A stretch of 64,000 bases of DNA from Bdellovibrionales bacterium (GTDB taxonomy: Bacteria; Bdellovibrionota; Bdellovibrionia; Bdellovibrionales; UBA1609): positions 331,388-395,387 of the forward strand of contig OZ251471.1 of the NCBI GenBank assembly GCA_965242635.1. Direction: 5' to 3'. Below are positions 1-64,000 of the stretch, in pieces. The position numbers and the translations under genes were made by a program. Every line of letters starts with the position of its first letter. Within the stretch, counting starts at the first letter, position 1. Below the pieces are notes generated by a model. That model had not been told where the DNA came from, did not search any database, and saw nothing but the letters and a program-made list of their open reading frames with translations.

Positions 1-66
1 TTTGCTTTTTGCTTTTCACAAGCCTCCCCTCTTGCCTCAAGTGGGCAAAAAAAAGACCCTTATGAT

Positions 67-1386
67 CTAAGATTCTGTTTGAAAAACCCCGGCACAGGTT
101 TTTTTGTGCCCGGCATGGAGAGCCTGCAAACGGGAAAGCTCCCTGACAAAAACAGATTTTTCCCTTTTATTGAAATTATCCATCACTTTGGCCCTAAGCA
201 ACTCCAAGTCCTCTTTCACAAAGTGAGGGGCCGACACCTCCCATGTCCAAAAAGCATGAGCACGGACCAAAGGGGACAAATCCATGTGGCCGGCTATGGA
301 CCGCAAGGCATTTTGTGCCACCTCCGTTTTCATAAAATCCTCCAATGAAGGGGATCGCAATTGTTCCAAAAGGGCTGTTTGCAAACGATTTATACTGATC
401 TTGTGTGAAAATGCATGTCTCACATTTTCCTTGTGGGAGGACAACAGCCCAAAAACAGCACCCTTTTCAAAAGGCAGACCCCGTGGTGCAGGCAGAACCT
501 GCCCTGAGGGTTCTGCCTGCCCTGTGCCAGTTTGATTCAAGGCTCTTCTTGACAGATCTGTTTCTTCCATCACCGCAAATATTGTTTTAAAAAAAAATCT
601 CCCCGTTTCCTCCTTATTGGGCCAGGAGCTGTGCTTAAAAGCCCTGGTCGCCTGTGCTCTTACAAGAGGATAATCAAAAGGATTGGCTATCATATCTCTG
701 AGCCATTTTTCTGTTTCCGGTGCCAAATACCGAAATCGTTCCAGCTCATCAGAGCTTAAATCAGCTGTCCACTGTTTTGGGATCATTTCCCTGTAACCAG
801 GGAGCCGGGACAAAGACTTCTGCCGGGCGAAAACACTTTGTTTGGGATTCCAAGCCTCACTCATAACTTCATATTGAAATCGCAGGACAGGGTCTTTTAA
901 AATATTCATGCCCTTTTTTATCTCTCCAAGCCATAAATCCTCCTCCAACAAAGACAAAAACACCTGATTGAATATTTGTGGTTCTTCTTTTCTGACAAGA
1001 AAAAGAGCCGATAAAATATCCCGATCGGAAAGGAGCCTTTTCAATAACAAAGCATGGACCATGTCCTCCCTCGAAGTGGCTTTGGTCACCACCAGATCCG
1101 GGTGGTCCGGATGAGGAATCCAATTCATAATCTGGTAATAATCAGGAAAATAAGCCCCCAAAGGGGGTTGCAAGACGGAATGTGTCCCTCCCGTCGAAAC
1201 ATCCCGCCCATTTGCCCGCAAAGGGGGTCGCAGAACAGAATGTGTCCCTCCGGTCGTGGCACTGTGCCCATTAGCCCCCACAAGGGGTGGCAGGACGGAG
1301 TGCTTCTCTCCAGTCGTGGCCTCAGCCCCATAAACCCAAAAGGCCTGAGCAATAAAAAAACAACACACAAATAAAAAATATTTCAT
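67..1386 (-). CDS. hypothetical secreted protein carrying in-frame repeat insertions
   Basis: 439-aa ORF. Hydrophobic N-terminus MKYFLFVCCFFIAQAFWVYG. Three 20-aa units (TGGTHSVLxPPLxA). The internal stretch NQTGTGQAEPSGQVLPAPRGLPFEKGAVFGLLSSHKENVRHAFSHKISI is the translation of the R1 repeat. Confidence 0.5.
   Translation of the reverse strand: MKYFLFVCCFFIAQAFWVYGAEATTGEKHSVLPPLVGANGHSATTGGTHSVLRPPLRANGRDVSTGGTHSVLQPPLGAYFPDYYQIMNWIPHPDHPDLVVTKATSREDMVHALLLKRLLSDRDILSALFLVRKEEPQIFNQVFLSLLEEDLWLGEIKKGMNILKDPVLRFQYEVMSEAWNPKQSVFARQKSLSRLPGYREMIPKQWTADLSSDELERFRYLAPETEKWLRDMIANPFDYPLVRAQATRAFKHSSWPNKEETGRFFFKTIFAVMEETDLSRRALNQTGTGQAEPSGQVLPAPRGLPFEKGAVFGLLSSHKENVRHAFSHKISINRLQTALLEQLRSPSLEDFMKTEVAQNALRSIAGHMDLSPLVRAHAFWTWEVSAPHFVKEDLELLRAKVMDNFNKREKSVFVRELSRLQALHAGHKKTCAGVFQTES
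391..538 (+). repeat. R1 REP/MITE-like element, long copy, in-frame inside CDS 67..1386
   Basis: TATACTGATCTTGTGTGAAAATGCATG...CCTTTTCAAAAGGCAGACC...GTGCCAGTTTGATTC. Aligns with the copies at 15991, 28263, 35231, 49157, 60737 and 63123. Confidence 0.85.
1152..1331. repeat. R2: three tandem 60-bp units inside the CDS, each with a GACGG..CCGTC inverted repeat
   Basis: Units at 1152-1211, 1212-1271 and 1272-1331 of the form AGCCCCCAAAGGGGGTTGCAAGACGGAATGTGTCCCTCCCGTCG... A fourth copy lies at 1798-1857. Confidence 0.8.
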
Positions 1387-1431
1387 AATACTGCTCCACT
1401 CAAATTTGTGAAAGCTTAAACAAATATTTTT

Positions 1432-1887
1432 TCACACTTGGTTCTCAACTTGTCCCTGCCTTGCAGGTCCGAAATAAGCCAGAGCCTCTATCTCCATATC
1501 AGCCCCTTTGGGCAGGTCTTTCACTATCACACAAAACCGGGCCGGAAAAGGGGCCTTGAAATAAGATCGATACACCTCATTCATCCGGGTAAAATCCTCA
1601 GCCCTTTTCAGAAAAATACCTGTCTTTATAATATGGTTGAAGTTTATTTTGTAAGTATCTAATATTATTTTAATATTTTTCATCACTTTTTTTGTCTGAA
1701 GACCTATATCACCGGAAACCAATGTTCCTGTGTCTGGATCCAAAGGGATTTGGCCGGAAATAAAAAGAAAGGGACCAGCTTTTCGGGCCGGCTCATAAGC
1801 CCCCAGAGGGGGCGGCAAGACGGAGCCCGTCCCTCCGGTCGAAACACCTGACGACCCACTCAGTGGCTTTTTTTGATTTTGAGACAT
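1432..1887 (-). CDS. ridA: RidA/YjgF/L-PSP family deaminase with a ~25-aa repeat-derived N-terminal extension
   Basis: GPFLFISGQIPLDPDTGTLV...FPARFCVIVKDLPKGADMEIEALAY is typical of the RidA family. The N-terminus SSGVSTGGTGSVLPPPLGAY is an R2 unit. Confidence 0.85.
   Translation of the reverse strand: MSQNQKKPLSGSSGVSTGGTGSVLPPPLGAYEPARKAGPFLFISGQIPLDPDTGTLVSGDIGLQTKKVMKNIKIILDTYKINFNHIIKTGIFLKRAEDFTRMNEVYRSYFKAPFPARFCVIVKDLPKGADMEIEALAYFGPARQGQVENQV
1798..1857. repeat. R2 solo 60-bp unit in the 5' end of ridA
   Basis: AAGCCCCCAGAGGGGGCGGCAAGACGGAGCCCGTCCCTCCGGTCGAAACA matches the units at 1152-1331. Confidence 0.8.
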
Positions 1888-2025
1888 AAAAATCCCCTTT
1901 CAGAGGACTGGTCTGCCACAAATTGTTGACCTGGTCAAACCAAACTGGCATACCACATTGACTCAAAAGTCAAAAAAAACTGGAAAAAGCTTGACTTTTT
2001 GGCTCTCAGGAGCTATAAACAAATT

Positions 2026-2401
2026 ATGGAATTTTTAAGGAAATACAGCCCTCTTTTCACTTTCGGGATATTGGCTATCGCCATTGTGGCCCTCATCATA
2101 GGCCAATTCAGGGATGTCAGAACAGAAGTCAAAGAGGTCCGAACGGAGCTGAAAGCAGATATAGCACAGGTCCGAACGGAGCTGAAAGCAGATATAGCAC
2201 AGGTCCGAACGGAGCTGACAGCGGATAGCACAGGTCCGAGGCGAAATTAAAGAGGTCCAAACGAAGCTGACAGCCCGGATGGATCGTATGGAGGCTCACA
2301 TGAACCGAACAGATGCCAAAATAGACCGGCTGGGTGATAAAATGGACGCCCTTATTGTCTCTCTTTCCAACAACAGAAAACCAGCCACCAAACCCCGATA
2401 A
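2026..2401 (+). pseudogene. small membrane-anchored coiled-coil protein (ELKAD repeats), apparently frameshifted
   Basis: MEFLRKYSPLFTFGILAIAIVALIIG is followed by VRTELKADIAQ x3. The third 33-bp unit is only 31 nt (about 2226). The coiled coil continues in the next frame (VRGEIKEVQTKLTARMDRMEAHMNRTDAKIDRLGDKMDALIV...) to TAA at 2399-2401. Confidence 0.5.
2137..2233. repeat. tandem 33-bp repeat (2 full units plus one 31-nt unit)
   Basis: GTCCGAACGGAGCTGAAAGCAGATATAGCACAG at 2137-2169 and 2170-2202. A variant lacking 2 nt lies at 2203-2233. Confidence 0.9.
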
Positions 2402-2428
2402 TAAAAGTCCCACAAGGGATGGGGTGGT

Positions 2429-3826
2429 TCAGGAGTCGTCTGACAATTCTTCGTCCAAATGATGTTTTCGCAGACGATAACGAAAAGCCCTTAAAGAAAG
2501 CCTGAGCAAATTGGCGGCCGGGGTTTTGGCTCCGCCGGTTCTCTGTAAAGCTTTTTGCAAAAGGCTTTTTTCCAACCCATCCATAAGCAGAGGCAAGTCC
2601 AGCCCTTTTTCCGGCAAAGCCACATTTAATTCAGAAGGAGCTATGGAGGGTTTTAAGGTTTTTTCTTTTAAAGCGGATAAAATATCCTCGTCCTCTATTT
2701 TTTTTCTTTCACTTAAAATCATCACCCGCTCCATCAGGTTTTCCAATTCCCGCACATTACCGGGCCAATGGTATTCCTCCAGCAGGGAAATGGCTTTTTC
2801 AGAAATGGTTTTCGTATCCAATTTGAGTTTTTTTTTGTGTTTTTGCAAAAAGTGCTGAACAAAAAAAGATATGTCCTCTTTTCTTTCCCGCAAAGGGGGA
2901 ATATTGATTCGGATCACATTCAGGCGATAAAACAGATCCTCCCTGAATTGCTTTAAGGCCACCATTTTTTCCAGTTTCCGGTTGGTGGCTGTGATCAAAC
3001 GCACTTCCACTTTTTTATCCGCCATCGCCCCCACCATCCTTATGGTCTTTTCCTGAAGGGCACGCAACAGTTTTGGCTGAACCATCAAAGGCAGTTCCCC
3101 TATTTCATCCAAAAACAGGGTGCCTCCCTCCGCCAACTCAAAAAAGCCTTTTTTGTCGGCCACCGCCCCGGTAAAAGAACCTTTTTTGTGGCCAAACATC
3201 TCCGATTCAATCAAAGTTTCCGGTATGGCCCCACAATTTACCGCCACAAAGGGCTGGTCCTTTAAAGCACTTTGGCTGTGAGCCAGACGAGCCACCATTT
3301 CTTTTCCCGTGCCACTTTCCCCTGTGATCAGTATATTGGAGGAGGAATGTGACAAATGTTGAATGTCCTTGACAATTTTTTGCATGGCCTGAGACCGGCC
3401 CACCAAAAAACCGCCCGTATCATGGTGTTTTTTGTCCTCTTTGTTTGTTTTTTGCAGTTTTAGAGCAGAAAACACCACCCGTTTTATTTCCTCCACATTA
3501 AAAGGCTTGGAAATATAATCATAAGCCCCCATCTTCATGGCCTGAACCGCCGTTTGTGTGGTGTCAAAGGCAGTGATAAGAATAAATACCATGTCGGCGT
3601 GAAGTGGTTTGGCCTTCTCCAACAGCTGAAGACCGGACATGCCTGGCATCTTCATGTCAGAGATCACCATGTCAAAGGATTTTTGTTTCAACAGCTGGAA
3701 GGCTTTGTCCCCGTTTTCAGCCACAGTCACCTCAAAGGCCTGGTCTTCAGACAGGCGGCTGAATAAAATCTGAAAAAACTCCCTAATGGAAGGCTCATCA
3801 TCCACAATAAGAATTTTTTTGCTCAT
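2429..3826 (-). CDS. sigma-54-dependent response regulator (NtrC/PilR family: REC + AAA+ + Fis-type HTH)
   Basis: The REC domain shows ILIVDDEPSIRE and ISDMKMPGMSG. Walker A is GESGTGKE. The GSFTGA (GAFTGA-like) loop is present. C-terminal HTH is AANLLRLSLRAFRYRLRKH. Confidence 0.9.
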   Translation of the reverse strand: MSKKILIVDDEPSIREFFQILFSRLSEDQAFEVTVAENGDKAFQLLKQKSFDMVISDMKMPGMSGLQLLEKAKPLHADMVFILITAFDTTQTAVQAMKMGAYDYISKPFNVEEIKRVVFSALKLQKTNKEDKKHHDTGGFLVGRSQAMQKIVKDIQHLSHSSSNILITGESGTGKEMVARLAHSQSALKDQPFVAVNCGAIPETLIESEMFGHKKGSFTGAVADKKGFFELAEGGTLFLDEIGELPLMVQPKLLRALQEKTIRMVGAMADKKVEVRLITATNRKLEKMVALKQFREDLFYRLNVIRINIPPLRERKEDISFFVQHFLQKHKKKLKLDTKTISEKAISLLEEYHWPGNVRELENLMERVMILSERKKIEDEDILSALKEKTLKPSIAPSELNVALPEKGLDLPLLMDGLEKSLLQKALQRTGGAKTPAANLLRLSLRAFRYRLRKHHLDEELSDDS

Positions 3827-3829
3827 ATA

Positions 3830-4192
3830 TCACTTTTTTTGTGCCATAGCCACTTTGGATTTTTGCCTGTCGGCTTGCGACTTTTGCAGGGCAGAAGGGT
3901 CTGCTTTGTGCACCATAGTCACAGCGGACTTTGTTCGTGCCGAACGACCTGCCTTTTTCAGGGCCAAAGCGGTGGACTTGTGCTCCACCATGTGCTGGAC
4001 CAGAAGAGTGCGAATCTCCCGGATATCAGCCTTCAGCTCCCGATTGTCAGCTTTCAGCTCCCGATTGTCAGCTTTCAGCTCCTGATAGTCTGTCTTCAGG
4101 TCAGCCTTCAGGTCGCTCAGACGCACCTCCATATAAGTGATAAGCCCCACCACTATAAAAACCACCACCGCATTATTCTTCAACCACTCCAT
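3830..4192 (-). CDS. small membrane-anchored coiled-coil protein (ELKADNR heptad repeats), 3 nt upstream of the regulator gene
   Basis: MEWLKNNAVVVFIVVGLITY TM segment. ELKADNR is encoded by 21-bp tandem repeats (about 4025-4085). SD GGAAAGGAGGG lies before the ATG. It is a paralogue of 2026..2401. Confidence 0.6.
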   Translation of the reverse strand: MEWLKNNAVVVFIVVGLITYMEVRLSDLKADLKTDYQELKADNRELKADNRELKADIREIRTLLVQHMVEHKSTALALKKAGRSARTKSAVTMVHKADPSALQKSQADRQKSKVAMAQKK

Positions 4193-4241
4193 AACAAGCC
4201 CTCCTTTCCAATAAAACCTGGATTTTCAAGGCACACAGGCC

Positions 4242-4269
4242 ATTATAACATAAGCGAAAAAAAAGTCAA
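4242..4269 (-). promoter_or_regulatory. sigma-70-type promoter candidate for 3830..4192 and the regulator
   Basis: The minus strand reads TTGACT, 16 nt, then TGT TATAAT (extended -10), about 45 nt upstream of the ATG at 4192. Confidence 0.45.
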
Positions 4270-4278
4270 GGCCACAAA

Positions 4279-4815
4279 GTGGACGATCTGAAGAAGAGAT
4301 TTGGAAAGAATGTGCTGAATTTTTGTCCCAAAGTGCTGAATATTCAGGATTTGGATATGGAAAAAGACACAAAGGGCTTGACATCCCGGCCTGTTTTGTT
4401 TACTTTAAAGCATATATGGCGGTTGGATGAAGCCAAGGTCCGCAAGTTTTTTATTTTGGGGCAGGAGCTAAGCCATGAGGAGAGGGAGGCTTTGGTTGGC
4501 CGGGCTGTGGACTATATGCGGAGATATGATCGAAACTTCAGTTGGAAGATGTTGCGGACTGTGGAGATTAAAACAATAAAAAGAAAGGGGGGAAGGATTA
4601 TGACTCCAGTATTGCAGTATTCATTGGATGAGGCACAGGAAAAAGGCATACAAAGAGGCTGGAAAAAAGGCTGGAAAGAAGGCGTGCAGAAAGGTATGCA
4701 ACAAGTTGCGTTAAATATGCTGAAAAAATCAGCGGATATGGCCTTTATTGCAGAAGTGACAGGCTTGTCTGAGGAAAAACTTAAAAAACTGAAAAAGCTA
4801 AAAAACAGCTCCTAA
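4279..4815 (+). pseudogene. Rpn (YhgA-like) family recombination-promoting nuclease, C-terminal remnant only
   Basis: The C-terminus KGIQRGWKKGWKEGVQKGMQQVALNMLKKSADMAFIAEVTGLSEEKLKKLKK is the characteristic Rpn tail. No PD-(D/E)XK N-domain is present. GTG start. Confidence 0.5.
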
Positions 4816-4846
4816 AAAAAACCATAGGCCAAGGAATGGTTGGTGA

Positions 4847-7516
4847 TTAAAGGCCACGGACAATGGGGCGTCTGCTACCCCCACGGTTAATGCCGGTGCC
4901 AGAACCTCCTTTGTCAGTATCACCCCCACCACCGGTATGGGTGGTGCCACCCCCGCCAGTATGGTTGAACGGCACAAGACCTCCACCTCCGCCCCCGGAT
5001 ACGATTTGATAATACTGCATCTGCAATCGTTGGATCTCTGTCTGTATATGACCTGCGGCCTGCATTTTTTGCATATAATTGTTCATTTGAGACTGCATAA
5101 AGGCCATACGTGCCTGCTGATACTGCATATAAGCCTGCATGCCTCCCCCACCCTGCATCATCATACCACCCATCATACCCATCATACCACCGCCAAAGGG
5201 ACCTCCGCCCCAAGCTCCACCACCAAAGGGACCTCCGCCAAAGGGACCACCACCCATGTTAATAACAAAACCCTGCATGCCTCCGCCAAAGGGACCTCCG
5301 CCCATCATCATACCGCCACCAAAGGGACCTCCACCCCAGGGACCAGCACCGCCCATGTTGATGGCAAAACCTCCCATACCACCACCAAAGGGACCTCCGC
5401 CCCAGGCTCCACCGCCCATGCTTTGCATGAGATACATTTGTTGCATATAGTGTTGTTGCCGTGCCATCATCATTTGCTGTTGCATGAAGGGGTTGCCGAA
5501 GACATGGCCATGCCCTCCCCATGCGGTGGGGGAGCAGGCCAGTGAGGATCTGGAGCTTCCAAAAATCCCTCCACCGTAAAGCCCTTTCATTATAAATGGG
5601 TAGGCCAGTTGCATGGCGTATTGGGGCTGGGCTGAAAAGCCCTGCATGTCTCTTAATTTGTTGGCTTCTTTTATGCCATAGTAACCCAAAGCGGCCGCCC
5701 CCACAGTCCCTATGATATTGCCAAAGGTCTCCCACCCGGAGGGGGCCGGGTCTATAATTTCTTTTAATTCTCTGAGCCTGTTTTTCATACAATCATCACA
5801 AGACTCCCCTTCTGTATCCGCCAGATTGTCCATATCATCCTGTATTTCACCCAGCTCCGCCAGTAACTCCTTTTCCTCTTTCTTAAGCTTTTTTCTGTGT
5901 TCTATGGCAGATTTTAACTTCTCAAGTATATCTACGCACAAGTCTGGGTCCAATCTTTCATTCTCTCCATCAATTTTTACTTTGAGACCCTTATCAACGG
6001 TTAAAACTTCTCCACCTGGCTTGCGAACAACACAAGAGTTTAATCTGTTCTGACAAATTCCTTCTGTGACAGTTCCTTCTTCGTCTTCATCTGTACAATT
6101 TCCCCATCGCTTCCAAGCCTTACATTCAGAATCTTCTTCATCTCCTCCTCCATCTCCTCCTCCATCTCCTCCTCCATCTCCTCCTCCATCTCCTCCTCCA
6201 TCTCCTCCTCCATCTCCTCCTCCATCTCCTCCTCCATCTCCATTGCTTGTTCCTTCTGCTGTTGGTGCTCTATCACCAGCACCAGCAGAAGGCTCATTTT
6301 CACTTGTTGCAAAACTACTTGTTGTAGGTGGCTGTGCATCATTATCTGTAGCATCGACACATTTATAGACGAGCTGGTTCCCGATATGAACCGTTACTGG
6401 TTTTATCTTGTTACTTGAAGTTGAACCCTCACAATTTATAGAATCCTTTATGGTTTCTAAGACACATTCCGGCTTACCCACAGAATCCACCCACACTTTT
6501 CCTTGTGAGCAAACACATTTTTCGCCTTGTACCATGCCTCCCGCTCTGTCTTTGCAGGGACCCTCCTGTCTAACACATCTTTTTTTAAATGGCTCATATC
6601 CCTGCACACACTGGGTATCGCTACAACCCCAAACACCAGGTTTTACTATTACTGCCACTTTATTTTGAGGATCACAGTCTTTTTGAGCCTGCTCTCTTGT
6701 TTTTGCTCTTTTTTCTTTTGCTACATCTTCTGCTGTGGAACACGTAGTGCCATGACTAAGGTTACTTGAATCAAACGACTCCTTATTATCACCGTATTTA
6801 CATACACAATTGCCTTTTCCATCTATAGGCTCAGCATTGGGACCACAACTGAATGCAACACATTGTGTTTTATCAAGATTTGGTTTATTTCCCTTTTTAC
6901 AGCTTGTACATATTACCTTTTCTTTAGTGCTGTCATACCCCTGTGTTAAACAGGATGACATCATACTACTGAAGGCGGGGGGGATGATGTGGGAGGCCAC
7001 TTTACGGGCCAAAGCCTTGGTGATCTTTTTTTCCTTTTGCAACTGCCATGACAGACCTTTCAAAAAAGCCAAAAAGGGAATCTCCTTTAAACTCTCATGG
7101 TAAAAGTTGCTTCTTACACTTAATGAATCGTCGTTGTCTTCACAATTGTCCGGACAATAATCGCAAGAGGCATCATCACGTGTTTGATCTTTTCCCATAT
7201 ATCGTACAATCTGGCTTGTTACATCTTGATCTTCATTATCGCCGATTCTTTTAGCTATTATCCTTCTTAGCTTCCTTATCTCCTGTTTAGTTTCTTTAAG
7301 AGCACTTTTATACCTTTCCAACTCCTCCAGTTTTCTCTTCTGTTTTTTTCTCAAGCTGGCTTCTGATGGGCCACGGCCATAGCCTGCCTGAAGAGCCTGC
7401 ATATATAAAGGCAAAGCACAATTGGCCCCGCCCTGCTGAGGCATCATATATGCTTTTGCAGAAAAACAAAACAAAACCAAAACCACAACAGCCACAAAGT
7501 GACTGACAATGGCCAC
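4847..7516 (-). CDS. large secreted or membrane protein: signal peptide, coiled coils, Cys-rich region, (GDGG)8, hydrophobic segment, Gly/Phe/Met/Gln-rich tail
   Basis: The ORF is open to 7723, but residues upstream of 7516 are translated repeats (RYVAIVSHF, SFPRKRES). The in-frame GTG at 7516 gives MAIVSHFVAVVVLVLFCFSAKA. The tail has six GGGPFGGG motifs. Confidence 0.6.
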   Translation of the reverse strand: MAIVSHFVAVVVLVLFCFSAKAYMMPQQGGANCALPLYMQALQAGYGRGPSEASLRKKQKRKLEELERYKSALKETKQEIRKLRRIIAKRIGDNEDQDVTSQIVRYMGKDQTRDDASCDYCPDNCEDNDDSLSVRSNFYHESLKEIPFLAFLKGLSWQLQKEKKITKALARKVASHIIPPAFSSMMSSCLTQGYDSTKEKVICTSCKKGNKPNLDKTQCVAFSCGPNAEPIDGKGNCVCKYGDNKESFDSSNLSHGTTCSTAEDVAKEKRAKTREQAQKDCDPQNKVAVIVKPGVWGCSDTQCVQGYEPFKKRCVRQEGPCKDRAGGMVQGEKCVCSQGKVWVDSVGKPECVLETIKDSINCEGSTSSNKIKPVTVHIGNQLVYKCVDATDNDAQPPTTSSFATSENEPSAGAGDRAPTAEGTSNGDGGGDGGGDGGGDGGGDGGGDGGGDGGGDGGGDEEDSECKAWKRWGNCTDEDEEGTVTEGICQNRLNSCVVRKPGGEVLTVDKGLKVKIDGENERLDPDLCVDILEKLKSAIEHRKKLKKEEKELLAELGEIQDDMDNLADTEGESCDDCMKNRLRELKEIIDPAPSGWETFGNIIGTVGAAALGYYGIKEANKLRDMQGFSAQPQYAMQLAYPFIMKGLYGGGIFGSSRSSLACSPTAWGGHGHVFGNPFMQQQMMMARQQHYMQQMYLMQSMGGGAWGGGPFGGGMGGFAINMGGAGPWGGGPFGGGMMMGGGPFGGGMQGFVINMGGGPFGGGPFGGGAWGGGPFGGGMMGMMGGMMMQGGGGMQAYMQYQQARMAFMQSQMNNYMQKMQAAGHIQTEIQRLQMQYYQIVSGGGGGGLVPFNHTGGGGTTHTGGGGDTDKGGSGTGINRGGSRRPIVRGL
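6141..6242. repeat. 12-bp tandem repeat (about 8.5 units) encoding (GDGG)n
   Basis: TCTCCTCCTCCA is reiterated on the plus strand. Confidence 0.95.
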
Positions 7517-7626
7517 ATAGCGACTGGCAAAGTAGCCACAAAGGGATTCCCGCTTTCGCGGGAATGACAGAAAGCGACTGACAATGGCCACAAAGTGACT
7601 GACAATGGCCACATAGCGACTTTGAT
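7484..7626. repeat. R3: degenerate 21-23-bp tandem units flanking a GC hairpin
   Basis: GCCACAAAGTGACTGACAATG / GCCACATAGCGACTGGCAAAGTA and similar units lie on both sides of the hairpin at 7546-7565. Confidence 0.75.
7546..7565. repeat. R4 hairpin ATTCCCGC-TTTC-GCGGGAAT (copy 1)
   Basis: Perfect 8-bp stem. The 25-nt block GATTCCCGCTTTCGCGGGAATGACA is identical to the copy at 7770-7794. Confidence 0.9.
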
Positions 7627-7770
7627 TGGTTTTATTTTTGCTCTTATGATTGTTCATGCAATTGTTGTTATAAAAATTTGTGTTCATATAAAAACTCCTG
7701 AAATCGTCATTACCAGTTATCAAAAAGCCCCTAAGTTAATCACCACTGAAAAGGTCTTTTAGACGACCAG

Positions 7771-7845
7771 ATTCCCGCTTTCGCGGGAATGACATAAAAT
7801 GACCTGCAATTAGCCACAAAGTGGCCCGCAACAGACACAAAGCCT
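7771..7845. repeat. R4 hairpin copy 2 followed by two R3-like 22-bp units
   Basis: ATTCCCGCTTTCGCGGGAAT at 7771-7790, followed by GACCTGCAATTAGCCACAAAGT and GGCCCGCAACAGACACAAAGCC. Confidence 0.7.
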
Positions 7846-7998
7846 TCATGTCAATAAAATAACACAAACACCCGAAAAACCAAACACCATAAAGCAAAAC
7901 TCACAATAAAAAGGACTTTTTAAAACAGAAACTGGACCAAAGGCCACATGGTGGCTGGTAAAAAAAGGCTTAAAATTGGAGCGGACCATAGACAAACA

Positions 7999-8013
7999 AG
8001 CCCCCTTGGGGCT
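7999..8013 (-). terminator. hairpin overlapping the kinase stop codon (possible terminator)
   Basis: The minus strand reads AGCCCC-AAG-GGGGCT followed by TGTTTGTCT. Confidence 0.3.
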
Positions 8014-9733
8014 AACTGGCTTTGCGGGCCAGCTCTCCGGGGACCGGGTTGGAATTGAGGGGAAAGCGAATGTCAAAAATAGTGCCCCCTCCCTCCACAG
8101 GCTGATGTGATATAAACCCTTTGTAAAACAGCACCAATTTACGGGCTATGGAAAGCCCAAGGCCACTTCCTTTGGCTTTTTTGGAATAAAAAGGCTCATA
8201 TATAAAGGGCTTGTCCTCATCACTGATGCCAGAGCCTGTGTCCTTGACCCGAATCACCACCCATTCCCCATCATCAAAGCTCTCCAAAGTGAGAAAACCC
8301 TCTTTTTGACCGGCCATGGCCTCGCAGGCGTTCTTGACCACATTCCAAAAGACCTGCTTGAATTTGTCTGCCCGCCCCTCCACCAGGCCATGTGCCTTTA
8401 AAGTGGCATGGTGTTTGATATGATCCCAGCGGGGGTTGACCCGCACACTGTCCAAAAGCTCCTCCAATACAGAGTTGACCTCCACTATCTCCGTCTTCAA
8501 ATTCTTAAGCGTGTTCTCGTCAGAAGTATAGCTTAAAAATTCCCCTATAATACTGTTCAACCGGCTGATCTCACGCAAAGCCATGTCCATCAGTCTTTTG
8601 TTTTCTGCTTTGTTTTTATTGTCCAGATCCAAAAGTTGAATACTGCCCCCCACACTGGAAAGAGGGTTTCGAATCTCATGGGCTATGCCCACAGCCATGC
8701 GTCCAATACCTGCCAGTTTTTCCCTCTCCCGTGCCTTTTTTTCCAAAGACCTTGCCTCAGTCCAATCCTGAAACAAAACCAAATGCTTTTGTCTCCCTGA
8801 AGACTCTGCCCCCTTAATGGGAGATAAAAAAACCTCTATTGTTTTCTTTTCCGTCTCTGCCTGACACTCCAGCTCCATCCGACTGACATCTTTTTTGTTC
8901 TCAGACACAAGGCTCTCCCTCAATTCAGGAAAAACCTGCCGAAGAGGGGCGGAAAAACCAGGCGGAAGCCCCAATATTTTTCGGGCCTGGGGGTTGGAAT
9001 GAATAATGTGCATGTCCTCATCCAAAATAAAAAGCCCCATGCTCATGTTTTCCACTATCAGCTCGTTCAGATTTTCCAGCTGATCGGTCATTTTGTCACC
9101 CAAACCAATAAGCCAATCCCTCTCCTTTGCCTGAACACCAAAAAAACCGCTTAAGCCCGCCACAGCCATAAATCCCACATTGTTTAACACAAAAGCAAAA
9201 ACCAGAGACGAATAACTTTCCACCAAAGCCGGCTCAAAAAGCAAAACACAGGAAAACAAAAAAGACACCCAAAGTCCCTGAGCCAAAGCCCCCCTATACT
9301 GCCACAACAAACCTGCACCAAAAATACTCAGCATATATATAAAGCTCAAAACAGACGCAAGGGCCGGCAAAGCCACCCCAAGACACAAAGTCAAAAGGGC
9401 TGTATCCAAAGCCACCCACAAGCCCCCAAAGGGAGAGGCAAGACGAGTTTGACTCCTCTGCTCAAAGCTATGTGCCCGGAAGTCCCCCTGCTCAGAACGC
9501 CCGGACCCTCCATAGCAAAAGGAGTAAAAAAATATAAAATCCATGGCAAAACAGACAAACAGGCACATATAAGCCCAAACCCATGTGGTGGCATTTAAAA
9601 ACAAAGGTTGTGCAAACTGATAAGCCACAAAACCCACCAACAGAAGGGAGTGGACCGCCATCAAAAAAGAGCGAACCAAAAACAACCGGTTATAAGTCAA
9701 ATCCCTCGTGTTTTTCAAAGTCAGGCTTTGCAT
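8012..9733 (-). CDS. pilS: PilS-like sensor histidine kinase (multi-TM N-terminus, PAS, HisKA, HATPase)
   Basis: H-box GIAHEIRNPLSS. N/G boxes VFWNVVKNACEA, DTGSGI and GSGLGLSIA. Directly downstream of pilC. Confidence 0.75.
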   Translation of the reverse strand: MQSLTLKNTRDLTYNRLFLVRSFLMAVHSLLLVGFVAYQFAQPLFLNATTWVWAYMCLFVCFAMDFIFFYSFCYGGSGRSEQGDFRAHSFEQRSQTRLASPFGGLWVALDTALLTLCLGVALPALASVLSFIYMLSIFGAGLLWQYRGALAQGLWVSFLFSCVLLFEPALVESYSSLVFAFVLNNVGFMAVAGLSGFFGVQAKERDWLIGLGDKMTDQLENLNELIVENMSMGLFILDEDMHIIHSNPQARKILGLPPGFSAPLRQVFPELRESLVSENKKDVSRMELECQAETEKKTIEVFLSPIKGAESSGRQKHLVLFQDWTEARSLEKKAREREKLAGIGRMAVGIAHEIRNPLSSVGGSIQLLDLDNKNKAENKRLMDMALREISRLNSIIGEFLSYTSDENTLKNLKTEIVEVNSVLEELLDSVRVNPRWDHIKHHATLKAHGLVEGRADKFKQVFWNVVKNACEAMAGQKEGFLTLESFDDGEWVVIRVKDTGSGISDEDKPFIYEPFYSKKAKGSGLGLSIARKLVLFYKGFISHQPVEGGGTIFDIRFPLNSNPVPGELARKAS

Positions 9734-9734
9734 T

Positions 9735-10949
9735 TTAACCTCCTCCTGCTATGATGCCCGGCATCTTAAAAATGGGAACATATATGGAAATAACAATAAA
9801 GCCAATAAGGCCTCCCAGAAACACAATCAAAAAGGGCTGTATCAGATCGGAAATGGCACTGGTGGTGGTTTTCACCTGCTCTTCATAAAACTCTGCCACT
9901 TTTTCCAGTGTGGCATCTATATTGCCTGTTTCCTCCCCAATGGCCACCATGTTGGACACCAAAACCGGAATCACTCTCTCCTTTCTGAGAGACTGTGCCA
10001 CCGGTTTCCCTTTTATCACTTTGTCTTTGACATTCTGAATGGCCTTTTCCACAAAAAAATTATTGGAGGTCAAAGCAGAGGTGTTTAAGGCATCGGCCGC
10101 ACTCACCCCCCCCGCCAGCAGACAGGCCAAAGTTTTGCTGAAACGGGCCAGGCTGTTTTTTAAAACCAAAGGCCCTATCACCGGTGTCAACATGAGCAGT
10201 TGATCCTTCATGGCACGCCCGGCCGGTGAACGAAGATACATGATAAAAACAAAGGGAAGAAAGAAAAACAAAAGGCCCACAATAATAAAATGATTTCGAA
10301 GGGCATAGCTGGCCCCCACCAGTATTTTGGTGCTGAGGGGGAGTTCCACCTTGGAAGAGGCAAAAATATCAATAAATTTGGGTATGACCATAACCATAAT
10401 GGCCACAATAACCCCTATGCCTGTAACCAAAACAAAGCTGGGATACATCATGGCCTTTTTCACTTTTGATTTGAGTTTCTCACTTTCCTCTATATATTCC
10501 GCCAGACGACTCAACATGACATCCAGACTGCCCCCCACCTCCCCTGCAGAAATCATGCTGACATACATGGAAGAAAAGACCCCCGGTTGACTGGCCAAAG
10601 CGAAAGCGAAAGTGCTCCCTCCCTCCACACTGTTAATCAATTCGGTAATCACCAACTTAAGCTTGACATGTTGAGCAATTTCACGGACTATTCTGAGAGA
10701 CTGCACCAAAGGCACCCCGGCATTGATCAAAAAAGCCAGCTGTCGTGTAAAAATAACCAAATACTTGGAAGGGAGGCCTCCACCAGATCCACTGCCCAGA
10801 TTAAAAATGGATTTGTCCATTTCAATATGAACAGGTTCCAGGTTTTTGGCCCTGAGCATGCGGATGGCCTGGTTTTTGTTTTTGGCCTTCAGCTTGGCGG
10901 AAAACATCTTTCCGTCAGGTTTTTTGGCTTTAAAGGAAAAAGTATACAT
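9735..10949 (-). CDS. pilC: type IV pilus platform protein PilC (GspF family)
   Basis: 404 aa with two GspF-type repeats (e.g. SAGEVGGSLDVML, AIGEETGNIDATL). Position is after pilT. Confidence 0.9.
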   Translation of the reverse strand: MYTFSFKAKKPDGKMFSAKLKAKNKNQAIRMLRAKNLEPVHIEMDKSIFNLGSGSGGGLPSKYLVIFTRQLAFLINAGVPLVQSLRIVREIAQHVKLKLVITELINSVEGGSTFAFALASQPGVFSSMYVSMISAGEVGGSLDVMLSRLAEYIEESEKLKSKVKKAMMYPSFVLVTGIGVIVAIMVMVIPKFIDIFASSKVELPLSTKILVGASYALRNHFIIVGLLFFFLPFVFIMYLRSPAGRAMKDQLLMLTPVIGPLVLKNSLARFSKTLACLLAGGVSAADALNTSALTSNNFFVEKAIQNVKDKVIKGKPVAQSLRKERVIPVLVSNMVAIGEETGNIDATLEKVAEFYEEQVKTTTSAISDLIQPFLIVFLGGLIGFIVISIYVPIFKMPGIIAGGG

Positions 10950-10963
10950 TATGTTACCTCTTT

Positions 10964-12049
10964 TTATCCTGCCCGTCGAAAGTTCTGACGCGCTTTGGAC
11001 ATCATGTCGTTCAGTTCATTTGGCTCATAGCTGACAGACAAAGCGGCTTCCTCGCTCACCAGCCCCTTCTGCAAAAGCCCCACCAAAGACTGATTTAATG
11101 TCAACATCCCCAAAGCTTTTTGTGTCTGCATAATGCTGTAAATTTGTTGTTGTTTTCCCTCTTTTATCAGGTTCCGGATGGCCGGAGGAAACAACAACAC
11201 CTCCACAGCTGGCACCCTGGCTTTTCCATCCACAGTGGGGAGAAGCTTTTGGGATATAACCCCCTGCAAAACCTGAGACAGTTGATTTTGTGTTTTTTGC
11301 CTTTCATCTCCACTGAACATGCCTGTCATTCTCTCTATGGTCTGGCTGGCGTTGTTGGTGTGAAGTGTGCCAAAAGTGAGGTGGCCTGTTTCCGCTATAT
11401 GCAGGGCGGTTTCCACCGTCTCTTTGTCCCGCATCTCACCCAAAAGGCATATATCCGGATCCAAACGCAAAGCGGCCCTCAGAGATTGATGAAAGGTGGG
11501 GGCATCAAACCCAATCTCCCTTTGGTTTACAAGCGATTTTTGGTGGCTGTAAATAAACTCTATAGGGTCTTCAATGGTTAAAATATGAGATTTGCGGGTT
11601 TTGTTTATCTCGTTCAGCATGGAAGCCAAAGTGGTGGTTTTTCCACTCCCCGTAGGCCCTGTCACCAAAATCAGCCCAAAAGGCTTTTTGCTCAATTCAA
11701 ACAAAATGGAGGGAAGGCCCAGGTCGTTTATGGAGGGAATCAGCATGGGGATTTGACGAAAACAGCCCGCCACAGATCTTTTTTGATAATAAATATGCCC
11801 CCGAAACCGTGCAGAGTTGTCAATGGAAAAACTGAAATCCAGGTCTTTGTCCACCTCCACCTGAGCTTTTTGCTCATCCGTCAGAAGAGTGTAGCAAAGA
11901 TCTTTGCTCTGCCTGGGATTTAAAGGGTCCACATTCAGGCGGACAATATCACCTCTGATCCTCAGGCTGGGCGGGGCCCCAGGGGTGATATGCACATCCG
12001 AGGCCTGCTCCCGCACGGCGGTTTTAAGAATTTGCACCATGGAAATCAT
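10964..12049 (-). CDS. pilT: twitching-motility retraction ATPase PilT
   Basis: ASDVHITPGAPPSLRIRG, Walker A GPTGSGKTTT and LVGEMRD-type LLGEMRD. 361 aa. Confidence 0.9.
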   Translation of the reverse strand: MISMVQILKTAVREQASDVHITPGAPPSLRIRGDIVRLNVDPLNPRQSKDLCYTLLTDEQKAQVEVDKDLDFSFSIDNSARFRGHIYYQKRSVAGCFRQIPMLIPSINDLGLPSILFELSKKPFGLILVTGPTGSGKTTTLASMLNEINKTRKSHILTIEDPIEFIYSHQKSLVNQREIGFDAPTFHQSLRAALRLDPDICLLGEMRDKETVETALHIAETGHLTFGTLHTNNASQTIERMTGMFSGDERQKTQNQLSQVLQGVISQKLLPTVDGKARVPAVEVLLFPPAIRNLIKEGKQQQIYSIMQTQKALGMLTLNQSLVGLLQKGLVSEEAALSVSYEPNELNDMMSKARQNFRRAG

Positions 12050-13833
12050 AGCCTGTCCTCCAGGGTTCCATACATAACCTCCTCAACAGAAGTTATGCCC
12101 GCACTCAATTTTTCCAGTGCACTCATCCTCAAAGTCTGCAGTTGGTCTTTTTCAATGGCAAGAGCCTTTAACTTCTTGGGGGAAAGCCCTTTAAAAATAC
12201 CTGTCTTCAACTCAGGAAATATCTCCAGAACTTCAAAAACAGCCACCCGGCCCTTGTAACCCGTGGAGTTGCAGTAACGGCAACCTTCCGCCTTCATCAC
12301 CTGAGATCTCACCGCCCCCGCCTTCTCTCTGGAAAAGCCCAGCTCCATTAAAGTCCTTATGCTGGGATTTTGAGGGATCTTGCATTGCTCACAAAGCACC
12401 CGCAAGAGCCTTTGAGCCACCACAATGGAGGTGTTGTCGGCCACACTGTAAGCAGGAAGCCCTATGTCCACCAAACGGGTAATGGTGGAGGTGGCGTCAT
12501 TGGTATGCAAAGTGCTGAGCACCAAGTGGCCTGTGGCAGAGGCCCGATAGGCTATCCGGGCGGTTTCCTCATCCCGTATTTCCCCCACCAAAATCACATC
12601 CGGATCCTGCCGGAGAAAAGAGCGAAGAACACTGGAAAAAGTAAGCCCTATTTTGGCGTTCACCTGCACCTGATTTATGCCATTGATTTTATACTCCACA
12701 GGATCCTCCACAGTGGCAATATTCCTGTGTGATTTGTTGAGGAGTTGCAGGCCCGAATAAATGGTGGTGGTTTTTCCACTCCCTGTAGGCCCTGTCATCA
12801 GTATCAACCCCTGACTCACACTTAAATGTTTTTTAAAGGCCTTGAGCTGGTTTTCATTCATGCCCAAATTGGTTATTTCCTGTCCAAGGGCAGAGGAATC
12901 CAGTATCCTCATCACCACTTTTTCCCCGTTGACCACGGGCATGGTGTTGACCCGGAAATTGATGATACTGCCATCCATTTTGATTTTCAGCCGTCCGTCC
13001 TGCGGCAGTCTCTTTTCACTGATGTCCAGATTGGAAATAACTTTTATACGACTGACTATGGAAGAGGCCAGCGACTTGGGAGGGTGAATATACTCAGACA
13101 AATGCCCATCCACTCTGAAACGAACACGGCAGACTTTTTCATAGACCTCAATATGGATGTCTGAACAATTCATGCGAACACTCTCTTTGATAATATGATT
13201 TACACTTTGAACAGCGGGGCTGTCTTTGATATGCTTGTTATGCAGGGCCTGTTCATTTTCCACTCCGTCCGGCTCTTCCTCCTCCATATCCATTTCCACC
13301 ACAGAAAACAGGTTTTTAATCTGATTGCCACTCTCCCCTTTATGATAAAAGGTGATCATCTTTTCAATTTCATCCCTTTCCCCCACCATCATTTCCACTT
13401 TGGAGTTGGTTAAAAGAGATACATCATCCCTGGCCTGCATATCTCCAGGATCAGAAAAAGCCACTATAAGGGTCCCTTCCACCTCCATGACCGGAATGAG
13501 ACCATATTTTTCACAAATTCTTCTGGGAATTTTCAACACCACCTTGGGATCAATCTCAAACTCAGAAAATTGGATCTTTTGCAGATGATGTTCCTTTGCC
13601 ATCAAATCGGCTATCTGCTTGTTGGAATACTGCTTGGAATCAAAAACAGAGTTTAAAAACTCCCTTCTGTCCTTCCCGGCCATGGCACAGATCCTGGACC
13701 ATTGCTTTTTGGGTAAAATATCCCATTTTTTTTTGTCTCTCTCCTGGACCTGTGCTCTTTTGTGCTTGATCAGAGCCTGTGTTTTCACATGGTCCGGCTT
13801 TTGAGTGGCCTGTTTTGCTCTCATTGGTCTCAT
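12046..13833 (-). CDS. pilB: type IV pilus assembly ATPase PilB (GspE family)
   Basis: T2SSE N-domain. Walker A GPTGSGKTTT. Tetracysteine CEQC...CRYC. ATGA overlap with pilT. The true start may be internal. Confidence 0.9.
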   Translation of the reverse strand: MRPMRAKQATQKPDHVKTQALIKHKRAQVQERDKKKWDILPKKQWSRICAMAGKDRREFLNSVFDSKQYSNKQIADLMAKEHHLQKIQFSEFEIDPKVVLKIPRRICEKYGLIPVMEVEGTLIVAFSDPGDMQARDDVSLLTNSKVEMMVGERDEIEKMITFYHKGESGNQIKNLFSVVEMDMEEEEPDGVENEQALHNKHIKDSPAVQSVNHIIKESVRMNCSDIHIEVYEKVCRVRFRVDGHLSEYIHPPKSLASSIVSRIKVISNLDISEKRLPQDGRLKIKMDGSIINFRVNTMPVVNGEKVVMRILDSSALGQEITNLGMNENQLKAFKKHLSVSQGLILMTGPTGSGKTTTIYSGLQLLNKSHRNIATVEDPVEYKINGINQVQVNAKIGLTFSSVLRSFLRQDPDVILVGEIRDEETARIAYRASATGHLVLSTLHTNDATSTITRLVDIGLPAYSVADNTSIVVAQRLLRVLCEQCKIPQNPSIRTLMELGFSREKAGAVRSQVMKAEGCRYCNSTGYKGRVAVFEVLEIFPELKTGIFKGLSPKKLKALAIEKDQLQTLRMSALEKLSAGITSVEEVMYGTLEDRL

Positions 13834-14030
13834 CTCTTTCCTGTGCTGTCCTGATCCTCATTTTCATGGGGACAGGGGTTCATGGTTCATATTTTTTTTT
13901 GCCTGTTCAAAGAAAACCCGTCCAAAGTCCTGTCCTTTTCAGGGCTGGCTAAAAAATGTATCGGCAGGTTTTGACAGGAAAATAAAATTTTTTTGTCTTT
14001 TTGAGCTTTTTTTTTGATTTGAGGGACTTT

Positions 14031-14855
14031 TTATCCCTGCTGAGCGAAGTGAAAAAAGGACTTTATAAGCTTTTTAAAGCAGGGCTTGAATTTTTCCTGA
14101 ATAATGGCCACAGATTCCCCCAAACCCGTGGCCATATTGGTTATTACGGAAAAAGCACTCACCCGGGCCCGGGAGTAGTGCAGGGCCATGACCTCCCATA
14201 CAGTGGACATGCCCACCACATCCGCCCCCCACCCGGCAAACAAAGCCACCTCGGCCGGTGTTTCAAACTGAGGGCCTGAAACACCCACATAGACCCCTTT
14301 TTGCACATTCAGGCCCTGTTTTTGCATCTCCGTCATGACCCTCCGGGAAGTGGGCATGTGATAGGCCTGGTCCATGTCCAAAAAATAAAAGCCTTCCTCA
14401 TGGGTCAGGCCCGTAAGAGGGCTTTGCCCCGTCAGGTTAATATGATCCTTTATGGCCACCACAGTGCCCGGCCTTAAGTCTTTTTTTAAGGAACCGGAAA
14501 TATTGGAGAGCACAAAGTTTTTTGTGCCGGCACACCTTGGACCTGTCACTGTGTAGACGGCTTCCCCGGCTTTTACACCCTCATAGCCATGCAGACGGCC
14601 ACACTGAAAGCAAATGCTTTTGTTTTTAGATTTATGGTGAAAATAGGTATAAGTGCCCGCATGAGAGGGGGCAGAAGGCAGGTTCAGGCCCGGTATTTCC
14701 GAAAAAGCCACACTCCCCTTCCGTTCCCACCCCGGATGAAAAATATTTTTCAGCTCAGCCCCAATTAAGGAACCCAGCACAAAATGCCACTCCGGCACAG
14801 GAATGCCCAGCTCCCGGTATTTGCTCAAAAATTTTTTCCTGAAGGTCTCTTCCAT
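14031..14855 (-). CDS. purine nucleoside phosphorylase (PNP/MTAP family 2)
   Basis: GVSGPQFETPAEV and GADVVGMSTVWEV. The ORF-track start at 14888 lies inside an R1 copy, so the start at MEETFRKK is preferred. Confidence 0.8.
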   Translation of the reverse strand: MEETFRKKFLSKYRELGIPVPEWHFVLGSLIGAELKNIFHPGWERKGSVAFSEIPGLNLPSAPSHAGTYTYFHHKSKNKSICFQCGRLHGYEGVKAGEAVYTVTGPRCAGTKNFVLSNISGSLKKDLRPGTVVAIKDHINLTGQSPLTGLTHEEGFYFLDMDQAYHMPTSRRVMTEMQKQGLNVQKGVYVGVSGPQFETPAEVALFAGWGADVVGMSTVWEVMALHYSRARVSAFSVITNMATGLGESVAIIQEKFKPCFKKLIKSFFHFAQQG

Positions 14856-14872
14856 GTCATCCGGCCCCTTTC

Positions 14873-14957
14873 TTGTTTGAAAATGCATGCTTCAAATTTC
14901 CCAGACAGGAGGGAAAAACCTCACAAGCGACACCTTTTTCAAAACCAGTTTGGTTTG
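14873..14957 (+). repeat. R1 element, short copy lacking the GC hairpin (subfamily b)
   Basis: CTTGTTTGAAAATGCATGCTTCAAATTTCCCAGACAGGAGGGAAAAACCTCACAAGCGACACCTTTTTCAAAACCAGTTTGGTTT. Confidence 0.8.
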
Positions 14958-15164
14958 CTTTTTGTTTTTTCCTTGACTTGACCCTTTTTTTGAAATACTT
15001 TTTAATTGCCACTAAGAACCTCTGTTGCTGTTGGCTGAACAGAGATTAACAGGAAAAATTCTTTTTTCAGGGGCGACTACTTTATGGTTCATGGTTCGCC
15101 GGCCCTATAAAAAAGTGTCTTCAGCAATGTATACCATACCTCTTTGAGACAGGGAAAGCCTATT

Positions 15165-15947
15165 ATGTTAAAAATTCAGGACCTGTATGTGCGGACAGCC
15201 CCCACAGAAACCACCTCTTCCACCACAGAAAATACCAGCCCATGTATTTTAAAAGGCATCAACATGGAGATAAAGGAGGGGGAGATCCATGCCATCATGG
15301 GGCCCAATGGTTCGGGCAAAAGCACTTTGGCCAAAGTCCTGGCCGGTCACCCCGAATACGAAATAAGCCAGGGGCAAATTCTCTACCAAAAAGACTTTGA
15401 TTACCAAAATATCAATGGCTGGTCGCCCGACAAAAGAAGCAAAGAAGGCCTGTTTATGGCCTTTCAATACCCGGTGGAGGTGCCAGGGGTGAGTAACTTT
15501 CAATTTTTGCGTGCCTCTTTCCAGGCCCTGAGCCGGCACCAGGGGGCCATGGAAATGGCGGAAAAGGATTTTGTGTCCCTTGTGGAGGAAAAAGCCCGCC
15601 TGGTGGGCCTCCCCACCGCCTTTTTGTCCCGTTTCGTCAACGAAGACTTCTCCGGTGGAGAGAAAAAAAGAAATGAGATACTGCAAATGGCCCTTTTGTC
15701 CCCCCGACTGGCCATATTGGATGAAACCGATTCCGGCCTGGATGTGGACTCCCTCTCCACCGTGGCCCGGACTTTAAACAAACTTAAAAGTAAAACAAAA
15801 GCCTTTCTTTTCATCACCCATTACAACAGACTGCTGAATTATATTCAGCCCGATCGGGTGCACATTATGAAGGAAGGAACAATAAAACAGACCGGTGACC
15901 ACCACCTGGCCCTTGAATTGGAGAAAAAAGGCTATGCCCAATTCTAA
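15165..15947 (+). CDS. sufC: Fe-S cluster assembly ATPase SufC
   Basis: MLKIQDLYV..., GPNGSGKSTLAKVLAGHPEYE, SGGEKKRNEILQMA and LDETDSGLD. Confidence 0.9.
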   Translation: MLKIQDLYVRTAPTETTSSTTENTSPCILKGINMEIKEGEIHAIMGPNGSGKSTLAKVLAGHPEYEISQGQILYQKDFDYQNINGWSPDKRSKEGLFMAFQYPVEVPGVSNFQFLRASFQALSRHQGAMEMAEKDFVSLVEEKARLVGLPTAFLSRFVNEDFSGGEKKRNEILQMALLSPRLAILDETDSGLDVDSLSTVARTLNKLKSKTKAFLFITHYNRLLNYIQPDRVHIMKEGTIKQTGDHHLALELEKKGYAQF

Positions 15948-15990
15948 TTGGAAGGTATGGATGATCACTCTGAAAACAGAGAACCAGAAA

Positions 15991-16120
15991 TATACTGATC
16001 TTGTTTGAAAATGCCTGTTTCACATTTGCCTTGTGAGAGGAAAACAGCCCAAAAGTGGCACCCTTTTCAAAAGGCAGACCCCGCGGGGCAGGTTCTGCCT
16101 GCCCCGTGCCAGTTTGGTTT
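15991..16120 (+). repeat. R1 element, full copy (subfamily a) between sufC and sufD
   Basis: TATACTGATCTTGTTTGAAAATGCCTGTTTCACATTTGCCTTGTGAGAGGAAAACAGCCCAAAAGTGGCACCCTTTTCAAAAGGCAGACCCCGCGGGGCAGGTTCTGCCTGCCCCGTGCCAGTTTGGTTT. Confidence 0.9.
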
Positions 16121-16131
16121 AATTAAAGACA

Positions 16132-17157
16132 ATGAATGTAAAAAAGATATTTTTTCCTTTGGCTGAGCATAAAATCCACCTGCATAATGGAGTTTTGCAG
16201 GAATCCCCCTCCAACAGGAAGGATACCAACCAGCCCTTCCAGCTCTCTTTTCGGCCTCAAAAAGGCTATGACTTGATTGTGCCCAAAACAAACCAAACAA
16301 AACAGGTCCTGCATATCCATTGTTCCTTCGATAACAAAAATAAAACCGCAGAAGGCAAATCCCCCCACCAGAATATTAAAAACTCCCTGGTTTTGGAAGA
16401 AGGGGCCAGGCTCACTTTAATCGAAAGCTTTGAGCTAATGGCAGGGGCTGAGGTCCATTGCAGAACCCATGTCCAAAGCAGGCCCCACTCCTCCCTGGAT
16501 TGGCTGAATGTGAGCCAGGGAACACCTTCCTCCTTTCTGACTTGTGAGACCCAGGGCCATGTGGAATTTTCTGCCTCCATCAACCGGCTCAGCCTAACCT
16601 TAAGTGAAGGGACTTCCAGAGATTTTGTAACTATGCGTCATATTCAGGAGAGAGCTTATTCCGTTTTATTGGGCCTGGCTTTGCTCAAAAACAAAGCCGT
16701 CCAGGAGCAAAAATTTGACACACAGCATATAAAACCGGAGGCTTATTCCCGGCAATATTTCAGGGGCCTCCTCAACGACAGGGCCAGGAGTGATTTTCAT
16801 GGCCGTGTGGAGGTTTTGTCGGAGGCGGTTCAAACAGACTGTGCCCAGTCGGCCAGGAGTTTTTTGCTGAGTGAGACAGCACAGGCCCATACCCGGCCGG
16901 AAATGGAGATTCATTGTGGAGAGGTGAAGGCCAGGCATGGGGCCACCACCGGACAGCTGAACCAGGATGAGATGTTTTACCTTCAAAGCCGGGGATTAAA
17001 GCCGACAGAGGCCTTTGAAATGCTTGTCATGGCCCATGTTCAGGATATTTTGCGGTTTTTTCCTGAAAAACAGCTCAACAAAAGTCTTATGCAGGATCTC
17101 CAAAAAAACAAAAAAAATTATCTGAATTTATTGACAAAGGAAAAAACACCTTTATAA
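16132..17157 (+). CDS. sufD: Fe-S cluster assembly protein SufD (SufB/D family)
   Basis: C-terminal RPEMEIHCGEVKARHGATTGQLNQDEMFYLQSRGL is the SufB/D signature. Confidence 0.8.
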   Translation: MNVKKIFFPLAEHKIHLHNGVLQESPSNRKDTNQPFQLSFRPQKGYDLIVPKTNQTKQVLHIHCSFDNKNKTAEGKSPHQNIKNSLVLEEGARLTLIESFELMAGAEVHCRTHVQSRPHSSLDWLNVSQGTPSSFLTCETQGHVEFSASINRLSLTLSEGTSRDFVTMRHIQERAYSVLLGLALLKNKAVQEQKFDTQHIKPEAYSRQYFRGLLNDRARSDFHGRVEVLSEAVQTDCAQSARSFLLSETAQAHTRPEMEIHCGEVKARHGATTGQLNQDEMFYLQSRGLKPTEAFEMLVMAHVQDILRFFPEKQLNKSLMQDLQKNKKNYLNLLTKEKTPL

Positions 17158-17167
17158 AATACTGCTT

Positions 17168-17473
17168 ATGCAAAGGTCTCTATATTTCTTTTTGTTTTTT
17201 CTGATGGGGGCTTGTGAAACAGGCCCTTATCCGTCCATTAACGCCGAAACCGCTTACGGCAAGGAAGTTATCTCCGGCTCCTGTTCCGCCTGGAAAGATG
17301 GCTGTAATATTTATTGCCGGACAAGCACAAGTGTCAATTATGCGACTTATGCCAAAAAAGACAAATGCAATGATTCCGATGTCGTCCGCTCCCAGTGCAT
17401 AAGTGATACCCGGTATAAAGACACTTTGGAGGACGGCTGGTCTCTCACGGAAAATGCCGATCAATGTATATAA
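17168..17473 (+). CDS. small Cys-rich putative lipoprotein
   Basis: Signal/lipobox-like FFLMGAC. 8 Cys in 101 aa. Confidence 0.45.
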   Translation: MQRSLYFFLFFLMGACETGPYPSINAETAYGKEVISGSCSAWKDGCNIYCRTSTSVNYATYAKKDKCNDSDVVRSQCISDTRYKDTLEDGWSLTENADQCI

Positions 17474-17588
17474 TGAGTGTTCCCCGGCTTTATCCTCCCT
17501 TCCCTTTTCCCCGCCTTTTGTCCAGTCCAGCTCAAAGATATTGGACTTTTATCTCAAATTTTGTTTTTCTGGTCTTCAGGGGGTATTT

Positions 17589-18758
17589 ATGAAAAATTTT
17601 TTGGGTCGGGTTCTTTTATTCTGTTTTTTTCTTTCCTGTGAACAGGAGTCCACCACCACCAACAGGCAGTCTTACAAGCAGTTTGATGCCACCACCTGTC
17701 AATCCAATCAGGAAAACAAAAGGGCGGACTTTGGCCAGTTGCAGGAAATAGACAGCAATAATGCCAGCAACTATACTTTTTCCGGCACCTGTGAAAGGGA
17801 GGGTTCAGATGTCAAACTGTATATTGAAGGCCACCCTTTGGATACACAACCTGTTTGTAACAGGGGGGAGTGGCAGATTTCCGCCAATATCAGTGGCATT
17901 GTCAGCAAGAGAAGAAATGTTCAGGTGGCTGTTTCTCAAACCGGCAGTGGAGGGCTTTTGTGTGAAAGAGTGAAAAACCATTTTATATGCCCGGATGGGT
18001 ATATAGCCGTTTCCCAAAGGGACGGGTACACTTCGGATGATTTTTGCGTCATGAAGTATGAAGCCAAGGTCCGTTCCGAATCGGATTTGGGCTCCACTTA
18101 TCACAGGAAACTTGTCAAAGCGGAATCCAGGGCCAATGGGGTGCTCATAACAAGAGTCAGCGAACAGGACGCCATCAAATACTGTGAAGAAAACGGTGCA
18201 GGTTACAGCCTTATCAGCAATGATGAATGGCAAACCATAGCCAGAAACATTGAAGAGGTGGATGTCAACTGGTCCAAAGGGAACAGGGATATTGAAAACG
18301 ACAACCTTCTGAAAGTGGGCAATATTTCCGGCATTAAAGCCAGCAGTGATGAAAAAAGCATAGACGACAAAAGGTGGAGGAAACACGACCGATACCACAA
18401 GCTGTTGAATGGAGAATATATATGGGACTTTGCCGGGAATCTCACAGAAATGGTCCGGCATGATATCAGCTCCCTGCCAGCACAATACAGGGACTATGTT
18501 TACAACATGCCTTTGGAATTAAAAGATCTTTTTGGTCCGGAAAGAGATTACTCTGTTTTTGATGCAAGAGAAAGACACAGGGGCTTTGGCGGACTGGGCT
18601 TTATTCAGGCGGAATCTTTTAAAGGGGCTGTTTTACGCGGAGGCACAGCGGGCAACCGGACTGTGGGGACAGGTATTTTTTCCACAGACACCACAGCCGA
18701 TCCGGAGCGACTGAACTTCCAGACCCGTGTGGGCTTTCGCTGTGTGTATTACCCCTAA
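17589..18758 (+). CDS. lipoprotein with FGE-sulfatase (SUMF1/DUF323) domain
   Basis: MKNFLGRVLLFCFFLSC lipobox. ISNDEWQTIARN, WDFAGNLTEMV, RGG and GFRCVY. The ORF-track start at 17403 overlaps the upstream gene. Confidence 0.7.
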   Translation: MKNFLGRVLLFCFFLSCEQESTTTNRQSYKQFDATTCQSNQENKRADFGQLQEIDSNNASNYTFSGTCEREGSDVKLYIEGHPLDTQPVCNRGEWQISANISGIVSKRRNVQVAVSQTGSGGLLCERVKNHFICPDGYIAVSQRDGYTSDDFCVMKYEAKVRSESDLGSTYHRKLVKAESRANGVLITRVSEQDAIKYCEENGAGYSLISNDEWQTIARNIEEVDVNWSKGNRDIENDNLLKVGNISGIKASSDEKSIDDKRWRKHDRYHKLLNGEYIWDFAGNLTEMVRHDISSLPAQYRDYVYNMPLELKDLFGPERDYSVFDARERHRGFGGLGFIQAESFKGAVLRGGTAGNRTVGTGIFSTDTTADPERLNFQTRVGFRCVYYP

Positions 18759-18889
18759 AAACCTTTAGTTTTTTGTCATCGGGACGAGCAAAGTTGCCCC
18801 ACAGGTTCTGCCCTCAAAACAGTGGTTTAAAATAAAAAACCACAAAAAAACCCAAAACCACAAAAAAAGCTTGTAATTATTACATACTT

Positions 18890-19846
18890 TTGATTTTTTA
18901 TGGATCAGGGTTTGGAAAATATGATAAAAAAGAGGGTATGTCTTGTTTTCCATACCGATCTTTTGAAAAGGGTGTCGCTTCAAAGCTCTCAGCCACGGTC
19001 CTTGTTTTGTTGGCTTTCAGCTCTCACCCCTCTTACTCCTCTTTGGCCTTGGAGCAGGCCTGTGCTTCCTCCTTTTCCTCTGCTGAAGACATTTTTATTG
19101 GCTTTGTCAAAGAAAAATCAGCCGTTTCTGTGAATCCAGTCTGGGAGACCAGAATCTCAAAAGCTCTGCAAAAAACCCTGTGGAAGGCCTCACAGGCGGA
19201 AAACTGGCTCGAAGAAATGATCCAACGAATAGGAGAGGACAACACACTTGCACTTCTGAAAACCCCTTCTTATTTTTTGACAATGACTTACAGGGGCTTT
19301 CAGGAAAAAGTCACTTTATATAAGGAATATTTGGGAGAAGAGGGGGTTAACCACAGACTCCAAAAAAGTCTGGCTGGCTTCCATTTTGGAAATACACAGG
19401 AGATAAAAGCTGTGGTTGACTACTTGAAAAGCTACATGGGAGGGAATCCTGAACAGGCCGAGGCTCTCATTCACAACATGATACAAAAGAACCCCTTTCC
19501 TTTTTCCATTGCCCGGCTGAGTGAACTTAAAAGCGTGGTGGAGTATATGGAACATTATATGGGGGAAAATCCTGAACAGGCCCGTGCTCTGGTGCGTGAC
19601 ATGATCCAAAAGAATCTACAACCTTTTTCCTCTGCCAAATTAAGAAACCTCAAAGGCGTAATGGAGTATATGGAATATTATATAGGAAAAGAACAAGTGA
19701 GGAAAAAAGCACAACAAAGCTTTACCAGCCTGGCCCTCATCAAATTAAATCAGTTGAAAAAATGGAAAGAGGCCTGGGGAGAAGAGGAGTTCAAAAGAAA
19801 ACTGAAATCTTATACCTTAAACCGTCTCATCAACCAATATGCCTGA
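18890..19846 (+). CDS. hypothetical protein with three ~42-aa tandem modules
   Basis: Y(L/M)(K/E)xYMGxNPEQAxALxxxMIQKNxxPFSxAxLxxLK is repeated. Start uncertain. Confidence 0.5.
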   Translation: MIFYGSGFGKYDKKEGMSCFPYRSFEKGVASKLSATVLVLLAFSSHPSYSSLALEQACASSFSSAEDIFIGFVKEKSAVSVNPVWETRISKALQKTLWKASQAENWLEEMIQRIGEDNTLALLKTPSYFLTMTYRGFQEKVTLYKEYLGEEGVNHRLQKSLAGFHFGNTQEIKAVVDYLKSYMGGNPEQAEALIHNMIQKNPFPFSIARLSELKSVVEYMEHYMGENPEQARALVRDMIQKNLQPFSSAKLRNLKGVMEYMEYYIGKEQVRKKAQQSFTSLALIKLNQLKKWKEAWGEEEFKRKLKSYTLNRLINQYA

Positions 19847-19858
19847 AAACAGGGAAAT

Positions 19859-20962
19859 TCACCTCTTTGCCGGTCGGTTCGCGACCTTTTTCCTGTTTAA
19901 AGGGATTTTAATGGGATGGCTTTTCTCCAGCATGCGGGCCAGATGAGTGATATTTAAATGTGTGTATTTCTCTGTGGCGGAAAGAGAGCTGTGCCCCAAC
20001 AACTCCTGAAGAGAACGCAAGTCAGAACCACTGCTCAACAGATGAGTGGCAAAGCTGTGCCTTAAAACATGAGGGCTTATGGGTTTGTTCAATCCGGCTT
20101 TTTGACCCCAATACCGGACCCGGTCATAAGCCTTTCTGACAGAAAGGCCCAGCACCAGGCCATTTAAAGAGGGACAGAGACCTCTTTGAAACTGAAATTC
20201 CTTTAAAGCCATTTCCGGCAAAACACAAAGCCTCTCCCTTCCCCCCTTGCCCCGGATCCGTAAAAACCGGTCCTCCACCTGCCTCCACTTCAATCCACAG
20301 GCCTCACTGACCCTCAAGCCCCCTCCATAAAGCATTAAAATCAACAACAGATCCCTTCTGTTATCTTGATGAGCGGATTGTCCCGATACGGCCTGTTTCA
20401 CTGTCTGAACAAGGCACAAGGCCTCATCCACAGACAAATAATGAGGGAGTTTCCGGGGAACAGAAACCAGTTTAATGCGGGAATGAAGGTCCTGTTTTAT
20501 CAAACCCTCCTCAAACAGCCATTTCAGAAAAGCCCGGACACAGGCCATTTTACGGTTCTGGCTGGCCGGGGCCAGTTGGGCCCATTTCCGGGCACTTTTA
20601 TGGACCGACTGCTCCAATTTTGCCAAAAAAAGCCCCCTGTCTGACCTTAAAACACCCCCGGCGGGCACGGCCAGCTCATCATGAGACAGGTCCAAAAAGC
20701 AGTTTTGGGCCTCTGTTGAAAGAAAAGACAGACAGGGAGAGGAGAAAAAAGCCAGGAACTGTCTTAAATCCATACAGTAAGATTTCAGGGTATGGGGCGA
20801 GCAGGACCTCTGAAATTCCAAATATTTCAGATATTTACAAATAAATTGTCGTATTTTAAGACAGTGTGTAAATATTACACGGTCTGATTTTTTTAACTTT
20901 TTTGTAAAAAATTTACATATTTTCATTGAAAAATTTTCAATACTTTGGTAGACAAATGACAC
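19859..20962 (-). CDS. tyrosine recombinase, XerC/XerD-like
   Basis: GLRVSEACGLKW, HVLRHSFATHLL and LLGHSSLSATEKYTH (R..HxxR..Y). The C-terminal KVANRPAKR is encoded by an R3-like unit (19862-19893). Start uncertain. Confidence 0.8.
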   Translation of the reverse strand: MSFVYQSIENFSMKICKFFTKKLKKSDRVIFTHCLKIRQFICKYLKYLEFQRSCSPHTLKSYCMDLRQFLAFFSSPCLSFLSTEAQNCFLDLSHDELAVPAGGVLRSDRGLFLAKLEQSVHKSARKWAQLAPASQNRKMACVRAFLKWLFEEGLIKQDLHSRIKLVSVPRKLPHYLSVDEALCLVQTVKQAVSGQSAHQDNRRDLLLILMLYGGGLRVSEACGLKWRQVEDRFLRIRGKGGRERLCVLPEMALKEFQFQRGLCPSLNGLVLGLSVRKAYDRVRYWGQKAGLNKPISPHVLRHSFATHLLSSGSDLRSLQELLGHSSLSATEKYTHLNITHLARMLEKSHPIKIPLNRKKVANRPAKR

Positions 20963-20964
20963 GC

Positions 20965-20981
20965 TGTCTCATAATGAGACA
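20965..20981. promoter_or_regulatory. perfect palindrome TGTCTCAT-A-ATGAGACA in the divergent xer/EBP intergenic region
   Basis: 8-bp arms with a 1-nt spacer, between the GTG start at 20962 and the ATG at 21014. Confidence 0.4.
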
Positions 20982-21013
20982 CATGACAGAAACCCACGGA
21001 AGGAGAAAAAGCC

Positions 21014-22027
21014 ATGATTCCCTACTTAAGCAAAGGACAAGGTAACATTTTAATGAACAAAGTGGAAGAAAAGAATTTGGAAAAAATCATCCATTGTTCT
21101 GACATCATAAAACAGACGCTGAAAACAGTGGATCGGGTGTCTGCCACCGACTCGACTGTGCTCATTACCGGCCGGAGTGGCACGGGCAAGGAAATGACAG
21201 CCAAGAGAATACATGGCAGGAGCTACAGGAAAAATCGCCACTTTGTGGTGATTAACTGCAGTTGTCTGAATGAGAACACAGTGGAAAGTGAGCTGTTTGG
21301 ACATGAAAAAGGGGCTTTTACAGGTGCGGTTCGCCAAAAAACCGGGCTGTTGGAAAAAGCCAATGGAGGCACTTTGCTTTTGGACGAAGTGGCCGAGCTG
21401 AATCTGAAAATGCAGACCAAGTTGCTTCGCCTTTTACAGGGAGGGGAGATCCATCGGGTGGGAGGCACTGTGCCCATAAAACTGAACGTCCGGGTTATAT
21501 CCTGCACCAACAAAAACCTGGCAAAAGAGGTGATCAAAGGCCGGTTCAGGGAGGATCTCTATTACCGAATCAACACCATTGCCATAAATTTGCCCTCTCT
21601 TTCCGAGAGACCGGAGGATATCCCTTTATTGTTAAAACATTTTCTGGGCCGGATAGAGTTGGAAGAGTCCACTTTAAAGACACTGATCAACTACTCCTGG
21701 CCGGGCAACGTGAGAGAGCTGAAAAACCTGTGTGAAAGACTGCGTATTATGCACGAAGAGGGCAGTACCATCCAAAAGAAACAGCTCCCGGAAGAATTTT
21801 GGAACAAAAAAAGAGCCTCTGCCATGTCTTATGATCCCAATATGAGCCTGGCGGATGTAAACAAAGCACATATACTGAACGCCCTGGAGCACTTTGCCTC
21901 CAAAAGAAAGGCGGCCAGAGCCTTGGGCATCACAGTCAAAACACTCTATAATCGTCTGCATGAATATGGCGTGTTTGAGAATTATGCCCTGCACCCCTCC
22001 ATGCGTTCAACAGAAGTGGAGCTGTAA
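21014..22027 (+). CDS. sigma-54 enhancer-binding protein without a receiver or sensor domain (AAA+ + HTH only)
   Basis: GRSGTGKE, ESELFGHEKGAFTGA and the C-terminal HTH AARALGITVKTLYNRL. Only about 40 aa precede the AAA+ core. Confidence 0.85.
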   Translation: MIPYLSKGQGNILMNKVEEKNLEKIIHCSDIIKQTLKTVDRVSATDSTVLITGRSGTGKEMTAKRIHGRSYRKNRHFVVINCSCLNENTVESELFGHEKGAFTGAVRQKTGLLEKANGGTLLLDEVAELNLKMQTKLLRLLQGGEIHRVGGTVPIKLNVRVISCTNKNLAKEVIKGRFREDLYYRINTIAINLPSLSERPEDIPLLLKHFLGRIELEESTLKTLINYSWPGNVRELKNLCERLRIMHEEGSTIQKKQLPEEFWNKKRASAMSYDPNMSLADVNKAHILNALEHFASKRKAARALGITVKTLYNRLHEYGVFENYALHPSMRSTEVEL

Positions 22028-22043
22028 GCCCTGGATTTTAATT

Positions 22044-22648
22044 TTACCCATGTCTTCCGTCCATGTATTGCTCCATGGAGGCATGTATCACGGGGGCCAG
22101 GTCCTTAAAAGAGGGAAAAGCCCCCATCAGCTCTTCATGCTCTGCCACAGTGAGTTTCAAAAGGGCTTTTTGCTTTTGCAGTTCCTTTGGCAAAACCCCC
22201 AGCCCCAGCAGAAGGCGAAATTCAAACACAAAGAGGAGGGCGGGCAAACAAGGGCTTTTTTCCAAAGCACTTAAGGCATTGCCCAAGAGTTAAAGAGATC
22301 GGGGTTGTCCTCCACCCCTTCCTGACCTGTTTTTTCCACAAGGGACAGGAAATAAATAGCCATCTCCATGCGATCATAGCTTTCTCTCAACCTTTCAAAT
22401 CGCTGTAAAGACCATGCTTCACAGAGAAAATGCAGGGTGGCATGGATTTTACGGGATTTTTTATACTCCACACCAATAAAATTCCCCGGTTCCAGCACAC
22501 CGCCTGCAAATCTTTTTTTGCTCCTCAAGGCCCCTTTGGCCATAAAAGACAAAAGGGCCCCCCGCTGGTTCAGGGCCCGGACAATGAGGTCGGATTCCCC
22601 AAAACGGACCTGCTTTAAAACGATCACTTTATCCTTCAACAAAGACAT
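22044..22648 (-). pseudogene. recO: recO split into two ORFs by an apparent 1-nt frameshift near 22285
   Basis: The N-terminal OB part is LKQVRFGESDLIVRALNQRGALLSFMAKGALRSKKRF. The sequence NPDLFNSWAMP* continues as LGNALSALEKS... in another frame. Confidence 0.6.
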
Positions 22649-22962
22649 AATAAGAGCCTTTTCTCATGGGCGATGACTGCAATACCGGCAATGGACAATA
22701 ATCCCACTGCCATGTTCGATCTTGTCTCAAAATGACCCCTTTTACCAGCTTTTTATTGACAGATCGCACACCGACTGACAAAAAAGGCAAAATAGGACAC
22801 TGCGTTATATTTTTGACAAAAAAAGGCATGCACTGTCCCCTTGCCATCACCCTCTTTTTATAGTAGTGCTTAAAAAAGTGTCTTTTTTCAGGATGGAACA
22901 ACCGGCCCTGCCATCGGGGCAGGTTCAATATCATTGAGGTAACCACAACCAGGAAACAGTAA

Positions 22963-24405
22963 ATGTTCATCACTACAGAACCAAAACCCAGTATAAATAA
23001 AGAGCATGTATTTTTAACAAAAATAGAAAGGTCAGATGCTTTTCTTGCAAATTATTTTTGGGACAAATTGGTTATTGACGACAGGCTTAAAAGAAAAATG
23101 GTCAGTTTTCAAGCCAACAAGAACCATAAATACTACAGATGGTATAAATACAAAGAAGCTTTTTCCTCAGACTTGGTTAAATATCTTTTTGGTAAATACC
23201 CGGTTAATAAAGGAACGGTTTTTGATCCTTTTGCAGGAGCAGGCACAGCTCTTTTTGCCTGTGCTGAATTGGGTTACCATACTGATGGTGTTGAAGTCCT
23301 TCCAATAGGGCAACAAATTATATCAGCCAATATTTTGGCCAGAAATCACTGTAACCCATTCTTGGTTGAAAAGTTAAAATACTGGTCAGAAAATGCCATT
23401 TGGGACCGTAAAGGAAAGATAAAGCCTTTTGAAATTTTGCGAATAACAAAAGGAGCTTATCCTCCGGAAACGCATTATAAAATCAAAAGATATTTATATG
23501 AATTACAACATGAGAAGACAGAAGTTCAAAAAATACTTATGCTTGCTCTGTTATGTATTTTGGAATCAGTAAGTTATACCAGAAAAGATGGACAATTTCT
23601 ACGCTGGGATATGAGATCAGGTCGTGGAAATGGAAAAAATTTATTTAATAAAGGTGAAATTATCCCTTTTGGCCAAGCTATAAAGAAAAAGCTTGCAGAA
23701 ATTATAGAAGATATAACTGTAAACAGTGAGAATATGGATTTTTTTTCAGATATAAATACAAATTCTCAAGTCGGAAGGGTCCAATTATTGAAAGGTTCCT
23801 GTTTAAATGTGTTACCTAAAGTACAAGATGAATACTATACAGGCATTATTACTTCCCCTCCGTATTGCAACCGCTATGATTATACAAGAACTTATGCTTT
23901 GGAACATGCTGTTTTGGGCATCGATGATTCCGAACTGTCATTATTGCGTCAGGCCATGTTAAGTTGCACTGTTGAAAATAAATCAAAAAAATTGCTGTCA
24001 ATTAACAAAGAATGGAAACCAGCAATGGATATTTGCAGTAACCAGGAATTGTTGCATGACATATTAAGCTACCTGGAGTACAAAAAAGAAAAAAAAGAGC
24101 TTAATAACAACGGGATAGTGAAAATGGTCAAAGGATATTTTTATGAGATGGCTTGTGTGATTCAGGAGTGTTATAGAATTTTGAGCCCCAATGGCTATAT
24201 GTTTATGGTAAACGATAATGTCAGATATGCTGGAGTGTCTGTCTCTGTTGATATGATTTTGTCCAAAATGGCAGAACAGCTTGGTTTTACAGTCGAGAAT
24301 ATCCTTTTCCTCCCTCAAGGAAAAGGCAACAGCTCCCAACAAATGGACAGACATGGCAAGAAAGAATTGAGAAAATGTATATATGTATGGAGAAAGGAAA
24401 AGTAA
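22963..24405 (+). CDS. DNA amino-methyltransferase (N6-A or N4-C)
   Basis: Motif I VFDPFAGAGTALF lies about 200 aa upstream of motif IV IITSPPYCNRYDY. More A/T-rich by eye than the flanking genes. Confidence 0.75.
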   Translation: MFITTEPKPSINKEHVFLTKIERSDAFLANYFWDKLVIDDRLKRKMVSFQANKNHKYYRWYKYKEAFSSDLVKYLFGKYPVNKGTVFDPFAGAGTALFACAELGYHTDGVEVLPIGQQIISANILARNHCNPFLVEKLKYWSENAIWDRKGKIKPFEILRITKGAYPPETHYKIKRYLYELQHEKTEVQKILMLALLCILESVSYTRKDGQFLRWDMRSGRGNGKNLFNKGEIIPFGQAIKKKLAEIIEDITVNSENMDFFSDINTNSQVGRVQLLKGSCLNVLPKVQDEYYTGIITSPPYCNRYDYTRTYALEHAVLGIDDSELSLLRQAMLSCTVENKSKKLLSINKEWKPAMDICSNQELLHDILSYLEYKKEKKELNNNGIVKMVKGYFYEMACVIQECYRILSPNGYMFMVNDNVRYAGVSVSVDMILSKMAEQLGFTVENILFLPQGKGNSSQQMDRHGKKELRKCIYVWRKEK

Positions 24406-25373
24406 TGCCTCATTTAAAACATTTAAAATCTTATAAATCTCTCATCACCTCTTATACAGCAACAAGAGCTGGTTTTATTGCATTGGCTTTGGAGAAAAAT
24501 AAAGAAGCAACCCCTTTTGTTGAAGAAGCGAAAGTTTTAAAAGCTATCGCCAAAAAGGCAGATAATCCAAAAGATTTATTGAATATAAAGAATATCCATA
24601 ACGCTTTACTTACAGCTGGTGGTATTTCAGATAAAGCCAAAAAACATCTAAAAGATCATGACAAAAAAATGGCTATCATGGGTTTGATTGAAAATTTTTT
24701 GGAACCAGCCGGGAAATATTTTATAGATGAATTGGTGTATCGATTTTTACTCACAAAAGGAGATACATTGGGAGGTATTATAAGAAACTTGGCTGGTGCT
24801 GAAGGTGAAAGAAAATTTACCAGATTGTTGATTTCAACACTTTGTTTAACAGATAAAAATTTTAAATACCTGGATTTAAAAAGCAAAATATGGACAGAAT
24901 GTGAATCCAGATCACGAGAACTTGATATTGACAGAAGAGTAAAAGCATTATACTGGACATCAAAAAGAAAAAACAGAACCTTGATTTATAATTCAAATGT
25001 TCCTGTTGTTAAAAAGAACATTGATTTATGTTTACTGGAGTGCTCACCGGATAGCATTATCTCTGACAAAAAAAATAATTCCATATATGCCAATCCTGAA
25101 AAATATATTGCTTTGGGTGAGTTGAAAGGCGGTATAGATCCAGCAGGAGCAGATGAGCATTGGAAAACAGCCAACTCCGCTTTAGAAAGAATTAGAAACG
25201 CTTTTCATAAAAATGAAACAAAGCCAGATATATTCTTCATAGGAGCGGCCATAGAGAAAGCCATGGCTCAAGAGATATACCAGCAACTCACAAAAAACTT
25301 TTTAACAAACAGTGCCAACTTGACAAATGAAGACCAGGTAATATCTTTATGCAGGTGGTTAATCGATCTTTAA
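24405..25373 (+). CDS. putative type II restriction endonuclease partner
   Basis: TAATG stop/start overlap with the methyltransferase. Candidate PD-(D/E)XK elements are NIDLCLLE and ALGELKGGIDPAGADEHWKTA. I did not recognise a specific family. Confidence 0.5.
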   Translation: MPHLKHLKSYKSLITSYTATRAGFIALALEKNKEATPFVEEAKVLKAIAKKADNPKDLLNIKNIHNALLTAGGISDKAKKHLKDHDKKMAIMGLIENFLEPAGKYFIDELVYRFLLTKGDTLGGIIRNLAGAEGERKFTRLLISTLCLTDKNFKYLDLKSKIWTECESRSRELDIDRRVKALYWTSKRKNRTLIYNSNVPVVKKNIDLCLLECSPDSIISDKKNNSIYANPEKYIALGELKGGIDPAGADEHWKTANSALERIRNAFHKNETKPDIFFIGAAIEKAMAQEIYQQLTKNFLTNSANLTNEDQVISLCRWLIDL

Positions 25374-25387
25374 AAAAAGAGGAAAGT

Positions 25388-28264
25388 ATGAACAGAATAC
25401 CAATAAGAATATTTTTTCAAAGACAGAAGGGGGTTTTCAGAGTGAAGGCACTGTTGCTTTTTTGTTTTGTTACAGTGCTCAGTTTGATCTTTGTGTGTGG
25501 CCTATATGTGTTTTTCCTGATAAAAAAACTGCCTTCCGTCCAAAATTTAAAAGCCTATCACCCTCCTTTGCTGTCTGTGGTTTTGGACAGAAAAGGGCAA
25601 AAAGCCGGTGAATTTTTTAAGGAAAGACGGTTCCTGGTTCCCCATCAGGAACTGCCCGAAGTTTTAATCCAGGCTTTTGTGTCCGCAGAAGATGGTCGTT
25701 TTTTTGAGCACAAGGGGCTTAATGTCAAAGCCATTTTCCGGGCTTTTCTGGCCAACCTGAAAGCCGGCAAAAAAGTGCAGGGAGGATCCACCATCACTCA
25801 ACAGGTGGCCCGCTCCCTCCTGCTCTCCTCCGAAAAAACTTATAAAAGAAAGTTCAAGGAAGCCATACTGGCCTTAAGAATGGAAAAACATTTTACAAAA
25901 GAGGAAATCCTGTATCTTTACCTCAATCAGATTTATTTGGGACATGGGGCTTACGGGGTGGGCATGGCCGGAGAGATCTATTTCAGAAAAAAAGTTCAGG
26001 CTCTGAGTCTGGCCGAGTCCGCCATGCTGGCAGGTTTGCCCCAGGCCCCCAGCCGTTTCTCCCCCATCTACAACCCCCAAAAAGCCAAAGAAAGACAGAT
26101 ATACACCCTGAACAGAATGGTGGAGGAAAATTATATAGACCATGAAAAAGCCCAAAAGGCCAGTGCCCGGCCTCTGAAAGTGTTCTTAAGGGAAAAATAC
26201 CATGAAAAAGCCCCCTATTACATGGAAACCCTGAGACAAAGCCTTCTTCAAAAGGTGGACGAAAGCCAACTCCTCACCGGAGGGCTGACCATTAAAAGTG
26301 CCATGGATCTTTTTCTTCAAAAACAGGCCAGAGAAAGCTTGAGACAAGGGCTGAGAGATTTGGACAAAAGGCAGGGCTGGAGAGGGCCTTTGAAAAATAT
26401 AGAAAAGGAGGAGGACATTCAAACATTTTTTGAAAAAGAGGAAAAAAGCCTTGTGGAAAAAAGAAGAGAATTTCGTATTATCATGCCTCCCCGTCCGGCA
26501 GAAACCACAGAAAACCCAGAGAACACCGACTCCCTGACAGCAACACCTTCCTCAAATGAAACATCAAACAGAGATTCCACCCTGACAAAAGCAGAACAGG
26601 AATTAAGGAAAATCAAATCCGGCGAGATCATAAAAGCCTTGGTGAGAGAGGTGAGCGATGAAAATGAAAAAGTTTTGGTGGAACTTCCTTTTAAAAATTA
26701 TGGCCTTTTGCCTCTTCAAAATATGAAATGGGCCAGAAAACCGGACCCTAAAATCAGCTTTAAATTTTTTTCACTTAAAAAACCCTCCCTGGCCCTGAAC
26801 CAAGGGGATGTGATCCAGGTTCAGGTGGAAAAACAGCTGGAAAAAGAGGAATGTATTAAAACCAAAAACTGGTCCTATACAGAAAAACACAAACAAAATT
26901 CCAAAAAGGACTGTGGTTTTTTGCTTTCCCTGGAACAAGAGCCTTTGGTGGAAGGTGCACTTATTGCCTTTGAGCAAAAAACAGGGGATATACTGGCCCT
27001 TGTGGGAGGTTATGATTTTGAACGATCCCAATTTAACCGTGCCTATCAGGCCACCCGGCAAACAGGATCTGTATTCAAGCCCCTGGTTTACCTCTCTGCT
27101 CTGGCCAAAGGCTGGACCCCGGCCACCATCATAACAGATACACCCGTGGTGTATGAAAAAGAAGAGGCGGAGGAAATAAAAAACACAGGCAATAAAGAAA
27201 CAGAGGAAACATCAGATACATCAAACACAGAAGAAGAATACCAAACCTGGAAACCGGATAATTATGGCCGACGGTTTTCCGGAGATATTCTTTTCCGTAA
27301 CGGCCTTATTCGATCCATGAATGTGCCCACAGTCAAAATTATCGAAAATGTGGGCATTCCCTGGGTGAAAAACTACGCCCAAAGGCTTGGGATTTTCAGC
27401 CCCCTCAATCCTGACTACACTTTGGCCTTGGGGTCCAGCAGTGTCACCCTCTATGAAATGACAAAAGCCTTTGCCATCATAGGCCGGCTGGGAAAAACCA
27501 TCAAACCCATATTGTTGCATGAAGTGCTAAATACAAAAAATCAAAATCTGTCAGGGCCTTTAAGCCTTGATGAACGATTTGCAGAACAAAGAGAGGATTA
27601 TGAAAAATCCATGGAAGAAAAAAGAAAAGCATTTTTATCCTCCCAAAATACAGATACAAATGCAAACACAGACACAGACACAGACACAGATACAAACACA
27701 AATGCAAACACAGACACAGACACAAATAAAAAAAGAACCCCAAAAAGGCTTTCTTTTTTCTTTGATGATCCAGAGCAGTTGATATCCCAACAAACCGCTT
27801 TTATAATGACCACTTTACTTCAGGCTGTCATCCAGGACCCTCAGGGCACAGGCGGGAAAGCACGGGAGATGGACTGGCCCCTGGCAGGCAAGACCGGCAC
27901 CACCAACGGCTACTATGATGCCTGGTTTATTGGCTTCAGTCCCCAAATGGCGGTGGGGGTGTGGGTGGGCTTTGATGATGAAAAAAGCCTGGGTCATGGG
28001 GAGACCGGGGCCAGGTCCGCCCTCCCTGTGTGGCTTGATTTTATGCAAAAAGCCCATGCAGACATGGAAAAAGAGAAGTTTGAAATACCGGAGGGTATTG
28101 TCTGGACCCATATTGACAACAAAACGGGGAAATGGGTTTCCACTCTCTCCACTGATATCGTGCAACAGGCTTTTATAGAAGGCACTCAGCCACAGGAAGA
28201 AGAGGAAAACACAGAGGAAAACACAGAGGATCAAAAATTTTTAAGAGAGGATTTTGCCGAATAA
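25388..28264 (+). CDS. class A penicillin-binding protein (PBP1A: glycosyltransferase + transpeptidase)
   Basis: The GT51 domain shows EDGRFFEHKG and GGSTITQQ. The transpeptidase shows RQTGSVFKP and KTGTTN. Start at MNRIPIR after AAGAGGAAAG. Confidence 0.9.
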   Translation: MNRIPIRIFFQRQKGVFRVKALLLFCFVTVLSLIFVCGLYVFFLIKKLPSVQNLKAYHPPLLSVVLDRKGQKAGEFFKERRFLVPHQELPEVLIQAFVSAEDGRFFEHKGLNVKAIFRAFLANLKAGKKVQGGSTITQQVARSLLLSSEKTYKRKFKEAILALRMEKHFTKEEILYLYLNQIYLGHGAYGVGMAGEIYFRKKVQALSLAESAMLAGLPQAPSRFSPIYNPQKAKERQIYTLNRMVEENYIDHEKAQKASARPLKVFLREKYHEKAPYYMETLRQSLLQKVDESQLLTGGLTIKSAMDLFLQKQARESLRQGLRDLDKRQGWRGPLKNIEKEEDIQTFFEKEEKSLVEKRREFRIIMPPRPAETTENPENTDSLTATPSSNETSNRDSTLTKAEQELRKIKSGEIIKALVREVSDENEKVLVELPFKNYGLLPLQNMKWARKPDPKISFKFFSLKKPSLALNQGDVIQVQVEKQLEKEECIKTKNWSYTEKHKQNSKKDCGFLLSLEQEPLVEGALIAFEQKTGDILALVGGYDFERSQFNRAYQATRQTGSVFKPLVYLSALAKGWTPATIITDTPVVYEKEEAEEIKNTGNKETEETSDTSNTEEEYQTWKPDNYGRRFSGDILFRNGLIRSMNVPTVKIIENVGIPWVKNYAQRLGIFSPLNPDYTLALGSSSVTLYEMTKAFAIIGRLGKTIKPILLHEVLNTKNQNLSGPLSLDERFAEQREDYEKSMEEKRKAFLSSQNTDTNANTDTDTDTDTNTNANTDTDTNKKRTPKRLSFFFDDPEQLISQQTAFIMTTLLQAVIQDPQGTGGKAREMDWPLAGKTGTTNGYYDAWFIGFSPQMAVGVWVGFDDEKSLGHGETGARSALPVWLDFMQKAHADMEKEKFEIPEGIVWTHIDNKTGKWVSTLSTDIVQQAFIEGTQPQEEEENTEENTEDQKFLREDFAE
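27649..27727. repeat. ACAGAC-type hexanucleotide microsatellite inside PBP1A (TDTNANTDTDTDTDTN...)
   Basis: CAGATACAAATGCAAACACAGACACAGACACAGACACAGATACAAACACAAATGCAAACACAGACACAGACAC. Confidence 0.9.
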
Positions 28265-28390
28265 ACCAAACTGGCACGGGGCAGGCAAAACTTGCCCCGA
28301 GGGGTCTGCCTTTTGAAAAAGGTGCAACTTTTGGTGCGTATCCCTCCTGCAGGAAAGATAAGAAACATGCATTTTCAACAAGATCAGTTT
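28263..28390 (-). repeat. R1 element, full copy, reverse orientation, starting in the PBP1A stop codon
   Basis: AAACCAAACTGGCACGGGGCAGGCAAAACTTGCCCCGAGGGGTCTGCCTTTTGAAAAAGG...CATGCATTTTCAACAAGATCAG. Confidence 0.9.
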
Positions 28391-28415
28391 AAACATTAAA
28401 CCGGAAATTTGTCTT

Positions 28416-31262
28416 ATGTCACTACGATATATTAAAATCAAAGGGGCCAGGCAAAATAACCTGAAGGGCTTTGATTTGCAAATTCCCTTGCAGAAGTTTA
28501 CTGTGGTGTGTGGCCTCAGTGGATCGGGCAAAAGCTCCCTCGCTTTTGAAACTCTGTTTGCAGAAGGCCAAAGAAATTACACACAAACACTTTCCAACTA
28601 CAGCCGGCAGTATATCAATGAGATGGCCAAGCCCCTCATCGAAAGTATCGAAAATATCCCGCCCGCACTGGCTCTTCAGCAAAAAAACACCGTCCGCTCC
28701 GCCCGACCCACTGTGGCCACCCTGACAGAGCTGGACCATTTGTTTCGTCTGCTTTTTATGCACTCAGGCCAGGCCTTTTGCCCCGAACACAACACACCCC
28801 TTCGGTCCTTCTCCCCTCATCAGGGAGCACAGGAAATACAAAAACTTTTTCCAAAAGGCAAAGGCATTGTGTCTTTTCCGATCAAACTCCATCGCACAGG
28901 CCTCAACTGGCCGGGTTTAAAAAAAAAATTGCTCAAGGAGGGGCTGACCCGTGTATGGCAAAAACAGGACAACACCCGTGCCGGCTTACCCCTCCTCAAA
29001 GAAATAAACCAAATCAACCAATCTGCAAAAGAATTTTATGTGGTGGTGGATCGTCTTATGTTCAAAGACAGAGCACGCCTGACAGATTCCCTCAAGTCCG
29101 CCTACAAACTTTTTCTCAGATACAACAAAACCGAAAAAGCCGGTGAGGCTCTGATATCCCCCCACAAAGCCACCACAGAGAAAAAACTCAATCCAAAACA
29201 TGAAATATTCTTTTTAAGTGAAAGCCCCTCATGCCCCCATTGTGCTTATCGCTTTCCCTTTTATCCCTTTCCTTTGAGCCTTTTTAATTTTAATTCCTCT
29301 TTGGGTGCCTGCCCAACCTGCAAAGGTTTTGGCCACCAGCTGGCAGTGGACGAAAAAAAAGTGGTCCCTTATCCGGAAAAATCCATCATGGAAGGGGCCA
29401 TTATGCCCTGGACCACGCCCTCCACTTCATCGGAATTCAGAAGTCTGAAGCAGTTTTGCCGGAAAAAAAACATAGATCTCCACTGCCCCTGGAACAATCT
29501 TTCCACTGCTCACAAAAAAAAGATATGGAAAGGAGATGCCTCCTTTATGGGTATGGAGGGTTTTTTTGATTATTTGGAAAGAAAAAAATACAAAATGCAT
29601 GTTCGTGTTTTTTTGAATCGCTATAAAAGTGCTTTTTCCTGCCCGGACTGCAAGGGCCAAAGATTTAGAAAAGAACTGGCTTTTGTCCGGTGGCAAAACA
29701 AAACCATTATGGAATTTTACGATACGCATATTGGTGCTTTAAAGGAATTTTTTTTGTCCTGCACCCAAAATGAACACCCCCAGGCTTTCAGCCTGATCCG
29801 GAAAATCAGTTTTATTTTGAAGGTGCTGGACAATATTGGCCTCAGTTATCTTTCTCTTGGTCGCTCTGTCAAAACTCTTTCCAGCGGGGAGTTTCAACGG
29901 CTGAATTTGGCACACCAGATGGGTTTGGAGCTTTCACAGGTTCTGTATGTGCTGGATGAGCCCACCGTCGGGCTTCATGCTCAGGACAGCCAAAATCTTA
30001 TTCGTATGCTGAAAGACCTTTGCGACAAAGGCAATACAATGCTGGTGGTGGAGCATGATCCGGATCTCATAAGGCAGGCAGACTTTATTGTGGAAATGGG
30101 CCCTGGTTCTGGTTTTAAGGGTGGTGAGGTGGTTTTTCAGGGCACGAAAGAGGATTTTTTAAAATGCTCTCACTCCCTCACCAAGGCCGGGTTGGAAAAA
30201 CAAAAAGAATCCAAACCCCTGATTTTGCCAGTGGACTTTGAAAATCATAAATATTTTTTGGAAATATCCGGCTGTCAGGCCCACAACTTGAAAAATGTCT
30301 CTCTTCGTGTGCCCCTCAATCGTTTGGTGACTGTGACAGGAGTCAGCGGCTCCGGCAAATCCACTTTAATCAGCCAGACTCTGTATCCAGCTTTGGCCAA
30401 CATCCTTGGGTATGGAGGCATTAAAGGCCACCCCTTCAAAACTTTAAAAGGGGCGGAGCAGGTGCAAAAGGTGGTGTGGATTAACCCTGCACCAGTCAAA
30501 AATCAAAAAAACAGCCTCGTTGCCACTTATGCGGGTGTTTATGGCTTTATTCGACATGTCATGGCCCTTAATTGCCACCAAATGGGGAGGGAGGAAATTC
30601 CCTCCCGGCTTTTCAGCCTCAATGTGGAGGGGGGCCGTTGCCCGTCCTGCCGGGGCCTGGGGTATCAGGAGATAGACATGGTTTTTATGGACCCCATTCG
30701 GACACCTTGTGAAGAATGCCAGGGAAAAAGGTTCAAACAGGAGGTTTTGGACTTAAAATGGAAAAATAAAAACATGGACCAGATACTGAATATGACAGTG
30801 GACACGGCCAGTGAGTTTTTTGTGTCCAGTCCTTATATATGGAAGCCCCTCTCCTTTTTAAAAAAAGTGGGCCTGAATTATCTCCTGTTGGGGCAAACCT
30901 TAAGGACCCTGTCAGGGGGGGAATCCCAAAGGCTCAAACTGAGCCGGGAGCTGATGGGCCAGCCCAAAAACACCCTTTACATTATGGATGAACCCACTGT
31001 GGGGCTTCACTTTCGGGAAGTGGAGCTTTTGCTGTCTGTGTTGAGAGAGCTGATTCGACAGGGGGGCAGTGTTTTACTGATTGAACATCACCTGGATCTG
31101 ATTCAGCAATCTGATTTTATTATTGATATGGGGCCAGGGGCCGGCCCGGAAGGAGGAAAGATTATCGCCAAAGGAACCCCGTATGAGCTGGCTGAAAACC
31201 CTTTAAGTGTCACAGGGGCTTTTTTAAACCGGAACCAAAATAACAGTCGCACCGATCTCTGA
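28416..31262 (+). CDS. uvrA: excinuclease ABC subunit A
   Basis: KGARQNNLKGFDLQIP, GLSGSGKSSLAFETLFAEGQRNY, a second ABC module GVSGSGKSTL and LSGGESQRLKL. 948 aa. Confidence 0.9.
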   Translation: MSLRYIKIKGARQNNLKGFDLQIPLQKFTVVCGLSGSGKSSLAFETLFAEGQRNYTQTLSNYSRQYINEMAKPLIESIENIPPALALQQKNTVRSARPTVATLTELDHLFRLLFMHSGQAFCPEHNTPLRSFSPHQGAQEIQKLFPKGKGIVSFPIKLHRTGLNWPGLKKKLLKEGLTRVWQKQDNTRAGLPLLKEINQINQSAKEFYVVVDRLMFKDRARLTDSLKSAYKLFLRYNKTEKAGEALISPHKATTEKKLNPKHEIFFLSESPSCPHCAYRFPFYPFPLSLFNFNSSLGACPTCKGFGHQLAVDEKKVVPYPEKSIMEGAIMPWTTPSTSSEFRSLKQFCRKKNIDLHCPWNNLSTAHKKKIWKGDASFMGMEGFFDYLERKKYKMHVRVFLNRYKSAFSCPDCKGQRFRKELAFVRWQNKTIMEFYDTHIGALKEFFLSCTQNEHPQAFSLIRKISFILKVLDNIGLSYLSLGRSVKTLSSGEFQRLNLAHQMGLELSQVLYVLDEPTVGLHAQDSQNLIRMLKDLCDKGNTMLVVEHDPDLIRQADFIVEMGPGSGFKGGEVVFQGTKEDFLKCSHSLTKAGLEKQKESKPLILPVDFENHKYFLEISGCQAHNLKNVSLRVPLNRLVTVTGVSGSGKSTLISQTLYPALANILGYGGIKGHPFKTLKGAEQVQKVVWINPAPVKNQKNSLVATYAGVYGFIRHVMALNCHQMGREEIPSRLFSLNVEGGRCPSCRGLGYQEIDMVFMDPIRTPCEECQGKRFKQEVLDLKWKNKNMDQILNMTVDTASEFFVSSPYIWKPLSFLKKVGLNYLLLGQTLRTLSGGESQRLKLSRELMGQPKNTLYIMDEPTVGLHFREVELLLSVLRELIRQGGSVLLIEHHLDLIQQSDFIIDMGPGAGPEGGKIIAKGTPYELAENPLSVTGAFLNRNQNNSRTDL

Positions 31263-31303
31263 CTTTTCAGCACAAACTCCCTGTAGTGCTTAAGGAAGAG
31301 TGC

Positions 31304-32185
31304 TCAGGGAAGACGCCACCCTTTTTTGATTTGTGCCACCCCCTCCAGCAGAGAATCTATTTTCCTGTTTTGCTCCACTTCACCTTTCTGAGTGGTGCTT
31401 TCTGAACAGGCAGAACTTTTAAGCTCCAACAGGTTTTTTTCCATACTTTTAAGCAAGACAATCATATCCTCTGAAAGAGGCAGGCCCTGCATTATCATCT
31501 GGTCTTTTAAATTTCTTATTTCCCTGTCCTTTTCCGCCATTTTTTGCCTCTGATAATAAAGTTCTTTCTCCACTTTTTCCAAAAAATGCCTGAGATCTCT
31601 CAATATATCCGGCTTGATATTGATACTCAGGGGGGTTGAAAACAAAGGGACCTGCGTATCCTGATCCTCCCACTTGATTTGGACATAGTTTCTGATCCAT
31701 TTTACTTCCGCCTGGTTTTTCCCGGTATAAACAGGCAAAGCTTCCAGAGCGGATCGCAGGTATTCTGTCACAAAGGGAAAATCTTCAGAGGAGAGATTGG
31801 ACTTGAAACTCAAGAGGCCCGGCTCCTCCCTTTCATGAGTGAGTGAAAAGCCATCGGATACAAAATAAGACAAAAAAACAGGCAGATCAGAAAAAGCCGG
31901 CTGGGCGTCTTTCATCTTCAATATACTGTCCAAATCACCCCAGGCCCCCAATTCAAAACAGGAATGCCCCACACGGGCAAAAAAATCCTTGTCCCCCAAT
32001 TGGTCTGCGTATTCGTTCCTGAGTTTTTTCAGAAAAGATTCCACCTGATCCATGGGTAGCCACTGAGAGGGATCTTTTAAAAATTCCATCTCCATATCGG
32101 TCAATTCATACAGACGGGACACATCAAAGCCCCTGCCCCGTAAAAAACAATAAAAGGAGTGAGTGATTTTTCCGCTGACTCGCAT
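31304..32185 (-). CDS. hypothetical protein (globular ~190-aa N-domain + coiled-coil tail)
   Basis: 293-aa ORF, 75 nt downstream of the secretion ATPase gene. No motif recognised. Confidence 0.5.
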   Translation of the reverse strand: MRVSGKITHSFYCFLRGRGFDVSRLYELTDMEMEFLKDPSQWLPMDQVESFLKKLRNEYADQLGDKDFFARVGHSCFELGAWGDLDSILKMKDAQPAFSDLPVFLSYFVSDGFSLTHEREEPGLLSFKSNLSSEDFPFVTEYLRSALEALPVYTGKNQAEVKWIRNYVQIKWEDQDTQVPLFSTPLSINIKPDILRDLRHFLEKVEKELYYQRQKMAEKDREIRNLKDQMIMQGLPLSEDMIVLLKSMEKNLLELKSSACSESTTQKGEVEQNRKIDSLLEGVAQIKKGWRLP

Positions 32186-32259
32186 AACGGGGGCATTTTA
32201 CAACCAAAACCACCGTTTTGCCACATGTTTTTATTTGTTTTTGCCGGCCTCTGAGCTTT

Positions 32260-33378
32260 TCAGGCCACCCGCTTTGCTTTAAACTTTTCAGGGGGGAAAT
32301 TAAACTGATGATCCTGGATTTCATTCATAAAAGTGGGCAAAATGCCTGTCGGACGAATGGCTCCGGCGTAAGAACCATCCGCTTTTTTAACGAGCCGGCC
32401 CAAAGAATAAATGGGCTTGACCTGATACACCCCTTTGTCATTGACGCCCAGGACCTCGGCCACTGAACCAATGCGTCTGGAGCCATCCGGGTAGCGGGAT
32501 ATCTGGACGATAATATCGATGGCAGAACCAATCTGGTGCTGAAGAGCCTTTTCACTCAGTTGTGAGTCCGCCCCCTGAGCCAGGGCTTCCAACCGGACGA
32601 TGGCATCATGGGGGGAGTTGGCATGCACGGTGCCCAAACAGCCTTTATGCCCTGTGTTCATGGCCTGCACCAATTCCAGGGCCTCCCCGCCTCTCACCTC
32701 CCCCACAATAATCCGGTCCGGCCGGAGACGCAGGGAGCTTTTGAGCAGATCCTGAATGTTTACCTCCCCTTCCCCCATTTCATTGGCCATGCGGGTTTCG
32801 AAAAACACCACATGCTCGTATTCAATTTGCAGTTCGCTGGAGTCTTCGATCACGATCACCCTTTGTCCTTTGGGGATGCGGTTGCAGAGGACAGAGAGCA
32901 AAGTGGTTTTACCCGACCCGGTGCCACCACTCACCAACACATTTTTACCCAGTTTCATACAGATATCCAAAAAGCGGGCCACATCAAGGCTCATGGTGCC
33001 AAAGCGAATATAGTCTTCAAAAGTAAACTGCGTGGTGGAGAATTTACGGATGGCAATGGTGGTGCCTTTGCGGGCACAGGGGGGGATGACGACATGAATA
33101 CGGTAGCCGTTGGGGAGACGGGCATCCAGGCGAGGGGTTTTGTCGTCAATTCGGCGTCCCACACTTTGGGCAATATTGTTGGCGGCGGCCCGCACCGAAT
33201 CCTCATCAGAAAAACGGGCCTCAGACTTATGCACTTTCCCCGCTTTTTCCACCCATATTTCATCATGCCGGTTGATCATGACCTCTGTCACGGTCTCGTC
33301 CTTGAGCAGGCTCCATACAGGGGCCAGAAAGTTTTTAATGGCGGATTCAAACACCCCGCCAGAATTATTTTGGCTCAT
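32260..33378 (-). CDS. CpaF/VirB11-family secretion ATPase (orphan)
   Basis: Walker [14 protein letters not shown], Asp box [26 protein letters not shown] and His box [13 protein letters not shown]. Confidence 0.85.
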
Positions 33379-33420
33379 ACTTGTTTTTATCGGTCATGAG
33401 GACAGAAAACATTATTTTTT

Positions 33421-33470
33421 GTCGCAAACCGACAGGCAAAAGTCGCCTGGAGTCGCTCAAAAGTCGGAAG
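33421..33470. repeat. R3-like 21-22-bp units in the leader of the ATPase gene
   Basis: GTCGCAAACCGACAGGCAAAA GTCGCCTGGAGTCGCTCAAAA GTCGGAAG. Confidence 0.65.
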
Positions 33471-33479
33471 AGGGCCATG

Positions 33480-33854
33480 TTATCGGCTTTGGAGGCGGGC
33501 GGAACGGCCTTTTCTTTGTCTCAGGTAAAAGAGCCTGCTCCGGCGCACTTTGGCCTGGCTTAGAGTCTCCACTTTTTGAACAGCAGGGCTGGCCAGAGGG
33601 AAACTTCTTTCCACACCCACTCCATCGGAGATTTTGCGCACAGTAAAGGACCGCACACTTTTTTGGCCTTGAATTTTCAGCACCACACCACTGAACACCT
33701 GTGTCCGCTCTTTGCCTGCTTCCTGAAAGCACACATGCACATTCACCGTGTCCCCCACCTGAGCGGAAAACTTAAGCTGTTTTTGTGTTTTGGAAACATA
33801 AGAATCCACTATATCCATTGTATTCTCCTTGGCACGATCGAAGAGGATAGCCAC
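33480..33854 (-). CDS. rplS: 50S ribosomal protein L19
   Basis: VGDTVNVHV...ERTQVFSGVVLKIQG...SFTVRKISDGVGVERSFPL. Confidence 0.95.
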   Translation of the reverse strand: MAILFDRAKENTMDIVDSYVSKTQKQLKFSAQVGDTVNVHVCFQEAGKERTQVFSGVVLKIQGQKSVRSFTVRKISDGVGVERSFPLASPAVQKVETLSQAKVRRSRLFYLRQRKGRSARLQSR

Positions 33855-33880
33855 GTCGACTTTGTCCCCCCCTTTGGGGG

Positions 33881-34234
33881 TGGTGGAGGCGACGAGAGTC
33901 GAACTCGTGTCCGCAAACCTTCCGCATTCAGGCTAACTACATACTTAGTCCCTGCTTAAAGGACCACTTTTATCGGCAGGAACACGATGAAAAGCGGTTT
34001 TTTACCAGCAGTTTTAAGTTTTGGACCCTGATAAAACAGACCAAAACCGAGATGGCCCAATCAACGCTTTCCACACCCTGCCATCGTAGGCATGGTCCAC
34101 GGCCACTCGTTTAAAATTAAGCGGCAAAAGCAACAGAGTTGCCAATTGGTTTTTGTGTATGTTTTTTAAGAGGTCCTCATACGCCTCTGTATGCTCCTTC
34201 AGCTTTATGACCTGCGTCAAAGCCACTCGCCCCC
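33881..34234 (-). ncRNA. ssrA: tmRNA (SsrA), tag (A)GNSVAFAA
   Basis: The 5' end GGGGGCGAGUGGCUUUGACGCAGG pairs with the 3' end UCGCCUCCACCA (G3:U present). T-arm is GAGUUCGACUCUC. The tag ORF GGC AAC TCT GTT GCT TTT GCC GCT TAA lies at 34143..34117. Confidence 0.85.
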
Positions 34235-34246
34235 AGATTTTTTTAC

Positions 34247-34275
34247 AAGTTAGCATGCTTACAGAGTCCTGTCAA
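34247..34275 (-). promoter_or_regulatory. sigma-70-type promoter candidate for ssrA
   Basis: The minus strand reads TTGACA-17 nt-TAACTT, ending 12 nt before the GGGGGCGA 5' end. Confidence 0.4.
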
Positions 34276-34527
34276 GCCTTTTGTCGCCCACCGATCGCCA
34301 GATTCCACACACAAAGCCTGCTCTGGGCCGATCCCACCCGCCTTTTGTCCTGTTTTTGGCCAAAAGGGGCTTGGAAAAAGAGGATTTTTTAAAGAAGCCC
34401 TGTCCTCCACCCGATACACTATACAGTTGGGCCTGAAAAAGCTTGATTTTTTTCCTGAGTCACAGGGTTTTTCAGGGCCAATTATATGGCGGTCGGTAAA
34501 AAACCCTGTTTTTGAGGGAGGACTCCA

Positions 34528-35229
34528 ATGAAGTATTTTATTTATATTTTGTTTTTGTGTGGTTTTATCTGGCAGATCTCTGCCTGCAAGGATCCCACAC
34601 CTCAGACGGCGGGTGTACCCACCACCACCAGTACCAGCACCACGGGTTCCACCACAGGCAGTTCCACTTCCACAGTCAGGAAGTTTGTGACTTGGAAGGG
34701 CACATTGGAGATCGACGGTGTGGAAAACTACCACAGCCTTTTGAGGGAGCAGGGCCGATGTGACCCCTGTAGCTGGAAAAACGCAGGGGCTTACAGTTGC
34801 AATCGATTTAATTCCGGTGCTCTTGTGGAGCTTATTTTTGAAAAGGATGAATTTCCCTCCCCTGTCACCTTGAGGATCATGCCCATTTACAGGGGCACAG
34901 GCTGGAACGCCAGTTTTTCCGCGGGCTTTTGCAATAATGTTCATCCCAGCCCTACGGCCCCTCTTGTCTATAAAGGCACAGCCAAATACACCAACAACTA
35001 TAATGGATTTCAGGTTCGTTTTCACAAAACCGCGGGGGACTTTGGACATGGACAGGCCGGCTTGGGCTATGTTATTGTCAAAAGCGAATACGGCCTGCCG
35101 GTGGATCAAGAGGGCCTGGAACTTACTTTTTACTATGGTGGATCGAGCAATGACAACAATGAAATGGGCACAGCGGATCTGACACATCCCAATTCGAAAT
35201 CCACTGCCAGTCCCGGCTTATCCAGATGA
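34528..35229 (+). CDS. hypothetical lipoprotein with Thr/Ser-rich linker
   Basis: SD GAGGGAGG. MKYFIYILFLCGFIWQISAC lipobox. TTTSTSTTGSTTGSSTST linker. Confidence 0.7.
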   Translation: MKYFIYILFLCGFIWQISACKDPTPQTAGVPTTTSTSTTGSTTGSSTSTVRKFVTWKGTLEIDGVENYHSLLREQGRCDPCSWKNAGAYSCNRFNSGALVELIFEKDEFPSPVTLRIMPIYRGTGWNASFSAGFCNNVHPSPTAPLVYKGTAKYTNNYNGFQVRFHKTAGDFGHGQAGLGYVIVKSEYGLPVDQEGLELTFYYGGSSNDNNEMGTADLTHPNSKSTASPGLSR

Positions 35230-35230
35230 C

Positions 35231-35360
35231 AAACCAAACTGGCACGGGGCAAGCAGAGTCTGCCTCACAGGTTCTGCCTTTTGAAAAAGGTGCTACTTTT
35301 GGGCTGTTTTCCTCCCACAAGGCAAATGTGAAACATGCATTTTCAAACAAGATCAGTATA
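35231..35360 (-). repeat. R1 element, full copy (subfamily a), exactly filling the gap between two convergent stop codons
   Basis: AAACCAAACTGGCACGGGGCAAGCAGAGTCTGCCTCACAGGTTCTGCCTTTTGAAAAAGG...CATGCATTTTCAAACAAGATCAGTATA. Confidence 0.9.
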
Positions 35361-35969
35361 CTATCGGCCTTCCAGGTTCGTTTTGTCCGGGGACAAGGCA
35401 GTATGTTGTTGGCGTGTTCTCGAGGAAAGGCCTTTTTCCTCCAGGGCGGATATGAATTTTAAAAATCCTTCAGCCTGTTGACAGAGCAGGTTTTTTATTT
35501 CTCTGTCTTTTATCTCTCCTTGAACAATCTGCTCAGAAATATTTTGCAAAAACACTCTTTCCGGATAAATAAAGCCATTGCGATAGCCCATGATCTGTTG
35601 CAGTTGTTCCACAGCCCTCAAGGCCCCAAACCGGCCCCCCAGGCCCACAAAAGCCACCGGCCGGTACTCAAAAGTTTCCGGGTAGCTCCAGTGATCTATA
35701 AAAAACTTAAAAATACCGGGGAAAGAGCCATTATATTCCGGGCAGACAATAACAAAACCGGCGGATTTGTTCAGTTTTAAAATAATATTTTTCACCTCTT
35801 TTGGCAAAACAGCGGGGTAAGGGTTGGATATCAAACTTTGAAAGGGCACATCCTGCAAGGATATAATTTCCATGTGAGCCTTGAGGTTTTGATATATTTT
35901 TTGAACAATTTGAGCCACAACAAAGCTGTTGGATTGCGGGCGATTGGTGGCAGAGATAATGTATTTCAT
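35361..35969 (-). CDS. NADPH-dependent FMN reductase family oxidoreductase
   Basis: MKYIISATNRPQSNS..., VIVCPEYNGSFPG and VAFVGLGGRFGALRAVEQL. Confidence 0.75.
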   Translation of the reverse strand: MKYIISATNRPQSNSFVVAQIVQKIYQNLKAHMEIISLQDVPFQSLISNPYPAVLPKEVKNIILKLNKSAGFVIVCPEYNGSFPGIFKFFIDHWSYPETFEYRPVAFVGLGGRFGALRAVEQLQQIMGYRNGFIYPERVFLQNISEQIVQGEIKDREIKNLLCQQAEGFLKFISALEEKGLSSRTRQQHTALSPDKTNLEGR

Positions 35970-35996
35970 AGGCTTTGTCCCCCCCGACATCGGGGG

Positions 35997-36302
35997 CTAC
36001 CAGCTGGATTTGATGACGCCGGGTATACGGCCCTGATGGGCCAATTTACGGAACATCAGGCGGGACAGGCCAAAGCGTCTCAGGTGTCCTCTGGCTCGCC
36101 CGGATATATTACAACGGCGCACCACACGACAAAGAGAGCTGTTCCGGGGCAGTTTTTGCAGGGCAATACCAGCGGAATGCCTTTCCTCTTCGGAAAGCTT
36201 GAGATTGGACACTTTTTTACGCAGTTCTGCACGAAGCCCTATATATTTAAAGGCCTTTTCCCTTCTTTTGTTGTTTTTAACAACAGAGCTTTTTTTGGCC
36301 AT
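35997..36302 (-). CDS. rpsN: 30S ribosomal protein S14
   Basis: [15 protein letters not shown]...[23 protein letters not shown]...IPGVIKSSW. Confidence 0.95.
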
Positions 36303-36535
36303 ATTTTAAATTCCTCCTTAAGGATAATGCCTGCTCACCTGAGCAGTAAAATACTAAAGTGCCCCCATGTCAAGCAGGATAGAAACAAATTTTCCAAAGA
36401 CTGTCAAGGCTCTTTTTTACCGTGTGGGGGCAGAAAAAAAACCGGCTGTTTTTTGCTCATGTGGCCAATACTCAAGATCCCCATCTCAAGAGAGGGACAG
36501 AACAAACCCCCTCTGTTTTCGGTTCATGTGGCGAA

Positions 36536-38365
36536 TCAGGGTTCCATTTTGCCGGGCAGAGACAGGCATTCTTCAGGCAGGCTGTAAAAGTGGTCGGAGG
36601 GCGTCCAGTAGGACGACAAAATATTAAATGCTTCTCCTTTATCAGCTGTCTCATCATGGCCGGGGTCAGAAGACCGGCTATAGTTGTCATAAGCCAGTAT
36701 GACATGGGGTTTTTGATCTGCAGGAAAGTCATCTTCTCCATAACTCTTTGGTAATTCCTGTGCCATACTGGTGGGTAATTCATCAAACCGGGAGGAAAAC
36801 AGGGCCAGGAAACTTTGGACTTTGCGGAAAAACCCAATGGCTTTTAAATTGCTGAGCTGAAAGTTTTTATGCACAGCACTGACAACATCAGAACACACAG
36901 GGGCTATACTATTATATCCACAGCGTTCAAATTCCAATTTGTGAATACCAGCTTTGTCAAATATGGTCTGGTAATCCTGGTCAGTGAGAGCGGGAAAAAT
37001 CACCGGCAAGTCATACAGAAAAAACAAAGTGTAGACCCCACCCACAATGCTCAGTGTTTCTTTTTGCCCTTTGGTCAGGGAATCGTAGGAATCAGGGAGG
37101 CCACTGGGAAACTGGCTATTGACCAGTTGAAACAAGTGCTCCATTGTGGAGTTGTCCTTTACTTGTTCCGGTTGTCTTACCCCGTCTGCCACTTCAATGG
37201 CATACTTAAAATAATACAGCCTCCGGTTGTCATAAAGCTGGGTTGTCCATTCATGAAAAACAGCCGATTGAGGGTTTTGCCGAATAATCTGAACCAGCAT
37301 AAATTGGGCATAAGCTCTTTTTTCCACTATTTCTGAAACCACAGATGAGGAAATATCATCCTCTCCTTCCCATTCTGCCTGTTTTTCTCCATTTATCAGC
37401 TGGGTGACTTTTCCCTGTATAAAATCGAAAGCGTCAAGGGCTTTATCCTCCACTTTGTTTAAAAGCTCCTGCCGGGTTTTTGTGAACCAATCGGAGTCCG
37501 TCCAGCTTTGGACGGGAATATGGAGAATATCCACACCGGCAGGGACATCGCAATGGTCGACAGATGCCATTCCTTCCGGGGGCTGAGGGGTTGGCGGGGA
37601 AGTTGTTTCCGCAGGATCCCTTTGCTGATTTGGAGGTTCTTTTGATTCAGGGGCCGGTTTTTCACCCGGCTGATGGGGTTTTTCTTTCGGCACCACCACC
37701 TCCCATTTAAAGGCGGGCGTGGTTGGGACACTTTGCCGATCCTGTGGCAGTTCTGAACTGTGCCTTCCTGTGGAGGGGAGATTGTTGACATCCACACCAG
37801 AATCCGAGGGGAGATTGTTGACATCCACACCGGAATCCGAGGGCGGATTATGACCTTGATCTTCGCCAACAACCTGAGTGCTCTGGCTAATAACCAAGGG
37901 GCCTGTTTTGCGACCGATGAAATCCTTTTCCTGAACAAAGTGGCCTGTTTCAGGATCGATGAAATACCTTTCCTGCTCTGGAAGAAAATGAGTTTTTCTG
38001 TGATCCTCCGTTCGTAATACTCTGTGCTGTGTGGCTTTTATCTGCACCTGCCTCATAGTAACTGCTGGCCTGTCCGGGCCATGTAATACTCTGCCATGCA
38101 TGGCCTTCAGCCACTCCCACGTCTCCGCACTAACTCGTTTTTCCGGGCCTCCTGGTCCCCATCGTTTTAAAAGTCTGTCCTGCTTGGCCCATATCAGCTC
38201 CTGCCTCAACTGTTTTTCCGGGATTCGTGATAATGTGTCCTGCAGGCCTGTTCCCAAAGCCGGTTCCTGGGTTTTGCCATAGGCCAAAGCCCCCCACATT
38301 AAAGAGAATAGCAGGACTGTTTTGGCAAAAAGGCTTCTTTTGTTTTTTATCTTGTCTTTTGTCAT
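36536..38365 (-). CDS. hypothetical secreted protein
   Basis: 609-aa ORF. Signal peptide KRSLFAKTVLLFSLMWGALAYG. The 33-bp tandem duplication at about 37783-37850 encodes PSDSGVDVNNL x2. Confidence 0.6.
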   Translation of the reverse strand: MTKDKIKNKRSLFAKTVLLFSLMWGALAYGKTQEPALGTGLQDTLSRIPEKQLRQELIWAKQDRLLKRWGPGGPEKRVSAETWEWLKAMHGRVLHGPDRPAVTMRQVQIKATQHRVLRTEDHRKTHFLPEQERYFIDPETGHFVQEKDFIGRKTGPLVISQSTQVVGEDQGHNPPSDSGVDVNNLPSDSGVDVNNLPSTGRHSSELPQDRQSVPTTPAFKWEVVVPKEKPHQPGEKPAPESKEPPNQQRDPAETTSPPTPQPPEGMASVDHCDVPAGVDILHIPVQSWTDSDWFTKTRQELLNKVEDKALDAFDFIQGKVTQLINGEKQAEWEGEDDISSSVVSEIVEKRAYAQFMLVQIIRQNPQSAVFHEWTTQLYDNRRLYYFKYAIEVADGVRQPEQVKDNSTMEHLFQLVNSQFPSGLPDSYDSLTKGQKETLSIVGGVYTLFFLYDLPVIFPALTDQDYQTIFDKAGIHKLEFERCGYNSIAPVCSDVVSAVHKNFQLSNLKAIGFFRKVQSFLALFSSRFDELPTSMAQELPKSYGEDDFPADQKPHVILAYDNYSRSSDPGHDETADKGEAFNILSSYWTPSDHFYSLPEECLSLPGKMEP

Positions 38366-38650
38366 AGCTTTTTTCTCCTTTCAAAAGATATGGCCGATAT
38401 TATAATCCCTTTTTTTAAAAAAACAAGAATTTTTCAAAAAAATCTGTGTCCAGTGAGGGAGCCGTGTAAAAATTACATACTGGTCTGGTTTTTATCTGCC
38501 ATTTCAGGCAAAGCTGTATTATCTCCACCAGCAGACCTCAAAAAAACTTTGCTTTTGTTTTTTCAAGCCAGCTGGCTTTTTTGACTTGACAGGCCTCAAT
38601 TTTCCAGTAAAATGGACACCTGACTTGACAATAATACGATTTTTGAGCCA

Positions 38651-39847
38651 TTGGGCATGGCAAGGAGATTCATTATGAAAAGCTCCAAAATGTATAAAAG
38701 GCAGTTCAGGCCCTCTCTCCGCTCTTTTTTTCTGTTGGGGCCACGGGGAACGGGAAAAACCACTTACCTTCTCAAGCATTACAAGTCTGCTGTTTTTTAT
38801 GATCTTCTGGATTATGCCACTTATTTACGGCTGTTAAGAGACCCCTCTCTTTTCAAAAAAGAGCTGTTGGCCATTAAAAACCGAAAAGTCATTGTGGTGG
38901 ATGAAGTGCAAAAGTTGCCCCGGCTTTTGGATGATGTGCAATACTTTCTCTCTGATATAAACAACAAAAAGCAATTTATTTTATCCGGTTCCAGTGCCCG
39001 GAAACTTCGCCGGTCTTCTGTCAACCTTTTGGCCGGGCGGGCCAGTCAAAAGTTTTTTTATCCTTTGGTGCATTCGGAATACCCGGCGGATTTGCCTGTG
39101 GAGGCTGTTTTAAAATACGGCACTTTGCCGGAGGTTTTGAACTTAAAAAAAGAGGCGGATAAAGTGGAGTTTCTGACAGCTTATGTCAGGACCTATCTCC
39201 GGGAGGAAATTCAACAGGAAGCTGTGGCCAAAAACATGGAAAGCTTTTCCCGGTTTTTGGATACAGCCTCCCTTTGCAATGGACAGGTGACCAATCTATC
39301 CTCTTTATCAAGGGACACGGGTGTGGCCAGAGCCACATTAAAAAACTATTTTCAGATTTTGGAAGACACTTTGGTGGGAACATGGCTCAGGGCCTTGAGG
39401 CCCCGTGCCCGTATAAAGGAAACACAGGCCCCCAAGTTTTTTCTTTTCGATACAGGTGTGGCCCGTGCTTTGGCCAATCAGACTGGAAAAGATCTGAATC
39501 CTATGGAAAAAGGCTTTTTGCTGGAAACCTACATACTGCATGAATTGAAATTCTGGAATCAACATCATAATTGGGCGGGAGACATTCACTTTTGGAAAAC
39601 ACATAATGGGGCGGAAATGGATTTTATTCTTCAAATAGAGGGCCGGAAAGTGGGCCTGGAAATCAAGGCCTCCGCCACATGGAAAAAGGAATTTGGCAGA
39701 CACTTGAACAAAGCCTTAAAGGAAAACACTGTGCAAAGAGCTTTGGGTGTTTATTTGGGTGAACAAAAATTAAAGCACCATGCCATAGAGGTTTATCCTT
39801 TGTCTGATTTCTTAAAAATACTGCAAAAAAACCAAGTGCTGTTATAA
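38651..39847 (+). CDS. AAA+ ATPase with C-terminal DUF4143-type domain
   Basis: Walker A LLGPRGTGKTT and Walker B VIVVDEVQK. The length and architecture are typical of COG1373-type ATPases. Start uncertain. Confidence 0.7.
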   Translation: MGMARRFIMKSSKMYKRQFRPSLRSFFLLGPRGTGKTTYLLKHYKSAVFYDLLDYATYLRLLRDPSLFKKELLAIKNRKVIVVDEVQKLPRLLDDVQYFLSDINNKKQFILSGSSARKLRRSSVNLLAGRASQKFFYPLVHSEYPADLPVEAVLKYGTLPEVLNLKKEADKVEFLTAYVRTYLREEIQQEAVAKNMESFSRFLDTASLCNGQVTNLSSLSRDTGVARATLKNYFQILEDTLVGTWLRALRPRARIKETQAPKFFLFDTGVARALANQTGKDLNPMEKGFLLETYILHELKFWNQHHNWAGDIHFWKTHNGAEMDFILQIEGRKVGLEIKASATWKKEFGRHLNKALKENTVQRALGVYLGEQKLKHHAIEVYPLSDFLKILQKNQVLL

Positions 39848-39875
39848 AAGAAAAGCTTTTGAACATAATTTATAA

Positions 39876-39909
39876 AGAGCCAACAAAAGTTAATAATCAG
39901 GCTCTTTTT
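39876..39909 (+). terminator. possible rho-independent terminator
   Basis: AGAGCC-18 nt loop-GGCTCT followed by TTTT. The large loop makes this weak. Confidence 0.3.
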
Positions 39910-39984
39910 GAGGGTCAAGCCCCCAAATACTATGCTTTTTAAAATCGTGTCCAATAAAACCAGTCAGGGCACTGAGAAGGAGGG

Positions 39985-40447
39985 TTAAGAGGGGGGATTT
40001 GACCATGTGCAAGGCTTTAAAATCTCTGTTATGTTTCTTATATCACTGTCGTCTTTATCTTTGATAGGGTTTCCTTTTTTATCTGTTATTGCCCCACCAT
40101 AACTGTTTTTGCAAGTCGCATTTCCAAGCCCAACAAAAGCCGACAAGTCTTCCCCGCACAGTATTTGATAGCCAGGGGATGTGTGGGGTTGTCCAGGTAT
40201 TCTGGGGGGATCGACACAGCCAGGGTTGTCTTTTTGGACACGGGCCACAACTTGAAGTTTTTTGCCGGAAACTTCCCGCTCAATACTTAAGCAATAGTAT
40301 TGATGAGCATCTCTCGCAAGAGATAAACGATCTTGCTGAATCGTGTAAAGCCCTTTTGGTGGTGCTCAAAATAAACCCATTATAAGAGACAGTGGCGATC
40401 GATCCCAATACAGCCATTAAGCCCAAAGCGACCAGTATCTCAGTCAA
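39985..40447 (-). pseudogene. type IV pilin-like gene in two frames (N-terminal helix frame 40280-40447; Cys-containing C-domain frame open from about 40363 to 39985)
   Basis: Frame A reads (L)TEILVALGLMAVLGSIATVSYNGFILSTTKRAL...*. Frame B reads ...IQQDRLSLARDAHQYYCLSIEREVSGKKLQVVARVQKDNPGCVDPP...ATCKNSYGG...KPCTW...*. Confidence 0.45.
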
Positions 40448-40635
40448 TGGGTCGCACACCCCTCTTTTAAACCTTGAGAGATAGAGGCTTTTAAGTCATT
40501 TTCTGTCAATATGGAGCGGGATACCTGAGCGGACTGTAAAGAGAATTTAAGGGACTGGGCACTCCCTATCAACAGCACACTCCCTATAGCAGAGGCGACC
40601 AGGACTTCAGCAATCCCCATGCCACGCTGGCCCAA
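40444..40635 (-). CDS. short minor-pilin-like ORF with prepilin-type N-terminus
   Basis: TTG start. MGQRG|MGIAEVLVASAIGSVLLIGSAQ has a Gly at -1 and Glu at +5 followed by a hydrophobic helix. Only 63 aa and no obvious SD. Confidence 0.4.
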   Translation of the reverse strand: MGQRGMGIAEVLVASAIGSVLLIGSAQSLKFSLQSAQVSRSILTENDLKASISQGLKEGCATH

Positions 40636-40646
40636 ATGACGCAGTG

Positions 40647-40679
<33 letters not shown>

Positions 40680-40818
40680 GAAAATCTTCAATAATTTCAA
40701 TAACTTACAAGAATTTCTTAAAGTAAAAAATAGTTTATTTTGTCCCCGCCGACTCGGTGGTGATTTCAAGTATTTACAGCAATTTCTTAAGGTATCTCTT
40801 AAGGTATTTTTCATGATT

Positions 40819-41088
40819 TTATACCTCTTTTCTTCCTGTTTTGTCCGCTTTTTGTTTATGCCCACGGGGCAAAGTGGAAGGACGGTGAGGAGGCATGTTT
40901 TTCAGAACAGAGTTAATTTCCAACATCATAAAACTCAAGCGGTTGACCGTCTCCTTCATCTGAGCCAGTTGCTCCTGAAAAAGAATTAAAGCCTCTCTGT
41001 CCTCCCTGTCCTCGCCAGACAAAACAGAAAGAGTGGCTTTTTTGGCCAAGTCAGGCCCCTGAGAATATAAAACAGCTTTTTGTCTCAT
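40819..41088 (-). CDS. hypothetical protein
   Basis: 89-aa ORF. No motif recognised. Confidence 0.3.
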   Translation of the reverse strand: MRQKAVLYSQGPDLAKKATLSVLSGEDREDREALILFQEQLAQMKETVNRLSFMMLEINSVLKNMPPHRPSTLPRGHKQKADKTGRKEV

Positions 41089-41205
41089 TTTTCTGTCCCT
41101 TTCTTATAATCATAAAAGAACCTGCCCCGATGGCAGAGCCTGCCCTTTTCACAGCCTGCCAATATGTATTCGGACTTTGGTCGTAAAAACTTAAATAAAA
41201 TTTCA

Positions 41206-42609
41206 TTATTTTTGTTTCTTTATGTTTTTTTTGAGCTGTTTCAGGGCCTCAAGAGCCTGTTTTTTGTGTTTGTCCCTTATTTTTTTCAAAGCTGACAGGT
41301 GGTTGGCCGTGTTTTTCCGTAAAATTTTTATGGCCTCCACTGCCTGAGAGAGGGAAATACGGTTTTTAAAGCCAAAAATAATCTCCAAATGCTTTTGAAT
41401 GACAGGTATCTCCCACCCTTTGGCCCCCGCACCCAGGGTCAGGTTCTGAATATGCAGTTTCATGTGCCCTTCAATAATGCCCACAGTGGTGAGGGCCCTC
41501 AAAGCCCCCAGATTTTGTGTCAGGCCCACTGCCGCACAAATACGGGCCAGGCCCTCCGCCCCCTTCACCCCCAGCATCTTCAGGCTCATTTTGGCCGTGG
41601 GATGAAGACGGGTCATGCCCCCCACTGTCCCCACCATTAAAGGGGCACAAAAATGCCCCCAAAGCCGGCCCTTTCTGACTCTCCACTTGGTGATGGAACG
41701 GTACTGCCCATCCCGTGCGGAATAGGCATGCACACCTGCCGACACAGCCCGCCAGTCATTTCCCGTGGCTATAAGCACAGCCTCAATACCATTCATCACC
41801 CCTTTATTGCTGGTGGCGGCTCTGTAAGGGTCGGTTTCCGCAAAAAGAGAGGCCTGCTCAATTTTTTTCATCAGGGAGGGGGAAAGACCCGACATAAGCA
41901 CTTCCGCTCCAATGAGCCGGCAGTCTGACAAATTGGACACAATACAAACAGACACCTTTTCATCCGAATCCGCCTCAATCAGCAGGCGCAAATATTCACA
42001 TACCTGATTGACTATATTGGCCCCCATGGCAGAACAGGTATCCACAATGACATGAATGACCGCCATCTGTTCCAAGGATCCCGTGCTGTTTTTCATGTTT
42101 TTTTGGAGAGAACGCACCTGAAAGCCTTTTATGCCTCCTCCCCTTTTATACATGGAAGGCATAACCTCCTGATGTATTTTTTGTATCCACTCTTTTTCTT
42201 TTTCCTGTAAAAGTTTTTTCAGTTTTTCAAAATCCCGGACCTGGTGGATTTGCACCTGCCCTATAACCCCCCGGCCCGTAACAGAGGTGGTAAGGGAGCC
42301 ATGCTCCTTAATCCAGCGGGCTGTTTTGCTGGCCGAGGCAATAATGGAACTTTCCTCCACCGCCATCGGGATAACCCGCCTTTGGCCATCAATCAAAAAG
42401 TTGGTGGCCACTCCAAGGGGAATTTGAAAATAACCAATGACATTTTCAATGAATTTTTCGGCCAGATCAGGCTTTTTCAGGCCCCCTGACTTCAGATACC
42501 TCATATCCTTCAGGCTGAGAGCACCCATCCGGATAAGCCGGGACCATTTTTCCTCCCGGCTGAGACGCGAAAAACCCTTAAAAAGGTCTGTTTTGTTGTT
42601 CTCACTCAT
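41206..42609 (-). CDS. mvaA: class II hydroxymethylglutaryl-CoA reductase with Lys-rich C-terminal extension
   Basis: ENVIGYFQIPLGVATNFLIDG, PMAVEESSIIASAS, SAMGANIVNQV and GTVGG. Start at MSENNK preferred. Confidence 0.85.
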   Translation of the reverse strand: MSENNKTDLFKGFSRLSREEKWSRLIRMGALSLKDMRYLKSGGLKKPDLAEKFIENVIGYFQIPLGVATNFLIDGQRRVIPMAVEESSIIASASKTARWIKEHGSLTTSVTGRGVIGQVQIHQVRDFEKLKKLLQEKEKEWIQKIHQEVMPSMYKRGGGIKGFQVRSLQKNMKNSTGSLEQMAVIHVIVDTCSAMGANIVNQVCEYLRLLIEADSDEKVSVCIVSNLSDCRLIGAEVLMSGLSPSLMKKIEQASLFAETDPYRAATSNKGVMNGIEAVLIATGNDWRAVSAGVHAYSARDGQYRSITKWRVRKGRLWGHFCAPLMVGTVGGMTRLHPTAKMSLKMLGVKGAEGLARICAAVGLTQNLGALRALTTVGIIEGHMKLHIQNLTLGAGAKGWEIPVIQKHLEIIFGFKNRISLSQAVEAIKILRKNTANHLSALKKIRDKHKKQALEALKQLKKNIKKQK

Positions 42610-42771
42610 GGCATTTCTCACCCATGACAGCAGGTTCTTATTCACTTTGTGGTTTATATGACAAAAGACCCTTATAAAAGGTCCAGGCCCTGTTCGCAAG
42701 AAAAAACAAGCCAAATTCCCTCAATATTATTATTGACAACCACAATAAAACAAGAGAAATGATAAAAAATC

Positions 42772-43455
42772 ATGACAGAATATCAGATTCGCCTTTCAGA
42801 GAGCTGGAAAAGCCGGCTCCTCCCTGAGTTTCGTGAACCCTATATGAAGGAGCTGAAAAGCTTCCTCGTGCAGGAGATTAAGCAGAACAAATGTATTTAT
42901 CCCCGGCCGGAAGAGTATTTTTCCGCCTTTGACGCCATCCCTTTTGAGGATGTCCGGGTGGTGGTATTGGGACAGGACCCTTATCACGGCCCAGGTCAGG
43001 CACATGGCCTTTGCTTTTCTGTGCGTCCCTCCGTCCCCATGCCCCCCTCTCTGATCAATATTTTTAAAGAGCTTAAGTCGGACCTGGGCATAGCTCCGCC
43101 CCAACATGGGTGCCTTTCCTCCTGGGCCAGGCAGGGGGTTTTGCTTTTAAATGCCACTTTGACTGTGGAGGCCGGGCGGGCCGGCTCCCACCAAAACAAA
43201 GGCTGGGAGCTTTTTACCGACAAAGCCATTCACCTGCTGAACGAAGAAAGAAAAAACCTGGTGTTTTTGCTGTGGGGAAGTTTTGCACAAAAAAAAGCCA
43301 GCTTTGTGGATGAAACCAAACACCTTGTGCTGAAAGCCCCTCACCCCTCCCCTTTCTCTGCCGATCGGGGCTTTTTCGGGTGTGCCCATTTTTCCAAAAC
43401 CAACGCTTATCTCAAAGCCCAAGGGAAACCAGAAATAGACTGGCATGTGCCATAA
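42772..43455 (+). CDS. ung: uracil-DNA glycosylase (family 1)
   Basis: VVVLGQDPYHGPGQAHGLCFSV, GVLLLN and HPSPFSA. Confidence 0.95.
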   Translation: MTEYQIRLSESWKSRLLPEFREPYMKELKSFLVQEIKQNKCIYPRPEEYFSAFDAIPFEDVRVVVLGQDPYHGPGQAHGLCFSVRPSVPMPPSLINIFKELKSDLGIAPPQHGCLSSWARQGVLLLNATLTVEAGRAGSHQNKGWELFTDKAIHLLNEERKNLVFLLWGSFAQKKASFVDETKHLVLKAPHPSPFSADRGFFGCAHFSKTNAYLKAQGKPEIDWHVP

Positions 43456-43457
43456 AT

Positions 43458-43497
43458 CACACCTTTTTCAAAAGGCAGACCCGTGTTAGTTTGGTTT
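43458..43497 (+). repeat. R1 remnant (right part only) between convergent ung and trmB
   Basis: CACACCTTTTTCAAAAGGCAGACCCGTGTTAGTTTGGTTTA. The trmB stop codon lies within the GGTTTA end. Confidence 0.75.
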
Positions 43498-44263
43498 ATT
43501 TGACATAGCGTGCGTAACAGACCGGATGTTTTTGCCGGATAAAAATTTGTTCAAAAAAAGTGACAAAATTATCTCCCGTTTTTTCTTCCTCCCCAGGCCT
43601 GTTCAAAACCATGCTTTTTTTCTGCTCCCCATGCTTGTTCAGAGCCATGCTTTTCTTTCTTTCTTCGTGTAAATCCAGAGAAATATGTTGTTCCCTGTAA
43701 GGGCTTTCTTTAAAAGACTTTTGCATCTCATCAAAATACTCTTTATGGTCGGTTTTGATCTCCACAAAAGAACCTGGCCTTTGGATCATATAAAGATCTT
43801 TCAGAAAATCCGGTTTTATCAGCCGGTGCTTGTGGTGTCGTTTTTTGGGCCATGGATCCGGAAAATAAACATACACATTGTTCAGCTCTTTTTTGCAAAA
43901 AATATCCCGCAGAAGACGGGCATTATAACGGATAAGCCGGGCATTTAAACAGTTATGCTTTTTGATTTTCCGGGCACATTGAATCAAGGGCTTGTATTTC
44001 AGCTCCATGGCCACATAAAACCGGTCTTTATTTAACAAGCTTATATGTTGAATAAAATCCCCGGACCCCGGACCTATCTCCAGATCCAGAGGGGCGGACA
44101 GAGGGGCTTTAAACATCTTTTCTCTCCAATGGCCTTTGAACAGAGGGCTTTGCTCTTCGTCCCATATCCAGGAGCTGTATTCCCGATACATGGCCTGCAC
44201 ATAAGAGCTGGGGTGGCGTAAAGACCTGCTGTGGACCAAAATGGTTTGTGCCCCTTTGGACAT
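43496..44263 (-). CDS. trmB: tRNA (guanine-N7)-methyltransferase
   Basis: LEIGPGSGDFI and FPDPWPKKRHHKHRL. Confidence 0.85.
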   Translation of the reverse strand: MSKGAQTILVHSRSLRHPSSYVQAMYREYSSWIWDEEQSPLFKGHWREKMFKAPLSAPLDLEIGPGSGDFIQHISLLNKDRFYVAMELKYKPLIQCARKIKKHNCLNARLIRYNARLLRDIFCKKELNNVYVYFPDPWPKKRHHKHRLIKPDFLKDLYMIQRPGSFVEIKTDHKEYFDEMQKSFKESPYREQHISLDLHEERKKSMALNKHGEQKKSMVLNRPGEEEKTGDNFVTFFEQIFIRQKHPVCYARYVK

Positions 44264-44288
44264 GGGCTATCTCCTTCAGGCAAACAGC

Positions 44289-45347
44289 TTAAGGGGTTTC
44301 GGCCAGCAAATCCCGAAGGGCAGACACAATGTCTGTTGCCTGTGGCACAGTGGCCTGTTCCAGATTGGGATGAAGACCAATTCCGGGCAGGTTTTTGCCC
44401 GCCAGCACACGGGGAGGTGCGAATAGAGCATAAAAACATTCCTGAGTGGTTCTGTAAGCCAGGTGCTCTGCAAAGTTGGTGACCTCTGTATCTTCATTCA
44501 CAAAAAGAACCCTTTTGGTTTTTAAAATGGAGCTTTTGATGAGAGCCCAGTCATAAGGGTAAAGTGTCCTCATATCAATCAGTTCCACTTTTGCTTTTTC
44601 CTCCTCTTTCATTGCCTTTAAAGCTTTTTGACAAAGAAACAAAGACCGGCCAAAGCTGACCACTGTCACCTCTGGACCCTGTTGAATGATTTTTCCCTGG
44701 CCCAAGGGAATCTTATACTCTTTAAGCCGGGGCCACCGGGGCTTCCACTGGCTTCGATCCCCCAGGGGGGCGTCTATCATCTCCTTTAACTGGCTTTCTG
44801 TTTCCGGTTCACCGGGGATTTTTTCTTTTCCTTTAATCCTGAGCAGGGCCTTGGGTTTTAAATAAAGCACCGGGTTGGGGTCTTCGATGGCAGAGAGCAT
44901 AAGTCCATAAGCCGACAGGGGGTCAGAGGGCATGACTATTTTCCAGCCAGGGAGGCGGGTGGCCCAGGATTCAAAGCTGTGGCTATGGTAAATGGAGCCA
45001 TGGATGCCCGCACCGGTGGGGGTCATCAGCACAAAGGGCAGGGGAAATTGCCCATTGGAGGACCACAGGCAGTTTCCCGCCAGTTTCAGCAGGTCCATGG
45101 TGTTAAAAATATAGTCGGCAAACTGCACTTCTGCCACACATCGCTCCCCTGTCAGGGCGATCCCCATAGCTGTCCCCACAATGCCTCTTTCATCCAGGGG
45201 GCTGTTCCAGGTGGTTTTCAGGCCCTGGGTGACAGTAAACACCCCACCGAGGGGCGGTCCCACATCCTGGCCAAAGATATCTTTGACCTCGAGATGTTTT
45301 TCCCCATAGTGCAAAGCCATTCTGATAGCCTGTGCCATGTTAGCCAT
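44289..45347 (-). CDS. 2-oxoacid dehydrogenase E1 component, beta subunit
   Basis: Transketolase-like pyrimidine-binding and C-terminal domains (FGQDVG..GGVF, GIVGTAMGIAL, EVQFADYI). Confidence 0.85.
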   Translation of the reverse strand: MANMAQAIRMALHYGEKHLEVKDIFGQDVGPPLGGVFTVTQGLKTTWNSPLDERGIVGTAMGIALTGERCVAEVQFADYIFNTMDLLKLAGNCLWSSNGQFPLPFVLMTPTGAGIHGSIYHSHSFESWATRLPGWKIVMPSDPLSAYGLMLSAIEDPNPVLYLKPKALLRIKGKEKIPGEPETESQLKEMIDAPLGDRSQWKPRWPRLKEYKIPLGQGKIIQQGPEVTVVSFGRSLFLCQKALKAMKEEEKAKVELIDMRTLYPYDWALIKSSILKTKRVLFVNEDTEVTNFAEHLAYRTTQECFYALFAPPRVLAGKNLPGIGLHPNLEQATVPQATDIVSALRDLLAETP

Positions 45348-45489
45348 ATTGCCATTCCCTTATTGTTGATTTACACCACTCCCTCTTCATTATATCAAAG
45401 AAACTTGTATGGACACTCGTGTGAAGACCAAAGACAGAAAGGAACCTGTTAAGAACAAGACAGAAAAATCAGCTGACGGATTATCACAG

Positions 45490-45951
45490 TCAAAAGCCGT
45501 TTTTCAGCTTTTTAATCTCATCCTGAGACAAGCCTGTCACTTTGGCAATAAAATCTGTATCAGTTTTTGCCTGCAACATTTTTAAGGCTACTTTTTCCAT
45601 GCCCTTTTCCATGCCCTTTTCCATGCCCTTTTCCATGCCCTTTCGCACGCCTTCTTTCCGGCCTTCATCGTAAACTTCGTCTTTAAGTTGAGCTTTGAGC
45701 TCGTCTTTGAGGGATCGCTGATCCCGCTCATAGCGGTCAATCGACCACTCTCTCAACCTTGTCAAACGACTTGCAGGAACCCCATCAAACAAACCCACTG
45801 CTTTGGCCATGTCAGCCCCCTTTCCTGATAAAAGTTTCTTCTCCTCGCCGGTCATCTGACCCGCATTCTTTATAAAGTAACACCATTGGTCCTTTTTGTC
45901 AAGCACCTGACTTATATCCTTCTCAAAACAGCTCAAATCCACAAACACCAT
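45490..45951 (-). pseudogene. Rpn (YhgA-like) family nuclease, C-terminal remnant only
   Basis: EGRKEGVRKGMEKGMEKGMEKGMEKVALKMLQAKTDTDFIAKVTGLSQDEIKKLK. The nuclease domain is absent. An in-frame TGA lies 13 codons upstream of the ATG. Confidence 0.55.
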
Positions 45952-46208
45952 ACCCAGCTGATTGTAAAATTTTTTATGCTTTGCGTTATGATCTCCTCAA
46001 GTGGTTTTTGGACAAGTCCCTGAGAGCACCAAAACTTTCACTGACAACCACTTTATCACTCTTTCCACCTCATCCGGGCCAAAGCCATATTGGCTTGCAC
46101 TGAGTCCAAAGCCATGTAATAATCATACATGGGTCTTCTCGCAGAAAAGAGTCCTTGAGGGGACCTCTTTTTCCATTTATCACCTTAACAAAGGAAAAGT
46201 TAAGCAAG

Positions 46209-47066
46209 ATGAAAACTTCCGCTCGGACATCAAAACACACACCTTTTTACTCAGCAGAGTACTTCAAGCTTTACCAGGGTAATGCTTTGGCCCTTTTGAA
46301 AGAGATGAAGGCAAACTCTGTGGATATGATCTTTGCCGATCCTCCTTATAATCTTTCCAATGGGGGGTTTTCTGTGCGATCAGGAAAACGGGTGGATGTG
46401 CATAAAGGCCATTGGGACAAAAGTGCCGGGCCGTTGAAAGACTTTGATTTTCATCTCTCCTGGATTTCTGCCTGCCGGAGGGTGCTCAAGCCAGAAGGGA
46501 CAATATGGATCAGTGGGACTTATCACTCTATTTATCAATGTGGTTTTGCCTTGCAAAAAGAGAACTTCAGGATTTTAAATGATATTGCATGGCATAAGCC
46601 CAATGCTCCTCCCAACATCGGGTGCCGGTGTTTTTCTGCCAGCCATGAGAGTCTGATTTGGGCCTGCAAGGATAAAACAGCAAAACACACTTTTAACTAT
46701 ATAGATATGAAGCAAAATACATGGAAAGGGGACTTTATCAAGCAACCCGGAAAGCAGATGCGATCGGTTTGGGTCATTAACACAGCCAGCCCATCGGAGA
46801 AGAGAGCGGGTCGGCATCCCACACAAAAGCCTTTGGCCCTCCTGGACCGGATTATTCTGGCCAGCACAAAAGAGGGGGACCTGGTTTTGGATCCTTTTAC
46901 AGGAAGCTCCACCACGGGGATTTCTGCGTATCGTTTAAAGAGGTCTTTTATTGGAATGGACCTGGAGGCTGAGTTTTTGGAGCTTTCTGTCCAAAGATTC
47001 AAAGAACTTTTGAACCCACCACAAATGGAACTGACCTTCAACACACAACACAGCCCATCCATGTGA
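46209..47066 (+). CDS. beta-class DNA amino-methyltransferase (DPPY type)
   Basis: Motif IV DMIFADPPYNL is N-terminal. HPTQKPLALLDRII is present. Motif I LDPFTGSSTTG is C-terminal. SD AAGGAAAAG lies before the ATG at 46209. Confidence 0.85.
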   Translation: MKTSARTSKHTPFYSAEYFKLYQGNALALLKEMKANSVDMIFADPPYNLSNGGFSVRSGKRVDVHKGHWDKSAGPLKDFDFHLSWISACRRVLKPEGTIWISGTYHSIYQCGFALQKENFRILNDIAWHKPNAPPNIGCRCFSASHESLIWACKDKTAKHTFNYIDMKQNTWKGDFIKQPGKQMRSVWVINTASPSEKRAGRHPTQKPLALLDRIILASTKEGDLVLDPFTGSSTTGISAYRLKRSFIGMDLEAEFLELSVQRFKELLNPPQMELTFNTQHSPSM

Positions 47067-47144
47067 AAACACTATAAACATACAAGCCAAACAAAAAAGA
47101 TGAAATTTATGTAAAAAGGGACTTGAAATCCTGTTTTACATAAG

Positions 47145-47245
47145 CTATAATTGAGCTTTGCACAAATCCGCCCTTCGTAAATCCATCCTGCTCAAATTTG
47201 CTTCTCGCAAATCACGCTTTGAAGACCATTCTCTGCCTCAATATT
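47145..47245 (-). pseudogene. pentapeptide-repeat gene relic (no start codon)
   Basis: Four exact 15-bp periods at 47161-47220 translate on the minus strand as RDLRE ANLSR MDLRR ADLCK AQL*. The frame is closed by a TGA about 12 codons upstream. Confidence 0.35.
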
Positions 47246-47353
47246 AACGCTATATGTCAAAAAGACCCCCCATAAACGATCAAAAGGCAGGAAATCAGGA
47301 TTTTTTATTTTTTTACTCTTGACCATTATCACAATAAAGGATAGATACAAGCC

Positions 47354-48238
47354 ATGCAAACAACAGAACTTTGGAATGATAAAGTTGAAAACCAGTTTTT
47401 TCAACACCTTTTAACAAAAGGAAAGTCTTTATCACCAAAAAAGCTTTTTTATTTGATAAATGATAAGTACTTGGCTTATATTCCAAAAAATGTCCCCTCA
47501 CCAGGGTACACTTTACAAAGCAGAAATGCACTTATTGGACAGTGGACAGAACAATGGTGTCAACAATTGCTTTCTCCCATTGCCCGAAAATTTAACTTGC
47601 ATGCTGTGCCTAATGTAATATGCCAGGAAGCCGGATTATCCAAACAATCTCGTGCAGATATCGCTTTTTGTAAAAATAATAACCAGTATTAGAAGTGTAA
47701 AGACATAAAAATGATTTTTGAAATAAAAATGAGTATAATATCAAATCATGAATTTGATAAGAATACAAAAATTGTTAACCGGATAGGGGATTGGACAACT
47801 CATAAGGGCAATCCTTCTTTACTGAGATCTGATTCCATGTTAAAAGCCATAGGAAAATTAATCAGCATCAGGGTGACAAACCCAGGCACGAGGAATATTC
47901 CTTTGGTTGTATTGGGAAATTCACCTATTACGAAACACTATGAAAAAAAGGTTGATTCTCTAAAAAAATTGGGGGTTATACAGGGTTTTTTGTCACTTAA
48001 CCCTTCATTGCTGTATAAAAAAGGAGTCATTAAGAACACTCCAAAAAAAGGTTTTCAAACTATTGAAAATAAGAAAGCCCTGGAGAAGCTGTTTGGAAAA
48101 TTAATCTCTCCCCAAGCAGTATATTTTTCTGCAATGACTTTGAAAAGCAAGTTGGGGCAAATGATTTCTCAGTCAAATATGGAAAAAAGTATGGCAGAAA
48201 AAGCAGAAAAATTTTTAAACCTGATAGGAGAAGTTTGA
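47354..48238 (+). pseudogene. PD-(D/E)XK restriction endonuclease interrupted by one in-frame TAG (47690-47692)
   Basis: ORFs 47354..47692 and 47711..48238 share a frame. The sequence reads ...SRADIAFCKNNNQY*KCKDIKMIFEIKMS..., so the stop separates the D from the ExK. Confidence 0.65.
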
Positions 48239-49149
48239 TGAAAAAAACCAAAACACAAACTCAGTCTTTTGGGAGTTCAGGAAGGCAGGGGCATGACTCC
48301 TCCCTTTTTTATGGATCAAAACTATATAAAAGCCTGGACTTCAAAGAAGACAAAAAAAATAACAAAGAAAACTCCGTTCAAAAAGAGCTTGTTAACAAAA
48401 TTTTCTTAAAATCCTCAACAAAGATGTCTGAATTGCCGGATAACTCCATTCATTTAATGATAACATCCCCACCTTATAATGTTTCAAAAGATTATGACGA
48501 AAATTTGTCTTTGGAGGAGTACTTGAATTTTCTTAAAAAGGTTTTTTCAGAAACATACAGAGTGCTGGTCAGAGGAGGGAGAGCTTGTATCAATATTGCC
48601 AATATAGGGCGAAAACCCTATATCCCTCTTTCTGATTATATTTCCAAAATGATGATGGACACAGGTTTTTTAATGAGAGGGGAAATTATATGGAACAAGT
48701 CTGCCTCCTCAGGGACTTCCACAGCTTGGGGGAGCTGGTGTTCTCCGTCCAACCCCACTTTAAGAGATGTGCATGAATACATTTTAATCTTTTCAAAAGG
48801 GGCCTATAAAAGAGAACAAAAGAACAAAAAAATCACAATTCAAAAAGAACAGTTTATTGAATGGACAAAATCCATTTGGAATATGAAGACAGAGTCTGCC
48901 AAAAAAATAGGCCATCCTGCCCCATTCCCGGAAGAGTTGCCCTTTCGGCTTATGCAACTTTATTCTTTTGCAGGTGATATTGTTTTGGATCCTTTTATGG
49001 GAAGTGGCACCACGGCTGTTGTGGGATTAAAAACCGGCAGAAAATTTGTAGGCTACGAAATAAATGAAGATTATGTGACTACAGCCAATGAAAGAATACG
49101 CAACTTGCAAGCTCATTTTTGTCATTCTCATTCATTTTTACAACCTTGA
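48235..49149 (+). CDS. beta-class DNA amino-methyltransferase (SPPY type)
   Basis: HLMITSPPYNV, GHPAPFPEELP and LDPFMGSGTTAVVG. ATGA overlap with the endonuclease ORF end. Confidence 0.85.
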   Translation: MMKKTKTQTQSFGSSGRQGHDSSLFYGSKLYKSLDFKEDKKNNKENSVQKELVNKIFLKSSTKMSELPDNSIHLMITSPPYNVSKDYDENLSLEEYLNFLKKVFSETYRVLVRGGRACINIANIGRKPYIPLSDYISKMMMDTGFLMRGEIIWNKSASSGTSTAWGSWCSPSNPTLRDVHEYILIFSKGAYKREQKNKKITIQKEQFIEWTKSIWNMKTESAKKIGHPAPFPEELPFRLMQLYSFAGDIVLDPFMGSGTTAVVGLKTGRKFVGYEINEDYVTTANERIRNLQAHFCHSHSFLQP

Positions 49150-49156
49150 TTGATTA

Positions 49157-49287
49157 TATACCGATCTTGTTTGAAAATGCATGTTTCAAATTTCCCAGAC
49201 AGGAGGGAAACACCTCACAAGCGACACCTTTTTCAAAAGGCAGACCCCTCGGGGCAGGTTCTGCCTGCCCCGTGCCAGGTTGGTTTA
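49157..49287 (+). repeat. R1 element, full copy (subfamily b), containing the E1 alpha stop codon
   Basis: TATACCGATCTTGTTTGAAAATGCATGTTTCAAATTTCCCAGACAGGAGGGAAACACCTCACAAGCGACACCTTTTTCAAAAGGCAGACCCCTCGGGGCAGGTTCTGCCTGCCCCGTGCCAGGTTGGTTTAA. Confidence 0.9.
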
Positions 49288-50268
49288 AAATTTTCGCCAG
49301 TCGGCGTTCTCCCCTTCCGCATACACATGATCCCAAATGGACTTGGCGTCCGGATTTTCCTCCCCCTTCACCTCCTGCTGTATCTGCCGGGCCTCAGCCT
49401 CAAAAGAATCCCATGTCTCTTTTCGCTCTTTTTCTGTCAACAAGTTCTGTCTTTTTAGTTTTTTCTCCAGCAAAGCAATGCAACAAGGTTCCCCCTCAAC
49501 ATAATTGGCACCGGAAGCAGAGGAATGCCCATACAAACGGGACACACGGGCCTCCAGCAAAACAGGACGACGCTTATCCCGTACATAATGTATTTTCTCT
49601 TTCAAAGCATTGTAGACCGCCACAGGATCATTTCCGTCCAACAAAAGAGTGTCCATATTAAAGGCTTTTCCGCGATCAATAATATGGCTTTCCCCATGTT
49701 GCCCCTCATAAGAGGTGGAAATGCCATAGCCATTGTTTTGCACCGTGATAAGTATGGGTAAAGGCCGGGCCGGGCGGGAAGCCCATACAAGACAGGTGGC
49801 AAAATCCGCTTCTGCCGTGCCTGCATCACCCCCTGTGACCACAGTAATACCGTTTTTATGAGAACGGCTTTGTGCATGTGCTGTGCCCAAAGCTATACTG
49901 TATTGAGGGCCAATAACAGAGGTGACAGGAGCCACATTCCACTCAGGCACAGCATAATGGTTGGCAAAATTCCTGCCCCCGGTGTGCCTGTCTGTCTTTT
50001 TGTTCATCATCAAACGGATGGCTGACCGGATGGAAAGCCCCATCGCCATCAAAGTGGGTGTTCCACGATAATGCAAATGAAGAAAGTCATGCTTAAGGCC
50101 CTGCCCTTTTTTAATCAACAGGCCCAAAGGAACACCAAAAGCCTCTTCCCCAGGCCCCCCAATCCAGAAATGCCCCTGGCCCTGCTTGTAAATCTGAATA
50201 AGCCTCTCCTCTGTCACACGGGATTTCACCATAAGACGATATATCTTTAACAACAATTGTGGTTCCAT
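49285..50268 (-). CDS. 2-oxoacid dehydrogenase E1 component, alpha subunit (TPP-binding)
   Basis: TPP motif GGDAGTAEADFATCLVWA...ILITVQNNGYGIST. 327 aa. Confidence 0.85.
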   Translation of the reverse strand: MEPQLLLKIYRLMVKSRVTEERLIQIYKQGQGHFWIGGPGEEAFGVPLGLLIKKGQGLKHDFLHLHYRGTPTLMAMGLSIRSAIRLMMNKKTDRHTGGRNFANHYAVPEWNVAPVTSVIGPQYSIALGTAHAQSRSHKNGITVVTGGDAGTAEADFATCLVWASRPARPLPILITVQNNGYGISTSYEGQHGESHIIDRGKAFNMDTLLLDGNDPVAVYNALKEKIHYVRDKRRPVLLEARVSRLYGHSSASGANYVEGEPCCIALLEKKLKRQNLLTEKERKETWDSFEAEARQIQQEVKGEENPDAKSIWDHVYAEGENADWRKF

Positions 50269-50276
50269 TTATGTCT

Positions 50277-50350
50277 CCAAAAACAGCACCCTTGCCAAAA
50301 GCTGGAACCCGTGGGTCAGAGTCTGCCTGCACCCCAAGCCAGTTTGGTTT
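50277..50350 (+). repeat. R1 partial copy (right half) between the E1 alpha start and the protease stop
   Basis: CCAAAAACAGCACCCTTGCCAAAAGCTGGAACCCGTGGGTCAGAGTCTGCCTGCACCCCAAGCCAGTTTGGTTT. Confidence 0.75.
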
Positions 50351-52529
50351 ATTTTTCCATCTGGGCTATCCGGGTGCGGGACTCCCACTCCACCTGATCC
50401 AAAGCGATATTCATCGCTTCCTCAATATCCGCCCGCTGAGCCATGTATTTTTTTCTGGCCTTCCTCGTCCTGACCATTCTAATCCGCCGGCGGCTCTCCA
50501 CCTCTTTGGCCTTTTTTTCTGCCGTCTGTTCCTCTTTTTTGGCCTGATCAAATATTTCCGCTATAGTGGTGGCATAACCTGTTTGCCGTTTGTTTTTTAT
50601 TTCCATGATGTCTTTTCCGATCTCCTGAAATTTTTTATTCTCTTTAATTCTTTTCAGGGAGTTTTTTTTCAAAAAAGAGATTAACTGATCAGAAACCGGA
50701 TTCCATTTACGTCCTCTCTTTGATTTGTAAGCGGAAGAGGAGATAAAATTGGGAATTTTCCTTTCAGGTAAAAAATAATCCAGGTTTTTTTCCCCTATTT
50801 CCTCGTTGGAAAAAATATTGGGGAACACAATATCAGAAGCCACCCCTTTAAGTTGGGTGGAAAACCCATTGGGCACAAAAAACAAACCCACTGTAACACG
50901 AATGGATCCCAAGCCCATCCGCAAACGCTCCACAGACTGAATACTGCCCTTGCCAAAAGTATGATCCCCGCCCACAATCACCGCCCTCTTGTAAGATTTT
51001 AAAGTGCCGGACACAATTTCCGAAGCACTGGCACTCACCCGATTGATCAACACAACCAAAGGGCCTGAGTAGATAATTTTATCATCCACATCCGATAAAG
51101 TCAGATAGCGATCGCCGTTTTTGGTCTTTACCAACTGACGCACCACACTCCCCTTGGCAAAAAACAAACCCGCCACCCGGACCGCTTCAGTCAAAGAGCC
51201 ACCTCCATTGCTGGACATATCCAGCACCAAAGCAGACACCTTTTTCCTTCTGGCTTTGAGCAACAGTCTTTTGACATCTTTTGTGACTGATCGCCCGCCG
51301 GAACGTCGCCCCGCCCCATAAAAAGAGGGAACTGTCAACACAGCCACTTTATGTGTCCTGCCATTTCTTTTCTGATCAAAATAATATATATCCGCGGCCT
51401 GATCCTTCAAATGCACCCTGTCCCTGATAAGCCGGACAGTAAATATTTTGGTTTTTTTGGTTTTGCCTTTTTTGTTGGTTCGCATAATCTTCAAATAAAC
51501 CGGTGTGCCTTTCCTGCCTCGAATCATATTGACCACATCCCTTATATTCATATCAAAAATATTGATCATTTTTTTGGCTTTTTGGCCCACAGCCAGAATT
51601 TTATCCTTGGGCTTGATTTTACCGGAACGGTCCGCCGAACCACCGGGGACAAGCCTCTCGATCACTGTGTGTCCATACCGGGAGCTGAGGCTGGCCCCAA
51701 TGCCCTCCAGGGAAAGTCGCATGTTGATTTCAAAATCCTCATGGGCCTGTCTGGAAAGATAACCGGAATGAGGATCAAAACCCTTGGCAAAGCTGTTCAG
51801 ATAAAAAGTATACCATTTGTCCGGCTTGCATATCACAACATCACCAGAGGATTTTCTCTTGTTATAGCACTTCTTTTTTTCCTCTTCTGACAGATGAACA
51901 GACCAGCTTTTGACTTCTTTTTTTAACCGGCTGTAACTGCGCAAAATGTTTTGTTTGGCCTCCACCACCTGATCTTTGTATTGTTCTTTGTCGCTGGCTA
52001 TAACAGCATTGGCCATCTGATACTGAATGTATTTCTTGTGAAAATTGTTGATTTGACGCAAAGTCCTGCTTCTTTTTCTTTTCCGGGGATCCAGTGTGAT
52101 CCTGACCCCCGGCTCCAGGATAAAAGTTTCATTCAGGTAATCATGGGCGAATTTCACCCGCTCCAGCACTCTTTTATTGTATAAAGTGTAAATGCGGTTT
52201 AAATCAGAACAATTCTCCTCTTTTATTTTTTTGAAAATATTCTTCATTTGTTTTTTGATATTGTTGATGTCTGACTGGGTAAAATACAGCTTTTCTGAAT
52301 CCAGGGATTTGATAAACTGCTCTTTCACTCTCGTCTCCAATTTTGCCATTTTCTGCCTGAATGCCTTTTGTTTCTTTTTCTTTCTGTCAAAATTGGAAAA
52401 ACTGATATGCAAATCCAGATATTTGTCCTGAATGTCATGCAAATAAGAACACTTGAGATCCACCGCATGACCAAAAACAGGCAGGAGACAAACGGCAAAA
52501 AAGAAAACACAAACACGACAGAATTTCAT
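50349..52529 (-). CDS. S41 family C-terminal processing (tail-specific) protease
   Basis: Has a signal peptide, a PDZ region and a catalytic block VVLINRVSASASEIVSG...GGDHTFGKGSIQ. Confidence 0.85.
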   Translation of the reverse strand: MKFCRVCVFFFAVCLLPVFGHAVDLKCSYLHDIQDKYLDLHISFSNFDRKKKKQKAFRQKMAKLETRVKEQFIKSLDSEKLYFTQSDINNIKKQMKNIFKKIKEENCSDLNRIYTLYNKRVLERVKFAHDYLNETFILEPGVRITLDPRKRKRSRTLRQINNFHKKYIQYQMANAVIASDKEQYKDQVVEAKQNILRSYSRLKKEVKSWSVHLSEEEKKKCYNKRKSSGDVVICKPDKWYTFYLNSFAKGFDPHSGYLSRQAHEDFEINMRLSLEGIGASLSSRYGHTVIERLVPGGSADRSGKIKPKDKILAVGQKAKKMINIFDMNIRDVVNMIRGRKGTPVYLKIMRTNKKGKTKKTKIFTVRLIRDRVHLKDQAADIYYFDQKRNGRTHKVAVLTVPSFYGAGRRSGGRSVTKDVKRLLLKARRKKVSALVLDMSSNGGGSLTEAVRVAGLFFAKGSVVRQLVKTKNGDRYLTLSDVDDKIIYSGPLVVLINRVSASASEIVSGTLKSYKRAVIVGGDHTFGKGSIQSVERLRMGLGSIRVTVGLFFVPNGFSTQLKGVASDIVFPNIFSNEEIGEKNLDYFLPERKIPNFISSSAYKSKRGRKWNPVSDQLISFLKKNSLKRIKENKKFQEIGKDIMEIKNKRQTGYATTIAEIFDQAKKEEQTAEKKAKEVESRRRIRMVRTRKARKKYMAQRADIEEAMNIALDQVEWESRTRIAQMEK

Positions 52530-55108
52530 TGGGCTTTCCTTTGTCTTGTGGTTTTTTTTGTGCCCACATTTCCAGCCATAAGCTTTAAAGCCACCGGCAG
52601 TTTAAGATCCTCTGTGGGCACATCCGCCGGCAGGGAATAGTTTTTACCCCCATTTTTAAGATAAGGGCCAAATTTGCCTTTCATCAGCTGAACTGGTTTT
52701 CGATTTTTCGGGTTAAGGCCCAGCTCTTTCAACACACGAGAGGAACGACGCTTTGGTTCTTTCAGCCGCTTGACAGCATAAGACAGATCCATATCAAAAA
52801 ACAAATCCTTTGGCACAGAGCGAAACTCCCCCTCATGCACAATGTAAGGGCCGAACCGGCCCAGGGATTTTTTAATTTCCTTCCCGGTCTCCGGATGATG
52901 CCCCAAACTTTTTGGAAGTTCCAAAAGCTTTAAGGCCCCTTTCAGGGTGATGCTGTTCTCATCAAAAAAAGGGCTTATGGACATGGTTTTTGGTTTTGGT
53001 TTTTTTTGTCTGGCACTTTTGACAGCAGAGGCTTTGGTTTTGTTGGTTCTTTTGTCCAAAGCTTTGTGGTTGTCTTTTCGAACATAAGGCCCGTATTTGC
53101 CCACAACCAAAAACACCTCCTGACCCGTTTTGGGATCTTTGCCAAGAGAACGACCCCCCTTAACCTTGTGATCTATAACACGCTCTATGATCTCTTTCGT
53201 GATCTCCCCCGGATAAACATGGATCGGCAAAGAGGCCGACACATCTCCTTTTTTTTGGGAAACATAAGCTCCAAAAGGGCCCACATTAAAGGCATAATCC
53301 TCAAAGCCCTTTAAGTTCAGGGAGCGGTATTTTTTGTCCCCTTTGGCTTTGTCCTGCTCCTCCACTTTTTTTCTCAGCCCCTTTGGTCCAAGATAGACAG
53401 ACTTCAGGTAACGAACATAATTTTTTTTGCCACGGGCAATATCGTCCAGATCCTTTTCCATCTCTGCCGTAAATTGTGTGTCCACATAGTCGGGAAAGTT
53501 TTTATGCAAAAAACGATTGACCACCAAAGCGGTAAAGGTGGGGATAAGACTGTTTTTTTCCTTTTTGACATAGTCCCTGTCCTGAATGGTGCTGATAATG
53601 CTGGCATAAGTGGAGGGACGGCCCACCCCCTCTTTTTCCAGTTTTTGAATAAGAGAGGCCTCCGTGTAACGGGCGGGGGGCTTGGTTTCATGGGGTTCTG
53701 CCTTTGCTTTCACACATTTCACCCTGTCCCCTTTTTTTAAAGAGGGAAGTTCTGTTTCCTCTATATGCTCCTTATAAACCAAATAAAAGCCGGGGAAAGC
53801 CATACTGGTCCCTGTGCTTTGAAAAAGAGACTGGTCCACTTTCATTTGAACCTGCACCTGATTTTGAATACAGTCTTTCATCTGGCTGGCCAAAGTGCGT
53901 TTCCATATAAGGGTGTAAAGGCTCAAGGCCGGGCCGTTGAGACGGGTTTTCTCCGGTAAAGTAAAAACATTCCCCGCGGGCCGGACAGCTTCATGTGCTT
54001 CCTGGGCCCCTTTGGCTTTGGCCCGGTATACTCTGGGGGCCGGGGGCAGGTTTTCTTTTCCATAGAGGGAATGTATTTGTGTCCGGGCGGAACGCAAAGC
54101 CTGAGAGGACAAAAAGGTGGAGTCTGTTCTCATATAAGTGATAAGGCCCTGCTCATAGAGCTTTTGGGCCAGCCCCATGGTTTGCCGGGAGGAAAAGCCC
54201 AACTTTCTGTTGCCCTCCTGCTGAAGAGTGGAGGTGATAAAGGGCGGGGGGGGTTTACGAACCACCTGCCTCTTTTTGACTTCCACCACATGGAACATTT
54301 TGCCTTTCAGCTGATTTTTTAATTTGAGGGCCTCTTTTTCTGTCATTAACAGGGCCTGTTTGTTTTTTAGCCGACCGGTTTTACTGTCAAAATCGGAACT
54401 TCGAACCAGAGGCTTTTTTTTGTGCTCTGTCAAACGACATGGAAAAGAGGGGGAGCCGTTTTTTTTAAGCTCCCCTGACACATCCCAATATTTTGTTTTC
54501 TGGAAGTCCAGACGCTCCATCTCCCTCTGGCTGATCAAAGAGACAGCCACAGACTGCACCCGCCCGGCGGAGAGGCCACGGGTAATTTTTTTCCACAAAA
54601 CAGGAGACAGACTGTAGCCCACCAAACGATCCAGAATGCGACGGGCCTCCTGAGCCTGCACCAAATGAGAGTCCACTGGACGGAAATTCTTAAGAGCCGA
54701 CTGAATGGCGGGCTTTGTTATTTCATGAAATACCATTCTTTTAACCGGAATTCCTGGCTTGAGAATCTCTGTAAGGTGCCAGGAAATGCTCTCCCCTTCC
54801 CTGTCTTCATCGGTGGCCAAAATCAACTCTGGTGCGGACTTCATTTTTTCTTTCAGTTTTTGGACTGTGGCTTTTTTGTCTTTGGGAATACAGTAAAAAG
54901 GATGAAAGTTGTTTTCCACATCCACACCAAGGCGTGCCCAGGGCTTTTTTCTGACCGATTCCGGCAAATCTTTGGAGGAGTCCGGCAGATCCCGGACATG
55001 CCCCATACAGGATTCCACCATGTAATCTGAACCAAGAAAACGTCCAATGGTCCTGGCCTTGACGGGCGATTCCACAATCACCAACTTTTTTCCTGTTTTT
55101 TTACTCAT
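52526..55108 (-). CDS. topA: DNA topoisomerase I (type IA) with GxxGPY C-terminal repeats instead of zinc ribbons
   Basis: TOPRIM LVIVESPVKARTI and ATDEDREGE. Active-site region GLITYMRTDS. C-terminal repeats GKYGPYV, GRFGPYI and GKFGPYL. SD GGAGGTG lies before the ATG at 55108. Confidence 0.9.
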   Translation of the reverse strand: MSKKTGKKLVIVESPVKARTIGRFLGSDYMVESCMGHVRDLPDSSKDLPESVRKKPWARLGVDVENNFHPFYCIPKDKKATVQKLKEKMKSAPELILATDEDREGESISWHLTEILKPGIPVKRMVFHEITKPAIQSALKNFRPVDSHLVQAQEARRILDRLVGYSLSPVLWKKITRGLSAGRVQSVAVSLISQREMERLDFQKTKYWDVSGELKKNGSPSFPCRLTEHKKKPLVRSSDFDSKTGRLKNKQALLMTEKEALKLKNQLKGKMFHVVEVKKRQVVRKPPPPFITSTLQQEGNRKLGFSSRQTMGLAQKLYEQGLITYMRTDSTFLSSQALRSARTQIHSLYGKENLPPAPRVYRAKAKGAQEAHEAVRPAGNVFTLPEKTRLNGPALSLYTLIWKRTLASQMKDCIQNQVQVQMKVDQSLFQSTGTSMAFPGFYLVYKEHIEETELPSLKKGDRVKCVKAKAEPHETKPPARYTEASLIQKLEKEGVGRPSTYASIISTIQDRDYVKKEKNSLIPTFTALVVNRFLHKNFPDYVDTQFTAEMEKDLDDIARGKKNYVRYLKSVYLGPKGLRKKVEEQDKAKGDKKYRSLNLKGFEDYAFNVGPFGAYVSQKKGDVSASLPIHVYPGEITKEIIERVIDHKVKGGRSLGKDPKTGQEVFLVVGKYGPYVRKDNHKALDKRTNKTKASAVKSARQKKPKPKTMSISPFFDENSITLKGALKLLELPKSLGHHPETGKEIKKSLGRFGPYIVHEGEFRSVPKDLFFDMDLSYAVKRLKEPKRRSSRVLKELGLNPKNRKPVQLMKGKFGPYLKNGGKNYSLPADVPTEDLKLPVALKLMAGNVGTKKTTRQRKAQ

Positions 55109-55202
55109 ACTGAATTCACCTCCAAAGAAACTGTTTGAACCCATTTTTATTGTTCTTATCGGGCCGGACAGCTTAAAGCTTTAAAAAACCAAAGCTGATT
55201 TT

Positions 55203-55424
55203 TTAACGGTAACGGTATATGATCAAGCCCAAAGTCAGATCATGCTGGGAAAAACCCACTGTCACCCTGTCCCCATTGACCACCTGAATATTGTAACGGC
55301 GCATTTTTCCACATAACCGGGCAGAAACCTCAATATCTTTTTTCTCCAGCTGGACCTTATACAGACCATTGGAGCACACCCGCACAATATGACCATCAAA
55401 TTGAATCAGATCCGATTTTGGCAT
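55203..55424 (-). CDS. infA: translation initiation factor IF-1
   Basis: MPKSDLIQFDGHIVRVCSNGLYKVQLEKKDIEVSARLCGKMRRYNIQVVNGDRV. Confidence 0.9.
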   Translation of the reverse strand: MPKSDLIQFDGHIVRVCSNGLYKVQLEKKDIEVSARLCGKMRRYNIQVVNGDRVTVGFSQHDLTLGLIIYRYR

Positions 55425-55483
55425 TTTAACCCCTTTGAGCATTCATCATTATTATACCTTTAAGATTGTTGAGAAGTGTGGTG

Positions 55484-56146
55484 TCATTTTTTCCCACTGA
55501 GTTTGAAGGAAGAATCATCATAGTTGGACAATAACATGCGGATCTTGTCCCTGAATATCACCTGTAGACGATGGTTTTTACTGCTGATAATCCAGCCCCA
55601 TCCAAAAACCGGATGACGAAGAGGGGTTTTGGCAGAAAAAATCCTGGAAATATGAAAGGGAACAGGTTTTATGTCCTGTGCTCTTTTATACAGATTTTCC
55701 CACTTTCTTTCGTGTTCTTTTTGCCGTTTTTCCTCTTTTTTGTTGGCCTTGTCCTCCGCGGATGATTTTTTTTTCGGCTCATCTGCCTTTTTTTTGGCTT
55801 CGTCTGTTGGACTTTTGGCCTGGATTGGCCCCTTGACCTTTGGAGCTTTGGCCGGCACACTTTTGGCCTTGACGGGCTTGGCCGGCTTGCTCTGAACCTT
55901 GCTGGCCTGAACCTTGGACTTGGCCGGCTTGGCCGATGAGCTTTTCACCTTGCTGGCCTGAACCTTGGACTTGGCCGGCTTGGCCGGCTTGCTCTGAACC
56001 TTGCTGGCCTGAACCTTGGCCTTGGCCGGCTTGCTCAGAACCTTGCTGGCCTGAACCTTGGCCTTGACCGGCTTGGCCGATGAGCTTTTCACCTTGCTGG
56101 CCTGAACCTTGGCCTTCTGGTCTTTTGTGACAGTTTTGGTCGGCAT
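55484..56146 (-). CDS. Lys/Ala-rich repeat protein (histone H1 / AlgP-like N-terminal half) with unknown C-terminal domain
   Basis: There are about 7 units of AKVQASKV(Q/K)S(K/S)(P/S)AKPA(K). This is followed by a charged linker and the domain ...HPVFGWGWIISSKNHRLQVIF... Confidence 0.6.
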   Translation of the reverse strand: MPTKTVTKDQKAKVQASKVKSSSAKPVKAKVQASKVLSKPAKAKVQASKVQSKPAKPAKSKVQASKVKSSSAKPAKSKVQASKVQSKPAKPVKAKSVPAKAPKVKGPIQAKSPTDEAKKKADEPKKKSSAEDKANKKEEKRQKEHERKWENLYKRAQDIKPVPFHISRIFSAKTPLRHPVFGWGWIISSKNHRLQVIFRDKIRMLLSNYDDSSFKLSGKK

Positions 56147-56301
56147 AATTTTTCCCTCTAAAAAATTGTATCAAAAAACATGTTGGGATTCTTTGACCAT
56201 TTTATGCCCCAACAAAAGCGGTCGTCAAGGCCCTTTTTTTATTGATTTTTTCAGGACTTTTGGTCAGTAGCTTGATGGCCCGGTGGTGGCCCTGTCCCTT
56301 A

Positions 56302-57429
56302 TTACTCATTTTGTGCGGTCGGGGTCGTTTGGGCAATACTGCCCCCACCCAGCATTTGCCGGCCCCGGTAAAAGACCACCGCCTGACCAGGAGTGATCGC
56401 CTTCTGAGCCGTCTCAAAATACACCCGGCCCCCCAGACTGTTTTTGGCTGGTTCTTTGTAAAAGCGGGCAGGGCACCCGGCATGGTGAAACCGTATTTTG
56501 GCCTGTAGTCTTTCCCCCTCCTTCACCTCATCCAGCCAGTTCAAATCCACCAAAGGGGCCTGATCACTGTAAAGCTCCTGTTCCCCCCCCAACCACAAAG
56601 TGTTGTTTTTTGTGTCTGTTTTAACCACATAAAGTGGACGGTTGGAGGCCACACCCAGGCCTTTTCTCTGCCCATAAGTAAACTGGTAAAGCCCCTTGTG
56701 CCGGCCCAACACCTCACCCGAAGGATAAAGCCGGACAGGCCCTTCTTTTGCTTTGCCTTTTTCATTTAGGTTTTTTTGAATAAAGTCCGCATACCCTCCC
56801 TTGCCCACAAAGCAAAGGCCCGTGGAATCTTTTTTTCGAAAAACATCAAGGCCCCTTTCTTTGGCTATTTGCCGGACCCGGGCTTTGTCCATGCCCCCCA
56901 CGGGGAACAACAAATAGGGCAAAACCTTTGGCGACAGCGTAAATAAAAAGTAAGTTTGATCTTTCCAGTCATCGGCACTTTTAAGGACACGGCAGGTGCC
57001 GGTGTTTGTTTTTTCCACCTTTGCGTAATGGCCCGTGGCCAGATAGTCGCACTCCAGCTCTTTCCTTTTTTGAATGAGATGGTCAAACTTGAGGTAAGTG
57101 TTGCAGTCCACACAGGGGATGGGTGTTTTGCCTTTGAGGTAAGAGTCCATAAATTTATCGATCACCTTTTCCTTAAAGCGTGCCTCACAGTTCAGCATAT
57201 AAAAAGGAATGTTCAGCTTTTGACAGACGGCACGGGCGTCCTCCACATCCACACTGGAGCAACATGTGCCATAGCCTTCCTGAATATCGGACTCAGGACG
57301 GGAATGGTCCCATACCTGCATGGTCATGCCCACCACATCGTAGCCCTGATCCTGCAAAAGGACGGCGGAGACACTGCTGTCCACCCCACCACTCATGGCC
57401 AAAAGCACCCGCTTTTTGTTTTTTTTCAT
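56302..57429 (-). CDS. mnmA: tRNA 2-thiouridine(34) synthase
   Basis: PP-loop VLLAMSGGVDSSVSA, CCS..D, TGHYA and DQTYFL. Confidence 0.9.
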   Translation of the reverse strand: MKKNKKRVLLAMSGGVDSSVSAVLLQDQGYDVVGMTMQVWDHSRPESDIQEGYGTCCSSVDVEDARAVCQKLNIPFYMLNCEARFKEKVIDKFMDSYLKGKTPIPCVDCNTYLKFDHLIQKRKELECDYLATGHYAKVEKTNTGTCRVLKSADDWKDQTYFLFTLSPKVLPYLLFPVGGMDKARVRQIAKERGLDVFRKKDSTGLCFVGKGGYADFIQKNLNEKGKAKEGPVRLYPSGEVLGRHKGLYQFTYGQRKGLGVASNRPLYVVKTDTKNNTLWLGGEQELYSDQAPLVDLNWLDEVKEGERLQAKIRFHHAGCPARFYKEPAKNSLGGRVYFETAQKAITPGQAVVFYRGRQMLGGGSIAQTTPTAQNE

Positions 57430-57550
57430 GTCACTCTTTCCCTTGAACTGGACCTCTTTAGTGCCATTTTTTGCCCATTAGAGGACGAAAGTCAAGAAAA
57501 AAGCTTTTTGGCTTTGACAGGGAAAAGGGCCTGCTCTATAAAGGGCAAAT

Positions 57551-58837
57551 ATGGACATCATTATTATAGGGCTTTCGGTCCTGTTTTTTATGGGGCATGC
57601 ATTGAATTGGTTTTTCATAAAGACCAAAGTGCCTGATCTCCTCATCCTCATTATCATGGGCTTTATCCTGGGGCCGGCTGTCACGGGCCTCATTCAGCCG
57701 GACCTGCACTTGGGGCAGGCGGGCAAAGTGCTCTCCATTATCACGCTTATCATCATTCTCTATGAAGGGGGCCTGCACTTGAGTTTTAAGGACCTGGCCG
57801 AGTCCTCCCTTTCCGCCCTCAGCCTCTCCCTTTTAAGTTTTCTCTCCATAACTGTCGTAACCACCCTTGCGTTAATGGCTGTCCTGCCCCTTATGCCCGC
57901 TATTTTGGTGGGGGTGGGCATTGGAAGCACCTCTTCGGCCATTGTCATCCCAATGGTGAAGCCTCTGGCCATAAAAAAACAAACCAAAACAGTGCTCTCC
58001 CTGGAATCCGCTTTTACTGATGTTCTGACCATTGTGATCTTTTTGGGGCTTTTGGAGTATCTGACGGCAGAAGACAGCAGTGGGGGGCAATTTTTTATCA
58101 GCCTCAGCTCCACCCCCATAATGTCGGTGGGTATAGGGGTTTTTGCCGGTATTGTGTGGGCTTTTTTGAGAAAAGCGACAGAGGTGTCCCGCCTTCCCTT
58201 TGCCGGTGAGGCGGCCGCTTTGTTGACTTATGGCCTTTTGGAATTTTGGTCCCTGAATGGAGCTATAGGGGTGTTGAGCCTGGGCTTCACGCTGGCCAAT
58301 ATCAACCTTATTCCCTCCCAATTAAGAGTTGTTTTGGAGGACAAGCCTGTGACAACTGATGAGCTGAGCCTGCTCAGTGCTGTCACTTTTTTATTGCGGA
58401 CTTTCTTTTTTCTTTACCTGGGGCTGTTAATTCAAGTCAAGGGGCTTTCGGCCATCCTCTGGGCCTTCGCTTTGACCGCTCTTATTTTTGCCACCCGTTA
58501 CATTTCCATCCGGCTGGTGTTCAACAGCAGGAATTTTGCCCGTCTGGATGCTTTAACAGCCACCGCCATGGGCCCCAGAGGCCTGGCCTGTGCTGTGCTG
58601 GCCACCCTGCCTTTGCAAAGGGGGTTGGAAGACGGAGAGTGGATTCAAAACCTGATTTTTGCGGTCATTCCCCTCTCCATTCTGACCACTTCCCTTATTG
58701 TGTCTTTTGCGGAAAAAGACTGGTTCAAAAGCAGGATCAAAGCTTTTTACAGAAAATACCCGGAAGAAAGCCCTTTGGAGCAACAGCCTGTTAAAGAGTC
58801 CACAAATATCCCGGAAAATAATAAACCACTGCAATAG
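57551..58837 (+). CDS. cation:proton antiporter (Na+/H+ exchanger family)
   Basis: 428 aa, about 11-12 hydrophobic segments and the LILYEGGLHL motif. Confidence 0.75.
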   Translation: MDIIIIGLSVLFFMGHALNWFFIKTKVPDLLILIIMGFILGPAVTGLIQPDLHLGQAGKVLSIITLIIILYEGGLHLSFKDLAESSLSALSLSLLSFLSITVVTTLALMAVLPLMPAILVGVGIGSTSSAIVIPMVKPLAIKKQTKTVLSLESAFTDVLTIVIFLGLLEYLTAEDSSGGQFFISLSSTPIMSVGIGVFAGIVWAFLRKATEVSRLPFAGEAAALLTYGLLEFWSLNGAIGVLSLGFTLANINLIPSQLRVVLEDKPVTTDELSLLSAVTFLLRTFFFLYLGLLIQVKGLSAILWAFALTALIFATRYISIRLVFNSRNFARLDALTATAMGPRGLACAVLATLPLQRGLEDGEWIQNLIFAVIPLSILTTSLIVSFAEKDWFKSRIKAFYRKYPEESPLEQQPVKESTNIPENNKPLQ

Positions 58838-58893
58838 AAGACAAGATCAGTATATTTTATCCTTATTTTTGTCGTTTCTTTTAAAGGCTTGAG

Positions 58894-60042
58894 ATGTGCT
58901 CAAAAATTATATCCGTCCCCTGTAAGATCAGTATAAAAGCCCTTTTGTGCTTTATGTGGTTCTTTGCCTCTCCTGGTTCAGCCACAGAGGCCACCCTCCC
59001 TTTTGAGCCCTCCGCCCCTACAGCACCTGAGGTGTCCAATGGGCCGGTGGCTGAGCCTGTTGTGGAAGTGGACAGCCAGTGGCCTTCCTGGTTTCTCTTT
59101 CAGGACAACAATCCGCAAAAATGGGCTGTTTTGCCTGTGTATTCCCATAACTCCACCTATGGCCATATTACAGGAGGGCGATTTTTTGTCTATCCTGCCG
59201 GCAACACAGGCTATTACACCTCTTTGGAAGGGGCCGTCAGTCAGAATCTTTTTTTCGAAAGCTCCTTTACTTATCAATACTGGAGGGAAAACGGCGATCA
59301 GTTCTCCTTCACCGCCCTCTATGACGGATTTAGTGAGCCTTATTATGGGGAAGGCCCAAACACCAAACCAGGGGATCGACAGGACATCCCCACAGATAAA
59401 ATACATGTCCGGGCAGAATATATATCCCACCTCCGATCCCATCTCCACGGAGGGGCTTTTTTTGGCTTTGACTACAGAAAGGAAGAGGGTGCCCGGCCCG
59501 TCCATGAACAGGAACAGTTTTTATCAGGCGGTTTTTTACTGCAATATGATTCCAGAGACAATTATTTTAATGCCACCAAAGGGGAATATTACGAACTGAA
59601 ATCATGGGTTCTCTTTCCTCTTCCCAGCCCTGTCTTTCTCAACGGGGAGGTGCAACTGTTTTTGCCTCTTTATAAAAAGTATTGGGTGTTGGCTGGAAGG
59701 GCCAGCCTTGGCACCAGCCTGTTGCATTCAGCCCCTTATTTGTTTCGTTTTGCTTTGGGAGGGCCCAACAAACTCAGAGGCTACAGGCAAAACCGTTTTC
59801 GCGGGGACAAATATTATTTGTCCCAAGTGGAAATGAGATACACCCCCTGGCCTTTTTTGACTGTGGCTGGCTTTTTTGACATGGGATCGGCCGGTGATGT
59901 GTTTGATCTTCCCTCCCGTTATTCTTTTGGAGGGGGCTTGAGGTTTGGCCTGCCCCCGGATTACAACAAAAAAATGAGAGTGGAAGTGGGTTTTGGCCAT
60001 GATCAATACAATATTGTGGCGGGCTTCGGTCACCCTTTCTGA
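58894..60042 (+). CDS. outer-membrane beta-barrel protein (Omp85/surface-antigen-type barrel)
   Basis: Has a signal peptide, alternating aromatic beta-strand pattern, NKLRGY motif and a terminal ...GFGHPF. Confidence 0.5.
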   Translation: MCSKIISVPCKISIKALLCFMWFFASPGSATEATLPFEPSAPTAPEVSNGPVAEPVVEVDSQWPSWFLFQDNNPQKWAVLPVYSHNSTYGHITGGRFFVYPAGNTGYYTSLEGAVSQNLFFESSFTYQYWRENGDQFSFTALYDGFSEPYYGEGPNTKPGDRQDIPTDKIHVRAEYISHLRSHLHGGAFFGFDYRKEEGARPVHEQEQFLSGGFLLQYDSRDNYFNATKGEYYELKSWVLFPLPSPVFLNGEVQLFLPLYKKYWVLAGRASLGTSLLHSAPYLFRFALGGPNKLRGYRQNRFRGDKYYLSQVEMRYTPWPFLTVAGFFDMGSAGDVFDLPSRYSFGGGLRFGLPPDYNKKMRVEVGFGHDQYNIVAGFGHPF

Positions 60043-60731
60043 AACAGATCTCTTGTGACCTGAGTGGGCTGTTTCTGATGAGCTGGATGGGCAGGCCCCT
60101 CCACTTGTGCATAAGCAAAAGCCAGCCCGGCCATTTGAAAGGCCCCCCCACGGCCCCGGATTTTGGAAGAGGAAAAAGAAAAAAGCCATGCCTCATCACC
60201 AAACTCTGTCCAGTCAAAAATACGGCACTGGCCGGGCAAAATGACCCCCTTGTCCCACTTCAGGCACTTGAAACTGGCCTCTTTAGCTGTCCACAAAAAA
60301 GCTCTGTCCGGGGCCTGTTCCCGCTCTTCCTGAGTGGCTATCCGGCCAATCACTTTATCGTTCACCCTTTCGGCCAACTCCATGTCAAAACCTATGGAGC
60401 GGCTTTTATCAAAAGAAAACACAAAACCACCCATAACAGAACAGTGGGCCATGGAGATAGTGGCCAGGCTGTGCTGAGGACGGTCCCCCGGCACCATCAG
60501 CTGTTTCCACTCCCCCTCTGGGGCTGGCGGGCCATCGCTGGCAGACACTTTTTGTGTGAGCAAAGCTCTGTGTAAAGAATGCACAAGCTTTTTTCTCAGG
60601 GCTTTTCGTTTTTGCCAGGTCACACCAGGAGGATCAAACCCCTCCAGCTCACAATAAAGGGAGGAATGACCCAATTTATGACCCATCCGAAATATACGGG
60701 ATATGACATCATTCCTGTATTTTGCGTTCAT
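60030..60731 (-). CDS. 4'-phosphopantetheinyl transferase family protein
   Basis: IGFDMELAERV (GxDxE) and FLWTAKEASFKC (WxxKEAxxK). Confidence 0.6.
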   Translation of the reverse strand: MNAKYRNDVISRIFRMGHKLGHSSLYCELEGFDPPGVTWQKRKALRKKLVHSLHRALLTQKVSASDGPPAPEGEWKQLMVPGDRPQHSLATISMAHCSVMGGFVFSFDKSRSIGFDMELAERVNDKVIGRIATQEEREQAPDRAFLWTAKEASFKCLKWDKGVILPGQCRIFDWTEFGDEAWLFSFSSSKIRGRGGAFQMAGLAFAYAQVEGPAHPAHQKQPTQVTRDLFQKG

Positions 60732-60736
60732 ATTTT

Positions 60737-60875
60737 TATACTGAACTTTGTTTGAAAATGCATGTTTCTTATCTTTGCCTGTCCGGGGGAAACCACATCA
60801 GAGGCCACACCCTTTTCAAAGGGCAGACCCTTCGTCGGGGCAGGTTCTGCCTGCCCCCAAGCCAGTTTGGCTTAA
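60737..60875 (+). repeat. R1 element, divergent full copy, overlapping the last ~20 codons of cutA
   Basis: TATACTGAACTTTGTTTGAAAATGCATGTTTC...CACCCTTTTCAAAGGGCAGACCCTTCGTCGGGGCAGGTTCTGCCTGCCCCCAAGCCAGTTTGGCTTAA. Confidence 0.85.
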
Positions 60876-61187
60876 CTGTGCATCCAGGTAGGAGAAAAAA
60901 GAGGGATGGCCTTTGGAAAAGGGAATAAACACAATGCAGGGGCATTCGTAACTCGAGTATTTTAAAATGGCTTTTCGGGCCTGTTCAAACAAATCCTCAC
61001 GGGTTTTTAAAATCAGCACCGTTTCTTTCTCCTCTGTGTATTTTCCCTTCCACTCATAGCAGGACACAACAGACGGAAAAATGTTGGCACAGGCCACCAG
61101 CTTTTGCTGAACGAGGGCAGAGGCTGTTTTTCGTGCCTCCTCTGAACTGGAAACGGTGACATAAATAAAACCGTGGGGGTTTTTCAT
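60816..61187 (-). CDS. cutA: divalent-cation tolerance protein CutA
   Basis: FIYVTVSSSEEARKTASALVQQKLVACANIFPSVVSCYEWKGK...YECPCIVFIP. The C-terminal ~20 aa are read from the R1 copy. Confidence 0.8.
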   Translation of the reverse strand: MKNPHGFIYVTVSSSEEARKTASALVQQKLVACANIFPSVVSCYEWKGKYTEEKETVLILKTREDLFEQARKAILKYSSYECPCIVFIPFSKGHPSFFSYLDAQLSQTGLGAGRTCPDEGSAL

Positions 61188-61558
61188 TTCTTATCCCTCC
61201 ATATCTCCAAATCATATCCGAAAAGGGCCTGTTGTCAAATTTTAATACAGCAACCATTTGTGGAAAAAGAGGCTTTTCAGGCCCCATTTCCGCCCCCGCA
61301 CAGGAAATAAGAGGCTTTTTAAGGGTTTTCCGGAGCTTTAATGGCCCTGACAACAGCCCGCCTGTCGCCCGTGGAACCTCTTTGTCCCTGCTGTTTAAAA
61401 TGTGTCTGTGATTTTGTCTCATTATGAAACACTTTTGGGCCATCCCACCCCAATGGACAAAAAAAATATCAATAATTTTAAATACTTACATATATCTGCC
61501 TTCCATCTTGCATACCTTATAGGGTGCAGGCCAAACAACCAAAACCAGGAGGTTCAAA

Positions 61559-62272
61559 ATGAATCATTTTAATTGTCCCGTTTGTGGCTCTCAACTGAAA
61601 AAAGCCGGGCAAACTTCTTTTTGCTCTTGCGGATGGAGCCGATCTTTCAACCAAAAAGAGCACAAAAGAGCACAAACCGCCATAGCCAAAAACATTGTTA
61701 TTGCCGGTTTGGGGCTTATGGCTGGCATCGTATATATAGGCAGTTGGGGTTCTTCCTCTGTGAGTATTGCCCCTCTGAAAGCACGCCAATGGACAGGACA
61801 GCTGAATCCGGCCTCCTTCCAAAAACTCAAAACCATCTGCATGAGACTTAAAAAATACGACTGTGTGGAAAAAGCACAGGAATCTTTTTTTCAGTCTTCC
61901 GGCGACATGAAAGCACTGGAGGAGATGGGCGAGTTTCAATACCGCAGAAAAAAGTTTGACCAAGCCCAAAAGACCTACCACCGGTATTTTACACAAAAAG
62001 GAACCAGTGTGAAGTCAGCCTATAATTATGCCCGCATTTTGGAGAAATCCGGGCAGGACAAACACGCTCTCTCTTACTATCAATATGCTTTGAAGGCAGA
62101 GCCTGACACCCTGCAAATCACTGTTATGCGTTCTTACATTGATTTGATGGTGAAAATGGGTCAAACCCATCAGGCCCGTCAGGAGCTTTCCCGCTTAAAG
62201 CCCGTCATAACGAGGGCTGGCTCTCTGGCTCAACAGGAATACCACCGTTGGAACAAACAAGTAAACGGTTAA
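61559..62272 (+). CDS. zinc-ribbon / TM / TPR-repeat protein
   Basis: N-terminal CPVCG...CSCG, one TM segment (IVIAGLGLMAGIVYIG) and TPR-like repeats. SD AGGAGG. Confidence 0.65.
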   Translation: MNHFNCPVCGSQLKKAGQTSFCSCGWSRSFNQKEHKRAQTAIAKNIVIAGLGLMAGIVYIGSWGSSSVSIAPLKARQWTGQLNPASFQKLKTICMRLKKYDCVEKAQESFFQSSGDMKALEEMGEFQYRRKKFDQAQKTYHRYFTQKGTSVKSAYNYARILEKSGQDKHALSYYQYALKAEPDTLQITVMRSYIDLMVKMGQTHQARQELSRLKPVITRAGSLAQQEYHRWNKQVNG

Positions 62273-62416
62273 ACAATAAAGGAGGAACCAAAAGGACAAA
62301 GCCTCTGGCTCTCAAGCCGGGGGCTTTGCCTTTATATAATCCCCTCTGAAAAATCTTAAGTTTTTCCTGAGCAACAGGTTTTTTTTCAGGACCAACTCCT
62401 CTTATATGGCTGACCA

Positions 62417-63013
62417 CTATATTGGGACCACTTTCAGCTCAGGCTGGCCCGTTTCGTGCCGAAGGATGTTTTCAATGGCCTCCAAAGTGCCCATCATGGC
62501 ACTGGGGCAACCTCCACAGGCCCCCTGATAGGATATTCTGACCTCCCCATCCTTTACAGACAAAATTTCTATATCCCCTCCATCGGCCCTCAGACCAGGG
62601 CGAATATGATGATCCAAAATACTCTCCATTTTCAAAACCTCAGGGGAGGATTGTTTTGTCGCCCTGTTGTTTGTTAAGTTGTTTGCGTCTTTTTCTTTTT
62701 CATCCTCAGAAAGGAAATCCGGATCATGAAGAGCCATACGGGTCCTTATAATGGCACAGACCTTCTGCTCCATTTCCTCCTCACTCTGAGAACCATCATG
62801 TGTTACGGTGAGCTGATTTTGAAACACAAAGATCTGCCGGATCCCAGGAATATCAAAAAGAGAAAGCAGGAGAGGCAAATGGGCACACTCCTCCCGACGG
62901 TAAAAAGAGGCCCGGCCCTTGTTCTTCAAAGGCCAGTTTAACACAAACTTCAGGGCGTAAGGATTGGGCGTGGCCCACATCCGGACAAGCAAATCCTTTG
63001 TCCTCATATCCAT
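62417..63013 (-). CDS. nfuA: Nfu/NifU-like Fe-S scaffold (Nfu_N + NifU C-domain)
   Basis: NPYALKFVL and IRPGLRADGGDIEILSVKDGEVRISYQGACGGCPSA. Confidence 0.8.
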   Translation of the reverse strand: MDMRTKDLLVRMWATPNPYALKFVLNWPLKNKGRASFYRREECAHLPLLLSLFDIPGIRQIFVFQNQLTVTHDGSQSEEEMEQKVCAIIRTRMALHDPDFLSEDEKEKDANNLTNNRATKQSSPEVLKMESILDHHIRPGLRADGGDIEILSVKDGEVRISYQGACGGCPSAMMGTLEAIENILRHETGQPELKVVPI

Positions 63014-63122
63014 AAAAACCCTCCTTTTTTAAAGCCCTTTTTGTGACTTTTTTTTACCAATAAGGCCCTTATACCTGATTTTGCCCCCTTTGTCCAACTA
63101 AATTGGCAGGAATGACTTGGTT

Positions 63123-63236
63123 TAAACCAAACTGGCACGGGGCAGGGTCTGCCTTTTGAAAAAGGTGTCGCTTTTGGGCTGTTTTCCTCCCACAAGGCAA
63201 ATATGAAACATGCATTTTCAAACAAGATCAGTTTAA
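63123..63236 (-). repeat. R1 element (subfamily a), short GC hairpin
   Basis: AAACCAAACTGGCACGGGGCAGGGTCTGCCTTTTGAAAAAGGTGTCGCTTTTGGGCTGTTTTCCTCCCACAAGGCAAATATGAAACATGCATTTTCAAACAAGATCAG. Confidence 0.9.
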
Positions 63237-63238
63237 CT

Positions 63239-63381
63239 GCTTGTCCAAAAAGCCGTGCCGTGAGGGTCCAAGCTCGCCACGCAGAAAGTATCTGCTCCGC
63301 CGCTATGCTGTTGTTCAATGGCACCGCGACCCCTATCCACCGGGCGGGCGTCCCGAAACGGTGCGGACTTTTTGAACAAGC
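63239..63381 (+). other. 143-nt element closed by a 22-bp helix (candidate structured RNA or MITE)
   Basis: GCTTGTCCAAAAAGCCGTGCCG (63239-63260) pairs with CGGTGCGGACTTTTTGAACAAGC (63359-63381): 19 Watson-Crick pairs, 2 G:U pairs, 1 mismatch and 1 bulge. The G:U pairs exist only in a plus-strand transcript. Confidence 0.45.
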
Positions 63382-63556
63382 AGTGATTCTGTCAGCGAAT
63401 GGCTGAACACATACAGGAATAATAGTTCTTGCCCGCCCGAACAGGGCTAAGGTCTGCCTGCAAGACTTATTGAATGAAAACAACAGGTTTTTTTACAGGC
63501 AGTCAAATTATTATGCTTGACTTCCCTGCTGACAAACCGTATCCTGCCCACAGTGA

Positions 63557-63655
63557 CCGACTGGCAAGAGGTCGCCAACCGACTGGCAAGAGGTCGCAAA
63601 CCGACCGCCAAAAGGTCGCAAACCGACCGCCAAAAGGTCGCAAACCGACCGCATA
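63557..63655. repeat. R3: 4.5 tandem 22-bp units, each a CGAC(C)...(G)GTCG hairpin, ending at the SD of the next gene
   Basis: CCGACTGGCAAGAGGTCGCCAA, CCGACTGGCAAGAGGTCGCAAA, CCGACCGCCAAAAGGTCGCAAA x2 and CCGACCGCATA. Confidence 0.9.
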
Positions 63656-63669
63656 AGGAGAATAAAATT

Positions 63670-64000
63670 ATGAAACCTCTTTTTTTGCTTTTTTTGGTCG
63701 CAGGCCCTTTTGTCCTCCAGGCCCAGTCTGATACAGAATCAGGGCAAGAGGAGGCCATGTCCCCTCCCATCCGCATCTACAAATACAACACCGGGTCGGA
63801 GGCCTGTGCAGACCTCTCCGATCTTCTCCATGACACTCCCCATGCCATGCAAAAAGTCCTGAATGAAAACCAGGTGACTGTGCTCTCCTCCTTCAGAGGC
63901 TATGACGGCCTGATGTATTCCCTGAAAGACCTGCATTGCAAAGATATACCCACCATCAGCATTTTTGAAGTCCCGGCGGAAAGCCACCCTCTTGTCACAG
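63670..64000 (+). CDS. hypothetical secreted protein, 5' partial view (runs off the window)
   Basis: SD AAGGAG lies 9 nt before the ATG at 63670. MKPLFLLFLVAGPFVLQA signal peptide. The frame is open to the window end. Not in the ORF track because there is no stop. Confidence 0.6.
   Translation, partial: MKPLFLLFLVAGPFVLQAQSDTESGQEEAMSPPIRIYKYNTGSEACADLSDLLHDTPHAMQKVLNENQVTVLSSFRGYDGLMYSLKDLHCKDIPTISIFEVPAESHPLVT

Follow-up and report, generated by a model that had tools for sequence, protein, structure and literature searches.

The gene and its locus

The window, as we call the whole 64,000-nucleotide stretch of DNA that was analysed, contains a pilB-pilT-pilC-pilS-pilR cluster with a 4.2-kb insert between pilS and pilR. 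A first-pass annotation had already placed an insertion in this pil locus. The insert holds the gene described here and, convergent with it, an Rpn-type gene. The features, with position 1 as the first letter of the window, are:

4279..4815 (+): truncated Rpn / PD-(D/E)XK 'transposase'-like gene, C-terminal half only (TIGR01784, phrog_3300)
4847..7687 (-): family gene, starting at ATG 7687 or GTG 7516, stop codon 4847-4849 (ORF list, start-codon/RBS survey, homologue N-termini)
7771..7955 (-): upstream non-coding region, with a REP-like palindrome (7771-7790) and GCCAC-N3-GTGGC palindromes (7813-7825, 7943-7955)
7517..7723 (-): putative repeat-derived 5' leader or UTR, with a 21-nt array (7571-7621) and a palindrome (7546-7565) (alignment A1)
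7448..7516 (-): hydrophobic stretch of the signal peptide, VAIVSHFVAVVVLVLFCFSAKA; A-x-A cleavage site ahead of Y; aligns with homologue signal peptides
7343..7438 (-): QQGGANCALPLYMQALQAGYGRGPSEASLRKK, a conserved N-terminal motif with the first conserved Cys; A1 columns N32-L42 are invariant
7244..7363 (-): Lys/Glu-rich coiled coil 1 (AF2 helix 52-91, pLDDT 60-75)
7058..7222 (-): Q-I-x-x-Y ... C-x-Y-C motif and hydrophobic motif YHESLKEIPFLAFLK, conserved in A1
6146..6952 (-): hypervariable central slot, comprising a Cys-rich block, a Ser/Thr/Pro linker and (GDGG)x8
6032..6124 (-): C-x2-W-x2-W-x2-C motif (CKAWKRWGNC) and two further conserved Cys (A1, A3)
5789..5947 (-): coiled coil 2 and an invariant CxxC (CDDC, 5789-5800)
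5525..5725 (-): family-defining core, comprising helix 1 FGNIIGTVGAAALGYYGI, a basic loop (KEANKLRDMQG...), helix 2 YAMQLAYPFIMKGLYGGG and an invariant Cys in ACSPT
4850..5500 (-): low-complexity tail, made up of the following five parts
5417-5500 (-): Gln/Met helix A
5141-5416 (-): Gly/Met/Phe/Pro repeats with six GGGPFGGG
5000-5140 (-): Gln/Met coiled-coil helix B
4874-4999 (-): Gly/Thr-rich stretch
4850-4873 (-): conserved tip RRPIVRGL, the tail end

The ORF at 4847..7723 (-) runs uninterrupted for 958 codons, and every element listed by the first-pass annotation was found in it. Its TTG at 7723 is a mechanical ORF start only. ATG 7687 is a plausible start, giving 946 aa, with an AGGAG at 7695-7699, 7 nt upstream. 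The alternative, GTG 7516 (889 aa), agrees with the N-termini of the homologues, which align from there on (A1). The form of the signal peptide depends on which of these two is the true start. Whichever is used, the mature protein would begin after ...SAKA (...SAKA|Y) and be about 866 aa long, and hence is not the 'giant' protein it was first called.

The first 36-207 nt of the ORF consist of local repeat DNA, as had been noted: a pair of tandem arrays with 21-nt units (7490-7543, 7571-7621) and, at 7546-7565, the REP-like palindrome ATTCCCGCGAAAGCGGGAAT, which recurs at 7771-7790. Within the 64-kb window, these arrays and the palindrome occur at this locus only. The leader at 7517..7723 has no counterpart among the homologues in A1, and this DNA probably serves as a 5' UTR or long leader; the other array (7490-7543) encodes part of the signal-peptide region. 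In the upstream region 7771..7955, the second palindrome and its TTTRGTCCAGTTT flank are also kept upstream of the closest homologue.

The convergent ORF 4279-4815 matches NCBIfam TIGR01784 (E 7e-7, profile positions 222-273 of 273) and phrog_3300 (E 3e-14, positions 172-312 of 313). A full Rpn (YhgA-like) nuclease combines an N-terminal PD-(D/E)XK nuclease domain with a C-terminal HTH_Rpn_C; since only the C-terminal part matches, we rejected this assignment and regard the ORF as a truncated remnant.

A family of unnamed proteins

The protein has no match in Pfam, NCBIfam or PHROG, nor in a PDB sequence search or Foldseek, in line with the first impression that it could be assigned to no bacterial family. 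It is not, however, without a family. It has four close homologues (E 1e-95 to 1e-161), and a profile search of 1.84 billion representatives gathered 109 relatives at E<=1e-3, of which 56 pass E<=1e-10 and 24 pass E<=1e-30, so the gene is no orphan. The few named relatives are 'hypothetical protein' entries from Bdellovibrionales or Pseudobdellovibrionaceae MAGs. Judged by sequence, these roughly 100 unnamed proteins form a conserved, previously undescribed family that, in the sampling so far, appears limited to Bdellovibrionales predators that have not been cultured. Its members share a signal peptide with an N-terminal motif and coiled coil, hypervariable repeats, a CxxWxxWxxC motif, coiled coil 2, a CxxC and a core of 96 aa, in which two uncharged helices lead up to a final invariant Cys; a tail of 190-330 aa usually follows.

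This conservation bears on whether the ORF is a functional gene at all, rather than a decaying or repeat-generated frame on a mobile insert. Such a frame might be suspected from the local repeats that make up the 5' end, the position of the insert beside a truncated Rpn-type gene, and the homologues, which are without exception MAG-derived and each alone in its 90% cluster. Yet the frame is open for 2.9 kb, a canonical AGGAG stands 7 nt before ATG 7687, and protein-level conservation is strong, with invariant Cys, Pro and Gly in about 100 relatives. Comparison with these relatives also shows the frame open through all repeats up to the conserved C-terminal tip, which stays in frame past hundreds of repeat codons. 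Decay is thus scarcely credible. We consider ORF 4847-7723 a real gene, for a predicted exported, disulfide-rich, repeat-variable protein with a rubber-like Gly/Met tail.

Conserved ends and a hypervariable centre

The signal-peptide region is the strongest hydrophobic window of the protein (KD19 2.69), and an N-terminal hydrophobic region is common to the family (A1, hydropathy statistics). The motif that follows, QQGGANCALPLYMQALQAGYGRGPSEASLRKK, is also present in remote members; the N before its Cys, the first conserved one, does not fit a lipobox (A1). The window protein fits the family order of signal peptide, C-A-L-P-x-x-M-x-A-L motif, coiled coil, CxxWxxWxxC and second coiled coil (A1, A3). 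Both of the Lys/Glu-rich coiled coils first described are predicted as long helices (ORF residues 121-160 and 593-638). The AF2 model of the full-length protein is poor (pLDDT 37); with the 71-sequence alignment, coiled coil 2 is modelled as a helix at pLDDT 88-97, and the CxxC after it is invariant in all 71 sequences. Invariant positions in A1 include Q102, I103, Y106, C121, E141, E145, L149, F151 and L152 within 7058..7222, and C465, W468, W471, C474, C488 and C495 within 6032..6124; A3, with its 15 diverse sequences, keeps C488 without exception and W471 at 90% or more.

The centre is different. Its dense Cys-rich block, real but shorter than the roughly 300 aa first given, has 18 Cys in about 200 aa (residues 258-455). 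The eight perfect GDGG units were found as described, at ORF residues 495-526, encoded by a 12-nt repeat at 6139-6241 (8.6 copies, 100% matches). Between family members P0001 and P0002 identity falls to 18-62% in the centre, against 100% over the first 50 alignment columns and most of the last ~350 (82-100% per 50-column block). Different members fill the central slot with unrelated perfect tandem repeats. The Cys-rich block and GDGG tract are a lineage-specific filling of this slot and do not define the family.

The two-helix core and the location of the tail

The 96-position core HMM was found in 101 of 111 proteins and covers the window protein over all 96 positions (E 1.7e-45). Its pattern runs from CxxC through P-x-P, an uncharged helix 1, an AN.LR..QG loop and a YPF(I)..GLYG helix 2 to a Cys, and none of the 71 aligned sequences departs from its C, C, P, G and C. 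AF2 with the 71-sequence alignment gives an all-helical fold (pLDDT 71.6). The single hydrophobic segment of the first-pass annotation, FGNIIGTVGAAALGYYGI, is present as helix 1 (residues 667-684), but it is weak: its 19-residue mean Kyte-Doolittle score of 1.06 is below the usual 1.6. Across the family, helix 1 averages 1.15 (range -0.07 to 1.68), is essentially uncharged in 98 sequences and has K/R-rich stretches on both sides, so the positive-inside rule does not decide its topology; helix 2, with a mean of 0.55, is not hydrophobic. Taking a bitopic helix to have about 19 hydrophobic residues with a mean of at least ~1.6, we rejected helix 1 as a confident single-pass TM helix, for the window protein and for most of the family.

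The cysteines point to where the tail lies. The mature Cys count is even in 26 of 27 full-length members, over a range from 10 to 56 (binomial p = 4e-7, for sequences that are related to each other, in a test that detects pairing and not the individual partners), and the sole exception appears N-terminally truncated. The number is even only if the invariant Cys after helix 2 is counted; the window protein has 29 + 1 = 30. Cys makes up 3.8% of the pre-core part of the family and 0.0% of the tails. Because an even number needs the post-core Cys, we infer that the tail is extracytoplasmic, which counts against a cytoplasmic prion- or condensate-type role.

That role belongs to the natural reading of a signal peptide, one TM helix and a low-complexity tail: a bitopic inner-membrane protein with its N-terminus out and C-terminus in, whose FG/prion-like tail would form condensates or recruit an ATPase in the cytoplasm. 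The 18 uncharged residues of helix 1 and the conserved basic AN.LR..QG loop after it would suit this topology, the tail resembles cytoplasmic prion-like domains in composition, and the ATPase encoded beside many family genes (see below) is cytoplasmic. Cytoplasmic hub proteins such as SSB are also commonly built with a disordered linker that ends in a conserved tip. However, Cys parity puts the Cys after helix 2 in a disulfide-forming compartment in 26/27 members, helix 1 is below the usual hydrophobicity threshold in most of them, and the segment before it is as K/R-rich as the loop. We therefore regard a bitopic protein as quite unlikely.

The low-complexity tail

After the core, the tail of the window protein comprises 225 aa (G 33%, M 13%, Q 10%, F 5%, P 4%, K+R+D+E 5%). 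Its six GGGPFGGG motifs (residues 775, 797, 808, 824, 829 and 839), MQ-rich helices and Gly-rich end are as first described; its length is not the ~300 aa then given, and it ends in RRPIVRGL instead of poly-Gly. Six of its 7 FG dipeptides are within GGGPFGGG, with Gly/Met spacers between. The tails of 69 long-tail relatives, pooled, have a conserved composition (G 25.5%, M 10.0%, Q 9.8%, P 7.5%, F 5.9%, K+R+D+E ~5%) and differing repeat motifs, with tips of ...IIRGI or ...PIIEGR. The window protein fits this subfamily, whose marks are an uncharged tail 190-330 aa long, a Gln/Met helix and, at the C-terminus, a hydrophobic-x-G-(R/I/L) tip. An early comparison with FG-type or prion-like low-complexity domains holds for this uncharged composition, which is of FG, prion-like or elastomer type. 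A prion-like (Q/N-rich) domain in the strict sense, charge-poor and able to turn into amyloid in a cytoplasmic protein, was rejected, as Q+N is only 13%, Gly and Met dominate and the tail is probably extracytoplasmic.

The Met content (13% here, 10% family-wide) and many MxxM/MGGM spacings raise the idea of a periplasmic Cu(I)/Ag(I) sponge or redox buffer, binding soft metals or scavenging oxidants. The probable extracytoplasmic location would allow this, and Met-rich periplasmic copper proteins are well known (CusF, CueO, PcoE). In copper motifs, though, Met is usually accompanied by His, Asp and Glu, and these are nearly absent from the tail. Some tails (for example P0014, P0043, P0068, P0074 and P0104) have 0-3% Met but Gly/Phe/Pro/Asn repeats, and copper-resistance genes are not consistently near, the multicopper oxidase of locus L008 (see below) being the only one. 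A metal sponge is very improbable.

In motif type the tail resembles abductin, the molluscan hinge-ligament elastomer with the consensus GGFGGMGGGX (PMC13052691). Both have Gly/Met/Phe-rich, almost uncharged repeats that are extracellular or, for the family, probably extracytoplasmic, next to a Cys-containing cross-linking region; compare GGGPFGGGMMMGGGPFGGGMQGF in the window protein with GGMFGGMPGMMGG (P0016) and GMMPGMMGGG (P0005) in relatives. This is a compositional analogy without sequence homology. The family differs in its Pro (4% in the window protein, 7.5% pooled) and Gln (10% pooled), and its repeats are framed by Gln/Met coiled coils and joined to a large structured protein. Abductin-like elastomers are defined by Gly/Met-rich repeats of this kind in a cross-linked random-coil network; by composition and motif type, the tail is a candidate for such elasticity.

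Like FG-nucleoporins and prion-like domains, the tail is uncharged, with Phe-Gly and Met 'stickers' and Gly/Gln/Asn spacers, coiled-coil anchoring, and a composition conserved while the motif drifts. The C-terminal domain of TDP-43, which is Gly/Met/Phe/Asn/Gln-rich, is prion-like in this sense. The window tail differs in having only 7 FG, spacers of Gly/Met and not Ser/Thr, a probable extracytoplasmic location and no homology. FG-type selective-phase domains are marked by many FG dipeptides (GLFG, FxFG and similar) between hydrophilic spacers and by forming a hydrogel or selective phase; formation of an FG-type gel or condensate by the tail is putative, suggested by composition.

Gene neighbourhood

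The gene had been seen as the main cargo of the pil insertion, but it is not pil-specific: its closest homologues stand in unrelated contexts, distant ones beside a secretin/TadA-like ATPase pair, and none of 13 homologue loci has the gene between pilS and pilR. Having neither this placement nor a Pfam or NCBIfam match, it was rejected as a type IV pilus component. As the Rpn remnant adjoins it, the pil location of the window copy may be an accident of recombination. At L008 and L009, too, an Rpn gene is the direct neighbour of the family gene. One multicopper oxidase gene lies about 7 kb downstream, in L008 only.

A divergent pair, a TadA/VirB11-like ATPase and a short secretin, adjoins the family gene in 6 of 14 loci (L005, L006, L007, L008, L009 and L013), whose members have identities of only 20-40%. 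It is missing from the subclade to which the window copy belongs (the loci of the window and L001-L004). No platform protein, pilin or pseudopilin genes accompany it. The ATPases (366-387 aa) have T2SSE as their only Pfam match on record, and therefore no FHA domain is apparent.

These loci recall Kil, a Tad-like predation machine of Myxococcus, Bradymonadales and Bdellovibrionales (PMC8460266), in their predatory delta-proteobacteria-type lineages, unusually short secretin, single CpaF/TadA-type ATPase and many adjacent unknown genes. They differ in the apparent lack of an FHA domain and of platform, CpaB or pilin genes beside the pair, and no Kil protein has been described with the architecture of this family. 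An accessory of Kil would be encoded with a secretin and an ATPase orthologous to KilC and KilF. The likeness is a tentative one, drawn from adjacency in 6/14 loci, and the window copy is without the pair.

An adjacent secretin also suggests that the protein might be released through it, as an unanchored extracellular adhesin, matrix or silk-like fibre whose core is a soluble oligomerisation domain. Consistent with release are the secretin/ATPase genes at those loci, a hypervariable centre typical of exposed proteins, a tail similar in composition to the abductin elastomer (GGFGGMGGGX; PMC13052691) and core helices too weakly hydrophobic for a secure TM call. However, the secretin pair comes without pseudopilin or platform genes and is absent from the window's subclade, and the family-alignment sequences that were sampled show no polar face on either core helix, which is unusual in a soluble domain unless fully buried. 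We consider release unlikely.

Proposed role

The reading we prefer, at a probability of roughly 45%, is tentative: a stalk protein of the envelope or surface, exported by Sec and disulfide-bonded, which has a cohesive or elastic tail and acts with a secretin or pilus machine. After cleavage of the signal peptide behind ...SAKA, the N-terminal ~570 residues would assemble into an oligomeric stalk of coiled coils, fastened by conserved disulfides. Comparison of members shows that this part bears a cassette-like, fast-changing repeat insert, as expected for a part that meets a variable outside partner (prey, phage or matrix). The two uncharged Gly/Ala-rich core helices would form a hairpin dipping into the membrane or the buried centre of an oligomer. 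The invariant Cys after them is, on the parity statistics, probably disulfide-linked back to the ectodomain, which would place the 225-aa tail outside the cytoplasm. There, the uncharged Gly/Met/Gln/Phe/Pro tail may act as a cohesive, elastomer- or gel-like element whose tip docks on a partner. Gene neighbourhood suggests that the protein partners a secretin-based, type IV filament-like machine: the short secretin and TadA/VirB11-like ATPase in many relatives, and the type IVa pilus cluster here.

Two known designs resemble parts of this stalk protein. Gly-zipper families (SlyB, Rick_17kDa_Anti and the Pfam models Gly-zipper_Omp, _OmpA and _YMGG) are helical-hairpin envelope proteins, usually with an N-terminal lipobox. 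Like them, the family is exported and has a pair of short, uncharged helices, rich in Gly, Ala and Ser, with a short loop between them, and both are candidates for membrane-dipping or oligomer-forming hairpins. However, the family has a longer conserved loop (AN.LR..QG), an invariant Pro in helix 2 and an invariant Cys after it. Membership was rejected, as there is no lipobox, and neither Gly-zipper nor any other Pfam family matches at E<=0.01 in 15 members (the window protein and 14 relatives). The other design is that of repeat-variable coiled-coil surface proteins, such as streptococcal M proteins and trimeric adhesin stalks, which likewise have a signal peptide, long coiled coils, an exposed segment whose tandem repeats vary in length and sequence, and a conserved end for anchoring. 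Here the family differs in having no LPXTG, beta-barrel or lipobox, a Cys-rich, disulfide-stapled stalk and a Gly/Met tail beyond the anchor-like core.

Perhaps such stalks go further, forming a bacterial, extracytoplasmic counterpart of FG-nucleoporin/abductin-type polymers, in which oligomeric, core-anchored stalks bear a brush of uncharged Gly/Met/Phe/Gln tail loops that would make an elastic, self-healing gel at a secretin/TadA-type machine. We regard this as a long shot, drawn by analogy. If true, the gel could act where predator and prey meet, as a seal, gate or glue, with the cassette-variable centre providing partner specificity.

Architecture of the window protein

The ORF at 4847..7723 (-) is an uninterrupted frame of 958 codons, along which residues are numbered here. 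TTG 7723 is merely the earliest start that the frame allows; ATG 7687 is preceded at 7 nt by a canonical AGGAG, and GTG 7516 is the point where the N-termini of homologues begin to align. Every start variant yields the same mature protein of ~866 aa, beginning at the Y after ...SAKA, and what the first-pass annotation called a giant protein is hence large, not giant. Its proposed signal peptide is present as the hydrophobic N-terminal segment ...VAVVVLVLFCFSAKA, the top hydrophobic window of the whole protein (KD19, the Kyte-Doolittle mean over 19 residues, 2.69).

The other elements listed in that annotation were all found, with details of start, size and transmembrane strength corrected. They comprise Lys/Glu-rich helices, a Cys-dense block (18 Cys within residues 258-455), and eight perfect GDGG units encoded by a 12-nt DNA repeat (6139-6241, 8.6 copies at 100% identity). 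The hydrophobic segment FGNIIGTVGAAALGYYGI is there too but is weak as a 'transmembrane' segment (KD19 1.06). It is followed by a tail with the six expected GGGPFGGG motifs and, for the Gln/Met-rich stretches, two Gln/Met-rich helices. The tail is 225 aa long, counted from the end of the core defined below, and consists of G 33%, M 13%, Q 10%, F 5% and K+R+D+E 5%.

A protein family of uncultured Bdellovibrionales

The protein had been considered unassignable, and our scans of it against Pfam, NCBIfam and PHROGs indeed gave no match. A Pfam scan of 14 relatives was equally negative, and a PDB sequence search with the family profile reached a best E of 0.27. It is nevertheless not an orphan: four metagenomic proteins match it at E 1e-95 to 1e-161, and a profile search of 1.84 billion representatives returned 109 relatives at E<=1e-3 (56 at E<=1e-10 and 24 at E<=1e-30). 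Relatives with names are only 'hypothetical protein' from Pseudobdellovibrionaceae or Bdellovibrionales MAGs, and each of the 20 cluster representatives looked up stood alone or in a cluster of two; most came from ENA assemblies. Scanning GTDB with one genome per species gave a single locus, in a 'Bdellovibrionales bacterium' MAG. Word-indexed searching returned 4 short relatives with a core-only alignment and no match with the full-length 15-sequence alignment, where low-complexity words probably saturated the candidate list. This is a conserved family of ~100 members from uncultured Bdellovibrionales, without a Pfam, NCBIfam or PDB relative. We class the window protein with exported envelope proteins that have variable repeats, here joined to a low-complexity polymer module, and place it in a new, unnamed family; a non-functional repeat ORF is barely credible beside an unbroken frame and conserved relatives.

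Alignments gave the following plan, from the N-terminus onwards:

Signal peptide
C-A-L-P-L-Y-M-x-A-L motif and coiled coil 1
Q-I-x-x-Y...C motif, then a hydrophobic (I)PF..FL motif
Variable centre
C-x2-W-x2-W-x2-C and two more conserved Cys
Coiled coil 2, CxxC
96-aa core: uncharged Gly/Ala-rich helix 1, AN.LR..QG loop, YPF(I)..GLYG helix 2, invariant Cys

The core was detected in 101 of 111 proteins. The first Cys has no preceding lipobox, and a lipoprotein was rejected. A long tail of 190-330 aa follows the core in 69 members (pooled: G 25.5%, M 10.0%, Q 9.8%, P 7.5%, A 7.0%, F 5.9%, N 5.3%, K+R+D+E about 5%, Cys 0.0%). In most of the closer members, the window protein included, the tail repeats are followed by a Gln/Met heptad helix, and a conserved tip (...IIRGI, ...PIIEGR) closes many of the tails. 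A further 24 members, a count that takes in a few truncated fragments, end ~20 residues past the core, many of them in a Tyr-rich end. The tail repeat motifs vary by member (GGGPFGGG, GGFNMGMPGMGG, GMMPGMMGGG, PGFQGG, GGFPGGGGFGGG) while composition stays constant, a signature of selection on bulk properties rather than fold.

The nearest analogues resemble the protein in composition, not by homology. This holds for abductin, an extracellular elastomer with the consensus GGFGGMGGGX (PMC13052691), as well as for FG-nucleoporin and prion-like low-complexity domains. A periplasmic Met-rich sponge for metals or oxidants would put the Met of the tails to use, yet several family tails are nearly without Met, and we find this reading improbable. 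To our reading, a putative disulfide-stapled coiled-coil stalk with a hypervariable insert, a conserved two-helix Gly-rich core and an abductin/FG-like tail have not previously been described together in bacteria.

A hypervariable centre

To judge by the sequences of the homologues, the Cys-rich block and the GDGG tract occupy a hypervariable slot in the window protein. Other members fill it as follows:

L004 protein (a homologue from the window's subclade): (AAEDAAKKK)n
P0005 (like the next, a protein from the profile search): poly-(AAAAD)
P0003: Lys/Glu/Arg helices
P0008, P0019 and P0072: unrelated Cys-rich modules, four to eight perfect copies

Between P0001 and P0002, identity is 100% in the first 50 columns of the alignment and in most of the final ~350, but only 18-62% in the centre; P0004 and the L004 protein show the same pattern of conserved flanks around a divergent centre. 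By analogy, such cassette-like turnover may mark the centre as an exposed, partner-contacting segment like those of surface proteins. Repeat-variable coiled-coil surface proteins share the overall plan but have a different anchor.

Cysteine parity and the location of the tail

A signal peptide, one transmembrane helix and a cytoplasmic tail make the simple reading, though not a secure one. Mean KD across the family is 1.15 for helix 1 and 0.55 for helix 2, and the positive-inside rule gave no decision, since the flanks of helix 1 are K/R-rich on both sides.

We therefore turn to the cysteines, counted in 27 full-length members over the first conserved Cys and everything C-terminal of it. Their number is even in 26 of the 27 (range 10 to 56), and the lone exception appears N-terminally truncated; without the invariant Cys after helix 2, it is odd in 26/27 (binomial p = 4e-7). 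In the variable centres, Cys come and go two at a time, which indicates disulfide bonding of the cysteines and a partner in the ectodomain for the post-core Cys (residue 730). Given such pairing, the segment just past helix 2 would face the oxidising side of the inner membrane and, as no hydrophobic stretch follows, so would the low-complexity tail. On this sequence-based argument, the abductin/FG-like uncharged tail appears to be extracytoplasmic. The parity result contradicts a bitopic protein whose tail forms condensates in the cytoplasm; such a protein would agree with the simple reading, and we consider it quite unlikely. Parity also offers a cheap, testable topology prediction, namely the partner of Cys730.

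Two arrangements would suit the core: either its helices form a hairpin that dips into the membrane, with the basic loop in the cytoplasm, or an oligomer outside the cytoplasm buries the core at its centre. An AF2 model of the core from a 71-sequence alignment is all-helical (pLDDT 71.6), and Foldseek, a check suggested earlier, found no match for it in PDB or BFVD (best E 5.3 and 3.4). The full-length AF2 model from a 5-sequence alignment (pLDDT 37) is too poor to use. The core is reminiscent of the glycine-zipper hairpins found in envelope lipoproteins, but no model of theirs matched it and a lipobox is absent.

Our preferred reading, held tentatively at about 45%, is an exported envelope or surface protein whose N-terminal part would form a disulfide-stapled coiled-coil stalk displaying the fast-evolving insert. 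The conserved two-helix core would anchor or oligomerise the stalk, and the uncharged Gly/Met/Phe/Gln tail beyond it would provide cohesion, elasticity or adhesion and dock through its tip. The protein would function together with a secretin or a type IV filament-like machine. The comparisons establish conservation, architecture, cassette variability, Cys parity and gene adjacency; oligomeric state, mode of anchoring, material properties and a functional tie to the secretin are inferred. A tail that proved cohesive or elastic would represent a rare functional low-complexity polymer phase in a bacterial envelope.

Genomic context

In the window, a 4.2-kb insert that carries the gene separates a PilS-type kinase (8012-9733) from a PilR-type sigma-54 activator (2429-3826), both part of a pilB-pilT-pilC-pilS-pilR cluster. 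The insert also holds:

3830-4192 (-), small TM and heptad-repeat ORF
4279-4815 (+), truncated Rpn / PD-(D/E)XK 'transposase'-like gene

The first-pass annotation was right that the gene is cargo of an insertion in the pil locus, but the gene is no pil component: its four closest homologues lie in unrelated contexts, which rules out a pil-specific function.

Among more distant members, at L005, L006, L007, L008, L009 and L013 (loci in other genomes), the family gene adjoins a divergently transcribed pair, a TadA/VirB11-like ATPase (366-387 aa) and a short secretin (423-642 aa). This adjacency could also be read as pointing to a released fibre or adhesin, exported through the secretin; we think this unlikely. 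The stalk reading, with its secretin or filament-like partner, has possible parallels in predatory bacteria. The 'Kil' Tad-like predation apparatus of Myxococcus, Bradymonadales and Bdellovibrionales has short secretins and single CpaF-type ATPases with unknown genes around them (PMC8460266), and B. bacteriovorus carries the pilQ/cpaF pair bd3306/bd3307 (PMC3818213). We treat the likeness of the family-linked pair to either as a lead only. So minimal a pair, recurring in this way, suggests that a predatory lineage has an envelope machine not yet studied. The window has a TadA/CpaF-like ATPase of its own at 32260-33378 (-), 30% identical to a family-neighbour ATPase elsewhere (E 7e-43) and adjoining the tmRNA gene at 33881-34234 (-); the whole 64-kb window yielded no secretin.

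Another recurring neighbour is a signal-peptide protein of ~560-810 aa, found at six loci by BLAST clustering and at two more by alignment:

L003, 4783-6534
L004, 3386-5719
L005, 1688-3577
L007, 7887-9587
L009, 1-1913
L010, 8968-11409
L011, 7477-9468
L013, 8235-9869

It had no match in Pfam or PDB and gave no functional clue. Its conserved motifs are SGHHTGYFAG...LMGC, its gene is often directly upstream and co-oriented, and the window has no copy.

Besides the truncated gene in the window, Rpn-family genes lie near the family gene in L008 (7829-8726) and L009 (8295-9206), where full or fragmentary copies stand between it and the secretin. This pattern suggests that Rpn-type recombination moves or reshuffles the family gene. 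L005 carries short-tail and long-tail paralogues in tandem (8001-10238 and 11241-13304), which may be a sign of hetero-oligomers. L012 possibly has another such tandem (3019-6141 and 6358-8190).

Two small paralogous ORFs, 3830-4192 (-) and 1999-2250 (+), flank pilR. Each has one N-terminal hydrophobic helix, then tandem heptads (e.g. ELKADNR) that stem from a 21-nt repeat at 4026-4099, and both have weak PHROG matches, including an Rz-like spanin (E 9e-5) and phrog_9415 (E 1e-10). The reading frame 3830-4192 (-) has its stop codon directly upstream of the pilR start codon.

Further away, a class A PBP followed by a UvrA-like ATPase (25349-31262) lies 18 kb from the family gene, whereas in L001 the same two genes (13760-19649) lie within about 1.5 kb downstream of the homologue, suggesting that the gene or its surroundings were rearranged in the window genome. 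A low-GC island at 22963-25373 (33-34% vs about 46%) encodes a DNA methylase, which matches N6_N4_Mtase weakly, together with a restriction endonuclease of BsoBI type (Pfam E 6e-141); the two probably make up a restriction-modification system gained from elsewhere. At 19859-20962 there is a gene for a tyrosine recombinase, and at 47001-49000 a second low-GC stretch (35-36%).

Repeats and palindromes at the 5' end

The palindrome GCCAC-N3-GTGGC occurs twice upstream of the gene (7813-7825 and 7943-7955), with no other perfect copy in the 64 kb; a one-mismatch copy (4271-4283) lies on the far side of the gene and Rpn segment. The copy at 7943 and its flank TTTRGTCCAGTTT are kept upstream of the closest homologue (L001, 9652 and 9713), though the upstream gene differs. 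The palindrome may be an operator or a recombination site. Inspection by eye of the conserved upstream element for a sigma-54 promoter did not reveal TGGCAC-N5-TTGC, and a riboswitch or sRNA upstream of the gene was dismissed, as Rfam reports the tmRNA at 33881-34234 alone.

As described earlier, the 5' region of the ORF is built from repeats: two 21-nt tandem arrays and a REP-like palindrome lie between the candidate starts, and within the window they were found only here. The perfect palindrome, ATTCCCGCGAAAGCGGGAAT, has two copies (7546-7565 and 7771-7790, 225 nt apart), each within a ~41-nt repeat, and one copy is translated in frame as ...FPRKRES... if ATG 7687 is the start. At the 5' end of the L005 paralogue 11241-13304, 69-nt and 57-nt tandem repeats (11218-11624) duplicate the start of the signal-peptide coding region (GFLLAQSIYFVRSVFKPSL x3), an echo of the window's 21-nt arrays. 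Leader repeat expansion could be a recurrent, perhaps phase-variable, feature of the family. Two other window ORFs, 67-1386 (-) and 1432-1887 (-), the latter a RidA/L-PSP protein, carry translated copies of another repeat (…STGGTHSVLPPPLGAY…) in their N-terminal regions, so repeat DNA has again been taken up at gene 5' ends in this genome.

What the first reader, a model, noticed from the sequence alone, without database searches (positions are those of the whole stretch)
45348..49284. A 3.9-kb island carrying an M-R-M restriction-modification cassette splits the E1 alpha and E1 beta genes
E1 alpha (49285..50268) and E1 beta (44289..45347) of a 2-oxoacid dehydrogenase are on the same strand. 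In known pdh, bkd and aco operons they are adjacent. Here they are separated by an Rpn-nuclease remnant, two beta-class methyltransferases flanking an endonuclease gene (all on the opposite strand), a pentapeptide-repeat relic, and an R1 copy that contains the alpha-subunit stop codon. The cassette looks more A/T-rich than its surroundings, although I did not compute this. Inserting antisense-oriented genes into an operon should uncouple beta-subunit expression from alpha. An M-R-M order with two methylases resembles what I recall of the MboI arrangement.
Basis: partly seen in the sequence, partly recalled or inferred. Interest (0 to 1): 0.65.

Follow-up and report, generated by a model that had tools for sequence, protein, structure and literature searches.

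The report
Selfish-DNA mosaic splitting an E1 gene pair
In an uncultured Bdellovibrionales bacterium, the two normally overlapping genes for the E1 alpha and beta subunits of a 2-oxoacid dehydrogenase are separated by 3.9 kb of accumulated selfish DNA; this is real, but it is an ordinary kind of event rather than a special three-gene M-R-M cassette.

Summary
E1 alpha (49285..50268) and E1 beta (44289..45347) lie on the minus strand, 3,937 nt apart. In 66 of 78 related Bdellovibrionales loci the two genes overlap as TAATG, and only the window's closest subclade has spacers of 24 nt or more. The insert is a mosaic, not a single M-R-M cassette. From the alpha side it contains:
- a ~130-nt multicopy repeat (R1) that supplies or overlaps the alpha stop codon;
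- a low-GC (34-37%) two-gene R->M2 type II restriction-modification unit, which occurs as a pair in five of five other genomes, each time at a different site and never with M1;
- a pentapeptide-repeat relic;
- a solitary CcrM/HinfI-like methylase, M1, with host-like GC (46%);
- a previously unnoticed IS110-family relic;
- an Rpn C-terminal remnant.

The endonuclease gene carries an in-frame TAG that replaces an invariant Gln between the putative catalytic D and ExK. One public run of the same population has CAG there, so the null allele is still segregating. Both E1 genes are intact. How beta is transcribed could not be tested. Restriction-modification units inserted into operons are already documented, so interest is modest.

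The parts
44289..45347 (-). E1 beta subunit gene of a 2-oxoacid dehydrogenase (352 aa, intact)
   Evidence: Pfam Transket_pyr + Transketolase_C. 81-83% aa identity to the closest relatives over the full length. dN/dS about 0.05-0.06 where computable.
45348..45489 (-). Leader upstream of E1 beta. The proximal ~22 nt (45348..45369, with the ribosome-binding site) are shared with relatives' short spacers; the rest is unique sequence.
   Evidence: blastn homology with L003/L005 extends to 45354-45369. Spacer sequences compared.
45480..45507 (-). Candidate promoter for E1 beta (CTGAAA-16-GATAAT with TG), a consensus match only
   Evidence: 9 of 12 matches. Not tested by RNA data.
45490..45951 (-). 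Rpn-family C-terminal remnant (153 aa, no nuclease domain; contains a 12-nt tandem repeat encoding MEKG x4)
   Evidence: TIGR01784 32.6 bits, below cutoff, covering only the profile's C-terminal end. 35% identity (E 1e-25) to the C-terminal part of the 354-aa PDDEXK_2 protein in L086. Depth about 8-10x that of unique sequence.
46062..46182 (-). Relic of an IS110-family element: 5' non-coding end plus the first ~23 codons of the transposase (MYDYYMALDSVQANMALARM)
   Evidence: 91% and 76% nt identity to two parts of L005 spacer positions 134-279, and 52% aa identity to the start of the L005 transposase. The L005 protein is DEDD_Tnp_IS110 + Transposase_20. Orientation relative to the E1 genes is the same as in L005.
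46209..47066 (+). M1: solitary beta-class DNA methyltransferase with DPPY, short CcrM/HinfI-like, intact, host-like GC 46.2%
   Evidence: Pfam N6_N4_Mtase 187 bits. PDB 6pbd CcrM 200 bits. 85-86% identical orthologues elsewhere have no adjacent endonuclease-like gene. GC.
47067..47353 (.). M1-R spacer (34.8% GC). It holds an 18-nt-arm palindrome (47107..47143), a near-consensus promoter-like site TTGAAA-17-TATAAT (47123..47151, +) and a pentapeptide-repeat relic (47148..47237, -). A 10-nt direct repeat ATACAAGCCA (47080 and 47345) flanks it.
47354..48238 (+). R: putative type II restriction endonuclease gene (295 codons). In-frame TAG at 47690-47692 in this sequence; CAG in one run of the same population.
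   Evidence: Q113 invariant; D102, E123, K125 invariant; T/C polymorphism; model with an alpha-beta-beta-beta-alpha-beta core.
48235..49149 (+). M2: beta-class DNA methyltransferase with SPPY (N4-cytosine-like motif), cognate partner of R with a 4-nt overlap, intact
   Evidence: Pfam N6_N4_Mtase 175 bits. PADLOC MTase_II 406 bits. 85% identical orthologues always follow R.
49156..49288 (.). R1: ~130-nt hairpin-rich intergenic repeat (MITE/REP-like). Its last three bases are the E1 alpha stop codon.
   Evidence: Depth about 1400-1750 against 25-35 for unique sequence.
49285..50268 (-). E1 alpha subunit gene (327 aa, intact)
   Evidence: Pfam E1_dh 144 bits. 72-77% aa identity to the closest relatives (L001, L003-L009). 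dN/dS about 0.06-0.10.
50277..50361 (.). Partial R1-like copy between the Ctp stop and the E1 alpha start

Best explanation
The 3.94 kb between E1 alpha and E1 beta is a mosaic of at least five unrelated pieces of selfish or mobile DNA that accumulated in several events at a junction that had already opened in this symbiont-type Bdellovibrionales subclade.

Shown:
- The ancestral state is a TAATG overlap of the two genes.
- The subclade has 24-330-nt spacers, and one member (L005) carries a full IS110-family element at this junction.
- The window carries a relic of such an element in the same orientation, an Rpn remnant, an R1 repeat, a solitary methylase M1 and a two-gene R->M2 unit.
- R->M2 is a self-contained unit found elsewhere at different sites.
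- Its GC (34-37%; GC3 31-36%) matches the lower-GC sister lineages (32-40%) and not this 45.7% genome.
- The R allele in the window is a nonsense allele (invariant Gln, CAG to TAG), and a CAG allele exists in the same sample.

Inferred:
- R->M2 is a type II restriction-modification system with a PD-(D/E)XK-like nuclease. It arrived recently by horizontal transfer from a related low-GC lineage and is transcribed from its own promoter at 47123..47151.
- While R was active, loss of the unit would have been penalised by post-segregational killing. R is now being inactivated, which leaves M2 as an orphan methylase, the usual decay route.
- M1 is an older, independently acquired orphan adenine methylase, probably of GANTC type.
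- E1 beta is no longer co-translated, and probably not co-transcribed, with alpha. It is expressed from a promoter inside the insert, the candidate being 45480..45507.
For: - Synteny and junction census.
- IS110 element in L005 and the relic in the window.
- R->M2 as a pair at five different sites in three phyla.
- Homology with relatives ends at the ORF borders (47335..49124 and 46190..47099).
- M1 orthologues without an adjacent endonuclease-like gene.
- Composition.
- Nonsense codon at an invariant Gln between D102 and E123-x-K125.
- T/C polymorphism at 47690 between runs of one sample.
- Promoter-like site.
- Intact E1 genes with dN/dS of 0.05-0.10.
- Island pieces present with zero differences in contigs of three samples.
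- Precedent for restriction-modification units inserted between subunit genes: PMC4615327, PMC2853133.
Against: - R has no match in Pfam, NCBIfam, PADLOC, PHROGs, PDB sequences or PDB folds. Its nuclease identity therefore rests on gene context, a motif and predicted topology.
- No empty-site allele of the same species was found, and no target duplications, so the order and mechanism of the insertions are not resolved.
- A 10-nt direct repeat flanks the 265-nt M1-R spacer. If it is a target duplication, M1 and R were once only ~23 nt apart.
- Short-read contigs break inside the Rpn and R1 repeats, so the two linkages rest on the source assembly.
- No transcript data exist.
Confidence: 0.75

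Rival explanations
1. One three-gene M1-R-M2 cassette (MboI-like, or type IIS-like with one methylase per strand) inserted as a unit. The pentapeptide-bearing 265 nt were inserted later between M1 and R.
For: - The physical order M-R-M on one strand.
- A 10-nt direct repeat ATACAAGCCA flanks the M1-R spacer, so removing the spacer would put M1 ~23 nt from R.
- In L081 an M1 orthologue lies ~9.7 kb upstream of R-M2 on the same strand.
Against: - Five of five other R-M2 loci lack an upstream DNA methylase.
- M1 orthologues have no adjacent endonuclease-like gene.
- GC is 46% for M1 against 34-37% for R-M2.
- DPPY and SPPY catalytic motifs point to different modified bases.
- R is not of the DpnII/MboI family.
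- By my own estimate, several exact 10-mer repeats are expected by chance in 4.1 kb.
Confidence: 0.1
2. Assembly artefact: the 3.2-kb block 45936..49184 was misplaced between two repeats (an Rpn copy and an R1 copy), and the real insert between the E1 genes is smaller.
For: - Logan short-read contigs end at 45553, 45936, 49184 and 49249, so they do not bridge the repeats.
- Joints from R1 to Rpn sequence exist elsewhere in the genome.
Against: - The source contig is ~2.0 Mb. With a ~50-copy repeat this implies long reads, which easily span 130-460 nt.
- The block's ends carry the truncated Rpn 5' border and the R1 5' border.
- Even in this scenario alpha is followed by R1 and beta is preceded by an Rpn remnant, so the gene pair is still split.
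Confidence: 0.05
3. The arrangement is adaptive: the insert was retained because it gives E1 beta independent regulation, or because methylation by M1 or M2 controls the E1 genes.
For: Both E1 genes remain intact under purifying selection. The island is present in three samples.
Against: - The content is relics and pseudogenes of unrelated selfish elements.
- Relatives show different junk at the same junction: IS110 in L005 and tandem duplications in L006.
- No data link methylation to expression.
Confidence: 0.07

Closest known systems
Type II restriction-modification gene pairs behaving as mobile units, including insertion between genes of one operon (Furuta et al. 2010, PMC2853133; PabI family between the glutamate synthase large and small chain genes, PMC4615327)
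   Same: A bare R+M pair with no mobility gene of its own, GC lower than the host's, found at different sites in related genomes, and here lying between two subunit genes of one enzyme.
   Different: It is on the opposite strand to the host genes, whereas the published operon cases are co-oriented. No long target duplication was found. It is embedded in other junk. R is a segregating nonsense allele.
MboI system (mboA-mboB-mboC, M-R-M; recalled from my own knowledge of Ueno et al. 1993, paper not found in the library)
   Same: Gene order: methylase, endonuclease, methylase on one strand.
   Different: R has no DpnII/MboI-family match. The trio is not conserved anywhere else examined. The two methylases have different catalytic motifs and different composition.
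CcrM/HinfI-type beta-class N6-adenine methyltransferases
   Same: M1 aligns over CcrM residues 17-262 (PDB 6pbd, 200 bits) and has DPPY. Its close relatives have no adjacent endonuclease-like gene.
   Different: It lacks CcrM's C-terminal domain. It scores 240 bits against the 830-bit equivalog cutoff. Specificity was not determined.
IS110-family insertion sequences
   Same: L005 has a full element (DEDD_Tnp_IS110 + Transposase_20) between the same two genes. The window keeps ~120 nt of the 5' end in the same orientation.
   Different: In the window it is only a relic, with no transposase.
MITE/REP-like intergenic repeats
   Same: R1 is ~130 nt, multicopy, strictly intergenic and hairpin-rich, with ends that abut stop codons.
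   Different: Terminal inverted repeats, target duplications and a cognate transposase were not established.

Membership tests
Heterodimeric 2-oxoacid dehydrogenase E1 (alpha + beta) | Alpha subunit with the E1_dh (TPP-binding) domain; beta subunit with Transket_pyr + Transketolase_C | tested here: met
   E1_dh 144 bits; Transket_pyr 75 bits; Transketolase_C 86 bits.
Heterodimeric 2-oxoacid dehydrogenase E1 (alpha + beta) | Assignment to pyruvate dehydrogenase specifically (NCBIfam equivalog cutoffs) | tested here: not met
   172 bits against a 411-bit cutoff (alpha) and 161 bits against 321 (beta). No E2 gene lies next to the pair in any relative examined. Substrate unknown.
Type II restriction-modification system (R + cognate M) | DNA methyltransferase with catalytic and AdoMet motifs | tested here: met
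   M2: N6_N4_Mtase 175 bits, SPPY and DPFMGSGTT. PADLOC MTase_II 406 bits.
Type II restriction-modification system (R + cognate M) | R and M co-inherited as an adjacent unit | tested here: met
   Five of five other loci show R directly followed by its methylase: a 4-nt overlap in four loci and a 5-nt gap in Brachyspira.
Type II restriction-modification system (R + cognate M) | Recognisable endonuclease catalytic domain | tested here: inconclusive
   Invariant D102 and E123-x-K125 sit on consecutive predicted strands of an alpha-beta-beta-beta-alpha-beta core. There is no hit in Pfam, NCBIfam, PADLOC, PHROGs or PDB sequences, and the best Foldseek E-value is 0.19.
Type II restriction-modification system (R + cognate M) | Intact R reading frame | tested here: not met
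   TAG at 47690-47692 in the window and in runs X1 and X2. CAG (intact) in run X3.
Type II restriction-modification system (R + cognate M) | Site-specific cleavage blocked by the cognate methylation | not testable with these tools
   Needs enzyme assays or methylome data.
MboI/DpnII-type M-R-M system | Endonuclease of the DpnII/MboI family | tested here: not met
   No Pfam family matches either half of R or the intact orthologue P0001.
MboI/DpnII-type M-R-M system | Three genes inherited together | tested here: not met
   None of five R-M2 loci has an upstream DNA methylase. M1 orthologues have no adjacent endonuclease-like gene.
MboI/DpnII-type M-R-M system | Both methylases modify the same recognition site | not testable with these tools
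   DPPY against SPPY suggests different bases (inference).
Beta-class N6/N4 DNA methyltransferases | Motif IV ((D/S)PPY) N-terminal to motif I (FxGxG) | tested here: met
   M1: FADPPYNL before DPFTGSSTTG. M2: TSPPYNV before DPFMGSGTTA.
CcrM (GANTC) equivalog | NCBIfam NF050803 score at or above cutoff, plus the C-terminal domain | tested here: not met
   240 bits against 830; M1 covers only positions 5-259 of the 350-position profile.
Rpn family (recombination-promoting nuclease / putative transposase) | PD-(D/E)XK nuclease domain (PDDEXK_2) plus the C-terminal region | tested here: not met
   Only the C-terminal region is present: TIGR01784 positions 207-273, 32.6 bits against a 52.1-bit cutoff. 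It is a remnant.
IS110 family insertion sequence | DEDD transposase gene | tested here: not met
   The window keeps only ~23 N-terminal codons and ~50 nt of the 5' end. The L005 element is complete.

The most novel reading that the evidence does not exclude
R founds an uncharacterised, widespread restriction-endonuclease family: 1,378 database proteins with E <= 0.001, the listed ones ~285-300 aa, in several phyla, always paired with an SPPY beta-class methylase. A confidently predicted structure (pLDDT 84) has no detectable relative among solved folds. Separately, the E1 alpha/beta junction of this symbiont subclade is a recurrent landing pad: small repeats seed it, IS110-type elements follow, and other selfish DNA then accumulates.
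Probability: 0.3. Interest if true: 0.45.

Novelty: new member of a known kind. Interest (0 to 1): 0.3.

Why it matters
It is a clean natural example of how a tightly coupled two-subunit gene pair (TAATG overlap in most of the order) can be pulled apart step by step by selfish DNA in a reduced, repeat-rich genome without losing either gene. It also catches a restriction gene in the act of being inactivated: TAG and CAG alleles occur in one sample. In addition it flags an unannotated putative endonuclease family that could be characterised. None of this overturns current understanding, because restriction-modification units are known to move and to land inside operons.

Tried and rejected
- Exact look-up of the E1 beta protein found no record.
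- No run could be identified as RNA (the same four runs came back, kind unknown), so transcription of E1 beta could not be examined.
- tblastn of the intact R orthologue against plasmids and phages found nothing. Only one of 2.9 million viral contigs carries a relative. No vector for the transfer was therefore identified.
- R was searched against Pfam, NCBIfam, PADLOC, PHROGs, PDB sequences and, as an AlphaFold model, against PDB folds. Nothing was significant.
- A search for target-site duplications or terminal repeats around R-M2 and around the whole insert found only short, probably chance repeats, plus the conserved methylase motif shared by M1 and M2.
- dN/dS against relatives: synonymous sites are saturated (dS of 2 or more), so the test cannot date the insertion or detect recent relaxation.
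- A 'goes back 3701' joint (49195 to 45495) was considered as a sign of a circular or tandemly duplicated island. I rejected this because island depth is not raised and both sides are multicopy repeats.
- TAG recoding was rejected: TAG ends 3 of 34 long ORFs, and the site is a CAG/TAG polymorphism.
- The MboI primary paper was not in the library.
Full report
**What is there.**
On the minus strand lie E1 beta (44289..45347; Transket_pyr + Transketolase_C) and E1 alpha (49285..50268; E1_dh). Between them are 3,937 nt. Read from the alpha side, the insert contains:
- M2 (48235..49149, +), a beta-class N6_N4 methylase with SPPY;
- a 295-codon frame (47354..48238, +) whose stop overlaps the M2 start by 4 nt;
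- a 287-nt spacer holding a pentapeptide-repeat relic (47148..47237, -; Pfam 22.7 bits against a 20.2-bit cutoff);
- M1 (probable ATG at 46209, to 47066, +), a beta-class methylase with DPPY and a short CcrM/HinfI-like architecture (PDB 6pbd, 200 bits);
- a ~120-nt relic of an IS110-family element (46062..46182, -);
- an Rpn C-terminal remnant (45490..45951, -);
- 142 nt of leader before the E1 beta start codon.

There are four corrections. The 'endonuclease' frame has an in-frame TAG. Only R, M2 and the spacer are A/T-rich. The IS110 relic was missed. The Rpn remnant is on the E1 strand.

**Is it an insertion?**
The organism is a Bdellovibrionales lineage. The closest genomes share 81-83% aa identity in E1 beta, and several of their record names suggest sponge-derived MAGs. 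That reading of the names is mine and is not documented.

Of 78 related loci that hold both genes, 66 have the stop and start overlapping as TAATG and five have 0-2-nt spacers. Only seven have 24 nt or more. Six of those seven are the window's closest relatives: L001 and L003-L007, with 24, 30, 74, 1760, 330 and 58 nt. TopA-Ctp-E1a-E1b synteny is conserved across the order, and no E2 gene is adjacent in any relative examined.

The window's genes are therefore the orthologous pair of one enzyme, and the 3.9-kb separation is derived. No relative has methylase, R or Rpn sequence at this junction.

**The junction was already open, and is invaded repeatedly.**
The 1,760-nt spacer of L005 contains a complete IS110-family element (DEDD_Tnp_IS110 + Transposase_20), while its close sister L003 has 30 nt.

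Window 46141..46182 and 46084..46140 match L005 spacer positions 134-175 (91%) and 222-279 (76%). Window 46062..46130 encodes MYDYYMALDSVQANMALARM, which corresponds to the first 23 residues of the L005 transposase. The orientation relative to the E1 genes is the same.

L006 has tandem duplications at the junction. About 22 nt immediately upstream of the E1 beta start, including the ribosome-binding site, are shared by the window, L003 and L005. Loss of the TAATG coupling therefore predates the island.

**The 'M-R-M cassette' is two unrelated things.**
The read-through R protein retrieves 1,378 database proteins (E <= 0.001). The listed ones are nearly all uninterrupted proteins of about 285-300 aa, none has a Pfam domain, and the few that carry a name are called 'hypothetical protein'.

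In three close relatives (78-82% aa identity) R is followed by an M2 orthologue (85% identity) with a 4-nt overlap. The site differs each time: before cysS, between tuf and an M14 peptidase gene, and inside a defence island. None has an M1-type gene upstream. The same two-gene unit is found in a Brevinematales genome and in Brachyspira murdochii.

Nucleotide homology between the window and the relatives starts 0-19 nt before the R start codon and ends 25-50 nt before the M2 stop. The shared unit is therefore just the two ORFs.

M1's closest orthologues (85-86%) sit without an adjacent endonuclease-like gene, next to a Dam-like methylase. More distant ones (69%) sit next to a DUF6996 gene.

Composition separates the two parts:

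| Feature | GC | GC3 |
|---|---|---|
| R | 33.8% | 31% |
| M2 | 37.2% | 36% |
| M1-R spacer | 34.8% | not applicable |
| M1 | 46.2% | 50% |
| E1 genes | 49-52% | 50-57% |
| Whole window | 45.7% | not applicable |

The sister lineages have 32-40% GC, and their R-M2 copies have 30-32%.

A near-consensus promoter-like site (TTGAAA-17-TATAAT, 11 of 12 matches) lies at 47123..47151, upstream of R.

The simplest reading is this. R-M2 is a recent horizontal arrival from a lower-GC relative, with its own promoter. M1 is an older, independent orphan methylase.

One observation points the other way. A window-specific 10-nt direct repeat, ATACAAGCCA, occurs at 47080 and again at 47345, the second copy abutting the R start codon. 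If it were a target duplication, M1 and R would once have been ~23 nt apart. By my own estimate, several exact 10-mer repeats are expected by chance in 4.1 kb, so I treat it as unexplained.

**Is R an endonuclease, and is it alive?**
R matches nothing in Pfam, NCBIfam, PADLOC, PHROGs or PDB sequences.

An AlphaFold model of the intact orthologue P0001 is confident (pLDDT 84, pTM 0.81). It has an alpha-beta-beta-beta-alpha-beta core in which invariant D102 and E123-x-K125 lie on consecutive strands, the PD-(D/E)XK pattern. Foldseek nevertheless finds no significant PDB neighbour; the best E-value is 0.19. Nuclease identity is thus an inference from gene context, motif and topology.

In the window, the invariant Gln113 codon is TAG, which cuts the protein between D and ExK. 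TAG is an ordinary stop codon here, ending 3 of 34 long ORFs.

Contigs from four public runs of the same host organism carry the island sequence. The main contigs have zero differences in X1 and X2, the few low-depth contigs of X4 are also identical, and X3 has three differences or fewer per contig. At 47690, X1 and X2 have T, but X3, from the same sample as X2, has C (CAG). X3 shows no other difference within 47550..47850. The null allele is therefore a segregating polymorphism. The system was functional until very recently and is decaying by the usual route, in which R is lost first and M2 remains as an orphan.

**Consequences for the E1 genes.**
Both genes are full length. Their dN/dS against relatives is 0.05-0.10, the same as between uninterrupted relatives, but dS is saturated, so the test is insensitive to recent change.

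On the E1 strand, alpha is followed immediately by the GC-rich R1 hairpins and a T-run. A consensus-level extended -10 promoter candidate lies at 45480..45507, 133 nt upstream of beta.

No run could be identified as RNA, so independent transcription of beta is inferred and not shown.

**Reliability of the structure.**
Short-read contigs confirm three segments: 44000..45553, 45936..49184 and 49249..50500. They break inside the Rpn repeat (~8-10x depth) and the R1 repeat (~50x depth). The linkages rest on the source assembly, a ~2.0-Mb contig. With these repeats, a contig of that size implies long reads. Even under mis-assembly, alpha would be followed by R1 and beta preceded by an Rpn remnant.

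**Comparison with what is known.**
Restriction-modification pairs are known to move without mobility genes. They often have lower GC than the host, and they have been found between subunit genes of one enzyme, for example the glutamate synthase large and small chain genes (PMC2853133, PMC4615327). This case differs in three ways: it is in antisense orientation, it is embedded in other relics, and it has a segregating R-null allele.

It is not a member of the MboI/DpnII type. The R family does not match, the trio is not conserved, and the two methylases have different catalytic motifs.

**Verdict.**
This is a real, derived, multi-event insertion and a new member of a known kind. Interest is modest. 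The less ordinary elements are the unannotated putative endonuclease family and the repeated invasion of this one junction.

Noticed in passing
window 390-540, 14871-14944, 15990-16122, 28262-28391, 35231-35360, 43459-43482, 49156-49288, 50287-50351, 60734-60875, 63121-63235: R1 is a ~130-nt hairpin-rich repeat that is strictly intergenic and often fills the whole gap between genes. Its ends abut or supply stop codons. Read depth suggests about 50 copies per genome. R1-like copies also occur in relatives L081 and L085.
   Followed up: partly
L005 8238-9997: A complete IS110-family element sits between E1 alpha and E1 beta in a relative. It is flanked by ~25-nt direct repeats (AAGAGAGAATATGGG...) and lies within a short repeat that also occurs in L042, L074 and L082. 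The close sister L003 lacks it.
   Followed up: partly
window 47080-47089 and 47345-47354: An exact 10-nt direct repeat ATACAAGCCA brackets the 265-nt M1-R spacer. The second copy abuts the R start codon. It is not present at these positions in relatives. It could be chance or a target duplication.
   Followed up: partly
window 47107-47143: An 18-nt-arm palindrome (TTATGTAAAAAGGGACTT / AAATCCTGTTTTACATAA) overlaps the -35 of the promoter-like site upstream of R. It could be an operator or a terminator for M1.
   Followed up: no
window 45593-45651: A 12-nt tandem repeat (4-5 copies) encodes MEKG x4 inside the Rpn remnant. A second Rpn C-terminal fragment lies at 4279-4815 (+).
   Followed up: no
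window 41206-44263 versus L004-L008, L070: The genes downstream of E1 beta differ in every relative: pyrG, an aminotransferase gene, a DDE transposase gene, an AAA_14 gene. In the window they are TrmB-UDG-HMG-CoA reductase. The conserved block ends at E1 beta. No E2 or E3 gene is adjacent anywhere.
   Followed up: partly
window 48381-48887 (read laying): The same samples contain low-depth contigs about 87% identical to M2, which indicates a second R-M2-like copy or a co-resident related strain.
   Followed up: no
L084 1-4532; L083 1-9470; L081 1-4207: Related genomes are dense in defence and methylase genes near the M1 or R-M2 orthologues: a Cas12-type (C2c1-like RuvC) CRISPR locus with Cas4/Cas1 and Cas2, an NgoPII-like restriction-modification system, GmrSD, and several Dam-like and N6_N4 methylases.
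   Followed up: no
window 33881-34234: tmRNA gene on the minus strand (ARAGORN), with an unusual hydrophobic tag peptide AGKKPLFIVFLPIKVVL.
   Followed up: no
window 4847-7723 and 55823-56116: Long low-complexity coding repeats: GGGD and GGGPFGG tracts in a 958-aa ORF, and 51-nt tandem repeats downstream of topA.
   Followed up: no
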